Assembly: GCA_048772705.1 (NCBI GenBank)
Contig: JBLWGC010000051.1
Span: 62,001-126,000, forward strand
Origin: Leidyana gryllorum EB-2025a
Taxonomy: Eukaryota > Protista > Apicomplexa
Reading direction: 5' to 3'
Length of the DNA: 64,000 nucleotides
Under the pieces are notes generated by a model. It was not told the DNA's origin. It ran no database searches and saw nothing but the letters and a program-made list of their open reading frames with translations. Both the position numbers and the translations under genes were made by a program. Position 1 is the first letter of the stretch, and each line of letters starts with the position of its first letter. Positions 1-64,000 of this stretch are shown here, piece by piece.

Positions 1-318
1 GGTCTCCCCCATACCGTGCCCATGAAGGTCAGCGGCAAGTGCGCTTCCGTGCGCTGCCGTCTCATCCCTGCCCCCCGTGGTTCGGGTGTTGTTGGTTCTC
101 CCATCGCCAAGAAGCTCTTGCACTTCGCTGGTGTCAATGACTGCTTCACCAGCTCCTCCGGTCACACCCGTACCTCTGGTAACTTCATGAAGGCTTACTA
201 CCAGGCTTTGAGCCGCACTTACGGCTTCCTCACCCCCGACCTGTGGAAGGAATCCTCCTTCACCCAGTCGCCTTTCGACAAGCACGCCAAGGTGCTCGAG
301 AAGGTCGCCGAGAAGTAG
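1..318 (+). CDS. RPS2: 40S ribosomal protein S2 (uS5), 3' part; 5' end outside window
   Basis: PHTVPMKVSGKCASVRCRLIPAPRGSGVV...DCFTSSSGHTRTSGNFMKA...TYGFLTPDLWKE matches the eukaryotic uS5 C-terminal half. Confidence 0.95.
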   Translation, partial: GLPHTVPMKVSGKCASVRCRLIPAPRGSGVVGSPIAKKLLHFAGVNDCFTSSSGHTRTSGNFMKAYYQALSRTYGFLTPDLWKESSFTQSPFDKHAKVLEKVAEK

Positions 319-529
319 GGTGTGTGAATCCTCTTAGTTGCTTGCCTGTGGCTTTCGAATAAAACTAAGTACCTGTGTCAGCACGAGATGCCTGCTGGCT
401 GACGAAACGATTAATCCGTTCACCATTGTATCACCACTGGCCCCAGTCAGTCTTCAGTCCACTACTTGGCACTTTCACCCCCCCACTTTGGCTTCATTTC
501 GTCTCACTCCATGGTGGATTTTTCCGCTC

Positions 530-1465
530 ATGTCAAAACGGCAACGTGAAGCGGACCGGTATTATGTCTTTCGGTCCAGTCCTGGTCTTGCGGGGCCAGC
601 CATCTTCACGGACTGGAAGGATTGCGAATCGTATGTAGTTGGGTCTACGGGTAAGTGAATGTGGTTAATGCGAGTGAGCACACACGTGTGGTGAAAGCTG
701 ACAAGCCTTGCGAATTCCGCAAGTTCTATTGCCTCGAAGAAGCCACGGACTATCTGAAGAACAGATCATTGTTTCCCGTGAAGGTAGGATTCGGTCTGTG
801 TAAGTAACTAACTGGCGGTCAGGATGAAGAGCAAGAGCTGAGTAATGACGTAAAACGTCCTAGGGTGGAAATCGTGCCATCCACTAGCTCAGGATCAATA
901 TTAGATTGTGCTCCCTCCGTACCGAATGCCGCTCCTAAGAGCCAGCCAAGTAAACGTAAATTGAAGCGCGAGCAGCATCAACCTATAACCGTGAGAAAGT
1001 GGAACTGGTTTGACTTGGACGGGTGGTTGGTAGGACGTCTATACGGATGGAGCTTGCTCCAAGAACGGATTTAAGGGTGCTAAGGCTGGATGGGGAGTGT
1101 ATTACGGCCCAAATGATCCGCGTAACATGTGTGGAGAAGTTGGTGGGGCACAGACCAATCAGCGGGCTGAGTTACAAGGCATCCGCGAGGCATTGCAGCA
1201 AGAGCGTAATACCACGTACCCATTGAGGGTGAACACGGATTCACAGTATGCCAAGAAAGCCGTCACCGAATGGTTGCCGAACTGGAAGAACAATGGTTGG
1301 AAGAACTCTGCGGGAGCGCCGGTGGCGAATCAGGATTTGATTCGCGACATTGACAATTTGTTGCAGAGCAGGATGGGGAAGACGGAGTTTCGCTATGTTC
1401 CGGGTCACTCGAATGTTCATGGAAACAATGAGGCAGATAAACTTGCTCGAAAAGCCAGGAGGTGA
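530..1465 (+). CDS. RNASEH1: Ribonuclease H1 (N-terminal hybrid-binding domain + RNase H domain), 4 exons
   Basis: Manual splicing (introns about 651-697, 784-823, 991-1033) gives YYV...IFTDWKDCESYV..G...FRKFYCLEEATDYL (hybrid-binding domain), then VYTDGACSKNG..AGWGVYYG, QTNQRAEL, TDSQY, NQDL, VPGHSNVHGNNEADKLAR. Confidence 0.92.
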
Positions 1466-1542
1466 GGAGCTTAGCTGTTACGGAGTGTGTGCACCGGTCC
1501 CCTTGGCACTTTCTTTCGTCTAAACAAGGATTTTGGGTAGAG

Positions 1543-2292
1543 ATGAAAGTAGCTGTTTTTGGTGCCACTGGAGCAGTCGGGAAAGATGTGGTGAACGGGC
1601 TGATTGAGATTGCCCCCTTCTTCCCCGAGCTGACCGAAATCAAGTTGTTTGGGCGGAGGAAGCCGGCAGCTGTTGACAAGTCGACAGACAAGCTTCAAAT
1701 TCGGTATGAAGAACTTGACTTTGAGAATCGTAAAGTCGTCCAGAGTGACCTGGAGGACTGTGATGCTGTGGTGTGCTGCCTCGGGTCACAGATGACCAAA
1801 TACGGAGTGGAGATGCTAAAGAAAGTTGATCATGACTTTGTGCTCCAGATAGCACAGGTGGTGAAGGATTGCGGCGTTGCGCGATTTCTGCTGTGTTCAT
1901 CGGGCGGTTCAAACGCCAAATCTAAACTCGGCCCCTATCTGCGGATCAAAGGGCAAGCTGAAGACGACTGCAGAGCTCTGAATCTGCCCTTCCTGGGAAT
2001 ATTCAAGCCAGGCCTCTTACGGTGCGCCCGTGAAGATACGCGTCCGGCCGAAGCTGTGATGCGGGCAATGTCAGTTTTTGATGTTGCGGGATGGTGGTCG
2101 ATCAAAACAAGTGAAGTCGGCTTGGCTATGGCATTAGCCGCTGTGTGGCCCAAACAGACTGAAAATAAAGTCTTTGAGGAATATGGCATGGGGCCAATTC
2201 GTAACATTATTAAAGCATTCGAAACCGAAAAGAAGTCCAAAGCGGCAGCTGAAGTAACGGCGATACCATCGGCTGATACGGTCGCAAGTTGA
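1543..2292 (+). CDS. NAD(P)-binding Rossmann-fold oxidoreductase, HTATIP2/TIP30-like
   Basis: MKVAVFGATGAVG, VCCLGS, KVDHDFV, SSGGSNAKS..YLRIKGQAE, IFKPGLL...R..E are typical of the TIP30/Fmp52 family. Confidence 0.85.
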   Translation: MKVAVFGATGAVGKDVVNGLIEIAPFFPELTEIKLFGRRKPAAVDKSTDKLQIRYEELDFENRKVVQSDLEDCDAVVCCLGSQMTKYGVEMLKKVDHDFVLQIAQVVKDCGVARFLLCSSGGSNAKSKLGPYLRIKGQAEDDCRALNLPFLGIFKPGLLRCAREDTRPAEAVMRAMSVFDVAGWWSIKTSEVGLAMALAAVWPKQTENKVFEEYGMGPIRNIIKAFETEKKSKAAAEVTAIPSADTVAS

Positions 2293-2322
2293 GGTTTTAA
2301 GTAGCTCAAAAAAAATAATGCT

Positions 2323-3558
2323 ATGAGGGTATGCGTAGTCAATCCAAAGACAAATGAGGGCTCAAACAATCTCTGGGCCAGTTTGGTCCCTTTGATGGTC
2401 TTCAGTCAACGGAGTGACTATATAAATACGTATGGGGATGTCAGACACGCATTTCAGGATGTCCGAGACACCATGGATGTTATGGATTGTTTGACCATTG
2501 CCACAGTGCAAAGCTTGCAGTATGCAAGAAGTCTCACAACAGCTCATCACATCGTGATGCAAAATGCATCAGATCTTCGGATACCTACAGCAGCCGCTCA
2601 AGCTTGTTGGGACTCCATCGTAGCCAAGTGTTCAGAACTCTTATCTCCGGTGGAGAGCCAACTGGCCCGGGAAGCAGCCTCATCTCCAGGGTTCGCGGCC
2701 AAATTCGGAGATCTTGGGGATCTCACAACTTCGATCAGGGGACAGTCTGCCATGGGAATCAATCAAACACCACATCTGAGTCATCCAGATGCACTGAAAC
2801 AGATTGGATCTCAAATTGCCAATGCTGTGGAGACTCGAGCAGCGCTCAAATCAAGCACTCCCATTAGTGACGAAGCCAACGCCCTATGGGAGTTGATAAA
2901 GGACTTTACGAATCACAAGAAATCAGCCAAGAAAACGGCTCCCACGGCTCTGGTCCACCAGGTCGAACGCGAGAGGTGGCGAGCGATGCAGGTCTACAGA
3001 AATCTGGTTGGGGCGTACAGTTTGGGAATTGCACTCCATAAGGCACTCAAAGCTCAAGGGGAAGGCTCGCGGAGTGATAGCACCTACGGTGAAACGAACA
3101 GAGACCCACGCAATGAAGGCAGCACGGCCTCACTGCCAGCTGGAGTCAATCGTGCATTGATACGCAATCAAGGCAGCAAGGCCTCACTGCCAGCTGGAGT
3201 CAATCCTGCATTGATGGAATGGTATATCGAGTGCTTGAGACACTTTCAGGGCCAAGGTCTTGGCGAACAAGGCAGAAAGGCCGTCCAGTGGGTCGCCGAC
3301 GTGCCAGAACCCCACGTCACCAGAGAGGCGCCGAAGTATAGGACATCTTATGCCTGGTTACGAGACTATACAGATGCTGAGAAGACACTCAAAGAACGGA
3401 TGTCTCCTTCAAGAATAACTCAGGACATGATCGCTCGTTTCGCATTGAACCCCGTCACCGGCCGCAAGGAGTATCCTCCTCAAAGCCAAGGGGATCACTC
3501 CCCGCCCACAGAATCCGAAAACACGAGCTACAACAGCTCTGCGGTCTTTCCGGCATAG
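2323..3558 (+). CDS. Hypothetical protein (411 aa) with an internal 18-aa duplication
   Basis: Long uninterrupted ORF; no family recognised. Confidence 0.6.
   Translation: MRVCVVNPKTNEGSNNLWASLVPLMVFSQRSDYINTYGDVRHAFQDVRDTMDVMDCLTIATVQSLQYARSLTTAHHIVMQNASDLRIPTAAAQACWDSIVAKCSELLSPVESQLAREAASSPGFAAKFGDLGDLTTSIRGQSAMGINQTPHLSHPDALKQIGSQIANAVETRAALKSSTPISDEANALWELIKDFTNHKKSAKKTAPTALVHQVERERWRAMQVYRNLVGAYSLGIALHKALKAQGEGSRSDSTYGETNRDPRNEGSTASLPAGVNRALIRNQGSKASLPAGVNPALMEWYIECLRHFQGQGLGEQGRKAVQWVADVPEPHVTREAPKYRTSYAWLRDYTDAEKTLKERMSPSRITQDMIARFALNPVTGRKEYPPQSQGDHSPPTESENTSYNSSAVFPA
3108..3215 (+). repeat. 54-bp tandem duplication inside the CDS
   Basis: acgcaatgaaggcagcacggcctcactgccagctggagtcaatcgtgcattgat repeated with 3 substitutions (RNEGSTASLPAGVNRALI / RNQGSKASLPAGVNPALM). 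Confidence 0.95.
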
Positions 3559-3630
3559 CGAACGTGTGTGCGCGAGTGATTGAACAAGGGGCAAACATTC
3601 AGTTATTAGGTAGTTAGATAGGTAATTGGT

Positions 3631-3673
3631 TCGATGTTGCAGACGCCTCACTCGATGTTGCAGACGCCCTCAC
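3631..3673. repeat. 21-bp tandem duplication in a convergent intergenic region
   Basis: tcgatgttgcagacgcc at 3631 and again at 3652. Confidence 0.9.
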
Positions 3674-3727
3674 CCAATATACCTCTAAAATGACACTATA
3701 TAGACACACCGAAACAACAGAAGAATA

Positions 3728-5626
3728 TCATACGGACGTCGGACGTAAATGTAATACCGCATTCGGTAACAACCCAGAATGCTCAACCGTGTTGTTGCCA
3801 TCCAAGGGCCCAGCTCCCATACTTATCAACTGGAATTGCCCGTCAGTTGGCACCAGGGGATGGCGATAAGCCTTTCTTTGATCGTCCCCACCTAAGCCCC
3901 GTACACAGCTGGGCAGATCTGTTTCGACCGCCCCACTGATCACGAGGCCATTGCTCACATCACTCTGTAGCAAAGAATCCAATACGCTGAGTGTTTGTTG
4001 CAACTTGGCAATTGATAGCGCACGGTGAACCCGGACGCGCACTCTTTCGTTAGCTGGGGCAATGCGTAATGAAATGTCAGCAAAATCAGAGTCGTCAGCA
4101 TCGGGATATTCAGACGCTGCACTCAACATTCTTTGAGCCAAAGCTGTGGCTTCCAGTGCCTTTTGCCGCTGTACGAAACAAGACTGTGTGCCACACGAAA
4201 AGTAAGCCCCTTACAGCAATCAATTGTTCCGCTTCGCGAGCCTCGGCTTCGGCTCGTGCGGCTTCTGCTTCCGCGCGTTCCCGTTCAGCCTTCTCTTGTG
4301 CTCTGCAAAGGCACGATGAAGCGTAAAAGTATGCAGGTTTCTTATACCTCTGTCTGTCGGCCCGTAACGATTCTTCGTATTCGTGCTGTTGCCGTTCTCG
4401 TAGCTCTCTGTCTTGCTGACGACGTAATTCAATCTCCTGCGACTTCTCCTGAATCGGCTGAGCCAAGCGTGTTGCCGTATTGATGACAGTGGCAACTTGC
4501 TCGTCGGTTGTGTCTGTAGTGATAGTAAGCTTGCAGCAGCTCAATAGACAGCCACGGAGCAGTTCTATACCAATGTGCGCATGGAGAGCGGGCTCCGCCG
4601 CCAGCGACACGTAGGCTGCCTGCAAAGCTTCTATCAGACGCTCTTGAACGTCAGCCGACCAGCGGACACCCGTTTCGGCAGAGTTGAGGCCGGGGAAGTT
4701 ATCGCTTTGCCTCAATTGGACAGGAGCACTTCTGGTTCGTAGAATTAAGCGATATTGCTCTGCCACGCTCGGACTCAGTCGAAGGGGAAGCAGAATTGTC
4801 AGAGAAGCTGGGCTCTGCAGACCCAGCGCACGCGTAGTGAGAGAAGCCCAGACAGAGCTTTCCATATTGTGACCGTAACAGACGACGGCCTCCTGCAGAA
4901 TCGGCAGCACAAGAGGTGACTGTAAAATTGCGAGTAGATTATTCAGACGTTGGGTGTGACTAGCGTGGGATAGGGCACGGAAGTCCAGGCCCAATACCAC
5001 CAAAGGGATTCCTTCGTTCACGGCTCGGGACAAAGCCTACACGAGGAAGGGCATTACTTTGGGGCTTTCAGAGCCACTCACGTTTCCGAATGGAGGCTCA
5101 ATGAAACCAATAGTCCTTGCAGGATGGTCGGACGGAAGGATCCCGTGGAAGCGGGTCGCAAAGGAGAGGTCTGTGACGTGACTATTGGGTATGAATATTC
5201 CTTTGATGAATGAAAGCAGTTCATTGACAGTGTGGGTGGTGAAGGATCCCAGCATCCGGTAAATCTGGGCAAGAAATCGCTCCCACCCCCTCGTGGTCTG
5301 CGTCGCTAGCGCTGTTGGCTGCGCAACCGGCACGCGAGGCGACCTTGGACGACTCCCGCCGCCAGCTCCAGCGCTCCCGTCGGCCCCCCTCGACAGTCGC
5401 TGACGAGAAGGAGGCGTTGGGGGCGCAGGCCGGCGGTGAGGGACATTATCAGAAGACGCGCGTGCGTCAACTTCGGCAAAGTGCAGTTGCACAGCAGCCT
5501 GAGTGGACGTTTGGGCATACCAACAGTATACCTTCTTACATTAATGTCACCATTGGCAGCCTCCAGGAGGTGAGCCGCATCCTCAACAGAAAGGCCGGTA
5601 ATGGCCTGCAAGTCTTGTTCGGACAT
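3728..5626 (-). CDS. UBX-domain protein (UBA-like, coiled coil, C-terminal ubiquitin-like/UBX; FAF2/Ubx-like), multi-exon
   Basis: N-terminal LQAITGLSVEDAAHLLEAANGDIN (UBA-like), RQQDRELRERQQHEYEESLRADR (FAF-type coiled coil), C-terminal TVEHSGLLPNAVLHL; several short GT-AG introns. Confidence 0.75.
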
Positions 5627-5757
5627 TTTAGCGCTCTATTGACGCTGCACTAGGATCGGTTTCAGACGAAAAAGCTCCGACCTAAGCGGAATAGCTGAGC
5701 ATTGACTTGAAATATTATACAGCATTCAGTGGGGTGATGGTGGAGGTAAGTGGGGTC

Positions 5758-6036
5758 TCAATGGTCATTGCAAGCGGTGTGCTGCTTCTTGGTGGTTGTC
5801 AATGAGTGCGTTGGCGGCTTTTGTTGGTGCTGCTTGTATTGTTGTTCTTCAATGAGCGAGAGAAGCACTCGGTCCAGCGGCCGGCGCTGGTGCCGATGTA
5901 TCTGCTGAATCTGTTCCAATGTCAGGATTTCTGACACGCGATGCTGTCGCTGACGTTCCCTCGGCGCCTTTGCCTCTACAACAGGCGGCCCCGCAGGCGC
6001 TACTTGTTTGCTATAAGACAGACGAGGCCACGGCAT
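5758..6036 (-). CDS. Possible small Gln-rich hypothetical protein or exon
   Basis: 92-aa ORF filling an otherwise empty gap; no family recognised. Confidence 0.3.
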   Translation of the reverse strand: MPWPRLSYSKQVAPAGPPVVEAKAPRERQRQHRVSEILTLEQIQQIHRHQRRPLDRVLLSLIEEQQYKQHQQKPPTHSLTTTKKQHTACNDH

Positions 6037-6197
6037 CGAAATAATATTTATTCCGCGATGACCAAAAAGCTACTCATAGAGGTGACTGACGTTTCTTTCC
6101 ATCGATGCATCGGTTCGGCGGTAGGTTATAGGTAGTAGGTATACAACCCAAACACTGGCACTATCTTTCTGCCTGCCTCCCAACAGCAGCAGTATCA

Positions 6198-7374
6198 TCA
6201 ATGAGCTTGAAGAGTAGGGAAAGCCTGGTTGTCGGAAAGATTGATTTCCTTGGACGGCACAGCAGCACTGCCCTGTTGCTGAGGCTTCGAATTGGCGCGC
6301 TGAGGGCCGTTGTTACGACCACCACGTCCACCGCGCTGAGCGCGATAATTCAGTTGTTGACCGCTCTGCTCGGCTACCTCAGCCAGATGCATAGTGCGGG
6401 GACGCTGTTTCTCGTCACCAGAGTCACCACCCTGGGCTTCCTTCTCAGCTACTGCGCGAGGGTTCTCCTTGGTATAAATCTGATACCCGTCCTGGATGTA
6501 CTTCTTCCTGTCTTCCTCCAGAGTGGAATCAGCTGCGGCCTCTCTCACGGGCAAAGCAGCCTGAGCCTCTTGACGGCTAACCAGATAATCGGCATAGCTC
6601 TGGGTCTTAGGCTTCTCCTCTTCAGGAGCGGCCTTGGGCTGCTGCTCCTCGCCACCAGCAACAGGGGCAGCTGCAGCTTCCTGACCTTCCGCGCCCTCGG
6701 GGAAAGTGGTAGTAGGCCACTCACCTGAGGCCGGGGCCTGCAACAATCATAGAAACGACGTCACAAATAAAGTTAGCACAAATAACATATCTACCGCCTG
6801 CTGCGTGCGTTCACTCTCTAACACTCGCACACCCTATGGAAAGTGTGCCATGCTATTTTGCGCACGCACGTTGCGGTTGTGGCAGCCGAGACAGAGCTCG
6901 TTCGTTTAGGTAAACAGCATGTAAGAGACTTACGTCGTCACCTCCGAAGTCAGTGCGCTCGTTGCCCCAGTTGTGGGCGCCACCGCCACCCTTTTTCATC
7001 TCCTTGCCACGGCCAGTGCCAGAGTGGCGGTCGAACTCCCGCTCGCCTGCGCGAACAGCGGGGCGTTGGAAACGGCCTCCACGGCCAACCAGACGGGGGC
7101 CAGTAGGGCGAGCAACTCCTGTGGCTCTCGCAGCGCGATCCTCAGCACCGCCGGCTTCCCTCTCGGGGGTGTCTGGGCGGCGAGTGGTACGCGGAGCGGA
7201 ACGGTTTTGAGGTTGAGTCGTCGTACGGGGAGGACGCTTGGAATCGACTGGTGCCCGAGCCGCCTTTGGGGGCTCTGGAACCTCCTCGGGCTTGGAAAGG
7301 ATGGCGTCCTCATTGTCGCTGTCATCGAGCGCCGCGAAGGCGTTCGATGTCGGAACTGTGTAGTGCTGCGGCAT
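6198..7374 (-). CDS. SERBP1/HABP4 (Stm1-like) RNA/ribosome-binding protein, 2 exons
   Basis: NAFAALDD, REFDRHSGTGRGKEMKKGGGGAHNWG, RGG boxes, C-terminal INLSDNQAFPTL; intron 6738-6933. Confidence 0.88.
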
Positions 7375-7616
7375 GTTGGTATGGACCGCTTGGATGTCTA
7401 TCGAGAGCAACCAAGCAAGATGACCGAAGTTATCGAAGGGAAAAAAATCCAAACTTTTATGTGCGATGTGTGGGAGTGCAAAACGACTCTGCTATTTTTT
7501 GATGGCGGAACGGCTAAATCGACATTCGGAACCGGGCGCACCGCGTAAGCACACAGCACACACGCAAAGTAAAAAGTAGTGATCTGTGCATTTCTTCGTC
7601 CGGGATACAAAGAGGC

Positions 7617-8030
7617 ATGTTGGGCTTCTGGAAAGGGGCACCGGGGATGCTATCCCGACGTTTTGCGGCCACGGCCTCCGTCAGACCTGCACTACAGGTC
7701 ACCGACCGCGCCAAGACCCGCTTTCGCAAACTACTCGAGCGCCGCAACCTACCGGAAGGCGCTGTACAGATATCAGTCCGCGAGAAGGGGTGTGCGGGTC
7801 TGAGTTACGCAATTGACTTTCACAAGACCCCAGACGTGAAGGCTGAGAACGGTCAGAGTCTAGTTACTATAGCCAATGACGGAATTACCCTCATGGTGGA
7901 TCGACGTTCGCTCGGCTACCTCATCGGGTCAGAAATCGACTGGTTAGAGGGCGACGTTTCGAGCCAATTCGTTTTCAAGAACCCCAACGCTAGCCATAAT
8001 TGTCCTTGCGGCAGGTCATTTGCCACTTAA
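7617..8030 (+). CDS. ISCA1: Fe-S cluster assembly protein IscA/Isa1 (HesB family) with probable mitochondrial targeting peptide
   Basis: [22 protein letters not shown]...CPCGRSF; Arg-rich, acid-free N-terminus. Confidence 0.9.
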
Positions 8031-8118
8031 ACGTGAGTCGCACTTTTTGGCCATCAGACAGAAACACCTTTTTTACCCTCAAACCCAACAAAGTTTGTGC
8101 CTGCCTGCAACCTCCTCC

Positions 8119-9399
8119 ATGTCAAGATACGACTCGCTCACCACAACCTTCTCACCTGAGGGCCGCCTCTTTCAAGTCGAATATGCTCTCGAAGCCATCA
8201 ACAACGCTTCCTCAACCTTAGGTAAGGGTTTAACACCCCAACAAAACCCACTGTGCCCTTCATGGCGCCGGCTATCTCGACCGGCGCGCGGCACACACCC
8301 CGCGCAAAGTTGTTCGGGTGGCCACTCAACATGTGTGTGTACACGTGTGCAGGCTAAATTCAGAACCTCAGCATCATTGGGTACCCCCTTTTGAGCGAGG
8401 TACCGCCAAATGCCTCGACGACGTGCTTTGCAATGAATATAATATCTTCACGTATCTCTATGGCCGGATAACGGACGTCTCGCGCATAATGGGGTGATTG
8501 GCAACAGCTTTGATTGCTGGAGCTACATGTCCGTTTCGCGGATGACTCGTTCGTCATCGTCTCGACAAGAATGCCAAGCGCCATTCAAGCGGCATACGTA
8601 TTCTTGATTGTTGTGTGTGTGGACGTTTCGTTGTCCTTCTTATGAGTGTGTCTATTTGTCGTCCTACCCCCGCACAATCAAAGCTTTTGAGTCATTCCAT
8701 TCGCAGGGATTCAGACGACTGGAGGTGTTGTAATTGCTGCTGATAAGATGACCACCTCCAAGTTGCTGGATCCGGGGCATGAGAAGGAGAAGATCTACGT
8801 CGTTGATGACCGAATAGTATGTGCGGTAGCCGGTTGGACGGCTGACGCTAATGTTTTGTTATATCAAGCCCGGTTGGCTGCACAGAGGCATCTTTACAGA
8901 TTCGATGAACGGATACCTGTGGAGCAAATGGTTGTTCAGCTTTGCGATTTGAAGCAAAGCTACACACAGTTCGGTGGCTTGAGGCCTTTTGGGGTTTCCT
9001 TCCTCATCGCAGGATGGGACAAGACGCGGGGCTTCCAATTATTCCATACTGATCCCGCAGGCAACTACGGAGGCTGGCATACAACCGCTATTGGTCAGAA
9101 TTCTGTATCCGCACAGTCCATCCTCAAGCAGGTAAAGGTTCTTTTAAGTGACTGCCCCGCTGACTCTACCTCATTAGGAATGGAACGAAAATCTAACTCT
9201 GGATGAAGGCTTGCTGCTGGCAGCCAAAGTTCTGGCCAAGACTACCGATGCTGCGAGTCCCACGGCAGCTATGACTGAGTTCGCAGTTCTCTACCTGGAG
9301 AATGGGGTGCCCAAACATCGATTCCTGTCGCCCACTGAAGTGGCAGCTCTCTTAGACGAAGCTATCAAAGAGCCTGTGGCCGTCCCTGATGCCATGTAG
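8119..9399 (+). CDS. PSMA4: 20S proteasome subunit alpha-3 (PSMA4), 3 exons
   Basis: [27 protein letters not shown]; [28 protein letters not shown]; introns 8222-8706 and 9132-9177. Confidence 0.95.
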
Positions 9400-9517
9400 A
9401 CGTAGTCTGTTCTAATGCACACACGCCCATGAGTCTCAGCCTTCCTGTTAACCACCAGTCCAATCACCGGAACGACTAGTAGCTTACACATATAAATCAA
9501 ACTGCCACAACTAATGA

Positions 9518-10303
9518 TTAAATCTCGTCCATCTCGAAAGGATCGAGTTCTGGATAGTCTCCCACCTGGACGTCTTGCCATGCGACCAGCCTGAGACTGT
9601 TTTCCTTTTGGCTCTCGTACAGAACATTCGCACCGTCCTGTCCATCCCAGTTACCGAAAGGGGAATCCAACTCTACTCCTACAGCCCCTCGGGACTTCAG
9701 CCCCAATTGATTGCTCAATGAGTCAGAGATGCGGCCGCGCCAGGCAACTGAGCCTCTCAGAGAGGTCGCTGCGCCAATCTGACAACGAGATCCAATTGGG
9801 AATTTCGTCTCCAAGTCGGCAACGGAAATAGAATTTGCTGCACTCTTCTCAAACAACTCAGGCCGCTGAGCCTTCAACTGCCGTAGAAAGTCACGAGCGT
9901 TTCCCGGCCGGCGGTTATATTCTTCATCTGTCATGCGATAGGTGGGCACGGCAGGAGCCTCCTCGACCAACGACGAAACCAACGAGTTGGGATCGTCGTC
10001 GTAAACATGGAGACGGTCTCGATTCTTCAGGCCATAGTCAGCAAGACACTTGTTGTCGTCGTCGAGGAAGGGTCCTGTGTAATCGTGATCTATCAAGCCA
10101 GGTCCAAACCTCCACTTACCATCGTTTTTCTCATCGCCGCTGCACCACTGAAGCCGTATATGAGCGTCGTTGCTACCCGTGTGGCGAGCAACTTTCGCTT
10201 TTATTGCTGTCAATGGCACAGACGCATCGAAACGAATCTCCGGCCATCGGGTGTTCGGTGCCAGCTGGTGAGTCAAGTCCAAAGTCAACTGTTGAGCCGT
10301 CAT
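9518..10303 (-). CDS. TBCB: Tubulin-folding cofactor B (Ubl + CAP-Gly)
   Basis: WPEIRF, IKAKVARHTGS, LADYG, YRMTDEEYNRR, IGSRC, GVELDSPFGNWDG, VGDYPELDPFEMDEI. Confidence 0.9.
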   Translation of the reverse strand: MTAQQLTLDLTHQLAPNTRWPEIRFDASVPLTAIKAKVARHTGSNDAHIRLQWCSGDEKNDGKWRFGPGLIDHDYTGPFLDDDNKCLADYGLKNRDRLHVYDDDPNSLVSSLVEEAPAVPTYRMTDEEYNRRPGNARDFLRQLKAQRPELFEKSAANSISVADLETKFPIGSRCQIGAATSLRGSVAWRGRISDSLSNQLGLKSRGAVGVELDSPFGNWDGQDGANVLYESQKENSLRLVAWQDVQVGDYPELDPFEMDEI

Positions 10304-10320
10304 CGAAATTGTTTTTTCCC

Positions 10321-11701
10321 CTATGACTGTGATGTCCGCACTTCCTCAGCGATTGAGGGTTTGCTCAATGCGGAAGGGGAAGGCATCGTTTCCACTGAGT
10401 GCGATGTAGAGAACGCAGGCTGTCGAGCTTTCGCCTTTGGTTGGCTGTCTAAAGAGGCCATTTCCGTTTCTCCTCGCAAGACGTCGTCAGAAGCCTCCGT
10501 GTCCAACTCGTCCGGTTCCACCAGTGTTGCTGCAGGGGCCTTCCGTATCTGGTCTGCCTTCGCCTTGGTATAGAGTCCGCTACCCAACATCGACAGACCA
10601 ATTCCTCCCATAGATGCTAGAGATGTCTTGTCACCCATCAACACAATTCCTCCCAGAGACTGGACCAAACTCTTCGAAAACCCCACAATGTTGAACGTCA
10701 GGGGGCTTGTGACCTTAACCAGAAGGTACTGTGTCATATTCAGTGTGGTTCCCATAAGGCCTGCGGCAGTATGGAATCAGAGAGGCGAGGTAAATCAACA
10801 ATGTGCAACATCTATGCATGAGACGCAAAATGCAGATCATGGTTCGCACACTGCAAAACACCCTATCGCAGCTCGCAAACGCCATTCTGCTCCATCACGC
10901 AACCCGCAAAATACCATGTGCTAGTCGTGCATCACGCTTACCACTTAGGAGCATTCCACCCCACACAGTGAGAAGCTTGGGACCATTGGGGTCCAATCCC
11001 AAGGCCTGCTTGAAGTTGGTCATCGGCTCGGAAACCAAAGTCATGGGCAGGAATAGGAAAGACGAGAGCAGAACGTTGTAGTTCAAGAGTCTCTGGTTGT
11101 CGCCGTCAGTATAGGGGAGAGTGCGCTTGATGAGCACATTATAAAGGGACTGAAAAAGTGAGGAGAAGCCGCCAGCGATCAAGCCGCCCAGAGACAGGGT
11201 GGTAGGATCGAGGGATCCGACGATGAAGCCGACGACCATCAACCCGCAGGCGACAAGGATGACAGATGATTGCCTCTCCCCGAGTAGGAAGTAGCTAAGT
11301 ATGATAACAAATAGGAGAGTAAGGGAACGAGCGACCTGGTAGGTCGAGATCAGCGTCCGTTGCAGGCAGATGTTGGACAAGCCAACACTGAGAACGAAGC
11401 TGATGCTCAGAGGCAGTACCTTCCAACATACGGGTCCCGTAAAGGAGGTGGCAGGGAAGATTTTGCGGAGGGATGGAAAAAGCCGTCCAGCTTGCGAGCC
11501 CAGGTAGAAAAGGACCAGACCGATACATTGCTGAACCCACGATACGAAAACTGGGTACTTGAAGCCGGAAGTGAACAACCACCAATTGAAGTATACTGTT
11601 GCAAGCGAGACGAAGCAGTAGCTTCCGATACCAAATATTAGCAGCCCGAGCCCGTTCGTGGCGGCCGCGACCTCCACGGCAGTCTGCGAGGAACCAGACA
11701 T
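10321..11701 (-). CDS. Nucleotide-sugar transporter (SLC35C1/GDP-fucose transporter-like), 2 exons
   Basis: Multiple TM segments; PVFVSWVQ, NICLQ...YQVARSLT, VKVTSPLTFNIVGFSK; intron 10761-10941. Confidence 0.85.
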
Positions 11702-11763
11702 ACTAACTCGAAAAAAAGCTCAGATCACTTGCACCCGCACCTTATCCTTTTGTGCCATCTAAT

Positions 11764-12420
11764 CTACTCGCCGTGGTGCCTTTTGTATGCCCTGCGTAGG
11801 GCCTGATCGCCACGGCTCATGAGCTCAGCATTGTAAGCTAGAAAATCAATCTTCGGTGTGAAATGGTGGGCTTCTGTGACCACGCGACTGGCCCCTATGA
11901 AGTCAGCGAACAGAAGGTCTTGTCCCGAGGGGGGTTCCCGACCCGCCATGAGCTTCTCGTTCAGGACATTGGCCAAATGAGGTGCTTCCAGTGGCGGTTT
12001 CGTCAGGTAAACCAAGCCATGCTTCTCGCGCTGGGCATTCAGAAACTTCAACAAGTGATACGCTGTTTCACTATCGGTCTCGCGAACATCTATCGCGCCA
12101 ACTGCCACGAACGACGACACCAAGCGGCTCAGTTTCTTCACCCACTCGTCTCGATCCACTTCTGCTTCGCCCAGGATTGAGAGCAGCAGTTCTCGATTCT
12201 CCACCCGCACTCTCTCCTTCAAGTACAGAAAGCTCAACAGAATTCGCACTTTTATAGGGGTTGAACATCTATGGAATCTCGGCTGCAGATACCGCAATAA
12301 TTGTCCATCTATCATTGTTGTTGCCGCTGCCGACGACCATCTTGTAGCCAGAACCTCCAAGTAGCTCACATACTGACTCTCAACGCTCCTCTCATCGCCA
12401 CCTACACTTCCTCGTCGCAT
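11764..12420 (-). CDS. NELF-A N-terminal-domain-like protein
   Basis: WSSAAATTMIDGQLLRYLQPRFHRCSTPIKVRILLSFLYL...LLSILGEAEVDRDEWV resembles the NELF-A N-terminus (W...F....VKLKLLL....L....I...A..D.D.WV), recalled from memory. Confidence 0.6.
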   Translation of the reverse strand: MRRGSVGGDERSVESQYVSYLEVLATRWSSAAATTMIDGQLLRYLQPRFHRCSTPIKVRILLSFLYLKERVRVENRELLLSILGEAEVDRDEWVKKLSRLVSSFVAVGAIDVRETDSETAYHLLKFLNAQREKHGLVYLTKPPLEAPHLANVLNEKLMAGREPPSGQDLLFADFIGASRVVTEAHHFTPKIDFLAYNAELMSRGDQALRRAYKRHHGE

Positions 12421-12446
12421 CAATTTCTTTTTTAGGTTGCACCACC

Positions 12447-14619
12447 ATGGTCGCTGCCCAACTTCGAAACCAACTACTCAAGGAATTCGGACAGCACCCA
12501 GAAGCACGATGGGATCAGATCCAAGTCAGGGAATCGAGACCTGAGTTCATCACTGACATTCCATATTCTCCTCCGGAGCATAAACATCGTGACATTGTAC
12601 TCCCTTCAAGTAGGTCTTGGCCCCAATCATCGCGGCCAACGACTCGTTCTTGCGCAGATTGCCAAGTCGAGGAAGAGCCGATATCTATAAATCGTCTGAT
12701 CCGATTCTTACTGGATCTGCCTATTGCTAACAGCGTGCTTGATACCAAATCAGGACGTTTGGTGCCGAAAAGCGAGCTCCAAGCGTGGTGAGTGCCACTC
12801 GACTACCGATTCCCATCGAGTGAGACCGAACGGCATTAGTGGTGATGTTGCCTGTTGCCAAGTCTATGGCTGTATGGCTTCGATCGAAATCGTGTTTGTG
12901 TGTGCCACTGATTCTTGTCTCCTCCCTTCGGATTGTGAATTGGTCACTTGGCAGGATAGAACGTCTGAAGGCGCAGGTGCCGATAATTAAGGAGTTGGAC
13001 GTAAGGAGTTTGTAATATTAGTTGGCATTGCTCCAAGGATGCAGATGCTCTGGACTCTCTGAAGACAATAAAGACGCTGTACGACCGCCGACTGCAAGCC
13101 GAACTGCCACTGGTGGCGTTGGGGGTGCCCCGAAGACTTGCAGCACTATTCAAAAGCCGGCAAACGGCATGTGCGGACCGGACTGTCATACTTCATCCAT
13201 ACGCGCTTCGCGAGGCAATGACGGCTGAGCTTTGTGGGACCTTGGAGAATTGGATACCCAAAGTGGAGGGTGAGAACTGAAGATACTGGCTGGATCATGC
13301 GTCGTTACAGAGATGGGGTCTATGGTTGGAGTTGATGGTGTGGCAGGGATGGTTGCCGACTTGACAGGTAGTAGGAGGCCATTGCGACCGGGTAACAGTC
13401 TTTTGACCGTGTAGAGAGTTGTTGGCAACTGACCAATGTGCTCGACTTTTGGGCTACAAGTTCGCATCTGGACGTGACGGCGCGCAGCATTCGAGTATTG
13501 GTGGACTGGCAAAAGGGTCAAGAACACGAGGAAACTGCGGCGTTAGCGGAATCGATCCAGCGAGCCACAAAAGACGTAAGACTTGGTGAATGTTGGAAGA
13601 CAGCAGACGGTTTTGGTGGATGTTCAGCGTGACAAGCAGGACAGTCATATTATTCAGGCTATTTATTCTGATGTTGAGCCGATCGCCAGAACCGACTTTG
13701 GCAACTTGCAGTGAGCGCCGAAAGAGTGTTGCCGGAAATGTGGTGGTGGCAACAGGAAAGTTGCCGCCAGTTGGACGGCAGAGAGCACGAGTGACGTGGC
13801 GTCCTTGGTGGAATGCACGCACAAACTCGAGAGCTGTGCACGTTTGTATCGTACGAAACTGACAGCTTCGTGTGAACTGATGTCGTCGGTAAGAGGGTAA
13901 AAGGCAGTAATTCTATGGTGAAGGTCAGCTGGCTAAACAAGTGGAGGAGAACTCGGCAATGTTGAGTCGTTTACTGGCTTGAATACATAATGTGTCATTA
14001 GATTGCACACTTTCGTTCCTGATGTGGCGATGCTGAAGTCGGAGTTGAAGCCACTTTTGAAGTCCGAGTGAGTATCTATTGAGGCGAGAAGGGAAGAATG
14101 AACCTTACAGACCTCCTCTGCCGTTGTTGGAACACGAGAACGTGCCCATTTCAAAGTCACAAAGATGCCTCTCGATATTGATCGTGTTGCTCAGGCTTTT
14201 TGTTCTTCTGATACTAAAGGTGGGAAGAGATCTGAGATGAGTATGAAACAAATCCTTGTCGTCAGGTGGTGACCGGCGCATATAAGTTTACAATGAACAG
14301 CATATCGCGGTACCGGCGATGGCGGAAACTTGAGACCTACCGTCGGAGAAGAGCAGCAATGTATGCACCTCAAGCCCAGTGCACAGGTAGCCAAGAGTTG
14401 AAAACCCCTCTACCAAAGGTAAGCGGTCAAAAGCTGACCCAATCAACGCGCGAGTTTCGTCCATCAGCTACCTCTATGGAAACGAATATTCACTCCACCG
14501 CGTCCGAAAATAATCATTTCGCGCGCTGCCTATGTGGTCTGACGACGACACCTCCATCAGGACGGTCCGCCCTAACGAGTGTTCGCCCTGAGGAGTGTGT
14601 GTGTCCACTTTCTTTCTGA
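12447..14619 (+). CDS. Multi-exon hypothetical protein (boundaries uncertain)
   Basis: ccaccATG start and a series of protein-like segments separated by GTGAGT/GTAAG...AG motifs; no family recognised. Confidence 0.4.
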
Positions 14620-14873
14620 GATTTGCATAATCATCTGAGATTCGCATAAGCAATCCCTCCTCCAACGTACACAGTTGCCATCTACATGTTTGACCACGAA
14701 AACCACACGTAGCACAGAACCTGTAGCGCTTAAGAATATCCCTCCCCCATGCCACCTATCTTCAAGGCAGTTTGGTCCCAATAATTGAGTGTGCGGACCT
14801 CTCCGCCATCGACTGCATGATCGATCTCGACAACTTCTTATTCCATTGTGACGATTAAAGGACAAGTACAATA

Positions 14874-16094
14874 ATGGCAGGCCGTGGTGGCGGAGGGGGC
14901 GCCAGGACGACGCGAACTCGCGCCGCAAAGCGCCGTAGAAAGCGCGCCCGACAACGAGCTATCGGTGCTCGGACGCTGGGGAGAGCGGGTATGGGCATCC
15001 AGCCCTCCCATGCCTTCTCACACGCGCACCACCGGATCCCTCCTCGGCCACGGCCACCCCCAGGATATCGCCCATTTGGCCCCGGAGCCGCTTGTAGCCC
15101 CTGTGGGGGTCGCCCGCTCGTTAGCCCCGGAGCCGCTTGTAGCCCCTGTGGGGGTCGCCCGCTCGTTGGCCCCGCAGCCGCTTGCAGCCCCGGTGGAGGA
15201 GGCCGTCCTCCGCTTGATGGTCCCGGAGTCGACTGTCATCCCAAAGGCAGTTGTCAACCGCCCTCTACAGCGCCGGTTGGGAGACACCATTGGTACCGCT
15301 ACCACTTACACCGTCCGCCATCCGGAGGCCGGCGGAATGAGGTGGCGACGGAAATGGAGATCGGCCGCCCGAAAGGACTCCCCAGCTGCGGCCTCCGGTG
15401 GGTGGGGGGCGTACTGAGTGTGCTGTTGGTGTTGGGGACTGGACTGTGGTGTATAATCTATGGGAGCCTGGGGAGACTGAGGGCTATTTCGAGTAGTCTA
15501 TTGATTGTGATCGGCATATTGTTGCTGGCAGTGACTGTCTGGGGACCAATTTGGATGCTGACGAGACTAAGATCCAGAAGTGCTGTGTATGGAGCAATTT
15601 ATTGTATGTGTAAGTCGCTCGCCGAACGCGTGTGTCCCGGATGTTTGAGTTTGTGTGTAGTATTTGCCGGCACCGGAGCTGCAGCAGCGCATATCCACGA
15701 AGTGGAGATTGGATTCCGCGCACAACTGATGGAGCTTATTTTGGTGGCATACGTTGCTGCAGCGGCAATGGTTGGGCTGGTTTTATCGGCCATATCGCAG
15801 AAATTCTATGAGGCCTTATGGGAGACTCTGAGGGCCTGCAGGAAGGCAGAAACGTTTGGGAGCGTAGTGGAATGCGCCGACAACGTACGAACGGACGCCG
15901 ATGAAGGCTGTCCATACTTCGTCATTGCCATCACAGAACCGCCAGACGACGAGCAGACCTCCCGTAGCGGAATTCATCTTGACGATAGCTGCTGTGGCCG
16001 GAGAGCGCCGCCTGAGACACTGATAGAGTCTTCTCTTGGGGAGGGTTTTTCTCCCCAAGCAATGATCACAGCCCAGCCAACCTGTCCAGACTGA
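14874..16094 (+). CDS. Lineage-specific membrane protein (about 4 TM) with a repetitive Pro/Gly/Cys/Arg N-terminus
   Basis: Hydrophobic segments in the C-terminal half; shares L.V.GILL.....WG..W with the 16301 ORF. Confidence 0.55.
   Translation: MAGRGGGGGARTTRTRAAKRRRKRARQRAIGARTLGRAGMGIQPSHAFSHAHHRIPPRPRPPPGYRPFGPGAACSPCGGRPLVSPGAACSPCGGRPLVGPAAACSPGGGGRPPLDGPGVDCHPKGSCQPPSTAPVGRHHWYRYHLHRPPSGGRRNEVATEMEIGRPKGLPSCGLRWVGGVLSVLLVLGTGLWCIIYGSLGRLRAISSSLLIVIGILLLAVTVWGPIWMLTRLRSRSAVYGAIYCMCKSLAERVCPGCLSLCVVFAGTGAAAAHIHEVEIGFRAQLMELILVAYVAAAAMVGLVLSAISQKFYEALWETLRACRKAETFGSVVECADNVRTDADEGCPYFVIAITEPPDDEQTSRSGIHLDDSCCGRRAPPETLIESSLGEGFSPQAMITAQPTCPD
15077..15200 (+). repeat. 45-bp tandem repeat, about 2.7 copies
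   Basis: gccccggagccgcttgtagcccctgtgggggtcgcccgctcgtt units; encode PGAACSPCGGRPLVS or, in another frame, LAPEPLVAPVGVARS. Confidence 0.9.
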
Positions 16095-16300
16095 CAGGAT
16101 ACTTTGTGCCAGAGCTTAGGACAATATTTTGGGATCGATGCAGACGCCTGATACTACGTACTACTCAGATTGGATGGTAAGGCGGCGCATTCCGTTTGTG
16201 CGAAGCGCTAAAATGTGATCAATTGTTGTGTTGGTTTGAGGGATGGACGAATTTATGGTAGTATAGTATTAAGAGAGAATATTGTCCGTCTGTATGAGAG

Positions 16301-16924
16301 ATGCAAGACATCAAGGGGTTATTGTTGATTATTTTGTCTGGCATCACCTTGACGGCAGAGCAGGTCGCAGGGTGGGTCTTTATTTATTCTGGGTTGGATG
16401 GTGAAACCTATGAGGCCCCATATCTCCTTGTTTCGGGAATTCTATTGATGATAGCGTGTTCATGGGGCCAATTATGGGTCAGTCTATGCTTTCGATGTGG
16501 TCGAAACTTCTTCCTGTACGGACACACTGTGTGTAAGTTGTCGCGGAGACGGCGTGTGCTTCATCAACATCGATCTGCAGTTCTAGCAGCAGCCATGGTA
16601 GTCCTCGGCTTGTTGATATTATGGAGAGATGACCGAGATTGGTGGGTCGATATACTCATCTCATTGGGTTGGTCTATGCTCACCATCATTGCAAGCGTCG
16701 GGCTGACTGCCATAGGCATCATATGGTATGAGAACTTCATGCAGCCGTTGGTTTTGGGTCTGCATTTGCTTTGTCCCTACCGATACCGTAGATATTTCCG
16801 GCCGCAACCGGAACCTCGTATTCAATTACCTCCAGCGCGAAGCTGGAGTACAGATATTGCGACAGCCCCTCCCTCCACTACCGAGGTGCACCAAGGATCT
16901 TCTTTGAAAGACGAAGAAGTCTGA
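16301..16924 (+). CDS. Lineage-specific membrane protein (about 4 TM), paralogue of the 14874 ORF
   Basis: Hydrophobic segments; LLVSGILLMIACSWGQLW, YGHTVCKL, SVGL...WYE align by eye with the upstream ORF. Confidence 0.6.
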   Translation: MQDIKGLLLIILSGITLTAEQVAGWVFIYSGLDGETYEAPYLLVSGILLMIACSWGQLWVSLCFRCGRNFFLYGHTVCKLSRRRRVLHQHRSAVLAAAMVVLGLLILWRDDRDWWVDILISLGWSMLTIIASVGLTAIGIIWYENFMQPLVLGLHLLCPYRYRRYFRPQPEPRIQLPPARSWSTDIATAPPSTTEVHQGSSLKDEEV

Positions 16925-17537
16925 GGCGGGCACTCAATTCAATGAAGAGGTGACTTCCGCGGTCCTGTTTTTGGTCTGCTGTTACGAGACAAGCCAAAAA
17001 GCCTTATTGCGGAACAGCATCAGCTCACCCTTACACCAATTATTACCTCCACTGATCCTATCTTGTTTTACTGTCAACTCCCCTACCACCTCCCGGCCGA
17101 CTATTAGGCGGCTCCGACACTTGACATCTTAGTTTTGAGCAGTGTTCTGTGTCTTATCACTCACTATCCGCTTTCAATATTTCAGCAAGTCTTATTCCTT
17201 AAGGCATTATTGCGGGGTCTCTAACGAAACGCGATGCCGCTGCGAGACTACACTTATTACTGATTGCCAATATTCGAGACGCCCACTTTGGCGTCCCCAT
17301 ACTCTGAGGAGAGGAGGTCTTTGCAGTCTACACCGTGTGTATACAGGACTGCTTCAGTGCACTCAGTATTGAGCTGCCTTCATCTTTGTGTTCTCAACAA
17401 GACGACCTCTCCCAGTGTGATGGAAAAAAGGTCGTAGCCTGTATATTGACTCTCGTTGCGAGAAGAAGAATACCTTTTCCAGTCTAACTGAAAGAAATAG
17501 TAATTAGATCGCGAATGTGAAAACTCTCTCTCTCTAG

Positions 17538-17700
17538 CAACACTCGGACACAAGAAAGTCGCTTCCGACTCCAGTGTTGATTGGGCATTGTGAGCACCTC
17601 CACGACCACAATGACAGCTCCCAATCGCTACTTTTGGGGCTTCGAGTCGTCACTTCACCCCCAAACCACCTTTCGAAGGTGTGTGTCTGTAGCGACTAGT
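17538..17700. ncRNA. Candidate structured RNA of unknown class
   Basis: Consecutive perfect stems: caacact/agtgttg, cgga/tccg, gattggg/cccaatc, cattgtg/cacaatg, gctac/gtagc, tttgggg/ccccaaa, cacctt/aaggtg. Confidence 0.55.
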
Positions 17701-17797
17701 GTGGATCATCATTATTTGCAAGAAAAAGGGTCCTAGTTGTTGGGCATCTCAGAGTGAGGGAGATGTGATCATAAAAAGTAGCTCCCAGGAGAGCATC

Positions 17798-18723
17798 TCA
17801 CATCTTGAACTGGCTCAGAGCGTCCAGGGCGGCAAAGCCGGATTCGGATTCGAGCTTGTGAAGTTCGTCAGCTCCGATGTTAGTGGTGATCTCGGGGTTG
17901 GCGCGGTTGAGAATGCCGATATGGCAAGCTGCAGTGTACAGCGGAGCAATCTTGCGTTGACGGGCCAGTTGATACAAAGTGAAGGACTCCATTTCCATAG
18001 AGTCGACCTTGTTGTTCAACAGGCAGTTAAAAATGCCCTGATTGTCTCCATCGTCAAAGTGAGAGTCTTTGCGGCCCTGAGTACTGTAAAAATAGTCACC
18101 GGCAACATTCAGACCCTCATAGGTCGTCACATTGCGGGCCTTAAGACTCCTGAAAAGATCAAAACGTCGTTCGACACACATCAAAATGACCGGTCAGCTT
18201 ACGCTGTCAGCAGGTCGCAGAGCTCAGCAGTTCCTGGAACGGGCTTGGAGATGAGATATTGACTCTTGGAAATATCGTCAGCATTCATGCACCCACCGGT
18301 CCAGGCGCCATGGTTCAGGTAAGAGATGGAGCAACCCTTGGAGGCCACTACGACGGTGCCAGGCAGCAACTCGGGGTTAAAGAGACCGCAAGTTCCCACA
18401 CGGATAATGGCCATCGGCTCGTCGCAGATGAAAGACGCCTCTCTAACCATAAAGTCCATCATGGGAGCTCCCATACCGATGGCGATGATAGTCACGCCGA
18501 CATCCTTATATTTGCCCGAGTAGATATGGAATTGACGGCTCGAAACAATCTTCTTCTCAATGGTATCCAGGCACTTGGACATGGCCTCCGCGCGAGACGG
18601 ACTGCCAACAGTAATAATGCGGGGGTAGATGTCGCCCTTCTTGGCACCCAAGTGATAGGTGGACCCGTCCGGGAGGAGGAGCATGTCCTTGCCAGTCATG
18701 TAAACCTTGCCATCGCCAGTCAT
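17798..18723 (-). CDS. Uridine phosphorylase (PNP/UDP family 1), 2 exons
   Basis: YHLG, RIITVGSPSRA, IGMGAPMMD, IIRVGTCG, DYFYSTQGR, SMEMES; intron 18150-18202 joins two ORFs. Confidence 0.9.
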
Positions 18724-19434
18724 CTTGAGATGTCGAAAAAGACAAATGGAAGGAAAATAAACTTGAGAAAGGAAGACTCAAAGTCGGCGGGTTCCAAAAC
18801 GCTATTCCCTCAAATAGTACTTTTTGTGTGCTGAGGTCCCAACAGTCTCCAGAAACTTTTTCGAAAGCTCGCTCCGCAAAGTCTCCATCGAAGTATACGA
18901 CTCTTCTCTTTCTGGTAATGGAGGTGGTGGTGTTTTTTGGCAGAGGGACTTGAGGGGATCCCACGAACGGGGTCTCAAACGGGGGTTGGGTGAGATGCGT
19001 GTGACGACGAGTGGTTTGTGTCGTGCCGACTAGTGCAACTTCCCAGTTTTGACCGCCACTGAGACGCGACTTTTTCTCGAGAACTTCTCCCCACCCTCAC
19101 TGGTGTAAAAACTCTTCAGTCCCTTAAAGGGGCAGATGGCATGTCGACCTCACACCCCTTAGGCCAGACTATAGCCAAATTACCCGTAGGGCAGCACTGC
19201 GTCCTTGAAACCCATTCAATGAGGTGAGATATATTCACATGAAAGTCGCCTTAGCTAAGTAGGAACCGCAGTCACAATTGCAGTATGGATCTTTCATCTT
19301 GTCAGTATGACTCTTTGTGTGTGGCATACTCACCTGATCCGTACCACCCAGTCAGTCATTCAGTCAGTGCGGCAGTGTCATATAGGAGAGAGGCGTCTAA
19401 GAGTGCGCAAGGTCACTGTGTATGTCATGAGCAA

Positions 19435-19878
19435 TCACTGCAGCAAAGGATCCCATGACTCGTACAACTGCAAAGATGAGTCCATAGTAGGGTATAGCCA
19501 GCAGCCCGACATCCACCCAGCTGCTAATTCCGTCTGGTTCTCCGATGCGCGAGATCGCTGGCCAATATGTGCATGAGAGGGCACAAAACAGCACTGCGTA
19601 GAATAGCGTTGTGGTAAAGCTGTCAAAATCTTACACAGCATATAGGTCCATTTAACAACTCGCTTCTGATCTTCAATCATCAACGGAACAAAAACACCAA
19701 AGGCAGCGGCAGCAGCAGCTGATAGCAATCCAAAGAACAACAAAAGGGACCAGTCAGCGGCGGTAACTGTGGTGCGCTCGCTTCTTTTCAGTAGAGTATA
19801 TAGGCTCGCTCCTAATTGCACTCCATTGAGAATAGCCCAGAACGAACCCGAAGCTGCTCTCACGAGCCAATCTCGCAT
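19435..19878 (-). CDS. Small hypothetical membrane protein
   Basis: Two hydrophobic segments; YMLCKIL weakly echoes the neighbouring membrane proteins. Confidence 0.35.
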   Translation of the reverse strand: MRDWLVRAASGSFWAILNGVQLGASLYTLLKRSERTTVTAADWSLLLFFGLLSAAAAAAFGVFVPLMIEDQKRVVKWTYMLCKILTALPQRYSTQCCFVPSHAHIGQRSRASENQTELAAGWMSGCWLYPTMDSSLQLYESWDPLLQ

Positions 19879-21195
19879 CGATCACCAAAAATACCATTTA
19901 TATCTCAGATCAGTTCGAAATGTGATCTACGCATATTCCAAAATGTGTTCCACCTCATTCAACACCGAAGCTTTACATCACCACGACATCTGAGAGTGCC
20001 AACCGCCAAAGGGACCATTGCCCATCCCCGCAATCTGTGGATATAACACTCAAAAACGATGACTCATTTCTCAATATCTCGAGCTTTGTTGTGGCTGACA
20101 GTCCGGCTGGACTACAACAGTCGGTGGGAAGTCCCCAAGACCTCTTCCTTCTTCCGATTGTGTGTTCCTCAAGCTTTCTTTCTGCGGCCACTCATTCCAC
20201 ATCCTTGACGATCAGCGTTCGATAACCCTCACAAGTTCAATCTTCTCGCAAAGGCACACAGACACGTCAAGCCGATATCCAAACACCAAAAATCTTTGGA
20301 ATCGCAACTCCTCTTTGTCACTGGGTATCTATGGAAGATTGTCTCTCAAACCCATATCCTCATCAGATTGACGCCCAAATTAGCACATATACAAACATGA
20401 GTCGGAAAGGATCTGTGATCCTCCGAGCCGAGACCATCAGACAGCGTCTCACAGTATTCCCCTCTCCCGAATTATGGCCTTCTGGACTACTGGTCACGTG
20501 CCTCGTGTCTTTCGCTCGCCTCGAATGTCAACGGCACCGAGTTTTACTCTGGCCGTAGTAATAAGTGGATAGCAGGCCGTTCTGTGTCTGCGTAGTTCCT
20601 CAAGGACACAGAGGAGCCAAGAGTTTGGAGGGGGGAAACAGGAAGGCCCATTTGGGCATAAAGACTTCCAATGGAGTAGCTGAGGCATCGATAGCTCTAA
20701 TGCCGCAGATCTATGCTCGGAAGCGAGAGTGCAACCTCAGAATCCTCGAATCCGCACTCCACTGCCTGCTTCCGACGCGAAGGGCCTTCTTTTCAGACCA
20801 GCAAGCATTTTCACTCTAGTCACCCCTGCACCGATGTCGCACCATATCGCTTTCCAGTTCACCATATTTCTGAGGGTCCTCAAGTCTCGCAAGCCAGCTA
20901 GCAGACCGGCCAGCCCCACTGAATGTTTCCCGGTTCATCAGTCCTCATCTTAGCAGCCGGACACAGTGTGTGCATACCGTTCGATTTCAAGGATGGCGTG
21001 TGTGTAGAATAGCAGCGGTGCTACCTAACTCGCTCAGCTGCTCCAAATCGATTGGGCACAATTGAGTTTGGGACCCCGCGACAAGACGGGGGAGGTAGCT
21101 CAATACAATCTGCTCAATTTTTAAACACATTCACCTTCCAACCCCGAGTTACTTTTTCACATTCCGGCGACTTTCAAAGTTCTTCGTTGTTGAAC

Positions 21196-22713
21196 ATGAC
21201 CGTTACTGTTGCCGGCCTTCCGATCTCCCAACCCAACAGCCCTACCAGTGGATTGCAGGCTGTGAGGGAGAAGGGTGCCAACATGAATCATATCAAGTTC
21301 GCTTGGCCCATTCAACCCATCCATTACACTTACCCTCAGAAGTTCCCTCTTGACGAGATCCAAGTCGAGTCTGAGGCGATCCATGACGATATCGAGGATG
21401 CAATCCGTTGCGCCCATGAGGCGCAAGTGGTGTTCGCTGCCCTTCCGATTGCTCAGAAACAGACCATCATTAAGACTATTCGTGAGGTTTGTGAGGAATT
21501 CCGCGCCGATTTTGCTCTGGCTGCGTGGTCTGAGACTGGTCGTGGCAGATATGAGGATAAGTACGCAAAGCAATCTGTTGCTATTCATTCAACTCCGGGT
21601 ATGGAAGATTTAGAAGTTCGAAGCTTCACCGGCGACAGTGGTCTCACCGTCATTGACTACGCTCCATATGGCGTTGTAGGTGCAGTGACTCCGGTGACCA
21701 ATCCTACTGCGACGGTGATTAACAACTCGATCACGTTGCTTTCCGGCGGCAACGCTGTGGTATTTAATCCGCACCCTGCTGCTATGAGGTGTACCTGCAG
21801 AGCGATTGCCGTGGTTAACATGGCAGTGGTTCTGGCTGGCGGTCCTGTATCGCTTGTCTCTACCGTTAAGATCCCTACTATCCAATCGGGTGGCATCATG
21901 ATGAACCATCCGATGGTTGCCTGTAACTTGATCACTGGCGGTCCCGCAGTCGTCAATGTGGCGATGAAATCCGGCAAGAAGTCCTTCTGTGCCGGCCCGG
22001 GTAACCCGCCTGTCGTTGTAGATGAGACCGCTGATTTGGCTCGCGCCGCTAAGGGCATCTACGAGGGTGCTTCCTTCGACAACAATATGATTTGTTCTGA
22101 TGAAAAGGAGACCTTTGTGGTCGAAAGTGTTGCCGATGAACTGATCGAAGAGTTCAAGAAATTGGGCGCATATGTCGCCAAAAATGAAGACGAAATCGAA
22201 GCGATCACCAAAATTGTGTTCGCTGGAAATGTTCCTGAAGATTATGTGCACGGCGCGGTCGATAAAGACCTCGTCGGTTCAAGTGCCAACGTCATCTTGA
22301 GAAAGGCCGGCATCGAAGGGGCTGCTGACATTGGCGAGCAATGCAGACTGATTGTATGTGACGTCCGCCAAGGACATCCTCTCGTCTGGACAGAGCAACT
22401 AATGCCTGTCATGCCCATCGTTCGCGTACCTGATTTCGATGCTGCCTTGGATCTGGCCGAGCGCGCGGAATACAATTACAAACACACGGCTTCTGTGTAT
22501 ACTACCAACCTCCATCGTGTCACCGACATGTCTCGACGACTTAATACTTCCATCTTTGTCGTCAACGGTTCTCACACTGCTGGGCTTGGAGTCGGAGGTG
22601 AAGGATATACCTCTTTCTCTATCGCCGGCACCACGGGAGAGGGTATGACTCGCCCTCGCACCTTTGTTCGTGAGAGACGTATGACTCTTGTGAATGCTCT
22701 TAACTTCGTCTGA
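21196..22713 (+). CDS. CoA-acylating aldehyde dehydrogenase, EutE/PduP family, intronless
   Basis: ETGRGRYEDK, GDSGLTV...APYGVVGAVTPVTNPT, NSITLLSGGNAVVFNPHP, TGGPAVV, AGPGNPPVVVDETAD, SFDNNMIC(catalytic)SDEKE, EQLMPVMP, HTAS, GGEGYTSFSIAGTTGEG.T.PRTF.R.RR. Confidence 0.93.
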   Translation: MTVTVAGLPISQPNSPTSGLQAVREKGANMNHIKFAWPIQPIHYTYPQKFPLDEIQVESEAIHDDIEDAIRCAHEAQVVFAALPIAQKQTIIKTIREVCEEFRADFALAAWSETGRGRYEDKYAKQSVAIHSTPGMEDLEVRSFTGDSGLTVIDYAPYGVVGAVTPVTNPTATVINNSITLLSGGNAVVFNPHPAAMRCTCRAIAVVNMAVVLAGGPVSLVSTVKIPTIQSGGIMMNHPMVACNLITGGPAVVNVAMKSGKKSFCAGPGNPPVVVDETADLARAAKGIYEGASFDNNMICSDEKETFVVESVADELIEEFKKLGAYVAKNEDEIEAITKIVFAGNVPEDYVHGAVDKDLVGSSANVILRKAGIEGAADIGEQCRLIVCDVRQGHPLVWTEQLMPVMPIVRVPDFDAALDLAERAEYNYKHTASVYTTNLHRVTDMSRRLNTSIFVVNGSHTAGLGVGGEGYTSFSIAGTTGEGMTRPRTFVRERRMTLVNALNFV

Positions 22714-23227
22714 GAGTGAGATTGGTAGCGGATTTTGTTTGCACGACTTTATGATATTTAGAAGCCGCAAGTAATATGCCGCGACAACAATGAGATCCCA
22801 AATATTGATCAAAGATAGCATAACCCCCGCCCGGCAACAAAGTGCCCACTGAGCATTGAGGGTTCGACTGTGTGAGTGCATTCATTCCTGATGTCAGTTT
22901 TGGCAGCGCGGGATGAATTCTAATGAATCAGAAGGTCCAACGAGGAGACTCCGCTCCCTCCGGGTCCTGTTGGCCTTTTGATGGTCTTTGTTGAGTCAGC
23001 CCAATGCCCAATCCCCCATCTGTCACGCGTAGAGAGCTCAGGACGGAAAAATGCTCCAGGAAGGCCCTGCTGGCTTGAACATCAAAAGTAGTTTTGCCAC
23101 CGTCACTGTCACTGTCACAGACGAGAAGTCGTTGAGTTGTAGTTCGACTAACCCATCTGTAATGACGAGACGTCGGTGGCTGTGACCTCAAAAAGCAGTG
23201 CAGTGATAAAAAATCCGTCTGTTCAGA

Positions 23228-24274
23228 ATGGCAGTTGAAACTTGTGGAGTAGCTGCCTTTGACGAAAAGGCCGAACTCAAGCCATACACCTATGAGATAC
23301 GGGAACCCGAGGCGAAAGACGTACTGATAGACGTCCATTACTGCGGTATCTGTCACTCCGATATCCATGCGGGGCGATCCGAGTGGAATCCAGCAATCTA
23401 TCCGTTGGTACCGGGGCACGAGCTGACAGGTATTGTACGACAAGTCGGATCAGACGTGACAAAATTCAAAATTGGAGACCGGGTCGGTGTGGGCTGCCGC
23501 GTTGGAAGCTGCCGGAACTGTCGAGAGTGCGTAAACGGCGAAGAACAGTATTGTTTGAAGGCCATTCGTACCTACAATTCGCTCGATCACAACGGTCAAC
23601 CAACTCGCGGGGGTTATGGCCGGGTAATGGTCATACCCGAGGACTTTGTTCTGCGCATTCCGGACGGTATGCCCATGGATCGAGCCGCCCCTTTACTGTG
23701 CGCTGGCATCACTACTTATTCGCCTATCGTGCGTAACGGGCTGAATAAGGGTGGCAAGAGAGTAGCAGTGATCGGGCTTGGCGGGCTGGGCCACATGGCA
23801 GTCCAGTTTTTGGCAAAGATGGGCAACGAAGTGACTGTTATTACTCGGTCTAAATCCAAGGAGACTGAGGCAAAGGCGTTGGGAGCCCTTCACTTTGTGG
23901 CTGCAAATGAAGACCCCGAGTTCAAGTCTATGCGCAGAGCATTTGACTATATACTGGATACTGTTGCCACTGACAAACCTATGGACATCTATCTGGATCT
24001 GCTCGATGTTGGCGGGACGCTGGTCACAGTTGGCTTACCACCCAAAGATGTACCGCTCAAACTCAATCCAAGTGCGCTGATCAACGGACGTCGCAACTTT
24101 CAAGGCTCACTGATTGGCGGAATCCAGGAGACTCAGGATATGTTAGATTACTGCTCTGCAGCTCAGGTGCTGCCTCAGATCGAAGTGATAAAGCTCGATT
24201 ACGTCAATGAAGCTTGGAAAAGAGTGCTGGCAGGCGATGTCAAGTTCCGATTCGTCATTGATCACACGGCGTAG
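23228..24274 (+). CDS. Zn-dependent NADP alcohol dehydrogenase (cinnamyl-ADH/YahK/AdhC-like), intronless
   Basis: CGICHSD, PGHE, structural Zn SCRNCREC...YC, APLLCAGITTYSP, GLGGLGH, GSLIGG, DVKFRFVID. Confidence 0.95.
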   Translation: MAVETCGVAAFDEKAELKPYTYEIREPEAKDVLIDVHYCGICHSDIHAGRSEWNPAIYPLVPGHELTGIVRQVGSDVTKFKIGDRVGVGCRVGSCRNCRECVNGEEQYCLKAIRTYNSLDHNGQPTRGGYGRVMVIPEDFVLRIPDGMPMDRAAPLLCAGITTYSPIVRNGLNKGGKRVAVIGLGGLGHMAVQFLAKMGNEVTVITRSKSKETEAKALGALHFVAANEDPEFKSMRRAFDYILDTVATDKPMDIYLDLLDVGGTLVTVGLPPKDVPLKLNPSALINGRRNFQGSLIGGIQETQDMLDYCSAAQVLPQIEVIKLDYVNEAWKRVLAGDVKFRFVIDHTA

Positions 24275-24296
24275 CTTCTTTTTTTTGTACCCCTGG

Positions 24297-24530
24297 ATGA
24301 CCACTGAACCGCGCCGACGGTTCGTTCGCTTCAATTCGACAGTTCAGGCTCACCTTTTCTATCCCAATGACAGCATAAGACCGATCAAAGCTCCCTTTAA
24401 TATACCCAAATCCTTCAGCTACCGGATTTCGACAGCCTTCCTACGCACCATCATCGGAGATGTCATAGAAGCACTATTGGGTGCAGCGCTTTTACTTGTG
24501 TTCTTCTTCTGTCTCGACTTTATGCCTTAA
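24297..24530 (+). CDS. Small putative tail-anchored protein with an RVxF-like motif
   Basis: 77-aa ORF: RRRFVRFNSTVQAHLF, then a C-terminal hydrophobic helix. Confidence 0.35.
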   Translation: MTTEPRRRFVRFNSTVQAHLFYPNDSIRPIKAPFNIPKSFSYRISTAFLRTIIGDVIEALLGAALLLVFFFCLDFMP

Positions 24531-24568
24531 GCCCCTGAGGAACAAAAAACTTTTACATTCACGACCCC

Positions 24569-25813
24569 ATGCAATATTCACTTGATCAACTCGACCTACT
24601 ACCATGGCCTTGCAGCCCAGATGGCACTCCACTCACACCCCGCCAATTCCACAACTCCTGCCAAGTTCCACCTGCAGAAGAGAGGCTCTCAATAGAGAAA
24701 TTGCACTCAATGATTCATGCAGCTGCATCAGCAACAGTCGCCCTCAAACAGACCATAATTAACGTCTCAGTCGCCTATCTCTCAACCCTCTTCCACCGAA
24801 TCCCCCTCCCCACTCAAAACAGCTCCTTCTTCGTCGCGCCTCCACATCTGCCGCAACTCAACGATCCCGTCCACTGGATGGAGTCCCTTCAAATACCCCC
24901 AGCCTATAAGCCCGTATTTGCCCTTCTCGCAGACTGCCACAACATAGATGAAACCTTCAAGCTTCTCCGCCTCAGCCTCGAGATCCTTCTTCCCATCGAG
25001 CGACACCACCAACTTGTGGCCATCAACATAGTCCCTCACATCCTGGAGCCTCCCCGAGCTCTAAGCCCTGCAGTCGCTGCACAAATCGACACCCTGGACA
25101 TTGTGCGCTACTTCTTGTGTGTGAGATCACACTCCTCGCCAAGTTGCCCGATCTTGCACTACCTCCTAGCTCGAATTCCCCAACGATGCGAGTGCACACC
25201 GACCCCGTCCCACCAACCTCTCCGGCCAATTGCAAATAGTCTGGGCATTGCCGTGCACTACTGGCTCTGTGCTATCACTGGCCAGCTAACCTCCCCCGCC
25301 TTCCTCATCCCCCGATTGCATCAGCTACCCCTTTCCTGGGTTGAAGCATTGTGCGAAAGCCTTGTGGAGGCGGTCAAATCTTGGTTTCTCACTCGTAGTA
25401 AAGTGCAGTCCGTAACTACCGGCCACTACCTCACCGTGCCTTGGCATCTTCATTGGGGTCATCTCATTTCTTGGGCAAATCATTTCACCGTTTCATCATA
25501 TCTTCTACCTGTTTTCTCCTTCTGTGATTCGATCGCCAGGGACGACATCGCAGAAGCCATCAAACACTACTCGCTGATTCTACAAATCATCTACGGTTGC
25601 CAGGTCCGCGAGGTGTCGAGTCTAACTACTGCGACAAACAAGCGGGGGCCTATGCGCTGCCAAGGGTCCAATCAGAATATTACGCTCCATCATTACAAGA
25701 AATTACGCGTGTCTGAGTCGGACTCGCCTTCCACTCACACTCTATCCACGGCCACTCATTCATCTATCACAACAACACTTTGTCCTACACTTGAGGCAAA
25801 TTACGTTACTTAG
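24569..25813 (+). CDS. Hypothetical protein (may splice to the next ORF)
   Basis: 414-aa ORF; no family recognised. Confidence 0.5.
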   Translation: MQYSLDQLDLLPWPCSPDGTPLTPRQFHNSCQVPPAEERLSIEKLHSMIHAAASATVALKQTIINVSVAYLSTLFHRIPLPTQNSSFFVAPPHLPQLNDPVHWMESLQIPPAYKPVFALLADCHNIDETFKLLRLSLEILLPIERHHQLVAINIVPHILEPPRALSPAVAAQIDTLDIVRYFLCVRSHSSPSCPILHYLLARIPQRCECTPTPSHQPLRPIANSLGIAVHYWLCAITGQLTSPAFLIPRLHQLPLSWVEALCESLVEAVKSWFLTRSKVQSVTTGHYLTVPWHLHWGHLISWANHFTVSSYLLPVFSFCDSIARDDIAEAIKHYSLILQIIYGCQVREVSSLTTATNKRGPMRCQGSNQNITLHHYKKLRVSESDSPSTHTLSTATHSSITTTLCPTLEANYVT

Positions 25814-25912
25814 AAATCTGCTTGGGAGGGGCAAACCTGTCCAAGACTTCCCACTCCGAGATAAGATGGGCTCAACGTGGTTTGTTTGAATGACAATCAT
25901 TGAATAGCACAC

Positions 25913-27055
25913 GTGTGTGGTAACACAATGCGAAGGCTGCACAAGGCGCATTTGATAGATGCCATCAATACTGGCAATTATGTGGACTACTATGGCACTT
26001 GCGAGTATCGGGACGATGTCGACGGATGGATGCAAGCGTTGTTTCAAGAACGTGAAGATTTTTGGATCGCTTCCTACCGTGAATCCTTACAAGACTCTAA
26101 AAGTGTCTTGTTTGCCCACTTTCTGCCAATGTTGAAGACGCTGGATACCCCTTATGTTCGTAGCAGAAAACCCGATGATGGACTCAAAATAGCTGCCAAG
26201 GGCGACGATCATGATCTTGAAGATGAAGACGATGATGATGATGATGATCAGCTCGTGACTTTCGAAGACGAAGTGAGCGAGTTACCTGAAACTAAAACTA
26301 TCAAAGGTGATCAAGTGATAGACGAGGATCTTCGAATGTCAGAATCAGTTGCAGAAAAGATCCGGTACTCCGACAATGCTGCAAAGTTCCAGGATTGTAG
26401 ATTCAACTGCTCAGTGGAAGACCTTATGAACTTGATCAGCGACACCCGGGACCGCCGACCGCTCGCCCATACCACCAAGCGCTCCATATCGAAACGCAGC
26501 GACCGTATGCGAGCTCTGGACCTCTTCTTGTGGGTGGTCAGGCAACAAGAAGCTCGAAACAGATGTGCGGTTCGAGTCAGACGTCGAGTTCCAGATGCTG
26601 AGCTGTTCAGCATCGGAAACCGCAAAGAGCGCATCACGGTTGGGTTGCGTCACGTGATTGCTCTCCAGGACCGCTATCCTCATGCGACATGGTGTGCTCA
26701 GTCGCATTTGATCAAACGAGAGGAGCGCCCTGTCAAAGTAGCTGTCAAGCCCCCCGAGCTAGCCAGCACCATCAGCACGGACGTGAGCTGCGACGCCTAC
26801 CTGAAAATTCAGCAACAGATCAAACTACATGTTCCACGTCGAACACAGTGGAACATCGGAGCCCCGAAAAGGGTTCGTTTTGCAAGAGCTGGGCTAGAAG
26901 GAGGCGAATGCGTTAGTGGAGTATTCTATGATGCGCTCTTGGATGATGCTGATGCATCACGTGCCATCAAAACCGTGCCATTGAAGCGTCCTCTAGTTGA
27001 ATGTTTGGCACTCCCGCTCCCAACGCCCCCCGGTCCAAGCACTTTGTGTCTGTGA
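25913..27055 (+). CDS. Hypothetical protein or exon with an acidic tract
   Basis: 380-aa ORF with a poly-Asp run and a KRVRF motif. Confidence 0.5.
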   Translation: MCGNTMRRLHKAHLIDAINTGNYVDYYGTCEYRDDVDGWMQALFQEREDFWIASYRESLQDSKSVLFAHFLPMLKTLDTPYVRSRKPDDGLKIAAKGDDHDLEDEDDDDDDDQLVTFEDEVSELPETKTIKGDQVIDEDLRMSESVAEKIRYSDNAAKFQDCRFNCSVEDLMNLISDTRDRRPLAHTTKRSISKRSDRMRALDLFLWVVRQQEARNRCAVRVRRRVPDAELFSIGNRKERITVGLRHVIALQDRYPHATWCAQSHLIKREERPVKVAVKPPELASTISTDVSCDAYLKIQQQIKLHVPRRTQWNIGAPKRVRFARAGLEGGECVSGVFYDALLDDADASRAIKTVPLKRPLVECLALPLPTPPGPSTLCL

Positions 27056-27220
27056 CACTATTCGAGCCAGACTGACTTTCAGTGTTTTGAATTCGATTTT
27101 CTTACGCTCCGACCCCATCGCTCAGGATGGAGGTTCCGAAGACGGAGGTTGTGACACTTCGATTATCTATGTTCTTTTTCATTTGTTGTTGCACAACCTA
27201 CGCTCAAATATTGCATTAAT

Positions 27221-27745
27221 TCAATCGTGGCCTCGGTTGATAATTTCGACTCGGTATCCATCCGGGTCAGCAAGGAATGCAATGTGTTTCATCATTCCTT
27301 CCTCAGGGCGTTTGTAGAACTTGAACCCCATGGCATCGAAACGAGACACGGCTTTATGGAGGTCGTCGACGAACACGCAGATATGTCCGAAGCCCCGGTG
27401 TTCCGGCTCGTTGCCGTTGCAGTACTTGGTTCCATTAGATTCATCACCCCAGTTGTGACACAACTCCAACAATCCTTGTTGACTCCACAGCCACGGCTGG
27501 AATTCCTTGGAATCTGAAGGGGGCACTTGTCCCTGGGGGTAACCAAGGAAGTAATTGGTGAACTTTCCGCCTTCACTGTCCATGCGATAAAGCATCTTCA
27601 TGCCGAGACCCTCGCAGTAGAACTGTAGACTCTTTGTGGGATCGGTAATGCGATACATGGTGTGACTGAAGCCATAGTCCGTGGTTTCCTCCACATTTTT
27701 CCCTGTCGGAGCGGTGGAGAGTTGACTATTGGGGATCGCAGCCAT
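27221..27745 (-). CDS. GLO1: Glyoxalase I (lactoylglutathione lyase), single-domain type
   Basis: FSHTMYRITDP, FTNYFLGY, LELCHNWG, YCNGN, GFGHIC, AFLADPDGYRVEI; all four metal ligands present. Confidence 0.95.
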   Translation of the reverse strand: MAAIPNSQLSTAPTGKNVEETTDYGFSHTMYRITDPTKSLQFYCEGLGMKMLYRMDSEGGKFTNYFLGYPQGQVPPSDSKEFQPWLWSQQGLLELCHNWGDESNGTKYCNGNEPEHRGFGHICVFVDDLHKAVSRFDAMGFKFYKRPEEGMMKHIAFLADPDGYRVEIINRGHD

Positions 27746-27762
27746 TTTTTTCAGTCAAGTGG

Positions 27763-29018
27763 ATGGCTGACACGAGTGGAGCGGTAGTCTTTTTGGACAC
27801 TCCTAGTTATCTCACTTTGGGAATTGACTATGCAGAATGGCGTCCCGAGCAGCGACCCGATTCGGGACAAGAGTGTGCTGCAATTTGGGTCATCAGTGGC
27901 ATTGACCCAGGGGTCCACTTGGTGTCATGGGCCGGAGAACAAGTGGAGCACCAAGGCGAATTCTTCCACATAGTGTTACGCGAAGTAGTCTTGTACCGCT
28001 GGCAGGCCAAGTGGCAGCGTTTCTTGCGAGTGGTGGATGAAGATGAAATCAGTCGTTTCCAACAAGGGCATGACAACTTGAGCCTGATGACTCGTGCAGT
28101 AATCTTTCCTTCGAAGTTTACCGGGCCATGGGCCGCCCTAACATTCAGCATGACACGTTTGATAGTGAAAGCCATACAGACAGTCGGAATTCGTGATCAT
28201 GAGGCTTCGAGCTCCGATGAATATTCTGGGGTGCGTGGAGATCGCTTTGATGGTGAGTAAGGGCGACTTTGGTTGAGTGACTACTCGATTGGCAGAGCGA
28301 TTACTACAATCACAGAATATATTCATCTGGAGTGACCTTCCGCCTCGCCGCAAGGCCGGCGTGACGGAAGCTAGTGCTGCAATTGACACCAGTGACGCGC
28401 TTGAAAGCATTATTCGAGACTATGAGGAGAAACTCAAAGGTTCGCACTTTAGTGCATTCGAACGAAGCGAGTTGACAGCGAAGGCGAACCAGCTAAGTCT
28501 CTCGGAGGCTGAGACAGCTCTTCTAGCAGAGGCTCAGATGAGCTTTATAGCGTTCGGGCTGCTCTCGCACTACGACTCTATGATGCACTGGAAGGAGTTG
28601 ATCTTGATGTTTTGTAACGCAGATTGCATTTCTAGCAGACGGGCGAAACTAGGCGCATCGATCATACGGATGCTTTACAGCCAAGTTGATCAATGCCCAG
28701 ACGATTTCTTACACTCCGGGATAACTAAGTCCAACTTCGTTATTGCGGCTGTCCAGAGTCTCTTCGAAGTTATGGAAGGAGCTCAAGAGAGCGTGCTCAT
28801 AAAAAGACTGGAGAGCTTGAAGGTGAGTAGCTTGACTTGAGAGCCAGTAAGACACATGCAAACTTCAGCAATTGATGGAGAAGAAATTCCAGATGTCACT
28901 GCCAGAAATCTGGTCACTTCAGGAAGACGGACCCATATTGATGTCAGCTGAGGTCCTCCCAGTCGGTGCTGACCTCCGTGAGGCTGCGACAAGGGATTTC
29001 ATCCGGCTCGAAGATTAG
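27763..29018 (+). CDS. AAR2: U5 snRNP assembly factor AAR2, 3 exons
   Basis: LGIDY, I.GI.PGVHLV, GEFF, LLAEAQMSFIAF, HWKELI.MFCNAD, QVDQCPDDF..NF; last exon 28869-29018 with EDGPIL. Confidence 0.82.
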
Positions 29019-29402
29019 GATTGGGTCGACATCTGCAATGATGGCAGTATATATTCCTATCAGAAGGGGCACAACAATGATGGCTAATGTCAGATAAGCA
29101 CCGGGATTATGTTGTGTCAAGACTCGAAAAGTCGAAGACCAATCGTCACCCACTACCTCTATCCTGTCTTGCTGGGAGGGCAAGGCAAAGTACCGAATGC
29201 GAGCCTGATCCGCGAGAAATCTCCACATGGATCCCTCCCAGCATCGTGGCCGGTGGGCAGCTAACTCCAAAAAGGGAGGTATGGACTCCTTCATAGACTT
29301 TCCTGTGCTATTTGTCACGATTTGAGTGCGATTCATAATCCATTGACCTGTCCAGCATAGTGTTCCAACCGCCAGAGTGCCTGCAAGCACCTGGAGTTTC
29401 AT
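28944..29402 (-). CDS. Hypothetical membrane protein (N-terminal hydrophobic segment + C-terminal TM)
   Basis: 152-aa ORF with two hydrophobic segments. Confidence 0.5.
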   Translation of the reverse strand: MKLQVLAGTLAVGTLCWTGQWIMNRTQIVTNSTGKSMKESIPPFLELAAHRPRCWEGSMWRFLADQARIRYFALPSQQDRIEVVGDDWSSTFRVLTQHNPGAYLTLAIIVVPLLIGIYTAIIADVDPILIFEPDEIPCRSLTEVSTDWEDLS

Positions 29403-29508
29403 CGGTGTCTCGTGTGTTCGATCGTAGACAGAACACGGAAATATAAACCATCATGCCGAAGGTTTTTTTTAGCCTCCCTAGGGGTCGAAACAGTCACCGT
29501 CAATCGCC

Positions 29509-29969
29509 ATGGCCATCCCAAAGAAGACCGTCAAGCCCGTGACTGTGAAGTTCGTCATGGACTGCACTATCCCGGCCACTGACAACATCTTGGACCCTGC
29601 TGGACTTGTAAGTTTCTGATGGTGACAATCGTTTAAATGAGGTTGTTTTGTAGGAGAAGTTCCTTGTGGATCACATCAAGGTTGAGGGCAAGACTGGCAA
29701 CTTCGAGAGCCGCGCCAACAAGGGAGAGAAGTTGGTTGAGGTCAGCCGTGACGACAAGAAAGTCTACGTTAACGCTGTCCTTCCCTTCAAGAAGCGTTAT
29801 CTTAAGGTGAGTCGGATTTGTGAGCATAATGATCACTTTCCGTTAGTATTTGACTAAGAAGTACTTGAGGAAGCAGCAAATCCGCGACTACTTGCGCGTG
29901 CTGTCTGCCAACCCAACTACCTACACCCTCAAGTACTTCCCTGGCAAGAGCATGCAAGAGGGAGTCTGA
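29509..29969 (+). CDS. RPL22: 60S ribosomal protein L22 (eL22), 3 exons
   Basis: Splicing out 29608-29653 and 29807-29846 gives KFVMDCTIPATDNILDPAGLEKFLVDHIKVEGKTGN...[26 protein letters not shown]. Confidence 0.96.
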
Positions 29970-30114
29970 AGCGGGTGCCGGCGTCGCTTTGCAGACAACC
30001 AATGCGTCCCGTTTTCAGATTGATGGGTGTTTGTTTTGGTTGCTACTGCAAAGGTATGTCTTTGTGCGAACATATTGATTAGGGAATGGCTGAATAACCG
30101 AACATGTACCTGGT

Positions 30115-31677
30115 TCACTCAACTGAACATGAAAACGACGTATCCGTGGTATTTGTGCTATGAGTGGCTTGGGCCAGTCCGGCGCGTTTGACGGACTCGA
30201 AGGACATGTCATTGAGTACTTCATCTGTACACTCGTCCTCCGCTGAAACTGGTGCTTTCAGTGGGGTGGTCGGACCCATGAGTTGGAAGTTCAGTGATGA
30301 TGCTATACGGGGATGTCTCGACCTCTCACTGGCGATGCGAAGTGCCAATGCTTGGACGTATGCTTCTTCACTAAAGAATCGCACCTGCATGCCGTTGTTG
30401 TAGTAGAGGTTGCGCAGCAAACTAGTGAACCATGGCATTCTGGAGCCTCCCCCGGTGACAAAGACCTCGATAGTGTCAGAAGGGCGCGTCTGGGTGGCTT
30501 TTTCAAGAACTCTGCTCAGCAGACGCTCTGTTTTGCGCATGAGAGTCTTATTGTCTGAGGCGAATTGAGCTCGAGTTACGGAGTAGTCCCAGCCTGGAAC
30601 GACATCCGTTTCAACCTTGTCTTGAGCAGTGAGTTGAGTGTTGACATCCCTGGCCACTTGAAGTGTTGTGGTGTGTCGACGCCACAGTGGAATGGAGTTG
30701 AAAGTGTAATGTGAACTGAATTGATATGGCTTGTCGCCACACTGGTCGAAGACCACGGGAGCCTTCTTGATAATCGCCCGCTGTTGGCTGAAGTGAAAGG
30801 CTTGTGTGCCTACGTCAGTTTCGTGATCCCGAAGAGGTTTTGCCCATTTCGAATCCCCTGCTAAACCTGACGGCCCGTATTTGGCAACGCAGATGTCGAG
30901 GGCTGTCGAGCCATAGTCCATGAGAACTAAACTGATTGGGTCTGGTCGTTGGGGCATTTGAAGAATGTGGTGATAGATGAGAGCGTAAGGTGCTTTATCT
31001 CTGTACACGACGTTTATTCTTTGTCTCCGCAGTGCAGTATGGATGACTGCATCCCACAGAGGGTTGCTGGAGGCTCGATGTCCGAGGCAGACGCTGGTTT
31101 CATCTCCCGGATACGATTTGACGATCAGTGACTTGGCAAACTGGAGCATATGTCCTACTACGTCGATGAGAGTGTACTTCACGTGTGGACTGAGTTCAGT
31201 TGAGTTTGTTCTTTTGAGCACTGTGGGCTGCTGGGCGGCGTCCTTGAAGATGCGGAGGACGGGTAGGGTTCTGCGCAGTTCATCCCTGGTGTACTCTCTT
31301 CCCCAGGTGTCTTCAATGATGGGACAACAGGGAAGTTGCTGTGTACGGGATGCAAGGTTGAAAGCTGGAGTCGTCGGTTGTCCTGCTGCTTGGACAGTGG
31401 ACGTGTGAGGTTTCGACTTGTTGGGCCATATCAGGCTGGGATGTGCGTGTGGCCCAATTTCGGTCCCATGGTATATAGCGTCAATGAGGCCTTTGATGTT
31501 TTTCAAAGTCCGCAAATGGTGGAATGCACTGGCTCTGTGTATAGCGGGGTTGCCAACTAACACTGTGCCGTCATCGTCATAGGTTATAACGGCGGGTATG
31601 GGCAGAAAGGTTCGGGTTGATCCTTCATGGAAGAATGCAAGGCGCAAGTACTCGTCACCGATATCCAATGCCCACAT
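30115..31677 (-). CDS. Highly divergent Hsp70-like protein, nucleotide-binding domain only
   Basis: ALDIGDEY (cf. GIDLGTT), IPAVITY..DG.VLVGNPA, NIKGLI (cf. KRLIG), LMDYGSTALDICV (cf. FDLGGGTFDVS), VTGGGSRMP (cf. LVGGSTRIP); no substrate-binding domain. Confidence 0.75.
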   Translation of the reverse strand: MWALDIGDEYLRLAFFHEGSTRTFLPIPAVITYDDDGTVLVGNPAIHRASAFHHLRTLKNIKGLIDAIYHGTEIGPHAHPSLIWPNKSKPHTSTVQAAGQPTTPAFNLASRTQQLPCCPIIEDTWGREYTRDELRRTLPVLRIFKDAAQQPTVLKRTNSTELSPHVKYTLIDVVGHMLQFAKSLIVKSYPGDETSVCLGHRASSNPLWDAVIHTALRRQRINVVYRDKAPYALIYHHILQMPQRPDPISLVLMDYGSTALDICVAKYGPSGLAGDSKWAKPLRDHETDVGTQAFHFSQQRAIIKKAPVVFDQCGDKPYQFSSHYTFNSIPLWRRHTTTLQVARDVNTQLTAQDKVETDVVPGWDYSVTRAQFASDNKTLMRKTERLLSRVLEKATQTRPSDTIEVFVTGGGSRMPWFTSLLRNLYYNNGMQVRFFSEEAYVQALALRIASERSRHPRIASSLNFQLMGPTTPLKAPVSAEDECTDEVLNDMSFESVKRAGLAQATHSTNTTDTSFSCSVE

Positions 31678-31874
31678 GATTGACTTGTACTACGACTGAC
31701 TTGAGTGTACGTAATAGGTGCGATTATGACGTCGGCCGAGGCGGTTTTCCGCGAAGGGGGGAGTGGACAAAGACTTTTCTGGTTACAGCCGTTGTGATCG
31801 CGCGATTGGATTAACGCGTGCGTACGCGTACTAATTATTGACCTATCTATGTTTCGTTGCTATTAATTCATAAA

Positions 31875-33551
31875 TCATGCGTCATTGATGTCTTTGCTAC
31901 TCAACTTGATGGGACACTTCGTGTTCCAGTGGGGGATTGTGTACTCTTGCTCGGTGAAACGGCTTCGAGTGATCGACAGGACGTTTCCACCTTCGCCACT
32001 TTCGTCGTAGCCATGATCTGCAACAGCCAAGCTGTTCCACTTGACCTGTTCAAGTCGTCCTTCTGGCTCGTTCCATCTGATGAAACACATCGGCGCCTGT
32101 CGGTCGGCGCTGGGTGCATACGCCTTGTACTCTCCACTTTGATCAAATACCACGAGATTAAGATCATAGAACTGAGCCAGGAAGGGCCAGACGAGTTCTT
32201 CACCCAAACCGTCTTCAAGACCCCATTTCAGGACCAAAGAGACGAGGGCAGAGTCTTCGAGGTGATTCGCGATATCGTTAAATCTGCTCCTAGTTGACAT
32301 GAGAATCTCCGAGAGGGATGATTGGATGTATTTGACGAGAGCGCCACCGAATACCATCTTGGCCTGGGGAGCCTCAAAGTCAATTGTCTCATCTCTCCCT
32401 GCAGCCGGAGCGATGGTGATCTTCTTGTCGACTGACACCCAACGACTGGACGCCGTCTGGAGATCTGCCAACAGCTTTTGCAGAGAATAGAGCTTTGTCA
32501 TTCCTCTGGTCGGATCTTCACCGTCAAGGACGGTCTTGAAGCGATTTATGATTTGATCACACATCTGTGAAGCGGCTGAGACCATTAGCGGACGACCAAT
32601 GCGCTTATCAGTGGGTAGATCGATCTTTTTAATGGCCTTCTTGACCCCCTCGTCACTGAGACAGGGCGAATGTACAGCTCGTTGCATGCCTGGGAACGAT
32701 CGCTGCCAACACTCTGCGAAGCTGTTCCCCGTCAGCTTAAACTCCTCAATTGCTTCTGGGACTCCTTCGGTTTTGACGGACTCAACCAACTGGTTTAAAC
32801 GCTCCAACTTGGTTTCGATGTGGTCGAAACGGGCATTGCACCACCTGTTGATCTCCTCTTTGATCGCACTCGGTGCGGTAACCACCTCACTGCCCCCCGA
32901 GAAGGCGGTGGTGTTTGCAAACCCAATATATTGTGATGCCCAGACCGAATAAAAAGTCTTGTAGAGACGAGCTGCGCGGTCCTGTTTCCCAACAACTCCC
33001 CACGCCCCCAAAGACAAAGCTCTCGCCAACAAATCCCCCACTCGGAGAGGAGCAACGCCCAGTCCACTGCTCGCTGCAATAGGCCGGACCTCAACACGTC
33101 GGGTGTGCAAGAGGTCTTTCAACATTGGCATCTCGTTGTGGTAATTGGACTGAGTTTTATCGCGTCGGTCACTCGCTTTGCGCATCTCCAGAAGCGCGTC
33201 GTTTGATATCAAATTGCAATCCTTGTCTCCGTTGGCGAAATGCCCATCAAAGTTTCGCGGCATATGCAGCGTTTCATGAGCACTCCCCAATCGCAGAAAC
33301 GCTTCTGACGCTAATTGAAACATCTTTCTCTCTTCCTCAATGGTAGCCTGAGGATTATTATCGAACAGAGATGCTGTTGACTTGATCAACTCCTTTCGCG
33401 CCTCTTTCCAGTCCTTGCTGGAGCTCAGGTCTCTTTCACTTTCCTCGTACGGACTCTGCTTGGCTACAGATACAATGGCATAACCCATTGCGGTCCATAT
33501 TGACTGGGGGTCATTATTAGTGCGGGATGCACATACAGGTGGTCGACCCAT
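31875..33551 (-). CDS. Hypothetical protein (about 558 aa), possibly with a degenerate OTU-like C-terminus
   Basis: Long intronless ORF; ATG at 33551 follows the kinase stop at 33574 after an A-run. Confidence 0.6.
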   Translation of the reverse strand: MGRPPVCASRTNNDPQSIWTAMGYAIVSVAKQSPYEESERDLSSSKDWKEARKELIKSTASLFDNNPQATIEEERKMFQLASEAFLRLGSAHETLHMPRNFDGHFANGDKDCNLISNDALLEMRKASDRRDKTQSNYHNEMPMLKDLLHTRRVEVRPIAASSGLGVAPLRVGDLLARALSLGAWGVVGKQDRAARLYKTFYSVWASQYIGFANTTAFSGGSEVVTAPSAIKEEINRWCNARFDHIETKLERLNQLVESVKTEGVPEAIEEFKLTGNSFAECWQRSFPGMQRAVHSPCLSDEGVKKAIKKIDLPTDKRIGRPLMVSAASQMCDQIINRFKTVLDGEDPTRGMTKLYSLQKLLADLQTASSRWVSVDKKITIAPAAGRDETIDFEAPQAKMVFGGALVKYIQSSLSEILMSTRSRFNDIANHLEDSALVSLVLKWGLEDGLGEELVWPFLAQFYDLNLVVFDQSGEYKAYAPSADRQAPMCFIRWNEPEGRLEQVKWNSLAVADHGYDESGEGGNVLSITRSRFTEQEYTIPHWNTKCPIKLSSKDINDA

Positions 33552-33573
33552 CCTACAATTTTTTTTTGCACCT

Positions 33574-36500
33574 CTACGTAAATGTGGCAGATAACCATGG
33601 GTCCAGTAGGGCGTCCTTGGCCGTGATGCGGCTTTCCGGGTTGACATCAAGAAACTTCTTAACCAAATCCTGTTAGACGTTGTTAGGCTGCTGCGTCAAA
33701 ATGAATAGTCAATCATACCTTGGCTAAGGGGGACACTCGACCCCATACGGTCTCTGGCTTAAAGACCAGCTTGATCTGATGTCCCCTCAGAATGGGTATA
33801 AAGTTTTTCTTGACATCCACGAGGCTCGACAATTCGCTCTGGGGTGCCTGAAACCCGCTCTTCCCGTCGCGCTGCGACCCCATCGAGTTGGGCTTCAGAA
33901 TCTCAAAGACTGGAAATGCGCCCCCTGACAGGAGTTGGTACATCACCACCCCCAGACTCCATAGATCAGCGCTCGTCGTGTACCTTAAACCGTTCAGGAC
34001 CTCTGGTGCTGCGTACGCAGCGGTACCCAAAGCCTCGTCCGCATATCGGGTCATACCACCACGGCTCTCCCCAGCCGCCAATTCGGAAGGTGGTGCCACA
34101 ATCTTACTCAATCCAAAGTCAGTGATCTTTGGCGTAATGGCTTCTTTCGCTAATCTCGTTCCAAAGAACCTGTCAACCTTCCATATCAAATTCCGGTCAA
34201 TGTCCAATGATATTCGTTCAACTCCGCTTCTGATCCGTCGTACCAGTTCCTCGTTTACGAAGAAGTTAGGCACCCTTTCATTCTCGTCCAATGTCGACTG
34301 AACTGTCAGCGGTCGCGTGCCCGGATGGTGGGTTTGACTTCGTCGGCTCTTCCGCAATCTGTTGGGATCCTTGGACCCTTCCAACATGCGCTCCTCTCTC
34401 CACTCCAAACAGTGCAGGAATAACCAAAAGTTCATTATCTGTGTCAATGGCGAGCAATTGTCTGAAAGCAGCTCAGTATGCCTTGCGCGCTTACCTCCAC
34501 GGCTGTGGCTCTCCTCCTGGCATTCGCATCCGACAGGGCGCTCGAGGTCGTGGGAGACAGATTATCGTGACTCCTCGTACCCCCTCGCGTGCGATACCGA
34601 TCATTGACACCGCCCGACCCCCGTTCACGACCTTCACCGTCTTCCTCTTGAGTCTCACTGTTCTGATGATGCGGCTGCGGATCAGCTGAGCCGGTGCTTC
34701 GGGAGTGGAATTGCCGTCGCACGGTAAAGTCTCCGCTCATTGCGTTACGCATGCTACTCGGACTCAGGACTTTCGGTGACGTCACTCTGGTGAGAGCCGG
34801 GGCAGGAGGAGGGGACCCTTGTTCCAGACTCATTATATTCTGTCGAATGTTCATTCGACCGTATGTGCCACTGGCCTGATACATATCCACCGTGTCCAGA
34901 CTCGATTGTCTCGACATATCGGTGGGACTCGCCCCGCCACTCTCCAAATCGTCCTCAGGGCCTCGTCCAGATGAATCGGACAGTGCTCCTTCGTCTGCAC
35001 TCAGATCCATAGTTCCGTTAGGGTTGTGACTCCCCACTCCAGTCGCTATGCCAGTGGTGTCACCACGCCCCTCTCCCCCCTCGGCTTCAGTTTCCGTGAC
35101 GTCGTTATCGGCCTGTTGGACCATAATGGCAGGGGGTCTCACGGGCTCCAGAGCTGAGGGAGTTGTACCTTTATCACCCCACTCTATGCCCGAGCGGGCC
35201 TCCCCCCGTCCTTGAACCAGAATGCGTTTGATCTGAGTCTTGGCGCGGGTGGACTTTCGATCCATATTCACTCCACCCCCGGGACTTGCCGCCTCTGTGC
35301 TGAGTGAGGGCAGGTTTGGGATCAGTTGATGCATGGGAAACTTGAGCTGAGGAACAAGAAGTCGTAGCAAGACGTTGTCTGGTTTGAGATCCCGGTGGAT
35401 AACGTTACGTTTGGGGGAGTGAAGAAAGGTGAGACCACTCAACACCCCCCTTACAATTTCTTTAGCAATCCATTCGGGAATCCATATGCAATAGGGCGGC
35501 CGATCTGATAGTGTCCAAATGTGTGCGCAAACACAAAACACCCTACTTACCCTGAGGCTGCTGTTGCCCATCCGTGCCAGCTTGTGTTCCAGACGCATAT
35601 ATCTGCTGAAGTCCGGTGTTAATGTCGCGAATGGTCTCAATAAGTCTCCGGAGATCTCCACTGGGCCCCCACTCCATGATAATGTACAGAAAGTCATGGG
35701 TGTTGTAGACATCCAGCAGCCGAATCAGATTGGGATGGCATAACAACTGAAGGACAGCGACTTCTGTTCGCTGGAATCGTTGAACAGCTAAATCGTCTTC
35801 ACTGTCGTCATCGTGGCCCCCGCCATTGTCAGGTCGACGCGCTCCGCACAGGTTCCACCGGCGTTTCCGAGCGAAATGGCAATGTGGCTGATTGTTTGCA
35901 GAGCCGGGTCGTCGTGGACATATCCATCCAAAACAGGCATTTTCTCTCGCCTCAGCATCGTTGGAAGATGTGGTGTCTAATGGCTGACCTCCGCTTGGGC
36001 TTAACGCGGTCCCCACGTGGGGTCTTCGTCGTTGACCTGTGGGCTTGCGCATGATCTTGACAGCTACCTTCTCTTGAGTGCTTCTATTCAAGGCTCTATA
36101 AACCGTGGCGAATTTGCCTCTGCCCAGCGGTTCTTGCAGTAGATAGAGATCATGGAAAACACCCTCGGTTACGCCGGCTGCCTGACTCAGATGCTTGATC
36201 CAACGGTCTCTGTCGTAGCGAGTCTGCGCATACAGAACGGCTCGTTGATGATTCTCGTTTCTGAACCATCGGAGTTCGAATCCCCAGCGTCGCTCAAACT
36301 TGGAGGGAGCTTCTGTCTGCACATCAATAATGTCCTGTCCTTCAACACTCTTAGCCTTGCGCGCTGCTGCCGTAGCACTTGCGTAGTCCTCTTGAGGGTC
36401 GTCGAGAGTCTTATCCACGCGACAGCCCTCAATGATGATAGCCCGGGTAGGGGTTCGCTGGTTGGTGTTCCGGTATGAGTACAGGAATCGGTCCCGCAGT

Positions 36501-38401
36501 ACATAGAATCGTCGCTGTTTCATCCCGAATCGCCGACCCTCCTTCTCTAGCCATCCGCAGAAATCTATATTTTGGCCGTGGGGTATCAGGCACGCAGGAT
36601 AATTGGTGAAGCTCTGAAGCCGAGTGTTCACAGGAAAGATTGAGAGGCACTCACCTTGCAGCCTAAAGCCAGTGGAGAGGGCACTCCGGCGGTCCCGCTT
36701 TGATCCCTGGAGGTCTGATCTCCAGGGGCGGCCAGCCGTCTGGGTCGCCTCCGATGCTTCACATTGGTGGGTAGAGTGAGATATTTGTTTTGGTCAGATA
36801 TGTCTTCGAGGTTACCTCGACGAATAACCCCAAAGTATGTGCTGCTGCACTTGGAGCATTCCATTAGTATCCAATCCGCAGGTACATTGTGGTCTTCGAT
36901 GTCTGACTCGGCGAGTCTCTGCGTGTTGTACCCAGCGCCCTGGCGGTAGCCTTCTGGAGGGCCCAACGCGAGAGGCGGGAAGAGATGTTTGTGTTGTTTA
37001 GGCAGTAAGACGTCAACTGGGATTGGCATGAACGACTGCGGTTTGATTGTCTCCTGACAGAATATCTCCAGCGCTAAGCGTAGCTCCGGGAACCTCAAGA
37101 CGGCTTCACAGAAGGTGGTGAAGGTCATCTCCTCGCACTTTTGGGTCTTGTCGCCCTTGTAGATCTCGAAAGCTTTGTCCACCAACTTGTCCACCATTAA
37201 CTCAAACGCGCGTATGCTCTCCTCAGTGCGAGCCCCCTTGAGCACAGCCTCCAACTCGTCAATGGTCATCTCATCGTCGTCTGCCTGGGAGGTCCGTTGA
37301 TCGTCGCCACTGGCCGAATTATCTTTCTCCCCGCGCGAGAGAACCTGCAGAGCTGCCAGAGTCTTCAGTTCCGTGTCTCCGCGATACTGAGGCCCTCCGG
37401 CTCGGCCACTGTCACTATATGTTTGAGACTCACACTCAGCCCTCACCTCGTGCTTTTCCGAACGTGGCCATTCGACAAGAAGGAGAGAGACGCCGGTATG
37501 TGGTACAGCATCATAGCCAGCTCGTCTCTGCTCAATTCGCCGTCTCCGTTGAGATCGTACCTGTGGGAGACGTATTGAAGTGTCAGTGAGGTGACGATGA
37601 GACTCACATATGGAATATGAATCCGAGTTTCTGTCCCAGATCAGCGGAGGCCAGCACGGCGAGACCAGTGGCGAACTCATCGAAATCAATAACTCCGTTA
37701 CCATTGCTGTCGAACGCTGCAAATAGTCGTTCGCCCAGGACTCCTGGCAACTGGGGGAAAACCTGGAGAAACACTTCTTTGTCCATCTGAGCACTGCGCC
37801 AGATTCGTAGGTGTTGTGTCACACCTGAGGGCTCATCCGAGGACCCGGCACCGGGCCCAGTTGCTGGTGGTCCGCCTCCATCCCCGTTGTTGGCACCGCC
37901 CTCGGTCCCCTGGGTGAAGGAAGATGATGGCCGCGTTGACGATTGACGGTTGCTCGCTGCCAAGTGATCAAACAGATTGCGAAGGAGAGCCTGCCACCGT
38001 TTCCGCTCTCGACTACTTCGTCGCTCCTCCGCAACACCAGAGGTGTCCGGAAGAATCTCCGTCATTGGGGTACTAGCTAAATGTCGAGACCGATCGGCGT
38101 TTTTCCCGCCATGTCGTTCCTTCCGTGTGTAAATCTCAATTAGATAATTGGACGACTTCTTCTGCTGAATGTCGTACACCAATGCCCCAACAACTCCAGC
38201 AATTTGGGTGTTGCATATATACAGAGTGCGGGACAGTGTGCAATGGGGACATTCAATCGCTGATATATCCGTCAATGGTCGTCTCAACAGAAGCACATAA
38301 CTTGACGATTCAAGTGAAGATGAAGCCGATGACAAATCCGCTAATCTATGAGCCTCAACACTCTCTGGGGCTGAATTGAGATCAAATTGATCACTGGTCA
38401 T
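33574..38401 (-). CDS. CDPK7: CDPK7-type kinase (N-terminal EF-hands, PH domain, C-terminal Ser/Thr kinase), multi-exon
   Basis: LPGVLGERLFAAFDSNGNGVIDFDEF (EF-hand), GWLEKEGRRFGMKQRRFYVLRD...DRWIKHL (PH), LGRGKFATV, VAVK, HRDLKPDN, DFGLS, YAAPE, DLWSLGV, RITAKDALLDPW. Confidence 0.85.
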
Positions 38402-39702
38402 GTTGTTTCACCAATACTCATCTCTCGAAGGGAAAGGAAAAAAAAGGGTCATTGCACCCTTTCTGCTCCTCTCCATTCTCGACCTGCCAACTCCAAGTGC
38501 CCTCATTTCCCCTTTTCGCCCAATGTGCTATCTATTCGGACTTCTATTTGAACTGAACAGTACCCTTTCCGCCTTTCCACGCTGCATCCACAAACACTAA
38601 GCCGCTGAATCGCCCACTCTTGCCCGCCATTCACCTGGCCAACCAGCCTCACGCCAGCCTCTTAGATACCTCTCACTCCACTCGACCTACTCAATCACAG
38701 AACTTCTAACCGTCGTCGTGACTCACGCACACACACTCCACACTATGGAGACAGCGCGTTTGATCTCCCCCACACCTGAACCACCATATACCTGCGGTTG
38801 TGTGACGTCGACAGGACGTCGTAAATCATATTCGTGTCGGATGCCGATGAGTGGGGCGCAATTTTTATGATGAGTTATCTCTCAAGTGACGCATATCGCT
38901 CAGGAATGCTCGAAAGTGGATGATTGGAGGTACAACTGAGATCTTCCCTATGGACGACGACAGCTACCACTTCGAATGGGGAGGCCAGGAGTCGAATCTT
39001 CCATATAGTTTGCCATACAATGCCATTACGGTGAAGTACGTCCCTCAAGCCGCTTCATGAGGGCTCGCTCCGTTTTGTGGGAAGCACTATCCCCACCCAC
39101 TACCTGCTGCCACCGCCGCCTTGATCAAATGCCGACCGCACCACTCGGGCAAGCAGTTAGACTTCGTTGCACAGATACTCAGGGTGAAGATTGTCAACGA
39201 GAGTCTAGGCTCGATGGTAAATCCGTTGTGAGCTGCGACACACTTGCACCTGTGAGGCACCTTGGGTGGGCACAGGTGCAAGTACTGCCTGGATGGCGAG
39301 CGAATAGAAACTCATGGGCCGCGAATGACCCCTCTCATCGTAGCTACGCTTTCTATCTCATGGAAGCACAGAGCCAGTTGTGTTGTATTATGATCATTCT
39401 GTCCCGCCCTTCTATTGCCTGAGCCGGTGAGCAGTATGGTGATTGCTATTCCTTGTGCATACGTCACGTGGTGGGAATTTCTGCGACATCAACGAAAGTT
39501 CGGCAAACGAACATGCATTCAATGAGGGCATTGAAGTGAAAAGTCGCACCAATCATCGCCCCTCAGACTGTATGAATAGATACAGAGAGGCCGGGGGAAG
39601 GAGACACCACGCAAACACAACACACGATTTGAGTGGGACGTCCTCTGTGTTACTCTGCCTGTCTTCGTTTCCTGTGTGCGGTGGTCTTCGTTTGATCACA
39701 TT

Positions 39703-40677
39703 CTATAATTCGATGTTGCTTCGATTGATCCAATCAACAGTCACGTCCATGGCGGCGCGGCAAGCGGCAGTGTCGTCCAAGCAATTCAACATGAGAAAAT
39801 GGTGAATGGTTCCGTGAAACAAGAAGTACTCTACATCGACCCCGGCTAGCGCGAGTTTTTCAGCGTAATCTCGGCCTTCATCGCGAACAATATCTGCTTC
39901 AGCCGTTATGATGAGCGCCGACGGCCCTCCTTCCAGTTGTTCCAGAGGAGTTCGTAATGGACTGGCCCAAGGACTTTGACGATCCGCCAAGTTGTCGGTA
40001 TACTGATCCCAAAACCACTGCATCTCATCCTTGGTCAAAAAGTATCCCTTTGCGAATTCCTTGTATGACTCCGTCTTCATCGCACAATCAGTCACTGGAT
40101 AGAAGAGCAACTGTTTGTCGATGTCGGGAACGCTTGGATCGTCTCTTAGCGCATTGGCCAAGACCGCGGCCATGTTCCCTCCCACGCTGTCCCCAGCAAT
40201 AGTCAATCCCTCGAGGTTCCACCCTCGTACCTCGGCTAATTCTGGCAACCCACGGAGTACTGCCACTAGCTGTTCCAGCGCTGTGGGAAACTGTGCTTCG
40301 GGGCTCAAGGAGTACTCAGGAAAGATGACTATCGACATGCAACGGCTACATAACTCTCTGACGAGCTTGTCATGTGTGTGAGCGTTGCCGACCACCCAGC
40401 CGCCTCCATGACAATAGAAAATGACATTCGGATAGTGAAAGTCTTCCGTTTCTGCGGGGCTAAAGATACGAACTTTGATCAGCCCTTCGACGCCACAATC
40501 GAATTCGACATCCTCTATGTTGACAGCAAATCTGCTTTGCAGCGGTTTCTGGAGATTATTGAAGACCTCTTGACGAGTCTCGGGAGGCAGTTGATGGATT
40601 CGAGGATGCTTTGCACTGGCTGCCACAATTTCAGCGACAGCCCCCTCCAGGACTACCTCTCGCTTTGCCTCAGTCAT
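39703..40677 (-). CDS. HSL-family (Aes-like) alpha/beta hydrolase/esterase, copy 1, intronless
   Basis: HGGGW, HTHDKLVREL, PEYSLSPEAQFP, GDSVGG, YPVTD, EADIVRDEG, TIHHF; alternative ATG at 40731. Confidence 0.93.
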   Translation of the reverse strand: MTEAKREVVLEGAVAEIVAASAKHPRIHQLPPETRQEVFNNLQKPLQSRFAVNIEDVEFDCGVEGLIKVRIFSPAETEDFHYPNVIFYCHGGGWVVGNAHTHDKLVRELCSRCMSIVIFPEYSLSPEAQFPTALEQLVAVLRGLPELAEVRGWNLEGLTIAGDSVGGNMAAVLANALRDDPSVPDIDKQLLFYPVTDCAMKTESYKEFAKGYFLTKDEMQWFWDQYTDNLADRQSPWASPLRTPLEQLEGGPSALIITAEADIVRDEGRDYAEKLALAGVDVEYFLFHGTIHHFLMLNCLDDTAACRAAMDVTVDWINRSNIEL

Positions 40678-41120
40678 CTCTTTGTGTCGAGCACACCGGC
40701 CGCTGTCACAAAAGTCCCGAACATGGGCCACTCTCAGATCTTGCCAAGTTGGTAGACATCACAACCCCCAATGCGCCGATGGTGACTTTGCGCGAACAAA
40801 ATCCGGATGGAATAGATTGCGCCTTCCATCCCGGCCGCACGGGAGTGGTAATAGCCCTTGCACTCCCGGAGAAAGCGCAGGAGTTCATCTTTACCCCGAT
40901 GGGCTCCAGTCTGTGGGCCGGTTGCTCGCCATTACCTCCGCGCAGATAGAGAACGAGAGGACCATAAGAACTAAGGGGTCTGCTAATAAAACGAAAAATC
41001 AGTGACCGACTATTCAGACGCGGTCGATTCGGGAGCCCATTCACATTGAGGGTGTCTCTGTTCGTTTGTCGAGCCCTTCTCCAACACCCCACCGTTAGAT
41101 GAGTTCTCTGATCAGGTTGG

Positions 41121-42101
41121 TCAGAGAGTTTGATTGTTGAGATTATTGACCCAACTGGTGGAGACGTCCATCGCATCGCGACATGCCTGAGATTGGTCCA
41201 AACTGTTAGCCATAACGAAACCGTGGATTGTTGAGGGGAATGTGTGGTACGACACTGTCACCCCAGCCTTCTCCAGTTTCTCCGCATACAGTTGACCTTC
41301 GTCCCGCAACACGTCGGCTTCGGCTGTGATGATCATCACGGGACCCAAACCCTGCAGATCACTGAGAGGAGTCTTTAGCGGACTCGCCCAGGGTGTCTGG
41401 CGTTGTTGAGGGTCTGGTCCAATATAGTGGTTCCAGTGCCACTCCATCAACTCCTTTGTCAGAAAGTATCCGCGATTGAATGTGTGATAAGATGGGGTGT
41501 CCATTGCACTATCAGTTACCGGATAATATAAGAGCTGTTTGTGCACTTGAGGCATGTCGGGGTCTTTCGCTAGCATGATACTTAAAACAGTTGCCAAGTT
41601 GCCCCCAGCGCTGTCGCCCGCCAGGGTCAGAGTACCCAATCGCCACCCCTTTCTGGCGGCGATGGATGGCAAACCACGCAGCAAGCTCGTCAGTTGGTTC
41701 AAGGCTGTCGGGAACTGCACTTCAGGGCTCAATCCGTATTCTGGGAATACCACCACACTTCGACATCGGTATGCCAGCTCACGGGCTAGTTTGTCGTGTG
41801 TGTGTGCGTTTCCGAATACCCACCCTCCCCCATGGCAGTAGAAGATTACATGAACATTCTTCTGATCGACTGATGAGGGCTTGAATATTTTGACTTTGAT
41901 ATCTCCAGAGGGACCACAGTCAAAGTCGATACCGTCGATCTCCGCGTCATATAAGTGCTCCACTGGCTGTTCCTGGAGTGTGTCCAGCATGGCACGCGCA
42001 ACTGCAGGTGTCACATTCTGGATATCGCCTTGTTCATTGCAAGCAGCGACAAAGTCTGCAGCAGGCTTGTCAAGCATCACACTAGCGCTCGAAGACGACA
42101 T
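41121..42101 (-). CDS. HSL-family alpha/beta hydrolase/esterase, copy 2, intronless
   Basis: HGGGW, GDSAGG, EADVLRDEG, TIHGF; complete Ser-Asp-His triad. Confidence 0.93.
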   Translation of the reverse strand: MSSSSASVMLDKPAADFVAACNEQGDIQNVTPAVARAMLDTLQEQPVEHLYDAEIDGIDFDCGPSGDIKVKIFKPSSVDQKNVHVIFYCHGGGWVFGNAHTHDKLARELAYRCRSVVVFPEYGLSPEVQFPTALNQLTSLLRGLPSIAARKGWRLGTLTLAGDSAGGNLATVLSIMLAKDPDMPQVHKQLLYYPVTDSAMDTPSYHTFNRGYFLTKELMEWHWNHYIGPDPQQRQTPWASPLKTPLSDLQGLGPVMIITAEADVLRDEGQLYAEKLEKAGVTVSYHTFPSTIHGFVMANSLDQSQACRDAMDVSTSWVNNLNNQTL

Positions 42102-42587
42102 CTCCTGTTGTTCCTGGGCCTAATTCGATTGGAAGATGAAACAAGTCCCAAACCTGCCGGTAGGCGTGGTTTGGTTTGGTTTGATATGATTGTCTGTATC
42201 ACAGTATTCAGGCGTAAACAGGCGTAAAGACGAAATCCATACTCCCATCATGCACACGGGTTATAGATTAAGGAACAGATTTTGAACTTCAATCATCAAG
42301 GAGGCCCGGCAGGCAGCGTTGGACTGACTTGCCTTCGTATAAAAAGTCTGAAGAGCTCCAAAGCTTCTCTCCCACGGTCAGAAAGTAGATTAGATCGCTG
42401 GGACGAGATCTAAAGAGCCAGACGGCGAGAAAGAAGGCATCCATCCAGGCACCGTCACCAAGACCACTGTTTCACTCTGGCCGCTCAGCAACGTCCAGTC
42501 CACTGCCAAGTCCCTCCTGTTGAACCCTCATTCATCCACAGCGGTCTCCAAGTAAGGGCAATCCTCCTTCTCTCAAGTAGTGATCTC

Positions 42588-43625
42588 TCATTCGATCATC
42601 ACCTCTTCACTGAGATCGTCGGCCATATTATTGCCCTCCTCAAGTTCTTTGATCCACCGATCGATTCTGGCCATGGCTTTCCGGCACGAGTGAGTTGCGT
42701 CCAGACAATGGAGAGTGAGAAAATCGTGGAGGACTCCTCGGTACCGCTTGAATGTGACGTCGCAGTCAGCGGCCTTCAATTTGGCAGCCATGCGCATATT
42801 GTCATCCTGCACAATGTCCGCCTCGACGGATATTATAAGGGTCGGTGGGAGTCCACACAAGTCGAGATAGAATGTATCCAGGGGAGAGTTGGTGTTATTA
42901 TCGCGGACCTTTTTGTCTGGAATGTAAGTCTCCCAATATGACTGTAGCGCCTCTTTGGTCAACCAGTACCCCTCAGCAAAGTGTTTGTAGGAGCGGGCTT
43001 TGCTGCTCGCGGACACCACCGGGTAGAGCAGCAATAGTTTGTGTATCGCAATGTCTCCTTCGGTTTTGTATCTTTGGGCGAGGGAAATGGCCATTCCCCC
43101 ACCCACGTCATCCCCAGCGACGGTCAAATCCTCCAAAGTCCAGCCATACTCTTCAGCCATAGACGGGAGATTGGCAAAAACTCCCAACACTTCGTCGTAA
43201 GACTGTGGATACTGTGCCTCTGGGCTCAGAGAATACTGAGGAAAGACCACCACGTGTCGAGACCGGAAGGCCAATTCTCTCAACAGCTTGTCGTGCGTGT
43301 GCGCGTTGCCATATCGCCAACCACCCCCGTGGATAAAGAAGATCACTTTGGGAGATTCAGCTGTGTCCACGTTCAGTGGCGGAGTCACCAACCGGACTGA
43401 CACATTGCCCCAATTCTCAACGCTTATATTGACGTCTCGAACATCAGCGGGAAACTTGTCGACATTGGTGTTTTGCATGTCATCCAAAAGACGGCGCGCT
43501 TCGTCAATCGGTTGACGATGGAAGGGAACCGGCCTCTTCTTCTCTTCGTCCAGCAACTGCTTTGCTCGCGGGTCGAGCCATGTTTGGCCGGTTCTACGCA
43601 AGCCTATCGGAGGTTCCTCGGTCAT
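42588..43625 (-). CDS. HSL-family alpha/beta hydrolase, copy 3, nucleophile Ser replaced by Asp
   Basis: HGGGW, HTHDKLLREL, GDDVGG instead of GDSxGG, EADIVQDD, VLHDF; ORF intact. Confidence 0.88.
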   Translation of the reverse strand: MTEEPPIGLRRTGQTWLDPRAKQLLDEEKKRPVPFHRQPIDEARRLLDDMQNTNVDKFPADVRDVNISVENWGNVSVRLVTPPLNVDTAESPKVIFFIHGGGWRYGNAHTHDKLLRELAFRSRHVVVFPQYSLSPEAQYPQSYDEVLGVFANLPSMAEEYGWTLEDLTVAGDDVGGGMAISLAQRYKTEGDIAIHKLLLLYPVVSASSKARSYKHFAEGYWLTKEALQSYWETYIPDKKVRDNNTNSPLDTFYLDLCGLPPTLIISVEADIVQDDNMRMAAKLKAADCDVTFKRYRGVLHDFLTLHCLDATHSCRKAMARIDRWIKELEEGNNMADDLSEEVMIE

Positions 43626-44008
43626 GCTCAAAAATGTGTAAGATCGACTGGGGCACTATTGGCCTCTCCCTCCACACCGATCTGACTGTGCTGGTCCAGC
43701 ATTGTGTCGGACGGGGACTGCTCAGGGAGCTCTCAGTACGACAAGAACGTCTCATCAAGACATCTTTGAGTCTCCGCCGGGAGCGAATAACTGATCGTAA
43801 TCCGCCAATAGAGTGCCGTAATCATCCATCACTCGTGCATGGGCGACATTCTCAAACAGAAGTTGAGGGAGTAATGGCGGCGTTGTTGTCCACCACATTG
43901 ACCCATTCGGAAATTCAACGTCTCACACGAAACATTTATTATTATGGACGAATCAACCATCAATTGGGGGGTGGAATAATAATACGGCGCTGGTGTTTTA
44001 TAGAAGGT

Positions 44009-45070
44009 CTACACACTGTCTACTGGATAGCTATTTTTGACATCGATCACGAAACGGAATCGGACGTCAGACTTCAGTACCCTCTCGTAGGCCTCATTAA
44101 TTTGGTCACCCCTGACGAGCTCGATGAGCGGTAAGATTTGTCGTTCGGCACAATAGTTGAGCATCTCTTGGGTTTGAGCAATTCCTCCGATCGGGGAACC
44201 CATGATGCGACGACGGCGCAGCACCAACCCCCAAACATCGATCTTTGGCATATCGCTACTCGGGGGCGCTCCGACAACTATCATAGTGCCGTCCTTGCGG
44301 AGTAAATTGAGATATTTTGACATCGGTTTGTTGGCAGACACTGTGTCCAGTAATAGATCCAACTTTTCCGCTTCCTCTGCAAATTCGTCGTCTGTACAAA
44401 TAGTCTTTGTCGCTCCGAGTTCTTTGGCCAGATCTCGTTTGGCCGGTGTCCGAGTTATGACGACAACTTCATTTCCGAAGCTGGCCGCAAATTGCACCGC
44501 CATGTGCCCCAGACAGCCAAATCCAATTACACCCACACGCATGTTGCCTTTTTTGGCTCCACAGTGTACCAAGGGAGAATAGGTCGTGATTCCAGCACAG
44601 AGAAGGGGAGCAGCGCGGTCCATAGGCAGATTCTCCGGTAGGTGGAGAGCAAAGTGCTCGTGGGTCACAACAAACTTCCCGTAACCGCCCTGTGTGATTT
44701 GACCGTCTTCATCCTTCATCCCGTAAGTCTGAAGCTGCTCGTCACAGAACTGCTCGTATCCCTCATTGCATTCCTCACACCGCCGACAACTGCCGACCAA
44801 ACAACCGACAGCGACCCGATCTCCCACTTTGTGCTTGGTGACCTTATCCCCCACTCGCACAACTCGTCCTGTGAATTCGTGGCCCGGGACTAAAGGATAC
44901 GGTACCGGAAACCATTCGGACTTGACAGCGTGAATATCAGAATGACAGATTCCACAAAACTCAACTTCGACGAGCACATCGTTGTCCTTCAGATCCCGAA
45001 CTTCGTACTCGTGTGGGGTCAAGGGGGTGGTAGCCGAGTGAGCAGCATAGCCGATGTTTTTGATTGTCAT
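44009..45070 (-). CDS. Zn-dependent NADP alcohol dehydrogenase (CAD/YahK-like), copy 2
   Basis: Start MTIKNIGYAA by alignment with paralogues; CGICHSD, PGHE, LLCAGITTYSP, GFGCLGH, DVRFRFVID. Confidence 0.94.
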   Translation of the reverse strand: MTIKNIGYAAHSATTPLTPHEYEVRDLKDNDVLVEVEFCGICHSDIHAVKSEWFPVPYPLVPGHEFTGRVVRVGDKVTKHKVGDRVAVGCLVGSCRRCEECNEGYEQFCDEQLQTYGMKDEDGQITQGGYGKFVVTHEHFALHLPENLPMDRAAPLLCAGITTYSPLVHCGAKKGNMRVGVIGFGCLGHMAVQFAASFGNEVVVITRTPAKRDLAKELGATKTICTDDEFAEEAEKLDLLLDTVSANKPMSKYLNLLRKDGTMIVVGAPPSSDMPKIDVWGLVLRRRRIMGSPIGGIAQTQEMLNYCAERQILPLIELVRGDQINEAYERVLKSDVRFRFVIDVKNSYPVDSV

Positions 45071-45175
45071 CTCGCAGTGCCAAGTGGAAAATTGGGTGTG
45101 GGACTGCGCATTTTGGCCCTTCAAAGCCGTCTCCCCCTTTTCTTTTGCATTGTGGGAGACCGAAATTAAGGCAGG

Positions 45176-46231
45176 ATGCCGGTCGACAATATTGGATACG
45201 CCGCTCTTGAAAAGGCCAAACCACTCGAACCCTGGAAGTATCAGATTCGCGACCCCAAACCCAATGATGTTCTGATCGAAGTCGCTTACTGTGGGATCTG
45301 CCATTCAGACATCCACGCAGCCCGCGGTGAATGGAATGGCGTCATCTTCCCACTCGTCCCGGGTCACGAGTTCACCGGAATAGTTATCAAAGTCGGAGAC
45401 GGCGTCACAAGACACAAAGTTGGCGATCGTGTGGCTGTGGGCTGTATGGTCGGGTCCTGTCGCGAGTGTCAGAACTGTCAAGACGGTCTACAGCAGTACT
45501 GCCCCAAACGCGAAGCCACCTACCGATACAGATACCCAGATGGAGAAATCACATACGGCGGATATGGACGATACGTCGTAGCAGCCGAAGATTTCGTCCT
45601 TCGGGTGCCCGACAAACTGCCGATGGATCGCGCCGCACCCCTCTTGTGCGCTGGCATCACCACCTACTCTCCCCTTGTGCACCTTGGACTCCAAACTGGG
45701 GGTCGCAAGGTCGGCATTCTCGGACTTGGCGGCCTTGGACACATGGCCCTGCAATTCGCTGCTGCTTTCGGCAATGAAGTCACCGTTCTATCTCGATCGG
45801 AAGGGAAACGCGAACTCGCCAAGAGTCTGGGAGCCAGCCACTTTTTGGTCACGGACGAAGACTACGCATCACACGTCCAGACACTCGATGTCATCCTGGA
45901 CACTGTCTCGGGCCAGAAACCCATGGAAAAGTATGTCAACTTGCTGAAGCGAGATGGTACGCTGATGCTTTTGGGGGCTCCGCCTGCGGGCGAAGAGAAT
46001 ACGCTCCCGGTCTTTCCTCTAATAATGAAGAGAAGAAACATTATGGGATCCATTATCGGTGGCATCCCCGAAACCCAAGCCATGTTGGACTACTGCGCTG
46101 AGAAGATGATCCTCCCAGTCATAGAGGTGGTGACTGGCGAGAAAATAAACGAATGCTATGATCGAGTCGTCAAGGGGGACGTCCAGTTCCGCTTTGTCAT
46201 CGACGTCAAGGGCGGCCATCCTTCTGTATAG
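45176..46231 (+). CDS. Zn-dependent NADP alcohol dehydrogenase (CAD/YahK-like), copy 3
   Basis: CGICHSD, PGHE, LLCAGITTYSP, GLGGLGH, DVQFRFVID; divergently oriented from copy 2. Confidence 0.95.
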   Translation: MPVDNIGYAALEKAKPLEPWKYQIRDPKPNDVLIEVAYCGICHSDIHAARGEWNGVIFPLVPGHEFTGIVIKVGDGVTRHKVGDRVAVGCMVGSCRECQNCQDGLQQYCPKREATYRYRYPDGEITYGGYGRYVVAAEDFVLRVPDKLPMDRAAPLLCAGITTYSPLVHLGLQTGGRKVGILGLGGLGHMALQFAAAFGNEVTVLSRSEGKRELAKSLGASHFLVTDEDYASHVQTLDVILDTVSGQKPMEKYVNLLKRDGTLMLLGAPPAGEENTLPVFPLIMKRRNIMGSIIGGIPETQAMLDYCAEKMILPVIEVVTGEKINECYDRVVKGDVQFRFVIDVKGGHPSV

Positions 46232-46469
46232 AGAGACCCAAAAGTTGAACGCAACTGCCACGCTGACCGTCAAGACACCAGCAGACTACCGCAGACGTCA
46301 GCCCTTTAGCATAAATTACCATATAACTTCAACAGATAACTATTAAAATCCAGAGCGAAACGCCTCGCTGTTCCAGTGCAGAGGAGTGGATTGCCAAGCA
46401 ATGTCGTCTTTTCACCGAGAATGGGGACAAAACGGGAGCATACTCGACCTGAAAAATCCAAATAAAGTT

Positions 46470-46635
46470 AACTTACCTGCATGGGGCTCCGTCAGCTCAT
46501 GAATAGACAGGCCGGGGATGGAGCAGCCATTGCACTCATATCTGGTGTTTGTGAAGTCCCTGGAGGTTCTAAGCCAAGCTTTGGGCCTCCACATGATAAT
46601 TTATGGCAAGGTGGATGGGGCTTGGACCCACCGCC
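46470..46635 (+). ncRNA. U1: U1 spliceosomal snRNA
   Basis: 5' AACUUACCUG; helix CAUG/CAUG; SL1 loop GCUCAUGAA; SL2 loop AUUGCAC (46529-46535, U1A site); SL3 ggagg/cctcc; Sm site AAUUUAUGG (46598-46606); SL4 ggtgg/ccacc; about 166 nt. Confidence 0.93.
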
Positions 46636-46797
46636 GACGAAAGAGTCGAGGCTAACATAAGTGCTCATTCGCTCGCTCGCTCACTCAATCAATCAGTTGC
46701 TAACTATCTATTGGTTGCAGGGGAGCAACTCTTGTCTGTGAGTGTATATGAATGAGGACAAGAAGACTAGCTACAAAGATCAACATATATTTGTCAT

Positions 46798-49700
46798 TTA
46801 TTGCCCTGTTACGCCAACGGGAGAGATGGGACCGTACCCTGGCACCATGGCAGCTAGTTCTCTTTGATGCTTGTCCGCTAACTCGAGCGCCTCCCTCTTC
46901 TCCATCTCAAAAAGCTCATCCGCACCGCCATGTTCCTGTAGTAAGAGAGAGATGAGTTGATATTGTTCCGTTCGCACCAGATGTACGCGCGCGCGCACAC
47001 ACACACGCGCGCTGTGCTCTCGCTCCATGTTATGGACACTTACGCGCAGTTGAATGACAAAGTCCTTGACAATTTGACAGAACGTATCCAGAGGAGCTTG
47101 TCCCTCCGCAAACGCCCTCAATATGAAGATTTGAATCTGGCTTTGATTCAGATTGGGATACATGGTGGACAGTTGCAAAGCGCAGGCGCTCATCAGGGCG
47201 TCGCGACCCACAGGTGATCCTGGGCTATTCAAGGCAGGGTGTTCAGCCCAGTTCATCGCTTCTTGAAGTAGCGCGCATTGATCTCGGAAACCGCCTGTAT
47301 GCAATGTGTCTGTTACGACACGTAATGTGGTCTCCAGGACATTGTTGAAGCCCAAAGAGCCAATTTTGACCATTGCGTCGGGACTCAGATTCCGTGCTTG
47401 TCTCAACATGGCAGCCAAAGCCTTGAGGGCGACCGCGGAGACTTCAGGCTTTTCGTCTTGGCTAATGAAAGCTGTGGAATGGGCGGATGGATGAGAGAGG
47501 TGATGCTGGGTTTCGGGGCTTACTGAGGGCCGAAATGAAGCTTTGTATCGCAGCATCATCTAATTGAGCGAAAAGTAAGGCGAATCCTTTGGTGACGCAA
47601 GCTTGAAGCCATTGGACGAAGGCGAGGCGGATCTCCGGGAACGAATCAAATGACCCCGACAACATTTGGCAAGTGGATGGAAACAGGGCTTGGTACATAA
47701 CCATAGCTTGCTCCTGTGGGGGATTTTTGGGTGTGGTAGTAACGAAGACCCTTTGAATAGGCTTACCGGTGACAGCGAATCGGTTAGTGTATTCAGAACT
47801 GCGGTCGCAAGGTTAAGGACTTCGGCATCCCGTAACTCGGGTATGGATTGTCTGCGGGGTAGAATCGACAATGTTGAGCATCCTTCAATTGACATTGACT
47901 TACTGATAGTCCGCATAAGCCGTCTTCAACAAGGGCGAGACGTAGGTGGCAGCTATTGACTCTCGGGATTGGGTGTCTGTGGAGGCTTTACGGATAAAAG
48001 TATCCACAAGATTCAATATGACACGCCGGGCTTGTCTCATTTGTTTGGGTTGCGCATGACTCAGATGGTTGAGGGAGGCAGTGGCAGCGACTTCTCGCAG
48101 GTATCTGCCATACAGCTCGTAGAGTCCGAGATACTCCTGATAGTGATTGACCAGATGCTGGTGGTAGATCTGGCCAGTGCCCTCGGCAATCCGTTCGCTC
48201 AGGGCCAATAATTCGGCTATGCGGCGAACAATGTCGACGGGGACGTCGCGAAGTTGCATAGAATTCTGCTGTGTGAGACATCTGGTCCATTCTCTGTCCA
48301 GTGGAGCCATGAGTCGTGCGAGAAGAGCGCTCTGTCGTGAGACATCGGCTGATGATTGCTGGTTCGCGCCTCCGTGATTCCGGGCACCGCCAATACAGAT
48401 GGCCGCTGAATGATACAGCAGAATGACTTGTTTTGGGGTCTGAAGACTCCGAGCGATCTGCTCCACCCGATCTATGATGACGTCCACCAGATACACGGGT
48501 TTGTTTGCACTAGGAGAGGTCGCATTGGAGACGGCAAAGGAAGCGATGCGGTCTTTGCAGCCCAACGCGAGTTTGTAGAGTGTCTCGCACGCCATGTCTT
48601 GGACTCCAGGGAATGGTTCGGCCAAAAACTCGAACACTTTGGAGAGCACTGTCTCGATCAGTGGGCCGGCTGAGCGGATGAATCTGGGATATTGGCCAAA
48701 GACGAACATAATGATGGAAGCCACGACGGCTTTGTTCTCTCTGCCCTTTTTGACGTTGCAGAAGCACAGCAACATTTTGAGAACCTGAACGCAGAAGCTG
48801 CGTTCCCTCATTGGTTCCATACTTCCACTGATAGCTCCGATAGCCCAACTAACGCGATTGAGGGGCATAGGATTCCATTCCTTGTCAACGGCGCGCACAA
48901 CAATCTGCAGGAAGATTTGAGAGACACACACATCTGCAAGTTGTGCTTACATCCGTTTGTGCTGTCAGCATATCGAGAAGGAGCTTCTCGGTGTCATCGG
49001 GCCCCAAGTGAGTGAGTAGCACCAGAGTGGTGTGGACTTGGTTGTATAGTGCGATCTCGTCAGTGTCGGGTCGATAGTCCCTCTCGACCGTGCCGCTGCC
49101 TTCGTCAAAAACAATGTACACCTCAGGAGGCCGAGCCATCCTCTCAATGAGCGTTCTCCTGACGTTGTGCAGAACGTTTTGATAGATGTCCAATCGTCTG
49201 TGAACGGTGGGGTGATGATTGCGCGTCTGCGTATATAGATTCTCGGCGAAGAAATGCCACCACTCTAAGCAGATTTTGAATGGCTCTTCACCTGGCAGCT
49301 TGGTGAGCAGGACGAGAGCGTTGAGGGTTTCTATTGCACACTGGGCTCGCTGGTCGAGTGCGGCTTGTGACATCAATGCGACGGGGACCGGAGCATCGTC
49401 TTCCAGCAATGCCCTGAAGTAATTGCGAGCAAAGCTGGTACTGGCAATGGTGACATGGTGAAAGAAGTCTGTCCAGAAGTCTTGGGCATTGGTGGGGACT
49501 TTCGTGGTGTACTCCCACGACTGCGGCGGAAGCTGCATGAGTTTTTGGAGGAATCTGTTCCAACACTGGAACATGACTTCCATCCCCCGTTCGTCCGAGA
49601 CACCGACTCGACTGAAGATTTCCGTGTAACATTTGACGCAGGCGATTCGACACTCGGCATTGTCCCAATAGTGGTCGAGTAAGATGACTGCATTGATAAT

Positions 49701-50491
49701 AATGGTGACAAACATTGAGTATCTATCTTTGCTCACTCACCTTCGAGTCGCTTGGAGAAGATGTAAGAAGGATCGTTCCATTTTACGTAGTTGGCGACGG
49801 TCTCGAGTACGACGAGAAGGAGCGACTGGGGGACCGCTGGCGGATTTGTGATACTCTGCTCGATGACGTAGAGGCAGAGGTCAATGATCCGCTGGAACTC
49901 ATTGCCGAGGGTGGCGGTGAGTTCGCGACATTTACGTGAGGTCATCTGATCGGGTCCAAAGTCGAGAATATCCTCGCTGAGGAGATTGAGTATCTTGAGG
50001 TTATTTTCACACGCCTTTTGGTCTCGAACGCTCGACTCGCAGAGGTCAGATATGAAATTTGGCCACTGTTGCGGCCAGCACTTCTCGGCCACGTTGACTA
50101 TGATCTGATTGATCTTCGTCAGCACCGGTGTGACGATGCCCTTCTGCGAAGCCATTCGAGCCAACCCCATCAGAAACGGCGGGAGCGCCTGACGATCGAC
50201 GTCACTCAGCAGACTCCACTTCATCTTGACCGCTTGTTGGAGAATGCTAAGGGAATAGAAATGCACATTGGGGTCGTCGGAGGCGCCAAGGAGTAGTTGC
50301 ACCTGGCTATAGTCCGTAATGTGGTCTCGGTATTCGGTGAGGACTTTTCCAGCCGCTTCTCTCTCTCTTTGGTCTCCCTCATATAGATACTTCAACAACA
50401 TCTCAATCACTTGGATATCATTGTTGTCAAAGGGTCGTGCTCGGTTCAGTACTTCATGTAACTTCTCTGTCAGCCCCGCAACTGTGGCCAT
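46798..50491 (-). CDS. XPO1: Exportin-1 (CRM1), multi-exon, divergent
   Basis: WPQQWPNFI, CENNLKILNLLSEDILDF, FKICLEWW, RMARPPEV, LVLLTHL, SWAIGAISGSM, KGRENKAVVAS.IM..GQYPRF, GVQDMACET, FPEIR, C-terminal VPG. Confidence 0.93.
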
Positions 50492-50535
50492 ACCTACACA
50501 ATTTTTCTCAACCTTTTTCGCCACCTGCCTCCACC

Positions 50536-51994
50536 ATGAGCTTATCTGTTGACGAATCTCTGGAGAGCGCCTCGCATGGACGCTATCAGATCGAACAAGG
50601 TCTCCCGCCCCTCTCTTTAGGTACAGTAGCTGCCCTCTTGTGACCAATCCTCCTCCTACAAACAGGAGCTGGTGTTGCTGTCGAAATGGGCCACGATGCC
50701 TTCACAAAGACCCCCGTAGTGAGCAATAATCACAGCCCCCCCGACGTAATAATTGATCGTGGATCCACCCGGACGCAGGTTGTAAAGAGCCTATCTAAAC
50801 GAACTTTGACCCAACGGAGGACCTGGCGGTTACCAGTGGGGGCGCAGACTCCACGGATGCGCACATTATTAGAGCGCTACCAAGATTCTCTAAGTTTAAT
50901 TCAAGAGATACTCATCCCCTGCTGGCAAAGCAGAGTAGATGGACCAATGTGTCGAGTATTGGGTGTCTATGAGACTGAACTAATCATTGAAGAGGTCGAT
51001 TATGGACAGATATTCATTGGTAAACCGCCCGCTCTCCACCATTGTGAAAATCCCATCAATCAGTCCATGAACATTGCGCAGGAGGTGCTTCTTTAGTACC
51101 TCGAGCGATCGACCCCAGTTTAAACACCTTCGCGATGGTTCCTGAGCACTACGCTACACACTGTGATCATCTTGATCAATTAGGAGACTCCTGGCGACCC
51201 TATAGTTGGGGTGCTATTCTTACGTTATTAACTGGTGTCTCACAAGCCTTGGCGGAATGTAAGACTGAACGTTGCAGTGGGCTCTTGTTCACCTTCAACT
51301 CGTTCCCGCCTCCAGTTCATCGCTATCATCTCATCCATGGAGACGTCAAGCCGCAAAATGTTCTGCTGTGCGACTCGGGCCGGGCCAAAATAGGTGGGCC
51401 CAATTCTGATCCTAATGAGTGGTCACGGTATTCCTATCAACCGCAGCGGACTATGATCACTTACGTAGAGGTCGACCAGAATCCACCGCCCTTTTCGTTA
51501 CGTGCATTGATGGAACGGTGGCTTTCAGACCTCCGGAGGCCTTTGCCAATATTGCGCAGGGTGAGAAGCTCGCTGATGACAATCGGATCCCAAAACTTTC
51601 TCCTTTCCACGCAGAATTCGATGGCGTAGCCGCCGACATGTGGGCATTGGGTATCACACTGTGGTGTTGGATCTTCGGCAGAATGCCTTTCAGTGACACT
51701 AGCCCAGGGGTGAGTGCGCGTGTGGTGTGTCTCTGCTGCGACATTCCATCCGAGCAGCTTGTTGGTGATGAAGTGGAAAAGTTTGACATCACTGAGGCTC
51801 TGAGGAAATGTCCATTACGAAATCGATGCCGAATGGAAGTAGTGTCAAGTTGGCATGTCAGCTTTGATGACGAAGCCATAGTGCCCATTATTGAGGAGAT
51901 TCTGCACAAACTATTACAACACGATCCAGGTGAACGTTGCGCTCCTGCTGAGGTACTTCAGGCCACGCAATCGCTCGCGGGAACAGCAACATGA
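50536..51994 (+). CDS. Divergent Ser/Thr protein kinase (CAMKK-like), multi-exon
   Basis: RYQI...LGAG (after splicing), VVK, IHGDVKPQNVL, KIADYD in place of DFG, GTVAFRPPE, DMWALGITLW...FGRMPF, DPGER. Confidence 0.75.
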
Positions 51995-52244
51995 TTCATT
52001 TTCATCAAAAGGAAGGCGACCCCCGTGGGCGCCGCTCAATATATTTATTCAGTCGAGGTACATATAGAGTGAACGGCGCGATTCGGGAAGACCTATCAGC
52101 ACCTAAGAGAGAGGAAGAAACTGGAATTGGAAATGGTATTGGAAGCGGAAACGGAAGTGTATCTTCGGAAGGGTTCGTTTATTATTCGCTCTTGTTCGCT
52201 CTTATGGACAATAAAAATAGGGCAAAGGTTTGAGAACGACGCAA

Positions 52245-53421
52245 TTAGGTCAGGAGAGCGCTGACCTCACCGGCGGGGTAGAAGGCGTTAGGAAGGATGC
52301 CAAGTGTGGTGTTGGGCTCCACTTCGATGGTTCCTGATAAAAGATGGCGAGACAGATTGAAGAGAACGGATGGGCGGCCGGAAGTCGACTCACCAGCCTC
52401 AGCGTTGACCTTGCACTGAAAAATAGGGTAGTCGCCAAACTCAACGAGGTTCTGGCGACAGCCTCCACAGGGTCGGCCATAGTCGTCGAGCTTATAGCTG
52501 CGGAGAGGGTGACGGTATAAAAGGCGTTAGGGTAGACTCACCAGCACACAGCAACGGCTTTGAACTGCTTGACCCCCTGGGCAACAGCTTTGCACATTCC
52601 GCAACGCTCAGCACAAATTGTGAGACGAATATAGTCAGATTCAATATTGCCGCCAGTGATGATCTCGCCGGTGTTTGTCAAGAAAGCCGCTCCCACGGGG
52701 AAGTCCGAGATGGTCGGCCAGGATGTCTCACACGCCTTAACAGCAGCTTTACACACTTTCTCATATTCTTCTTGTGTGACAGTGTTGGGAGGAGCCGATC
52801 CAGTGACCTTCAAATCCGGAACGTTCAGATTGACGCGATATCCATTATGGAAAGGTACTTTCTTCTTTTCGGGGAATACTGCGAGGACGGGGGGAAGAGT
52901 ATACAGTATTCGTGTCGCATATTTGAAACTTACTGCTCGGGAGCAGAGTCTCCAACATTTTATAGTTGTCAGCCGAGGCCACTTGGCCCTGTTTGAGTGT
53001 CCAGACGGGGACGTCGCCGAACTGTAATGAATGGTGATGGAATGGGGGGAACTGTGTGCTGTGTGTGCTTACGAGTTTCGCAGCTTGGAGACAACTTCCA
53101 CAGGGCTCTGGGCTGGCGGCATCGGGAGCCACGACGACAACGAGAGCATCGACGCGAGTGGCACCGGAGCTGAGGGCGTTGAGGTAGGCCGCTTGCGGGG
53201 CACAAATGGAGTTCGGGAAGGCACAGTTCTCGAACTGTGCGCCCCGGAAGATGCCTTTGTCGGTGAGGACCGCAGCCCCGGCGAGATTCTTGTGCTCCTT
53301 GGAGTAAGGTGCGTGACTCAATTCACAGCCGAGAGTGGCCTCGACCGTCAGCTGGGCAGATCGTTGAGTGAACAGAGTGGGAGGAACCTACTTGGTGGAG
53401 TTGCTCAGGAGAGAAGTTCAT
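52245..53421 (-). CDS. Cytidine deaminase with two fused CDA domains, multi-exon
   Basis: Domain 1: HAPYSK...GAQFENCAFPNSICAPQAA...PCGSCLQ; domain 2: FPVGAAF..GGNIES..TICAERC...PCGGCRQNLVEFG (last part recovered by splicing). Confidence 0.85.
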
Positions 53422-53451
53422 GAGGAGGCGAATTTTGGATTTTTTCTATAA

Positions 53452-54069
53452 ATGCAGTGGGGTGAGGAATGGTCCGCAGGGGTGGTTTTACTGCGATGGA
53501 GGAGGCGAAACACCAAGTTGGGAGATGAGGGTGGATTCGTTCTTTACAAAGACCTCAACAATGGATCTCCAGCGACTACAATTGACAGCAGCCCCGTGAA
53601 CGAGGCGGACCAGCCCCTGGTACTCCAAGCCTTAGCCATTCGTCGCAGTTCAAACCTGTTTGAGTTACCGAAAGGCCACGTTGAGGAACGAGAGACTCTG
53701 GAAGAAGCAGCCTGTCGAGAGCTGCGAGAAGAAACTGGGCTACTCAACGAGATCCAAATTGGACCTAAGGTTGGTGTTGAGTCGTATCTAACCAAGTCAA
53801 CGCGACCGCCGCATAAGGGCAAAACAGTCCTCAAGAGAGTCACATACTTTGAAGGGCTGCTCAAAACGTCTGATGCTGACGATCAAGTGTCAGAACCTCT
53901 CATAATTGGCGATCGAGAAACAGCCACCAAACTCGTCTGTTGGATCGACGCTGAGGATCTGCGACATGCTGATTTCCGTTCTCCACATATCAAACAAGTC
54001 GTGCAGAATACCCTGAACGCACATCAACGGAAATCTCCACAAGAAACACCCCCCCTCGCACCAACTTGA
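53452..54069 (+). CDS. NUDIX hydrolase (Ap4A hydrolase-like)
   Basis: SAGVV; complete Nudix box LPKGHVEERETLEEAACRELREETGL; KRVTYF. Confidence 0.9.
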   Translation: MQWGEEWSAGVVLLRWRRRNTKLGDEGGFVLYKDLNNGSPATTIDSSPVNEADQPLVLQALAIRRSSNLFELPKGHVEERETLEEAACRELREETGLLNEIQIGPKVGVESYLTKSTRPPHKGKTVLKRVTYFEGLLKTSDADDQVSEPLIIGDRETATKLVCWIDAEDLRHADFRSPHIKQVVQNTLNAHQRKSPQETPPLAPT

Positions 54070-54147
54070 GAGACCACCCACTATCGTTCATCGTAACAAT
54101 TATGTGCTGTTTGTCGTCGTCAGCCACTGGAAGTAGTCTGTGTCTGC

Positions 54148-55233
54148 CTACTGCGGGCCAGTGTATTCGGCAAATGGGATTTGCGACGAATTGTCATAAA
54201 CTTCTCTGACAGACTGATTTCTGCCAGAATATCTATCTCCAGAACCGCGCATCCCAGAAGAAGAAGAAGAGTCCTTCGGAGAGGGGCGGTGACTTCCAGT
54301 CGCCGACTCCGATCCGCCGTACTTGTTGTTACCGCTCCCCCGCACTCCGCTGTTGTTGTTGTATCCCCCATCAGAATATCCGCTGCTCTCCATATACCGG
54401 TCCCGTCGTCTCTCCTCTTGCCGTCCTCTTCCATAGTTACCCGACCCGGCTCCACCCCCATTTTCCTTCGGGTAATGGGCCTCGGGATCCTGAGCAATCG
54501 ACACTAACTCATTCCAGTCATCTCCAGTCAGGAACCATGATTGACCCTCGGCAGGCGATTTCTTTGGCTGTACTTTTGATGAACTCTGACTCGTTGAACT
54601 TGAACCAAAACCACTCTGTACGGGAGCACGTGTTGCTGTTCCGCCCTGTTGTTGCTGCTGATACCCGCCATTGTAGCCTTGTTGGTGGTGCTGCGGCTGC
54701 TGCTGCTGTTGGTAGCCTCCGTATTGGCCGCCATAACCCCCTCCGTAGTGACCTTCTTGGTGACCTCCACCACCGTACTGGCCTCCATAGGCTCCGTATT
54801 GGCCGCCCTGCTGACCCGCGCCGTACTGTCCCCCACCACCGCCATGCTGGCCTCCATAAGCACCGTACTGGCCTCCGCCGCCGCCATGCTGGCCTCCATA
54901 GGCTCCGTATTGGCCGCCCTGCTGACCCCCGCCGTACTGTCCCCCACCACCATACTGATGGCCGCCTCCATTATGGTGTTGATTGGATCCACCATGTTGG
55001 CCGCCGCTGTTGCCTCCACTTTGCTGGCCGCCGCCCAGCATTTTGAGGATAGGTTCAGGGATTCCGCTGCCTTTGACGCTGTTGACAGCGAGAGCCCAGA
55101 TCATATTCTGCTGAGTCTTGGGGAGGTCGGTGAACCATTTGGGTAGAATCGACGCCAATTGAGCGGGGGGACCGAATGCCGAGTCCAGCTTGCCTCCCGA
55201 GAGTGCGCTGACCGCTTGTTGTACGAACTGCAT
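54148..55233 (-). CDS. Gly/Gln/Tyr-rich low-complexity (prion-like) protein
   Basis: Repeats GGQYGAYGGQHGGGG and poly-Q runs. Confidence 0.75.
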   Translation of the reverse strand: MQFVQQAVSALSGGKLDSAFGPPAQLASILPKWFTDLPKTQQNMIWALAVNSVKGSGIPEPILKMLGGGQQSGGNSGGQHGGSNQHHNGGGHQYGGGGQYGGGQQGGQYGAYGGQHGGGGGQYGAYGGQHGGGGGQYGAGQQGGQYGAYGGQYGGGGHQEGHYGGGYGGQYGGYQQQQQPQHHQQGYNGGYQQQQQGGTATRAPVQSGFGSSSTSQSSSKVQPKKSPAEGQSWFLTGDDWNELVSIAQDPEAHYPKENGGGAGSGNYGRGRQEERRRDRYMESSGYSDGGYNNNSGVRGSGNNKYGGSESATGSHRPSPKDSSSSSGMRGSGDRYSGRNQSVREVYDNSSQIPFAEYTGPQ

Positions 55234-55254
55234 CTTGGGCGATGTTTTTTAGGT

Positions 55255-56307
55255 ATGGGATCTGTGATACCAGTATGTCCTCTGTCTAATGATGTGTACC
55301 TTCCGATTGTTGGACTCGGTTGCTACCGGCTGCGAGATGAGGATGAGTGCGGAAGGAAAGTGGAAAAGGCAGTTCGGTCGGCCATCGAACATGGCTATTG
55401 GGCATTAGACACCGCAGAGAGGTACGGTAATGAAGCGGTTATTGGTCGCGTATGGCAGGAGCTCGGGACACCGCCTGGGATCGCCAGGACCCACATTGAC
55501 TCAACCGGTCTATCACCGACAGTCAAGTACGTGACTCCAAAGCAGTGGGAAAACAATCTGGCGAAACCACATGGCGGGTGTTGTGGAGAGGAGGTGCGGG
55601 CTTTCGTTACAACGAAAGTCTTCCCGACGAGCTTTGCTCCAGAGCAGTTCTGGAGCCACGTATATACACACCTGCAGCACTTTGGGCGCAAGTGTGGTGA
55701 TCTGTTGCTGCTTCACTGGCCGGGGATGCCCAAGTCGCTGTGGGAGGACCAGAACGTCGAGCCGGAGATGAACTGCGATGCATTCCGATTTGGTACGTGG
55801 CGACTGATGGAAGAGGCGTACTATCAGAAGAAGTTCCGGGCGATTGGGGTTTCTAACTACTCTGAGCACCACCTCAAGCCTTTGCTCGAAGACATAGCCC
55901 GACGCAAACGGGAAGGGGATGTCAAAGCCGTCTTTCCAATGTGCAATCAGTCCGAGTTCTCACCAATGTTGGGGTGGAATCCAGCACTGATGCAGATAAT
56001 GGAAGAGTACAAAATTGTCGGAGTGGGCTACAGCTCAATGTGTCAGAACCGGCCAGAGTATACTGATCATCCTTTGATACGCGAAATGGTGGCCAAGTAC
56101 GACCGATCGGCAAGTCAGATTGCCCTCCGATTTGTGCTACAGTGTGGACTGGTTGTGATACCCAAGTCGGCTAGTAGTGAGAATCAGAAACTGAACTTAG
56201 AGGCCCTGAGTTTCCACCTCGATGCCAAGGATATGGAGACTTTGAGGGATTTGCAGAAAACCACCGCTATGAGGGTAATTCCAGCGAGTCCGTATGATGT
56301 ATCTTAG
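55255..56307 (+). CDS. Aldo/keto reductase
   Basis: VGLGCY, DTAERYGNE, FVTTKV, LLLHWP, AIGVSNY, QIALRF..Q.G.VVIPKS; Asp-Tyr-Lys-His tetrad present. Confidence 0.93.
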   Translation: MGSVIPVCPLSNDVYLPIVGLGCYRLRDEDECGRKVEKAVRSAIEHGYWALDTAERYGNEAVIGRVWQELGTPPGIARTHIDSTGLSPTVKYVTPKQWENNLAKPHGGCCGEEVRAFVTTKVFPTSFAPEQFWSHVYTHLQHFGRKCGDLLLLHWPGMPKSLWEDQNVEPEMNCDAFRFGTWRLMEEAYYQKKFRAIGVSNYSEHHLKPLLEDIARRKREGDVKAVFPMCNQSEFSPMLGWNPALMQIMEEYKIVGVGYSSMCQNRPEYTDHPLIREMVAKYDRSASQIALRFVLQCGLVVIPKSASSENQKLNLEALSFHLDAKDMETLRDLQKTTAMRVIPASPYDVS

Positions 56308-56409
56308 GGTTTGTGATTGACATTGACGTCTCTCTTTTGGCCTTTTGATTTAAGAATCAGCTGTCGGCTTTGGAGCCCCAATTAAGGAACCTACCTCTAG
56401 GCTTAAAGA

Positions 56410-59100
56410 ATGGTGTTGGAAAACGACTTCGAATCGTCTTCACCCAGTGGCCTACCTCGATGTCAATTGATCACCCCTGAGCTCGAGATTGGCGAAGAAG
56501 TGAATGACTTCATCTCGCTCCTGTGCAATGACTGGGGTTGTGAGCCCTATACAACAATCTGTGTGTGTGGTACTAATCCTACGGGAAAAGGTGAGAGCAA
56601 AATGGCAGGAGATATATATAGTACGGTGTCCGTAATCAGCTATACTTGTCAATGATCTCTTCGGATGTTATTTGAAATCCACTTCGGCGAATCAATCTGT
56701 TCATCGATATTTGCCTGGCCGGCTAGAACTGCCCCATCGTGACAGATCCACACCATCCTTACCGCCTGTTAACGGCGCCTGTATATCAAAGGTTGACAAG
56801 ACCTGTCAATTAGTTATCGAATTAGAGGCCTTCAGTCTTGCGCACAATGAATTCCTCGACCGAGAACGCCGGCTCGCCAAGCTTGGTCTCCTGCTGGCTG
56901 ATGTAGTGCTGTATGCGATAGATCATGAGGATATGATGAGCGAGCGAGCCGAAGTAATTCAAAAGCATCTCTCTCAATTGATTACTCTGCACAACAATTC
57001 GTACACATACTGTCCATCGTGAGAGGAACCGGCTGTAGTGAGGACTGTGTATATATAATCCTTCGCAGACGCCCCCGCATGGGACTCGTCATAGTCGTGT
57101 TGAACTACAAGGGACCGCGCAACAACAGTGAAACTGAGGGTAAACCACGGAAAGAGTATCTGACGCCACATCTTTCTCACTTGCCTTCACAGCTGTCAAA
57201 AGGAAGGTCTGTAGATGGGTAGAATCCTCGATGTGCCCAACACTGCAAGGTTTTAGTTCGAATTTGGAGGATAATGTACGATCTGTCTGCCACGTGTTGC
57301 AGCCTCGATATGAACATTTCCGCTACACCCGGGACCTGCAACGCCTTGAAAGTCAGCTTCGCAGTCCAGAGGTTTGCCGCAAGCTCTCACCCCATTCAAG
57401 CAAACAGTCTGGCGTCTCCAGCCCTCCGTTGGTGCTGCCAACCCTGGAATATCCGTCGACGACACTGACTATTCCTTTAGACTATCTGAAACAATATATC
57501 AACTTGGTGTGGAACGCGATATTGAAAGACATTCCCCCTGCGATCGGGCATTTCCGTGAGCTCGTTTTCCAAAGTACGCACGTGGTGGACGGGAAACTTA
57601 TCTGTTTGGACGAGAACACCAACCTGACACGCGGACTTCGAGACTTTGCGTTTCGCAAATGTATAAAGGATATCCGAACTGAAGAAGACTGCGGCTTTGA
57701 CCGGGACACGACTCCGAAACACTCGGAGCATGTCTCTCGCGCTGTCAGTGAGTTGGGCTCTTCTGCACTCAAACGGGGTAACGTCTCTTTCCGCGGCAGA
57801 ATACTTTGTGGATTTGTGCGAGAGTAAAGGAGCGGCAGTGGAACACGAGGAAATTCAGTCATTGGTACTCGATCTGGCCAAGAGGATTTCGAGAATCCAC
57901 ATCCGGAAGGTTCGAGGATATCTCCAGCAAGCGCACAAGAAGTGCCAGCTGGCCTTGAAACGTGCGAATCGCTGTCACGAAGGCGTGACCAAAGACTGGG
58001 ATCCCGAATTGTGGCTCGAATTGGCGAGTCAATTGAAGATTTGGCAGTATCTTTTCATCAGAGAGGTCACACACCTCAAAGGAAAGAATCTCGGAGTTCT
58101 CATGATACAAGCACGAGACGTTCACTTAGAGCTCGAGTTGATGGACCCCGCTGGATCTGGAAGTACTGTCTCTCATCAGCTTCTCCAGGCCATCAGCGAC
58201 ACCTTCGCGCGTCCCTGGGACGCCAACCGACGACTGATCCGAAGCAAGTTCGGCGAAGAACTCGACAGATGCTCTCCTCGCGCTAGACGGCGACTCTTAG
58301 CTCTCCTTGAGCGCCGCAAAGTCGACGATCTCGTGGGGTCAATTCCACATGACATGCTGAGAGCTGCTCGACATTTGGCCTCCAGCTTTGGCGCTGTCCT
58401 GATGGGTAACTCAATAACACTGCAGAATCCCCCTCACATTCATTCGGCCTCGCCAGAGTACAAAATGTTACGCGCGGACGGCTCCGTGTTCGAGCAGATA
58501 CTGGCCGAAGTGATCCGCTACTTCCAGCATTCGCTCCACGAGCCCGACTGCGCCCCTCACTCGCTCTTTCTCCATCGGTGGCAGTATATCTGCACTCATC
58601 CAGATGCCTTCCCGCATGTCCAAAACTCGATCTGCGCTGTTTGGAAGTTTACCTTCGGTGAGTAACTCTCTCTGATTTCATCAAACGACACACTGCAGCT
58701 GAGATGTTGCCGTCGCTAATGAGCATAGGAGAGCGAATTGCGGTCTTCGCCGCCGCCTTTGGCCTGAACAGTGAATGCTGTCTGGGTGAGAGAGAGAGTC
58801 TGAGTAGTTCCTTCTCCAACACAAAGTAGGCCCGGACTGTCACTTTGGATTCAGCCGAGACGAACTGGTCAACGGAGCAACTTTGGCCCAACGAGTCTCC
58901 GTCACCAAGTTGACCGCTGAGGCTATTGATGTTAAGTTCAGCTGTCCTGACCTTGACGATCTGCGCAACGCGGAGGACTTGCTCCCGCCCAGCTTCCAAA
59001 CTCCAGAGACTCTGAAGCGGTACCCGTCGGCCTGTCTTGAACCCACATTGTCCACCTCGGACGAGGTCACAGTTTCTAGCAATTTAGACTTAGATAGTTA
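56410..59100 (+). CDS. Multi-exon hypothetical protein (weak Zwilch-like segment)
   Basis: Consecutive + strand ORF segments separated by GT..AG motifs; family only tentatively suggested. Confidence 0.45.
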
Positions 59101-59199
59101 GTTAGGAGATTGAATCGAACACCCCCACAACTCTACTATCCTAACCCCCTCTTCTAGGGTACGAGCCACACCTGCCCTCTGAATTTTTGAAGTGAGGTG

Positions 59200-62153
59200 A
59201 TGGCGAAGCGTCGCTCCTCCTTGGGGTCTCAGAGCAGTCAAGCTTCGTTTGCGGGAGATAATGTCAATAAACAGGTGAGTGAGAGTGGCTACGACCGTTC
59301 CTCTATTGACTACGACGGCACCGTAGATCCAAATCATCGACTTTGATGGCAATTTCGCCCGAGACTTCGACAATCATTTGACTCGATTGGGCTTGTCCAA
59401 TTGTGGCTTTGCATTCAATGTCGTCACCGTCCTCGGATGCCAATCGAGTGGAAAGAGTGAGCAAGCAGTCTGGACTGTGGGCCTCCACACTGACGTCCCG
59501 CCCGACAGGTACTCTGTTGAACTCCCTATTCGGGACCAACTTCCCGGAGATGGATGCCATGCAAGGCCGCTCGCAAACCACAAAGGGTGTTTGGGCCGCC
59601 AAGGACCACAAAGGTTCAAAGACTTTAGTCATTGATGTGGAAGGCACGGACTCCAAGGAACGAGGTGAAGATCGGCTGGTGAGCGTTCATTCACCTTTGG
59701 TACCAACTCATCATCACCCATAGACCTTCGAGCATCGGGCCTCCCTGTTCTCGTTGGCTGTAGCTGATGCTGTCATTGTGAACATGTGGTATCACGACCT
59801 CGGACGGTATTCGGCGTCCAACTATGGGTTACTCAAGACGGTTCTGGCTGTCAATTTGGAGCTGTTTCAGCAGGAAGCCGAGTAAGGATGGTTGGTGATC
59901 TCGACATAATGATACCGTACCTTTCACTCCACAGTACCCGGAAAACGACAATGATCTTCGTCATCCGTGACTGGTCTGCCCAGGTCACGCCTATAAGTGA
60001 GTGCCACGGACACTGATATCCCATCCGGTGCGCTATGTACAGATGTATTGCACACCATGTTGATGGATGACTTGAACGACATTTGGAATGACATCAAGAA
60101 GCCTTCCGAATTGTCAAAGTCTCGCCTGTCTGACTTCTTTAAGTTTGTCGTATTTGGTTTACCTTCGAAGATTCAGGATGCCAATGGTTATAAGAGTGGG
60201 GTCCAGGAACTGCGACGCAAGTGAGCTCACAAAGTCTATCGAAACTCTTCGCTGATACGCAACAACAACGTGCAGGTGGCTCGAAGAAGAAGCGCCCGCC
60301 GAATATTCTCGGAATGTGCCGGCTGATGGATTCGCCCAATATGCTCGACAAGTTTGGGGCGCTATTCTCAGCAGCTCTGAGCTCAACATCCCTTCCCAGA
60401 AGGAAATGCTCGCCACCTTCCGCTGTGAGGAGATTCGTTTAGCCACTCTGCGTGAGGTGCTGCCACAACTCAATAACTATGCTTCGGATCCCACTCAATT
60501 ATTTATATCTCACACCCTGGAGGAGATCCTGGGCAGTGCTCTGCGTAAGACCGTGAAACAGTCCTCGTCGGTGCATATCTGCTGCAGACACCTACCATAA
60601 GGATGCTTGGAGATACCAAGAGAATATCTACCTGCGAAAGAGGGACGAGCTCCTGGACAGTCTTTTCCAAGAAGTTCAAAAGCCTCTTGAGAAGTATTTG
60701 TCCGCAACACGTCAACAACTGGTCAAAGATCGGTCCAAAGAATTAGAAGCTCTGTGCAAACGAGACGAATGGAATCCGAGCCTCATGGCGGATGGCTCCA
60801 GTTGCATTCAATTCTGGAGCAACATGCCGAAAGTCCTGTGAGTCAACCAACACGCTCAGTCTTCCCCATCGCAGCGCAGAAATGAATGGACCAATCGAGT
60901 TCTTCACGATTTCGACGAGGCTTGCGGCCAATGTGTGGTGTCTTTCACCGTGGAAATTGATACTCAAGAAGACCCCATATCGTGAGCAAACGACCTTATC
61001 ACACTGTGAAACACTCGCTCAGCATTCCGGTGGAACACTCCTTCGATGTCGAGCTCATACGGCAAACATTGGAAGAGCTCATCTCCGAGGCTGTCAACAA
61101 GATTGTTCGCAAGGAACAACAACGGTTCAACGCTTATATGGAGGAAAGGGTCGATGGTATCCGACCTGAAATCGAAGCCCTATTCCTCGATAAAGCCCTC
61201 AAGAACGAGTCTTACTGGCGCAGCGTCGAGGCCGTCGTCTCCCAACATGCCAACATGATGGAGGAAGAGTTGGGACCCGCTATCGAAGCTATGAACGAGG
61301 AAGGCAAGAAATCCACCATGACCACACGTGATCAGTTGGCGATATTGATCGTGAGATGTCTTCGCAACAACTTGACCAAGCGAGCCGACTTCATGTCAGA
61401 ACTCATATTCCGCCGTTTTGTCTCCTTCTTCGAAGCAGATGACAAGGGAGTGCCGTACTATTGGGCAGGTCTTACACAGGACAAGATCACCAACATATAT
61501 GTCGCTGCACGGGATGAGGCTAATAGTAGGTTCAGAGGCTCAACAATGTTCACCCCACCTTCCTTCAGAGCTCATGCCCATTCTGAACTGCTTTGACCTA
61601 AAATTGAGTAACGTCGTCAGCGAGGATGCAGACATTGCGGAAGGCGATCTACGTAAGCTTGCCATCCGGCATATCATCCCACTTCTCCAGGCGCTTGCTC
61701 CCTCCCTCTGTTCACACCCGCGAAACTGGTCGAGATCAACAAGATTGCTGCCCAAAGGATGCTTAAAGCCTGTCAGGAAGCACAATTCATTCAAGCAAGC
61801 GGGGGGAAAATCACAACACCCGCTTGGTGGTGGTAAGTGGCCGGGTCCAGACCGCAATGTACGTTGACAGGTGGATTATTGTTATGGTCTTGGGCTACAA
61901 TGAGTTCATGGCAGTGTTGCGATCACCGATCTTCTTCACCGTTGCCTTTACCGTCATCCTGGTGGTTTGCGGTGCTTACTGGACCGGAAATATGCAGAAT
62001 CTATATCACACTGGTCGAATGATGATGTCCTTTGGGCTTCGCATGCTGGTGCCCATGATGACTAAGATCGCCGAGCAGGCCGGAGGCTCCCGACAGACTG
62101 TACATGCTCGCGACATCGATGTTGGCAATACACCCACGACCACGGCCACGTGA
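59200..62153 (+). CDS. SEY1: SEY1/RHD3 ER-fusion GTPase, multi-exon
   Basis: [75 protein letters not shown] hairpin [13 protein letters not shown]. Confidence 0.95.
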
Positions 62154-62244
62154 GTGAGTAACTACATAGTCCAGCCGCACACGTCTTCCGTCTTCCACAG
62201 GGGTGATTTGTAAACGACCGCACACGCGTGTGCTAAAGCTCACA

Positions 62245-64000
62245 ATGCAACTATATCTACTTCTAGTCTTCGGGCTGCTCCTTACTGCTTCAGCAGCAGT
62301 CCAAGAGGACGATGAAGACAATCTGGAAGCATTTGCCGAAGATGAGCTAGATTTATCTCCCGATCTGCCAGAGGAACTAGAGGAAGATCACGCGAAACAC
62401 GAAGATGACCATGGCCACCATGAGGATGACAATGAAGGCCATGAGGAGGAAGGCGGCGATGGAAATGCGGAACTCGAAGAAGATCACGCGGAACACGAAG
62501 AAGACCACAAGAATCATGAGGATAATCATGAGGCCCATGAGAAAGACGAGGGCAATGAAGACGCGGAACTCGAAGAAGATCATGAGAATCATGAAGGTGA
62601 CCATGAAGGCCATGAGGACGACCGGGGCAATGGACATTCTGGTGCCCCAGTTCAGCTGAAGATAGAGTCTCACTCACTTGCTCCAGCTCCTGCCCCAGAG
62701 GGACTAGGAGAGAAGGTTGATGAGCTGAAAGAGGAAGTTCATGTGAGTCAGAGACCATAGTCAGCAGCAGTATTGCGTGGTCAGGATTTGGTAGATCGAA
62801 AGAAGCACGAAGTCGAAAGCCCGGACGAAAACCTTGTACTCCAAAATGGTTAGCATGTTCCAGTGGTTGTGCCACGACTCACTTTATCGTCCCTAGCTCG
62901 GGCAATGCATGAGGTTCATGAGGACGCATACAATGCTGCTCAGGAACACGCCCACCAGGCTCTTGAGGAAGAGGCAGAGGTTAGTTGTAGGTAGTATAGA
63001 GTCGACACGAGGTTAGGCGGCACATGACGGCGAGCTGAAGGCTGAGCATAAAGCTGCTCACGACACAGAGATACAACAGGATATGCGAGACGTTCATCAC
63101 TTAGAAGGTAGCGCCAACCTCTTTGTTATACCAATACAATCATAACCAAGGTGTTGTGAATGCTGAGAACCGACTGTCTGAATATGGAAAGGTGAGTACC
63201 ACACATCTGCCATCTATGTCGCCTTCAGACTGCTCTCGGTGAGTGGAATCCTTGCGATCGCTCAGTCAGCTTCTACAGATCGTTTGGAGCACAACTGGGA
63301 GGTTGAGGAAGCAGATGAGACGGCTCGAGATCACGCTGGTGAGTTGAAGCTTGCTAGACCCAACTTCTATTCTGGTGAAGAGGAGGCGGCTTTGAAGGCA
63401 GCAGGCGAAGGTGAAAATCAGGATGAACTGATTGGAGATGCAGAGAAATTCGTGGAAGGAGCCAAGGACGTGGCGGGGGCAGCCGATGACGAGCTGAACA
63501 GTCTGATAGAGAATGAGAAAAAACACCTCATTCATCACCAAGTAGAGCACCAGTTAGAAATTGAATGTCCTGAGGGGTGGGTCCCGCGACCTCCCGCCGA
63601 TGAGGAGGAGTCGGAGGGTGCAGACATTGAGGTGGAGACTGAGCACGTCATTCCACCCTGTCCTGTGGCGTACTTATCAGCCCCGTGTCCATGTGAGTGG
63701 TTCCAATGATTTCTCTTTTCCATCCGACTGCAGGTGTGGCCATGGCCTTCGAAGGAGCGACGACACCTCATCCTGAGCCAGAGGAGGCCACTGAGGAACC
63801 TGAGGAGCCTACGGCGGTGGGCTCAGAAATCTCTGAGCACGACCAGGAGCCCGGGCCGGCCCCAGAGGCTGAAGACTGCGAAGCAGTGGTGGTAAGTCGC
63901 ACAATACCCTTCCTCTTTCGATCTTTGCTTCAGAACGAACTGATGGATAAGGTGACAAATCAAACATGATGTTCAGACAATTTCAAATTCAGTACGGAGA
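62245..64000 (+). CDS. Secreted His/Glu/Asp-rich repeat protein, multi-exon, continues beyond window
   Basis: Signal peptide MQLYLLLVFGLLLTASAA; repeated ELEEDH..HE.DH..HE units; further acidic exons to the window end. Confidence 0.75.

Follow-up and report, generated by a model that had tools for sequence, protein, structure and literature searches.

EutE/PduP-type aldehyde dehydrogenases (ALDH) of bacteria are usually enclosed in protein-shelled microcompartments. Bifunctional AdhE, whose N-terminal domain is homologous to these enzymes, occurs in Cryptosporidium, Giardia, Entamoeba and many bacteria. In the SPU (sugar-phosphate, DERA-linked) microcompartment pathway, DERA makes acetaldehyde, which the microcompartment aldehyde dehydrogenase (AldDH) turns into acetyl-CoA (PMC11585597). 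For gregarines, AdhE is recorded as 'no' in all six Gregarinoidea, and as 'yes' in Cryptosporidium, four Urosporoidea, Monocystis and Cephaloidophora (PMC8051059, Table S6), and a pyruvate-to-acetyl-CoA enzyme of Gregarina niphandrodes was not found by Salomaki et al. An EutE/PduP-type ALDH is mentioned in neither of two gregarine metabolic reconstructions (PMC8051059, PMC9250747), and no report of EutE, PduP or an acylating ALDH in gregarines or anaerobic protists was found in the literature. The gene described here encodes a member of this known enzyme family in an insect-gut-type gregarine parasite, Leidyana gryllorum.

The SPU AldDHs of Chloroflexota and Actinomycetota (PMC11585597) are about 50% identical to the gregarine ALDH across the whole catalytic core, share its motifs including F-D-N-N-x-x-C-x-x-E-K, and are its phylogenetic sister or parent group; the gregarine enzyme, in contrast, has no amphipathic peptide, no shell and no surrounding RpiB-DERA operon, and is encoded by a eukaryotic nuclear gene of host-like composition that belongs to a paralog family. 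PduP/EutE enzymes (5jfl, 4c3s, E. coli EutE) have the NCBIfam subfamily model, the fold and the catalytic loop in common with the gregarine ALDH; however, E. coli EutE is a distant outgroup (branch of about 1.2 changes per site), and the Pdu or Eut signature enzymes are absent from the genome context of the gregarine gene. To AdhE structures the similarity reaches E 5e-51, and the AdhE reaction sequence (acetyl-CoA via acetaldehyde to ethanol) is also the job proposed below for the gregarine ALDH with an alcohol dehydrogenase (ADH). Whereas AdhE comprises about 870 aa with a C-terminal Fe-ADH, the gregarine protein comprises 505 aa with no fused Fe-ADH, and separate Zn-dependent ADHs would serve the alcohol step.

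Genomic context

The window, i.e. the whole analysed stretch of 64,000 nucleotides, belongs to a 368-kb gregarine contig that bears genes with spliceosomal introns. A proteasome alpha-type subunit gene (8020..9206, plus strand; Pfam Proteasome at 8748-9203) has two exons, 8020-8221 and about 8707-9206, separated by an intron of about 485 nt; its N-terminal exon, in ORF 8020..8394, encodes the motif Y-D-x-x-x-T-x-F-S-P-E-G-R-L. A uridine phosphorylase-like gene (17798..18723, minus strand; family assigned by eye from typical PNP/UDP motifs) also has two exons, and its 53-nt GT-AG intron (18150-18202, minus strand) was read directly and is frame-consistent. This gene lies 2.5 kb upstream of the ALDH gene, and its product may feed deoxyribose-phosphate to DERA. 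A tubulin-cofactor-like gene with Ubl and CAP-Gly domains, a TPT transporter gene and a kinase gene are also found near the ALDH gene. The sequence-only reading had placed the ALDH gene among intron-containing eukaryotic genes, and the proteasome and uridine phosphorylase introns bear this out.

A gene for a Zn-dependent ADH of 348 aa (23228..24274, plus strand; Pfam ADH_N and ADH_zinc_N; Ahr/YahK-like, NADP-type) starts 515 bp downstream of the ALDH gene on the same strand. The protein scored 278.7 bits with the NCBIfam Ahr model, under the cut-off of 470, and has homologs in gregarines and many bacteria (53-57% identity); it is a candidate partner of the ALDH for acetaldehyde/ethanol interconversion. 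Three Zn-ADH genes are present in the window, the other two being paralogs at 44009..45304 (minus strand; 54% identical to the ALDH-adjoining Zn-ADH) and 45176..46231 (plus strand; 57% identical). Three esterase genes cluster with these two additional ADH genes 17-23 kb downstream of the ALDH gene. An ALDH-ADH gene pair as a conserved rule was considered and rejected, since no ADH gene was found within about 9-10 kb of either of the other two ALDH paralogs of this genome or of the G. niphandrodes ortholog.

The GC content (0.517) and GC3 (0.541) of the ALDH gene are like those of its neighbours, and Chloroflexota homologs have a GC3 of 0.69-0.73. The RSCU correlation of the gene (r 0.38; range of the neighbours 0.30-0.78) is uninformative on foreignness.

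Features of the predicted protein

The ALDH CDS (21196..22713, plus strand, stop codon included) is intronless and encodes 505 aa. It is part of an ORF that spans 21052..22713 (plus strand) with its first ATG at 21196 and no internal stops, and a search of the own genome returned it as a 100% contiguous match with zero stops. The translation contains TGDSGLT, TPVTNPT, AGPGNPPVVVDETAD, SFDNNMICSDEKE and GGEGYTSFSIAGTTGEGMTRPRTFVRERR. A single Aldedh domain was predicted by Pfam (E 1.7e-35). The NCBIfam model NF011927 (PRK15398, EutE/PduP-type) scored 557.7 bits (cut-off 403) and aligned residues 54-504 with model positions 26-464 of 465, whereas the AdhE model NF010378 scored 242.6 bits (cut-off 951). 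Among solved structures, aldehyde dehydrogenases of microcompartments matched best (5jfl, E 1e-105; 4c3s, E 4e-100). The earlier description of an intact, intronless gene of EutE/PduP type thus stands, with all of the motifs that it quoted.

The presumed catalytic cysteine, Cys300 (codon 22093..22095, plus strand) in F-D-N-N-M-I-C-S-D-E-K, occupies a nearly invariant column in two alignments (A1 and A2), and the cysteine-loop motif is shared by E. coli EutE, the Chloroflexota homolog and all three paralogs of this genome. The nucleotide-binding loop A-G-P-G-N-P-P (A266-P272) consists of conserved columns in both alignments and is also present in the three paralogs and in E. coli EutE. The AlphaFold2 model of the protein has a pLDDT of 84.8. 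With pN at 0.12-0.27 and saturated pS at 0.72-0.78 (comparisons between paralogs and orthologs), the family appears to be under strong purifying selection. On sequence grounds, the protein is a member of the EutE/PduP-type family that has retained its catalytic motif, and CoA-acylating activity is predicted.

Residues 1-30 (21196..21285, plus strand) are weakly conserved, rich in Pro and Ser, and predicted to be disordered (AlphaFold2 pLDDT about 30, no helix); going by alignment A1 and the hydrophobic moment, they stand where a bacterial encapsulation peptide would be. The N-termini of the bacterial relatives are amphipathic encapsulation helices, and the mean maximal helical hydrophobic moment was 0.59 for bacterial proteins versus 0.42 (p 1e-6). 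For the window protein, which has prolines throughout its N-terminus, the maximum is 0.32. The encapsulation peptide is gone from all gregarine copies compared in A1, and the window protein does not carry the linker-joined amphipathic encapsulation peptide that would be expected, at the N- or C-terminus, of a microcompartment cargo. The N-terminal extension of about 55 residues, for which an amphipathic helix had been doubted in the sequence-only reading, does indeed have none. Residues 37-56 (21304..21363, plus strand), W-P-I-Q-P...Y-P-Q-K...D-E-I-Q, include a [YF]-P-x-[K/R]-type motif (A1, comparison of N-termini, AlphaFold2), of which [YF]-P is kept in the gregarine copies of A1 and in sequence L003, deepest branches included, while the fourth motif residue varies; the segment is missing from the bacterial copies, and the pLDDT of residues 31-50 is 65-86. 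In the proposed scenario, the amphipathic encapsulation peptide gave way to a disordered stretch and a new conserved Y-P-x-K segment.

Shell genes and metabolic inventory

No match to the BMC shell domains PF00936 and PF03319 was found at E<=1 in the 15.5-Mb assembly, which is possibly incomplete, and controls were positive; there is no shell gene in the window. Shell proteins encoded in the same genome, by which a microcompartment cargo enzyme would be recognised, are thus not found in this assembly. The absence of shell genes noted earlier for the window therefore extends genome-wide, and the suggested use of the enzyme outside a shell agrees with this result and with the missing encapsulation peptide.

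No Fe-ADH/AdhE domain was found in the genome, so the contrast that had been drawn with bifunctional AdhE was apt; the window protein itself is not an ALDH fused to an Fe-ADH. The genome encodes PNO/PFO, two ADP-forming acetyl-CoA synthetases (ACS), a DERA (deoC equivalog, 203 bits; cut-off 117) and three PDC/IPDC-family decarboxylases, of which one shares its contig with the ALDH; the PDC-like genes scored far under the indolepyruvate decarboxylase cut-off (373 vs 946). A diol dehydratase, an ethanolamine lyase and a glycyl-radical partner are all absent from the window.

Phylogeny and origin of the gene

Three diverged ALDH paralogs (52-72% identity) are present in the 15.5-Mb genome, and the two other than the window gene each lie on another large contig (334 and 303 kb). 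Orthologs were found in Gregarina, Blabericola and Protomagalhaensia, all Gregarinoidea, with five named species or isolates and several paralogs in each; judged from incomplete transcriptomes, the gene seems to be absent from other gregarine groups. In a search of a 5.8-billion-protein set, the top 120 hits of two queries comprised the five named gregarines first, followed by Chloroflexota/Actinomycetota, and the named eukaryotes among these hits belong to one apicomplexan superfamily only. Three quick ML trees were computed, with SH-aLRT as the only support measure and no bootstrap; the AdhE N-domain and E. coli EutE were the outgroups, and the trees contained no Asgard SPU sequences, no PduP and no other BMC types. 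In these trees the copies from eukaryotes all fall into a single clade (SH-aLRT 99-100). Its sister group is a Chloroflexota clade of 470-aa proteins (99-100), and the eukaryotic clade is nested within the SPU-microcompartment AldDHs (95-100 for the relevant branches), that is, among AldDHs from loci with DERA, RpiB and shell genes.

A horizontal transfer, as proposed from the sequence alone, is supported by this nesting among bacterial microcompartment aldehyde dehydrogenases. The grouping of the protein with a eukaryotic clade, which had been named as grounds for abandoning the proposal, was literally found, but this clade is narrow and lies inside bacteria, so horizontal transfer is still indicated. 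The trees and hits support a transfer from bacteria that is old and common to Gregarinoidea, neither recent nor private to this genome.

Within 10 kb of the 80 nearest bacterial loci, genes for BMC-H (73 loci), BMC-P (75), DeoC (67) and RpiB (66) are found; at one sister-clade locus, two EutN_CcmL genes and a CsoS1D_N gene adjoin the AldDH gene, and a BMC-H is encoded in the genome that contains L004. These loci support an SPU microcompartment of Chloroflexota-like bacteria as the probable donor, and not Eut or Pdu proper. The microcompartment-type origin claimed earlier is thereby retained as to lineage and revised as to type. Co-transfer of DERA with the AldDH was rejected, since the DERA of this genome is an ordinary deoC equivalog and only about 35% identical to SPU DERAs. 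The proposed course of events is a single old transfer of the SPU core AldDH from a Chloroflexota-like bacterium into the ancestor of the Gregarinoidea (terrestrial eugregarines), followed by duplications that would have given the three paralogs in this genome.

Two other origins were weighed. The intronless gene and the bacterial type of its closest non-gregarine relatives might suggest bacterial contamination or a chimeric contig, yet this explanation is close to refuted: intron-bearing eukaryotic genes lie to either side of the ALDH gene on its 368-kb contig, its composition resembles that of its neighbours and not that of the bacterial homologs, two more paralogs lie on other large contigs, an ortholog in the independent G. 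niphandrodes assembly has eukaryotic genes around it on a 374-kb scaffold, four other gregarine data sets contain orthologs, and the encapsulation peptide has been lost in every gregarine copy. Vertical inheritance from an ancient microcompartment enzyme of eukaryotes or Asgard archaea might be argued from the SPU-type microcompartments of Hodarchaeales, but in the very study that describes these (PMC12747264) the archaeal operons are traced back to Myxococcota. Given also the absence of archaeal loci among the 80 best of the GTDB genomes, the restriction to one apicomplexan superfamily among the named eukaryotes of the top 120 hits, and the position of the gregarine clade beside Chloroflexota and within bacteria, in a tree computed without Asgard SPU, vertical descent is highly improbable.

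Proposed role

We interpret the window protein, with a probability of about 0.8, as a shell-free, soluble acylating acetaldehyde dehydrogenase of SPU descent that was acquired in an old Gregarinoidea transfer and operates with ADHs that replace AdhE. The reaction would be acetaldehyde + CoA + NAD(P)+ <-> acetyl-CoA + NAD(P)H, with acetaldehyde as the presumed substrate by analogy with the SPU ancestors. As there is no shell to enter, the enzyme probably works in the cytosol. It would be placed at the acetaldehyde/acetyl-CoA node of a low-oxygen metabolism, beside PNO, ADP-forming ACS, the PDC-like decarboxylases, DERA and the Zn-ADHs, and ALDH and a separate Zn-ADH might form a split functional substitute for the bifunctional AdhE that is missing from the lineage. 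The chances are about even that net flux under hypoxia is the reduction of acetyl-CoA towards ethanol.

The main job may instead be oxidative, from acetaldehyde to acetyl-CoA and NADH, with ADP-forming ACS then yielding acetate and ATP; acetaldehyde would come from the PDC-like decarboxylases, from DERA acting on deoxynucleosides or from insect-gut ethanol, and the enzyme would provide a PNO-independent pyruvate-to-acetyl-CoA route and act as an aldehyde detoxifier. This is the direction of the ancestral SPU microcompartment (PMC11585597), and the three PDC/IPDC-family genes, the bona fide deoC, the two ADP-forming ACS and the uridine phosphorylase-like gene 2.5 kb upstream are in keeping with it; PDC with an acylating ALDH would also fill the pyruvate-to-acetyl-CoA gap of Salomaki et al. 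for G. niphandrodes. PNO is, however, encoded in this genome, the lineage-specific absence of AdhE suggests that a reductive function was replaced, the adjoining ADH is NADP-type and aldehyde reductase-like, and the substrate of the PDC-like enzymes is putative, so we regard a mainly oxidative role as plausible rather than probable. The ALDH is reversible, and the reductive and oxidative readings are therefore not exclusive. It is improbable that this ALDH, or particular members of its paralog family, act on another pair (propionaldehyde, lactaldehyde, succinate semialdehyde or longer chains) and not on acetaldehyde: the EutE/PduP family does cover several substrates, the divergence of the three paralogs leaves room for specialisation, and the esterase and ADH genes downstream hint at xenobiotic or ester metabolism, but the nearest bacterial kin are of SPU type, in which DERA supplies acetaldehyde, and the signature partner enzymes of the other pathways are missing from the window.

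For the shell-free soluble enzyme, the findings suggest how terrestrial eugregarines connect pyruvate, acetaldehyde, ethanol and acetyl-CoA, which is unsettled in PMC8051059 and PMC9250747, and offer a concrete explanation for the absence of AdhE from these organisms. The gene would add a clean, datable case to those in which genes from bacteria have remodelled energy metabolism in anaerobic protists, and its donor context is unusual, namely a microcompartment cargo enzyme whose packaging signal had to go for eukaryotic use; for microcompartment biology, it represents a natural experiment on an AldDH without a shell. A wider proposal is tentative and rather unlikely to hold as a whole: that the domestication of a BMC core enzyme, not known from any eukaryote before, took place in Gregarinoidea, which swapped the shell-targeting peptide for a conserved N-terminal segment and replaced AdhE via separate Zn-ADHs, that they have a PNO-independent route from pyruvate via acetaldehyde and acetyl-CoA to acetate and ATP with PDC-like decarboxylases, and that the Y-P-x-K segment perhaps groups acetaldehyde-handling enzymes shell-free. 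If true, the route of PDC and ALDH would explain the 'missing' pyruvate-to-acetyl-CoA step of G. niphandrodes.

No poly(A) tails were seen on the short environmental contigs that carry ALDH orthologs (L099, L101). Evidence for expression is confined to the assemblies of relatives in EukProt, in which the contig names carry high coverage values.

Gene model and family assignment

In the open reading frame of the aldehyde dehydrogenase gene (ALDH; frame 21052-22713, plus strand), the first ATG lies at 21196, and translation from it yields 505 uninterrupted residues. The product contains a single Aldedh domain (Pfam) and belongs to the EutE/PduP-type family NF011927 (PRK15398; 557.7 bits, cut-off 403; NCBIfam). 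The NCBIfam model for the EutH-associated ACDH was not reached (205.8, cut-off 620), and the bifunctional AdhE was rejected as identity of the protein, since its model was not reached either (242.6, cut-off 951). The closest solved structures are microcompartment aldehyde dehydrogenases (5jfl/5jfm, E 1e-105; 4c3s, E 4e-100), followed by the ALDH domains of AdhE (about 1e-51). The sequence-only reading had described an intact EutE/PduP-type gene at 21196-22713, distinct from AdhE; its coordinates and family call are confirmed, because the reading frame, the motifs (each quoted one was found in the translation), the NF011927 score and the structure matches agree, and the AdhE score bears out the distinction.

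Genomic setting

The assembly comprises 15.5 Mb in 237 contigs, and C51, the contig that holds the window at positions 62001-126000, measures 368 kb. Its eukaryotic nature is evident from an intron-split proteasome alpha subunit gene and genes for a Ubl and CAP-Gly protein, a TPT transporter and a kinase, all in the window. A uridine phosphorylase-like gene (17798-18723, minus strand) lies 2.5 kb upstream of ALDH on the opposite strand; its 53-nt GT-AG intron (18150-18202) was read directly, and the frame continues across it. This intron and the split proteasome gene support the earlier description of ALDH as embedded among intron-containing eukaryotic genes. The GC content along the window is flat (0.48-0.56), and ALDH (GC 0.517, GC3 0.541) has the values of its neighbours; GC3 of the closest bacterial homologs is 0.69-0.73. 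In G. niphandrodes the ortholog has NIPA-transporter, RING-box and GST genes as neighbours on a 374-kb scaffold, which is independent evidence of nuclear integration, and the homolog ranking, with gregarines as best named matches, fits a gregarine host. On the eukaryotic contig, the neighbour-like composition and the independent scaffold, contamination or a chimera is rejected as far as an assembly can show. Three long open reading frames flanking ALDH (14874-16924, 24569-27055 and 31875-33650) had no Pfam match and probably encode lineage-specific gregarine proteins.

Homologs and paralogs in gregarines

A word-indexed search covered 5.8 billion proteins. Its best named matches were from Gregarina sp. 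'Pseudo' and 'Poly', Blabericola migrator, Protomagalhaensia sp. and G. niphandrodes, whose protein databases already list as 'aldehyde dehydrogenase'. These gregarine homologs show 52-62% identity, with several paralogs per species, and environmental contigs rank among them; they are followed by hundreds of bacterial proteins of about 470-485 residues (46-52% identity), annotated as EutE, from Chloroflexota, Anaerolineae and Acidimicrobiia. When the most divergent paralog of the genome served as query, the same taxa came up, with no further named eukaryote among the matches listed.

The genome encodes three copies, all intronless and all with the cysteine loop; the other two are located at C36:132765-134216 (minus strand; 72% identical) and C159:27503-28834 (minus strand; 52% identical). 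Among paralogs and orthologs, pN is 0.12-0.27 against a saturated pS of 0.72-0.78, and purifying selection is strong. Contig names in the relatives' assemblies carry coverage values of about 500-2300 for ALDH orthologs, and likewise high values for ADH orthologs, which would fit a core metabolic enzyme.

Immediately upstream of the C159 paralog, on the same strand, is a 448-aa open reading frame (L003:2946-4292, minus strand). An environmental, gregarine-like contig of 6638 bp (L100; Logan SRR11177099) carries two convergent Aldedh genes (1273-2748, plus; 3269-4621, minus), so local duplication of the family occurs in relatives. One paralog of Gregarina sp. 'Poly' (P0016), on a long branch in the trees, has Ser in place of the presumed catalytic Cys300 and Thr in place of the Ile before it (M-T-S-S-D-E-K); this copy may be inactive or re-purposed.

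Bacterial relatives and phylogeny

One Anaerolineae locus has the gene order RpiB, DeoC aldolase, BMC-H, BMC-P, AldDH and tandem BMC-T (Pfam), and its proteins were used as tblastn probes against the best 80 bacterial loci, one genome per GTDB species. Within 10 kb of AldDH were found BMC-H (73/80), BMC-P (75/80), BMC-T (64/80), DeoC (67/80) and RpiB (66/80). [quoted passage not shown]

Three quick IQ-TREE runs (LG+C20+F+G4 PMSF; 107, 83 and 47 rows; SH-aLRT support) included E. coli EutE as outgroup, and the 107-row run also the AdhE N-domain; PduP, other BMC classes and Asgard SPU AldDHs lay outside the sampling. In all three trees the eukaryotic and eukaryote-like ALDHs formed one clade (99-100), sister to a Chloroflexota '470-aa' clade (99-100), and the pair was nested within the SPU AldDH radiation; the phylogeny with EutE and AdhE proposed beforehand thus places the gregarine clade inside bacterial SPU AldDH. 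The sister clade is shell-linked as well, one of its AldDH genes adjoining two EutN_CcmL genes and one for a CsoS1D_N protein. The narrow eukaryotic distribution of the clade and its Chloroflexota sister group make vertical descent from the SPU compartments of Asgard archaea (PMC12747264) very unlikely. The sister group of the window ALDH consists of the C36 paralog and an environmental ortholog. The C159 paralog, placed beside another environmental sequence, diverges much deeper in the clade; the duplications are therefore old. A recent transfer private to this genome is rejected on these duplications and on the orthologs and paralogs across gregarines.

The bacterial AldDH nearest the gregarine clade, that of the sister-clade member Ca. 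Aquidulcis (Chloroflexota; L004), retains its encapsulation peptide. Its 15.5-kb locus lacks shell, DeoC and RpiB genes, and that genome's sole BMC-H lies elsewhere, on contig L086; this is a satellite arrangement.

N-terminus and shell genes

The N-terminus of the bacterial AldDHs is a short amphipathic helix, typical of encapsulation peptides, with a variable linker behind it, whereas the gregarine copies lack this helix: those aligned and inspected, deepest branches included, have a variable Pro/Ser-rich stretch and then, about 15-20 residues ahead of the core, a conserved segment whose motif is of the [YF]-P-x-[K/R] type (fourth residue variable). This N-terminus, shared and derived, adds a second line of evidence that the eukaryotic clade arose once. 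Over the first 45 residues, the maximal helical hydrophobic moment has a mean of 0.59 for 80 bacteria and of 0.42 for 25 eukaryotic rows (p 1e-6, Mann-Whitney); for the window ALDH it is 0.32, with prolines within the best segment. In its AlphaFold2 model (44-row alignment; mean pLDDT 84.8), residues 1-30 are disordered without an N-terminal helix, and the conserved segment has a pLDDT of 65-86. The sequence-only reading had doubted that the extension is an encapsulation peptide, and moment and model agree with it. No positively charged amphipathic presequence was seen at this N-terminus, so the enzyme is predicted to be cytosolic.

The genome-wide search for shell domains suggested earlier gave no match to PF00936 or PF03319 at E<=1 in the whole assembly, with control genomes positive. 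A role as working microcompartment component is rejected, both cargo hallmarks being absent, the peptide from the protein and the shell from the assembly. The initial proposal of horizontal transfer with repurposing outside a shell is supported by the bacterial nesting and the shell search; the transferred gene is shared by gregarines and not peculiar to this genome.

Metabolic partners and proposed function

That protists acquire anaerobic enzymes laterally is well known, and so is the EutE/PduP family. In the literature searched, no report was found of the SPU ancestry of the gregarine ALDH, of the loss and replacement of its encapsulation peptide, or of its complementarity with AdhE loss in Gregarinoidea; the main texts of Salomaki et al. 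2021 (PMC8051059) and of the Porospora genome paper (PMC9250747) do not mention an ALDH of this kind. AdhE is scored as absent in all six Gregarinoidea, and as present in nine of nine Cryptosporidium, 4/5 Urosporoidea, Monocystis and Cephaloidophora (Table S6, PMC8051059). The named eukaryotes with the EutE-type enzyme are exactly this AdhE-less superfamily, and the whole assembly has no match to PF00465 (Fe-ADH), hence no AdhE.

For the conversion of acetyl-CoA to ethanol, Cryptosporidium, Giardia and Entamoeba use AdhE; the same job is proposed here for ALDH and a separate Zn-ADH. The enzyme would act as a reversible acetaldehyde/acetyl-CoA oxidoreductase, free in the cytosol; under hypoxia it would reduce PNO-derived acetyl-CoA to acetaldehyde, which Zn-ADH would convert to ethanol, using up two NAD(P)H. 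The genome encodes PFO/PNO, including an 1815-aa open frame, and three Zn-ADH paralogs lie in the window, one (Ahr/YahK-like) 515 bp downstream of ALDH on the same strand. We favour this reductive direction, at a probability of about one half.

[quoted passage not shown] It would supply the pyruvate-to-acetyl-CoA step not found in G. niphandrodes by Salomaki et al. (PMC8051059). The acetaldehyde would come from DERA, for which a true deoC is present (203 bits, cut-off 117), or from PDC-like decarboxylases. DERA and AldDH receive deoxyribose phosphate from uridine phosphorylase in the SPU pathway model, and the uridine phosphorylase-like neighbour of ALDH fits this direction, but its closeness may be chance. 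Three genes of the PDC/indolepyruvate-decarboxylase family were found (C51:158254-160128, i.e. L107:755-2629, about 75 kb from ALDH; L108:1389-2828, minus; L109:2604-3704), and these could be an acetaldehyde source; the best reaches 372.8 bits to TIGR03393, far under the cut-off of 946. Gregarine 'indolepyruvate decarboxylase' and 'aldehyde dehydrogenase' transcripts are listed side by side in a cockroach transcriptome (PMC8856671). With three old paralogs, both directions could be in use.

The other two Zn-ADH paralogs (44009-45304, minus; 45176-46231, plus) follow three Abhydrolase_3 esterase paralogs (39703-40731, 41121-42101 and 42588-43631, all minus) in a block at 39703-46231, in which all genes are apparently intronless. 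The two Zn-ADH frames overlap head to head by about 130 bp (45176-45304), and the true start of one or both is therefore probably further in.
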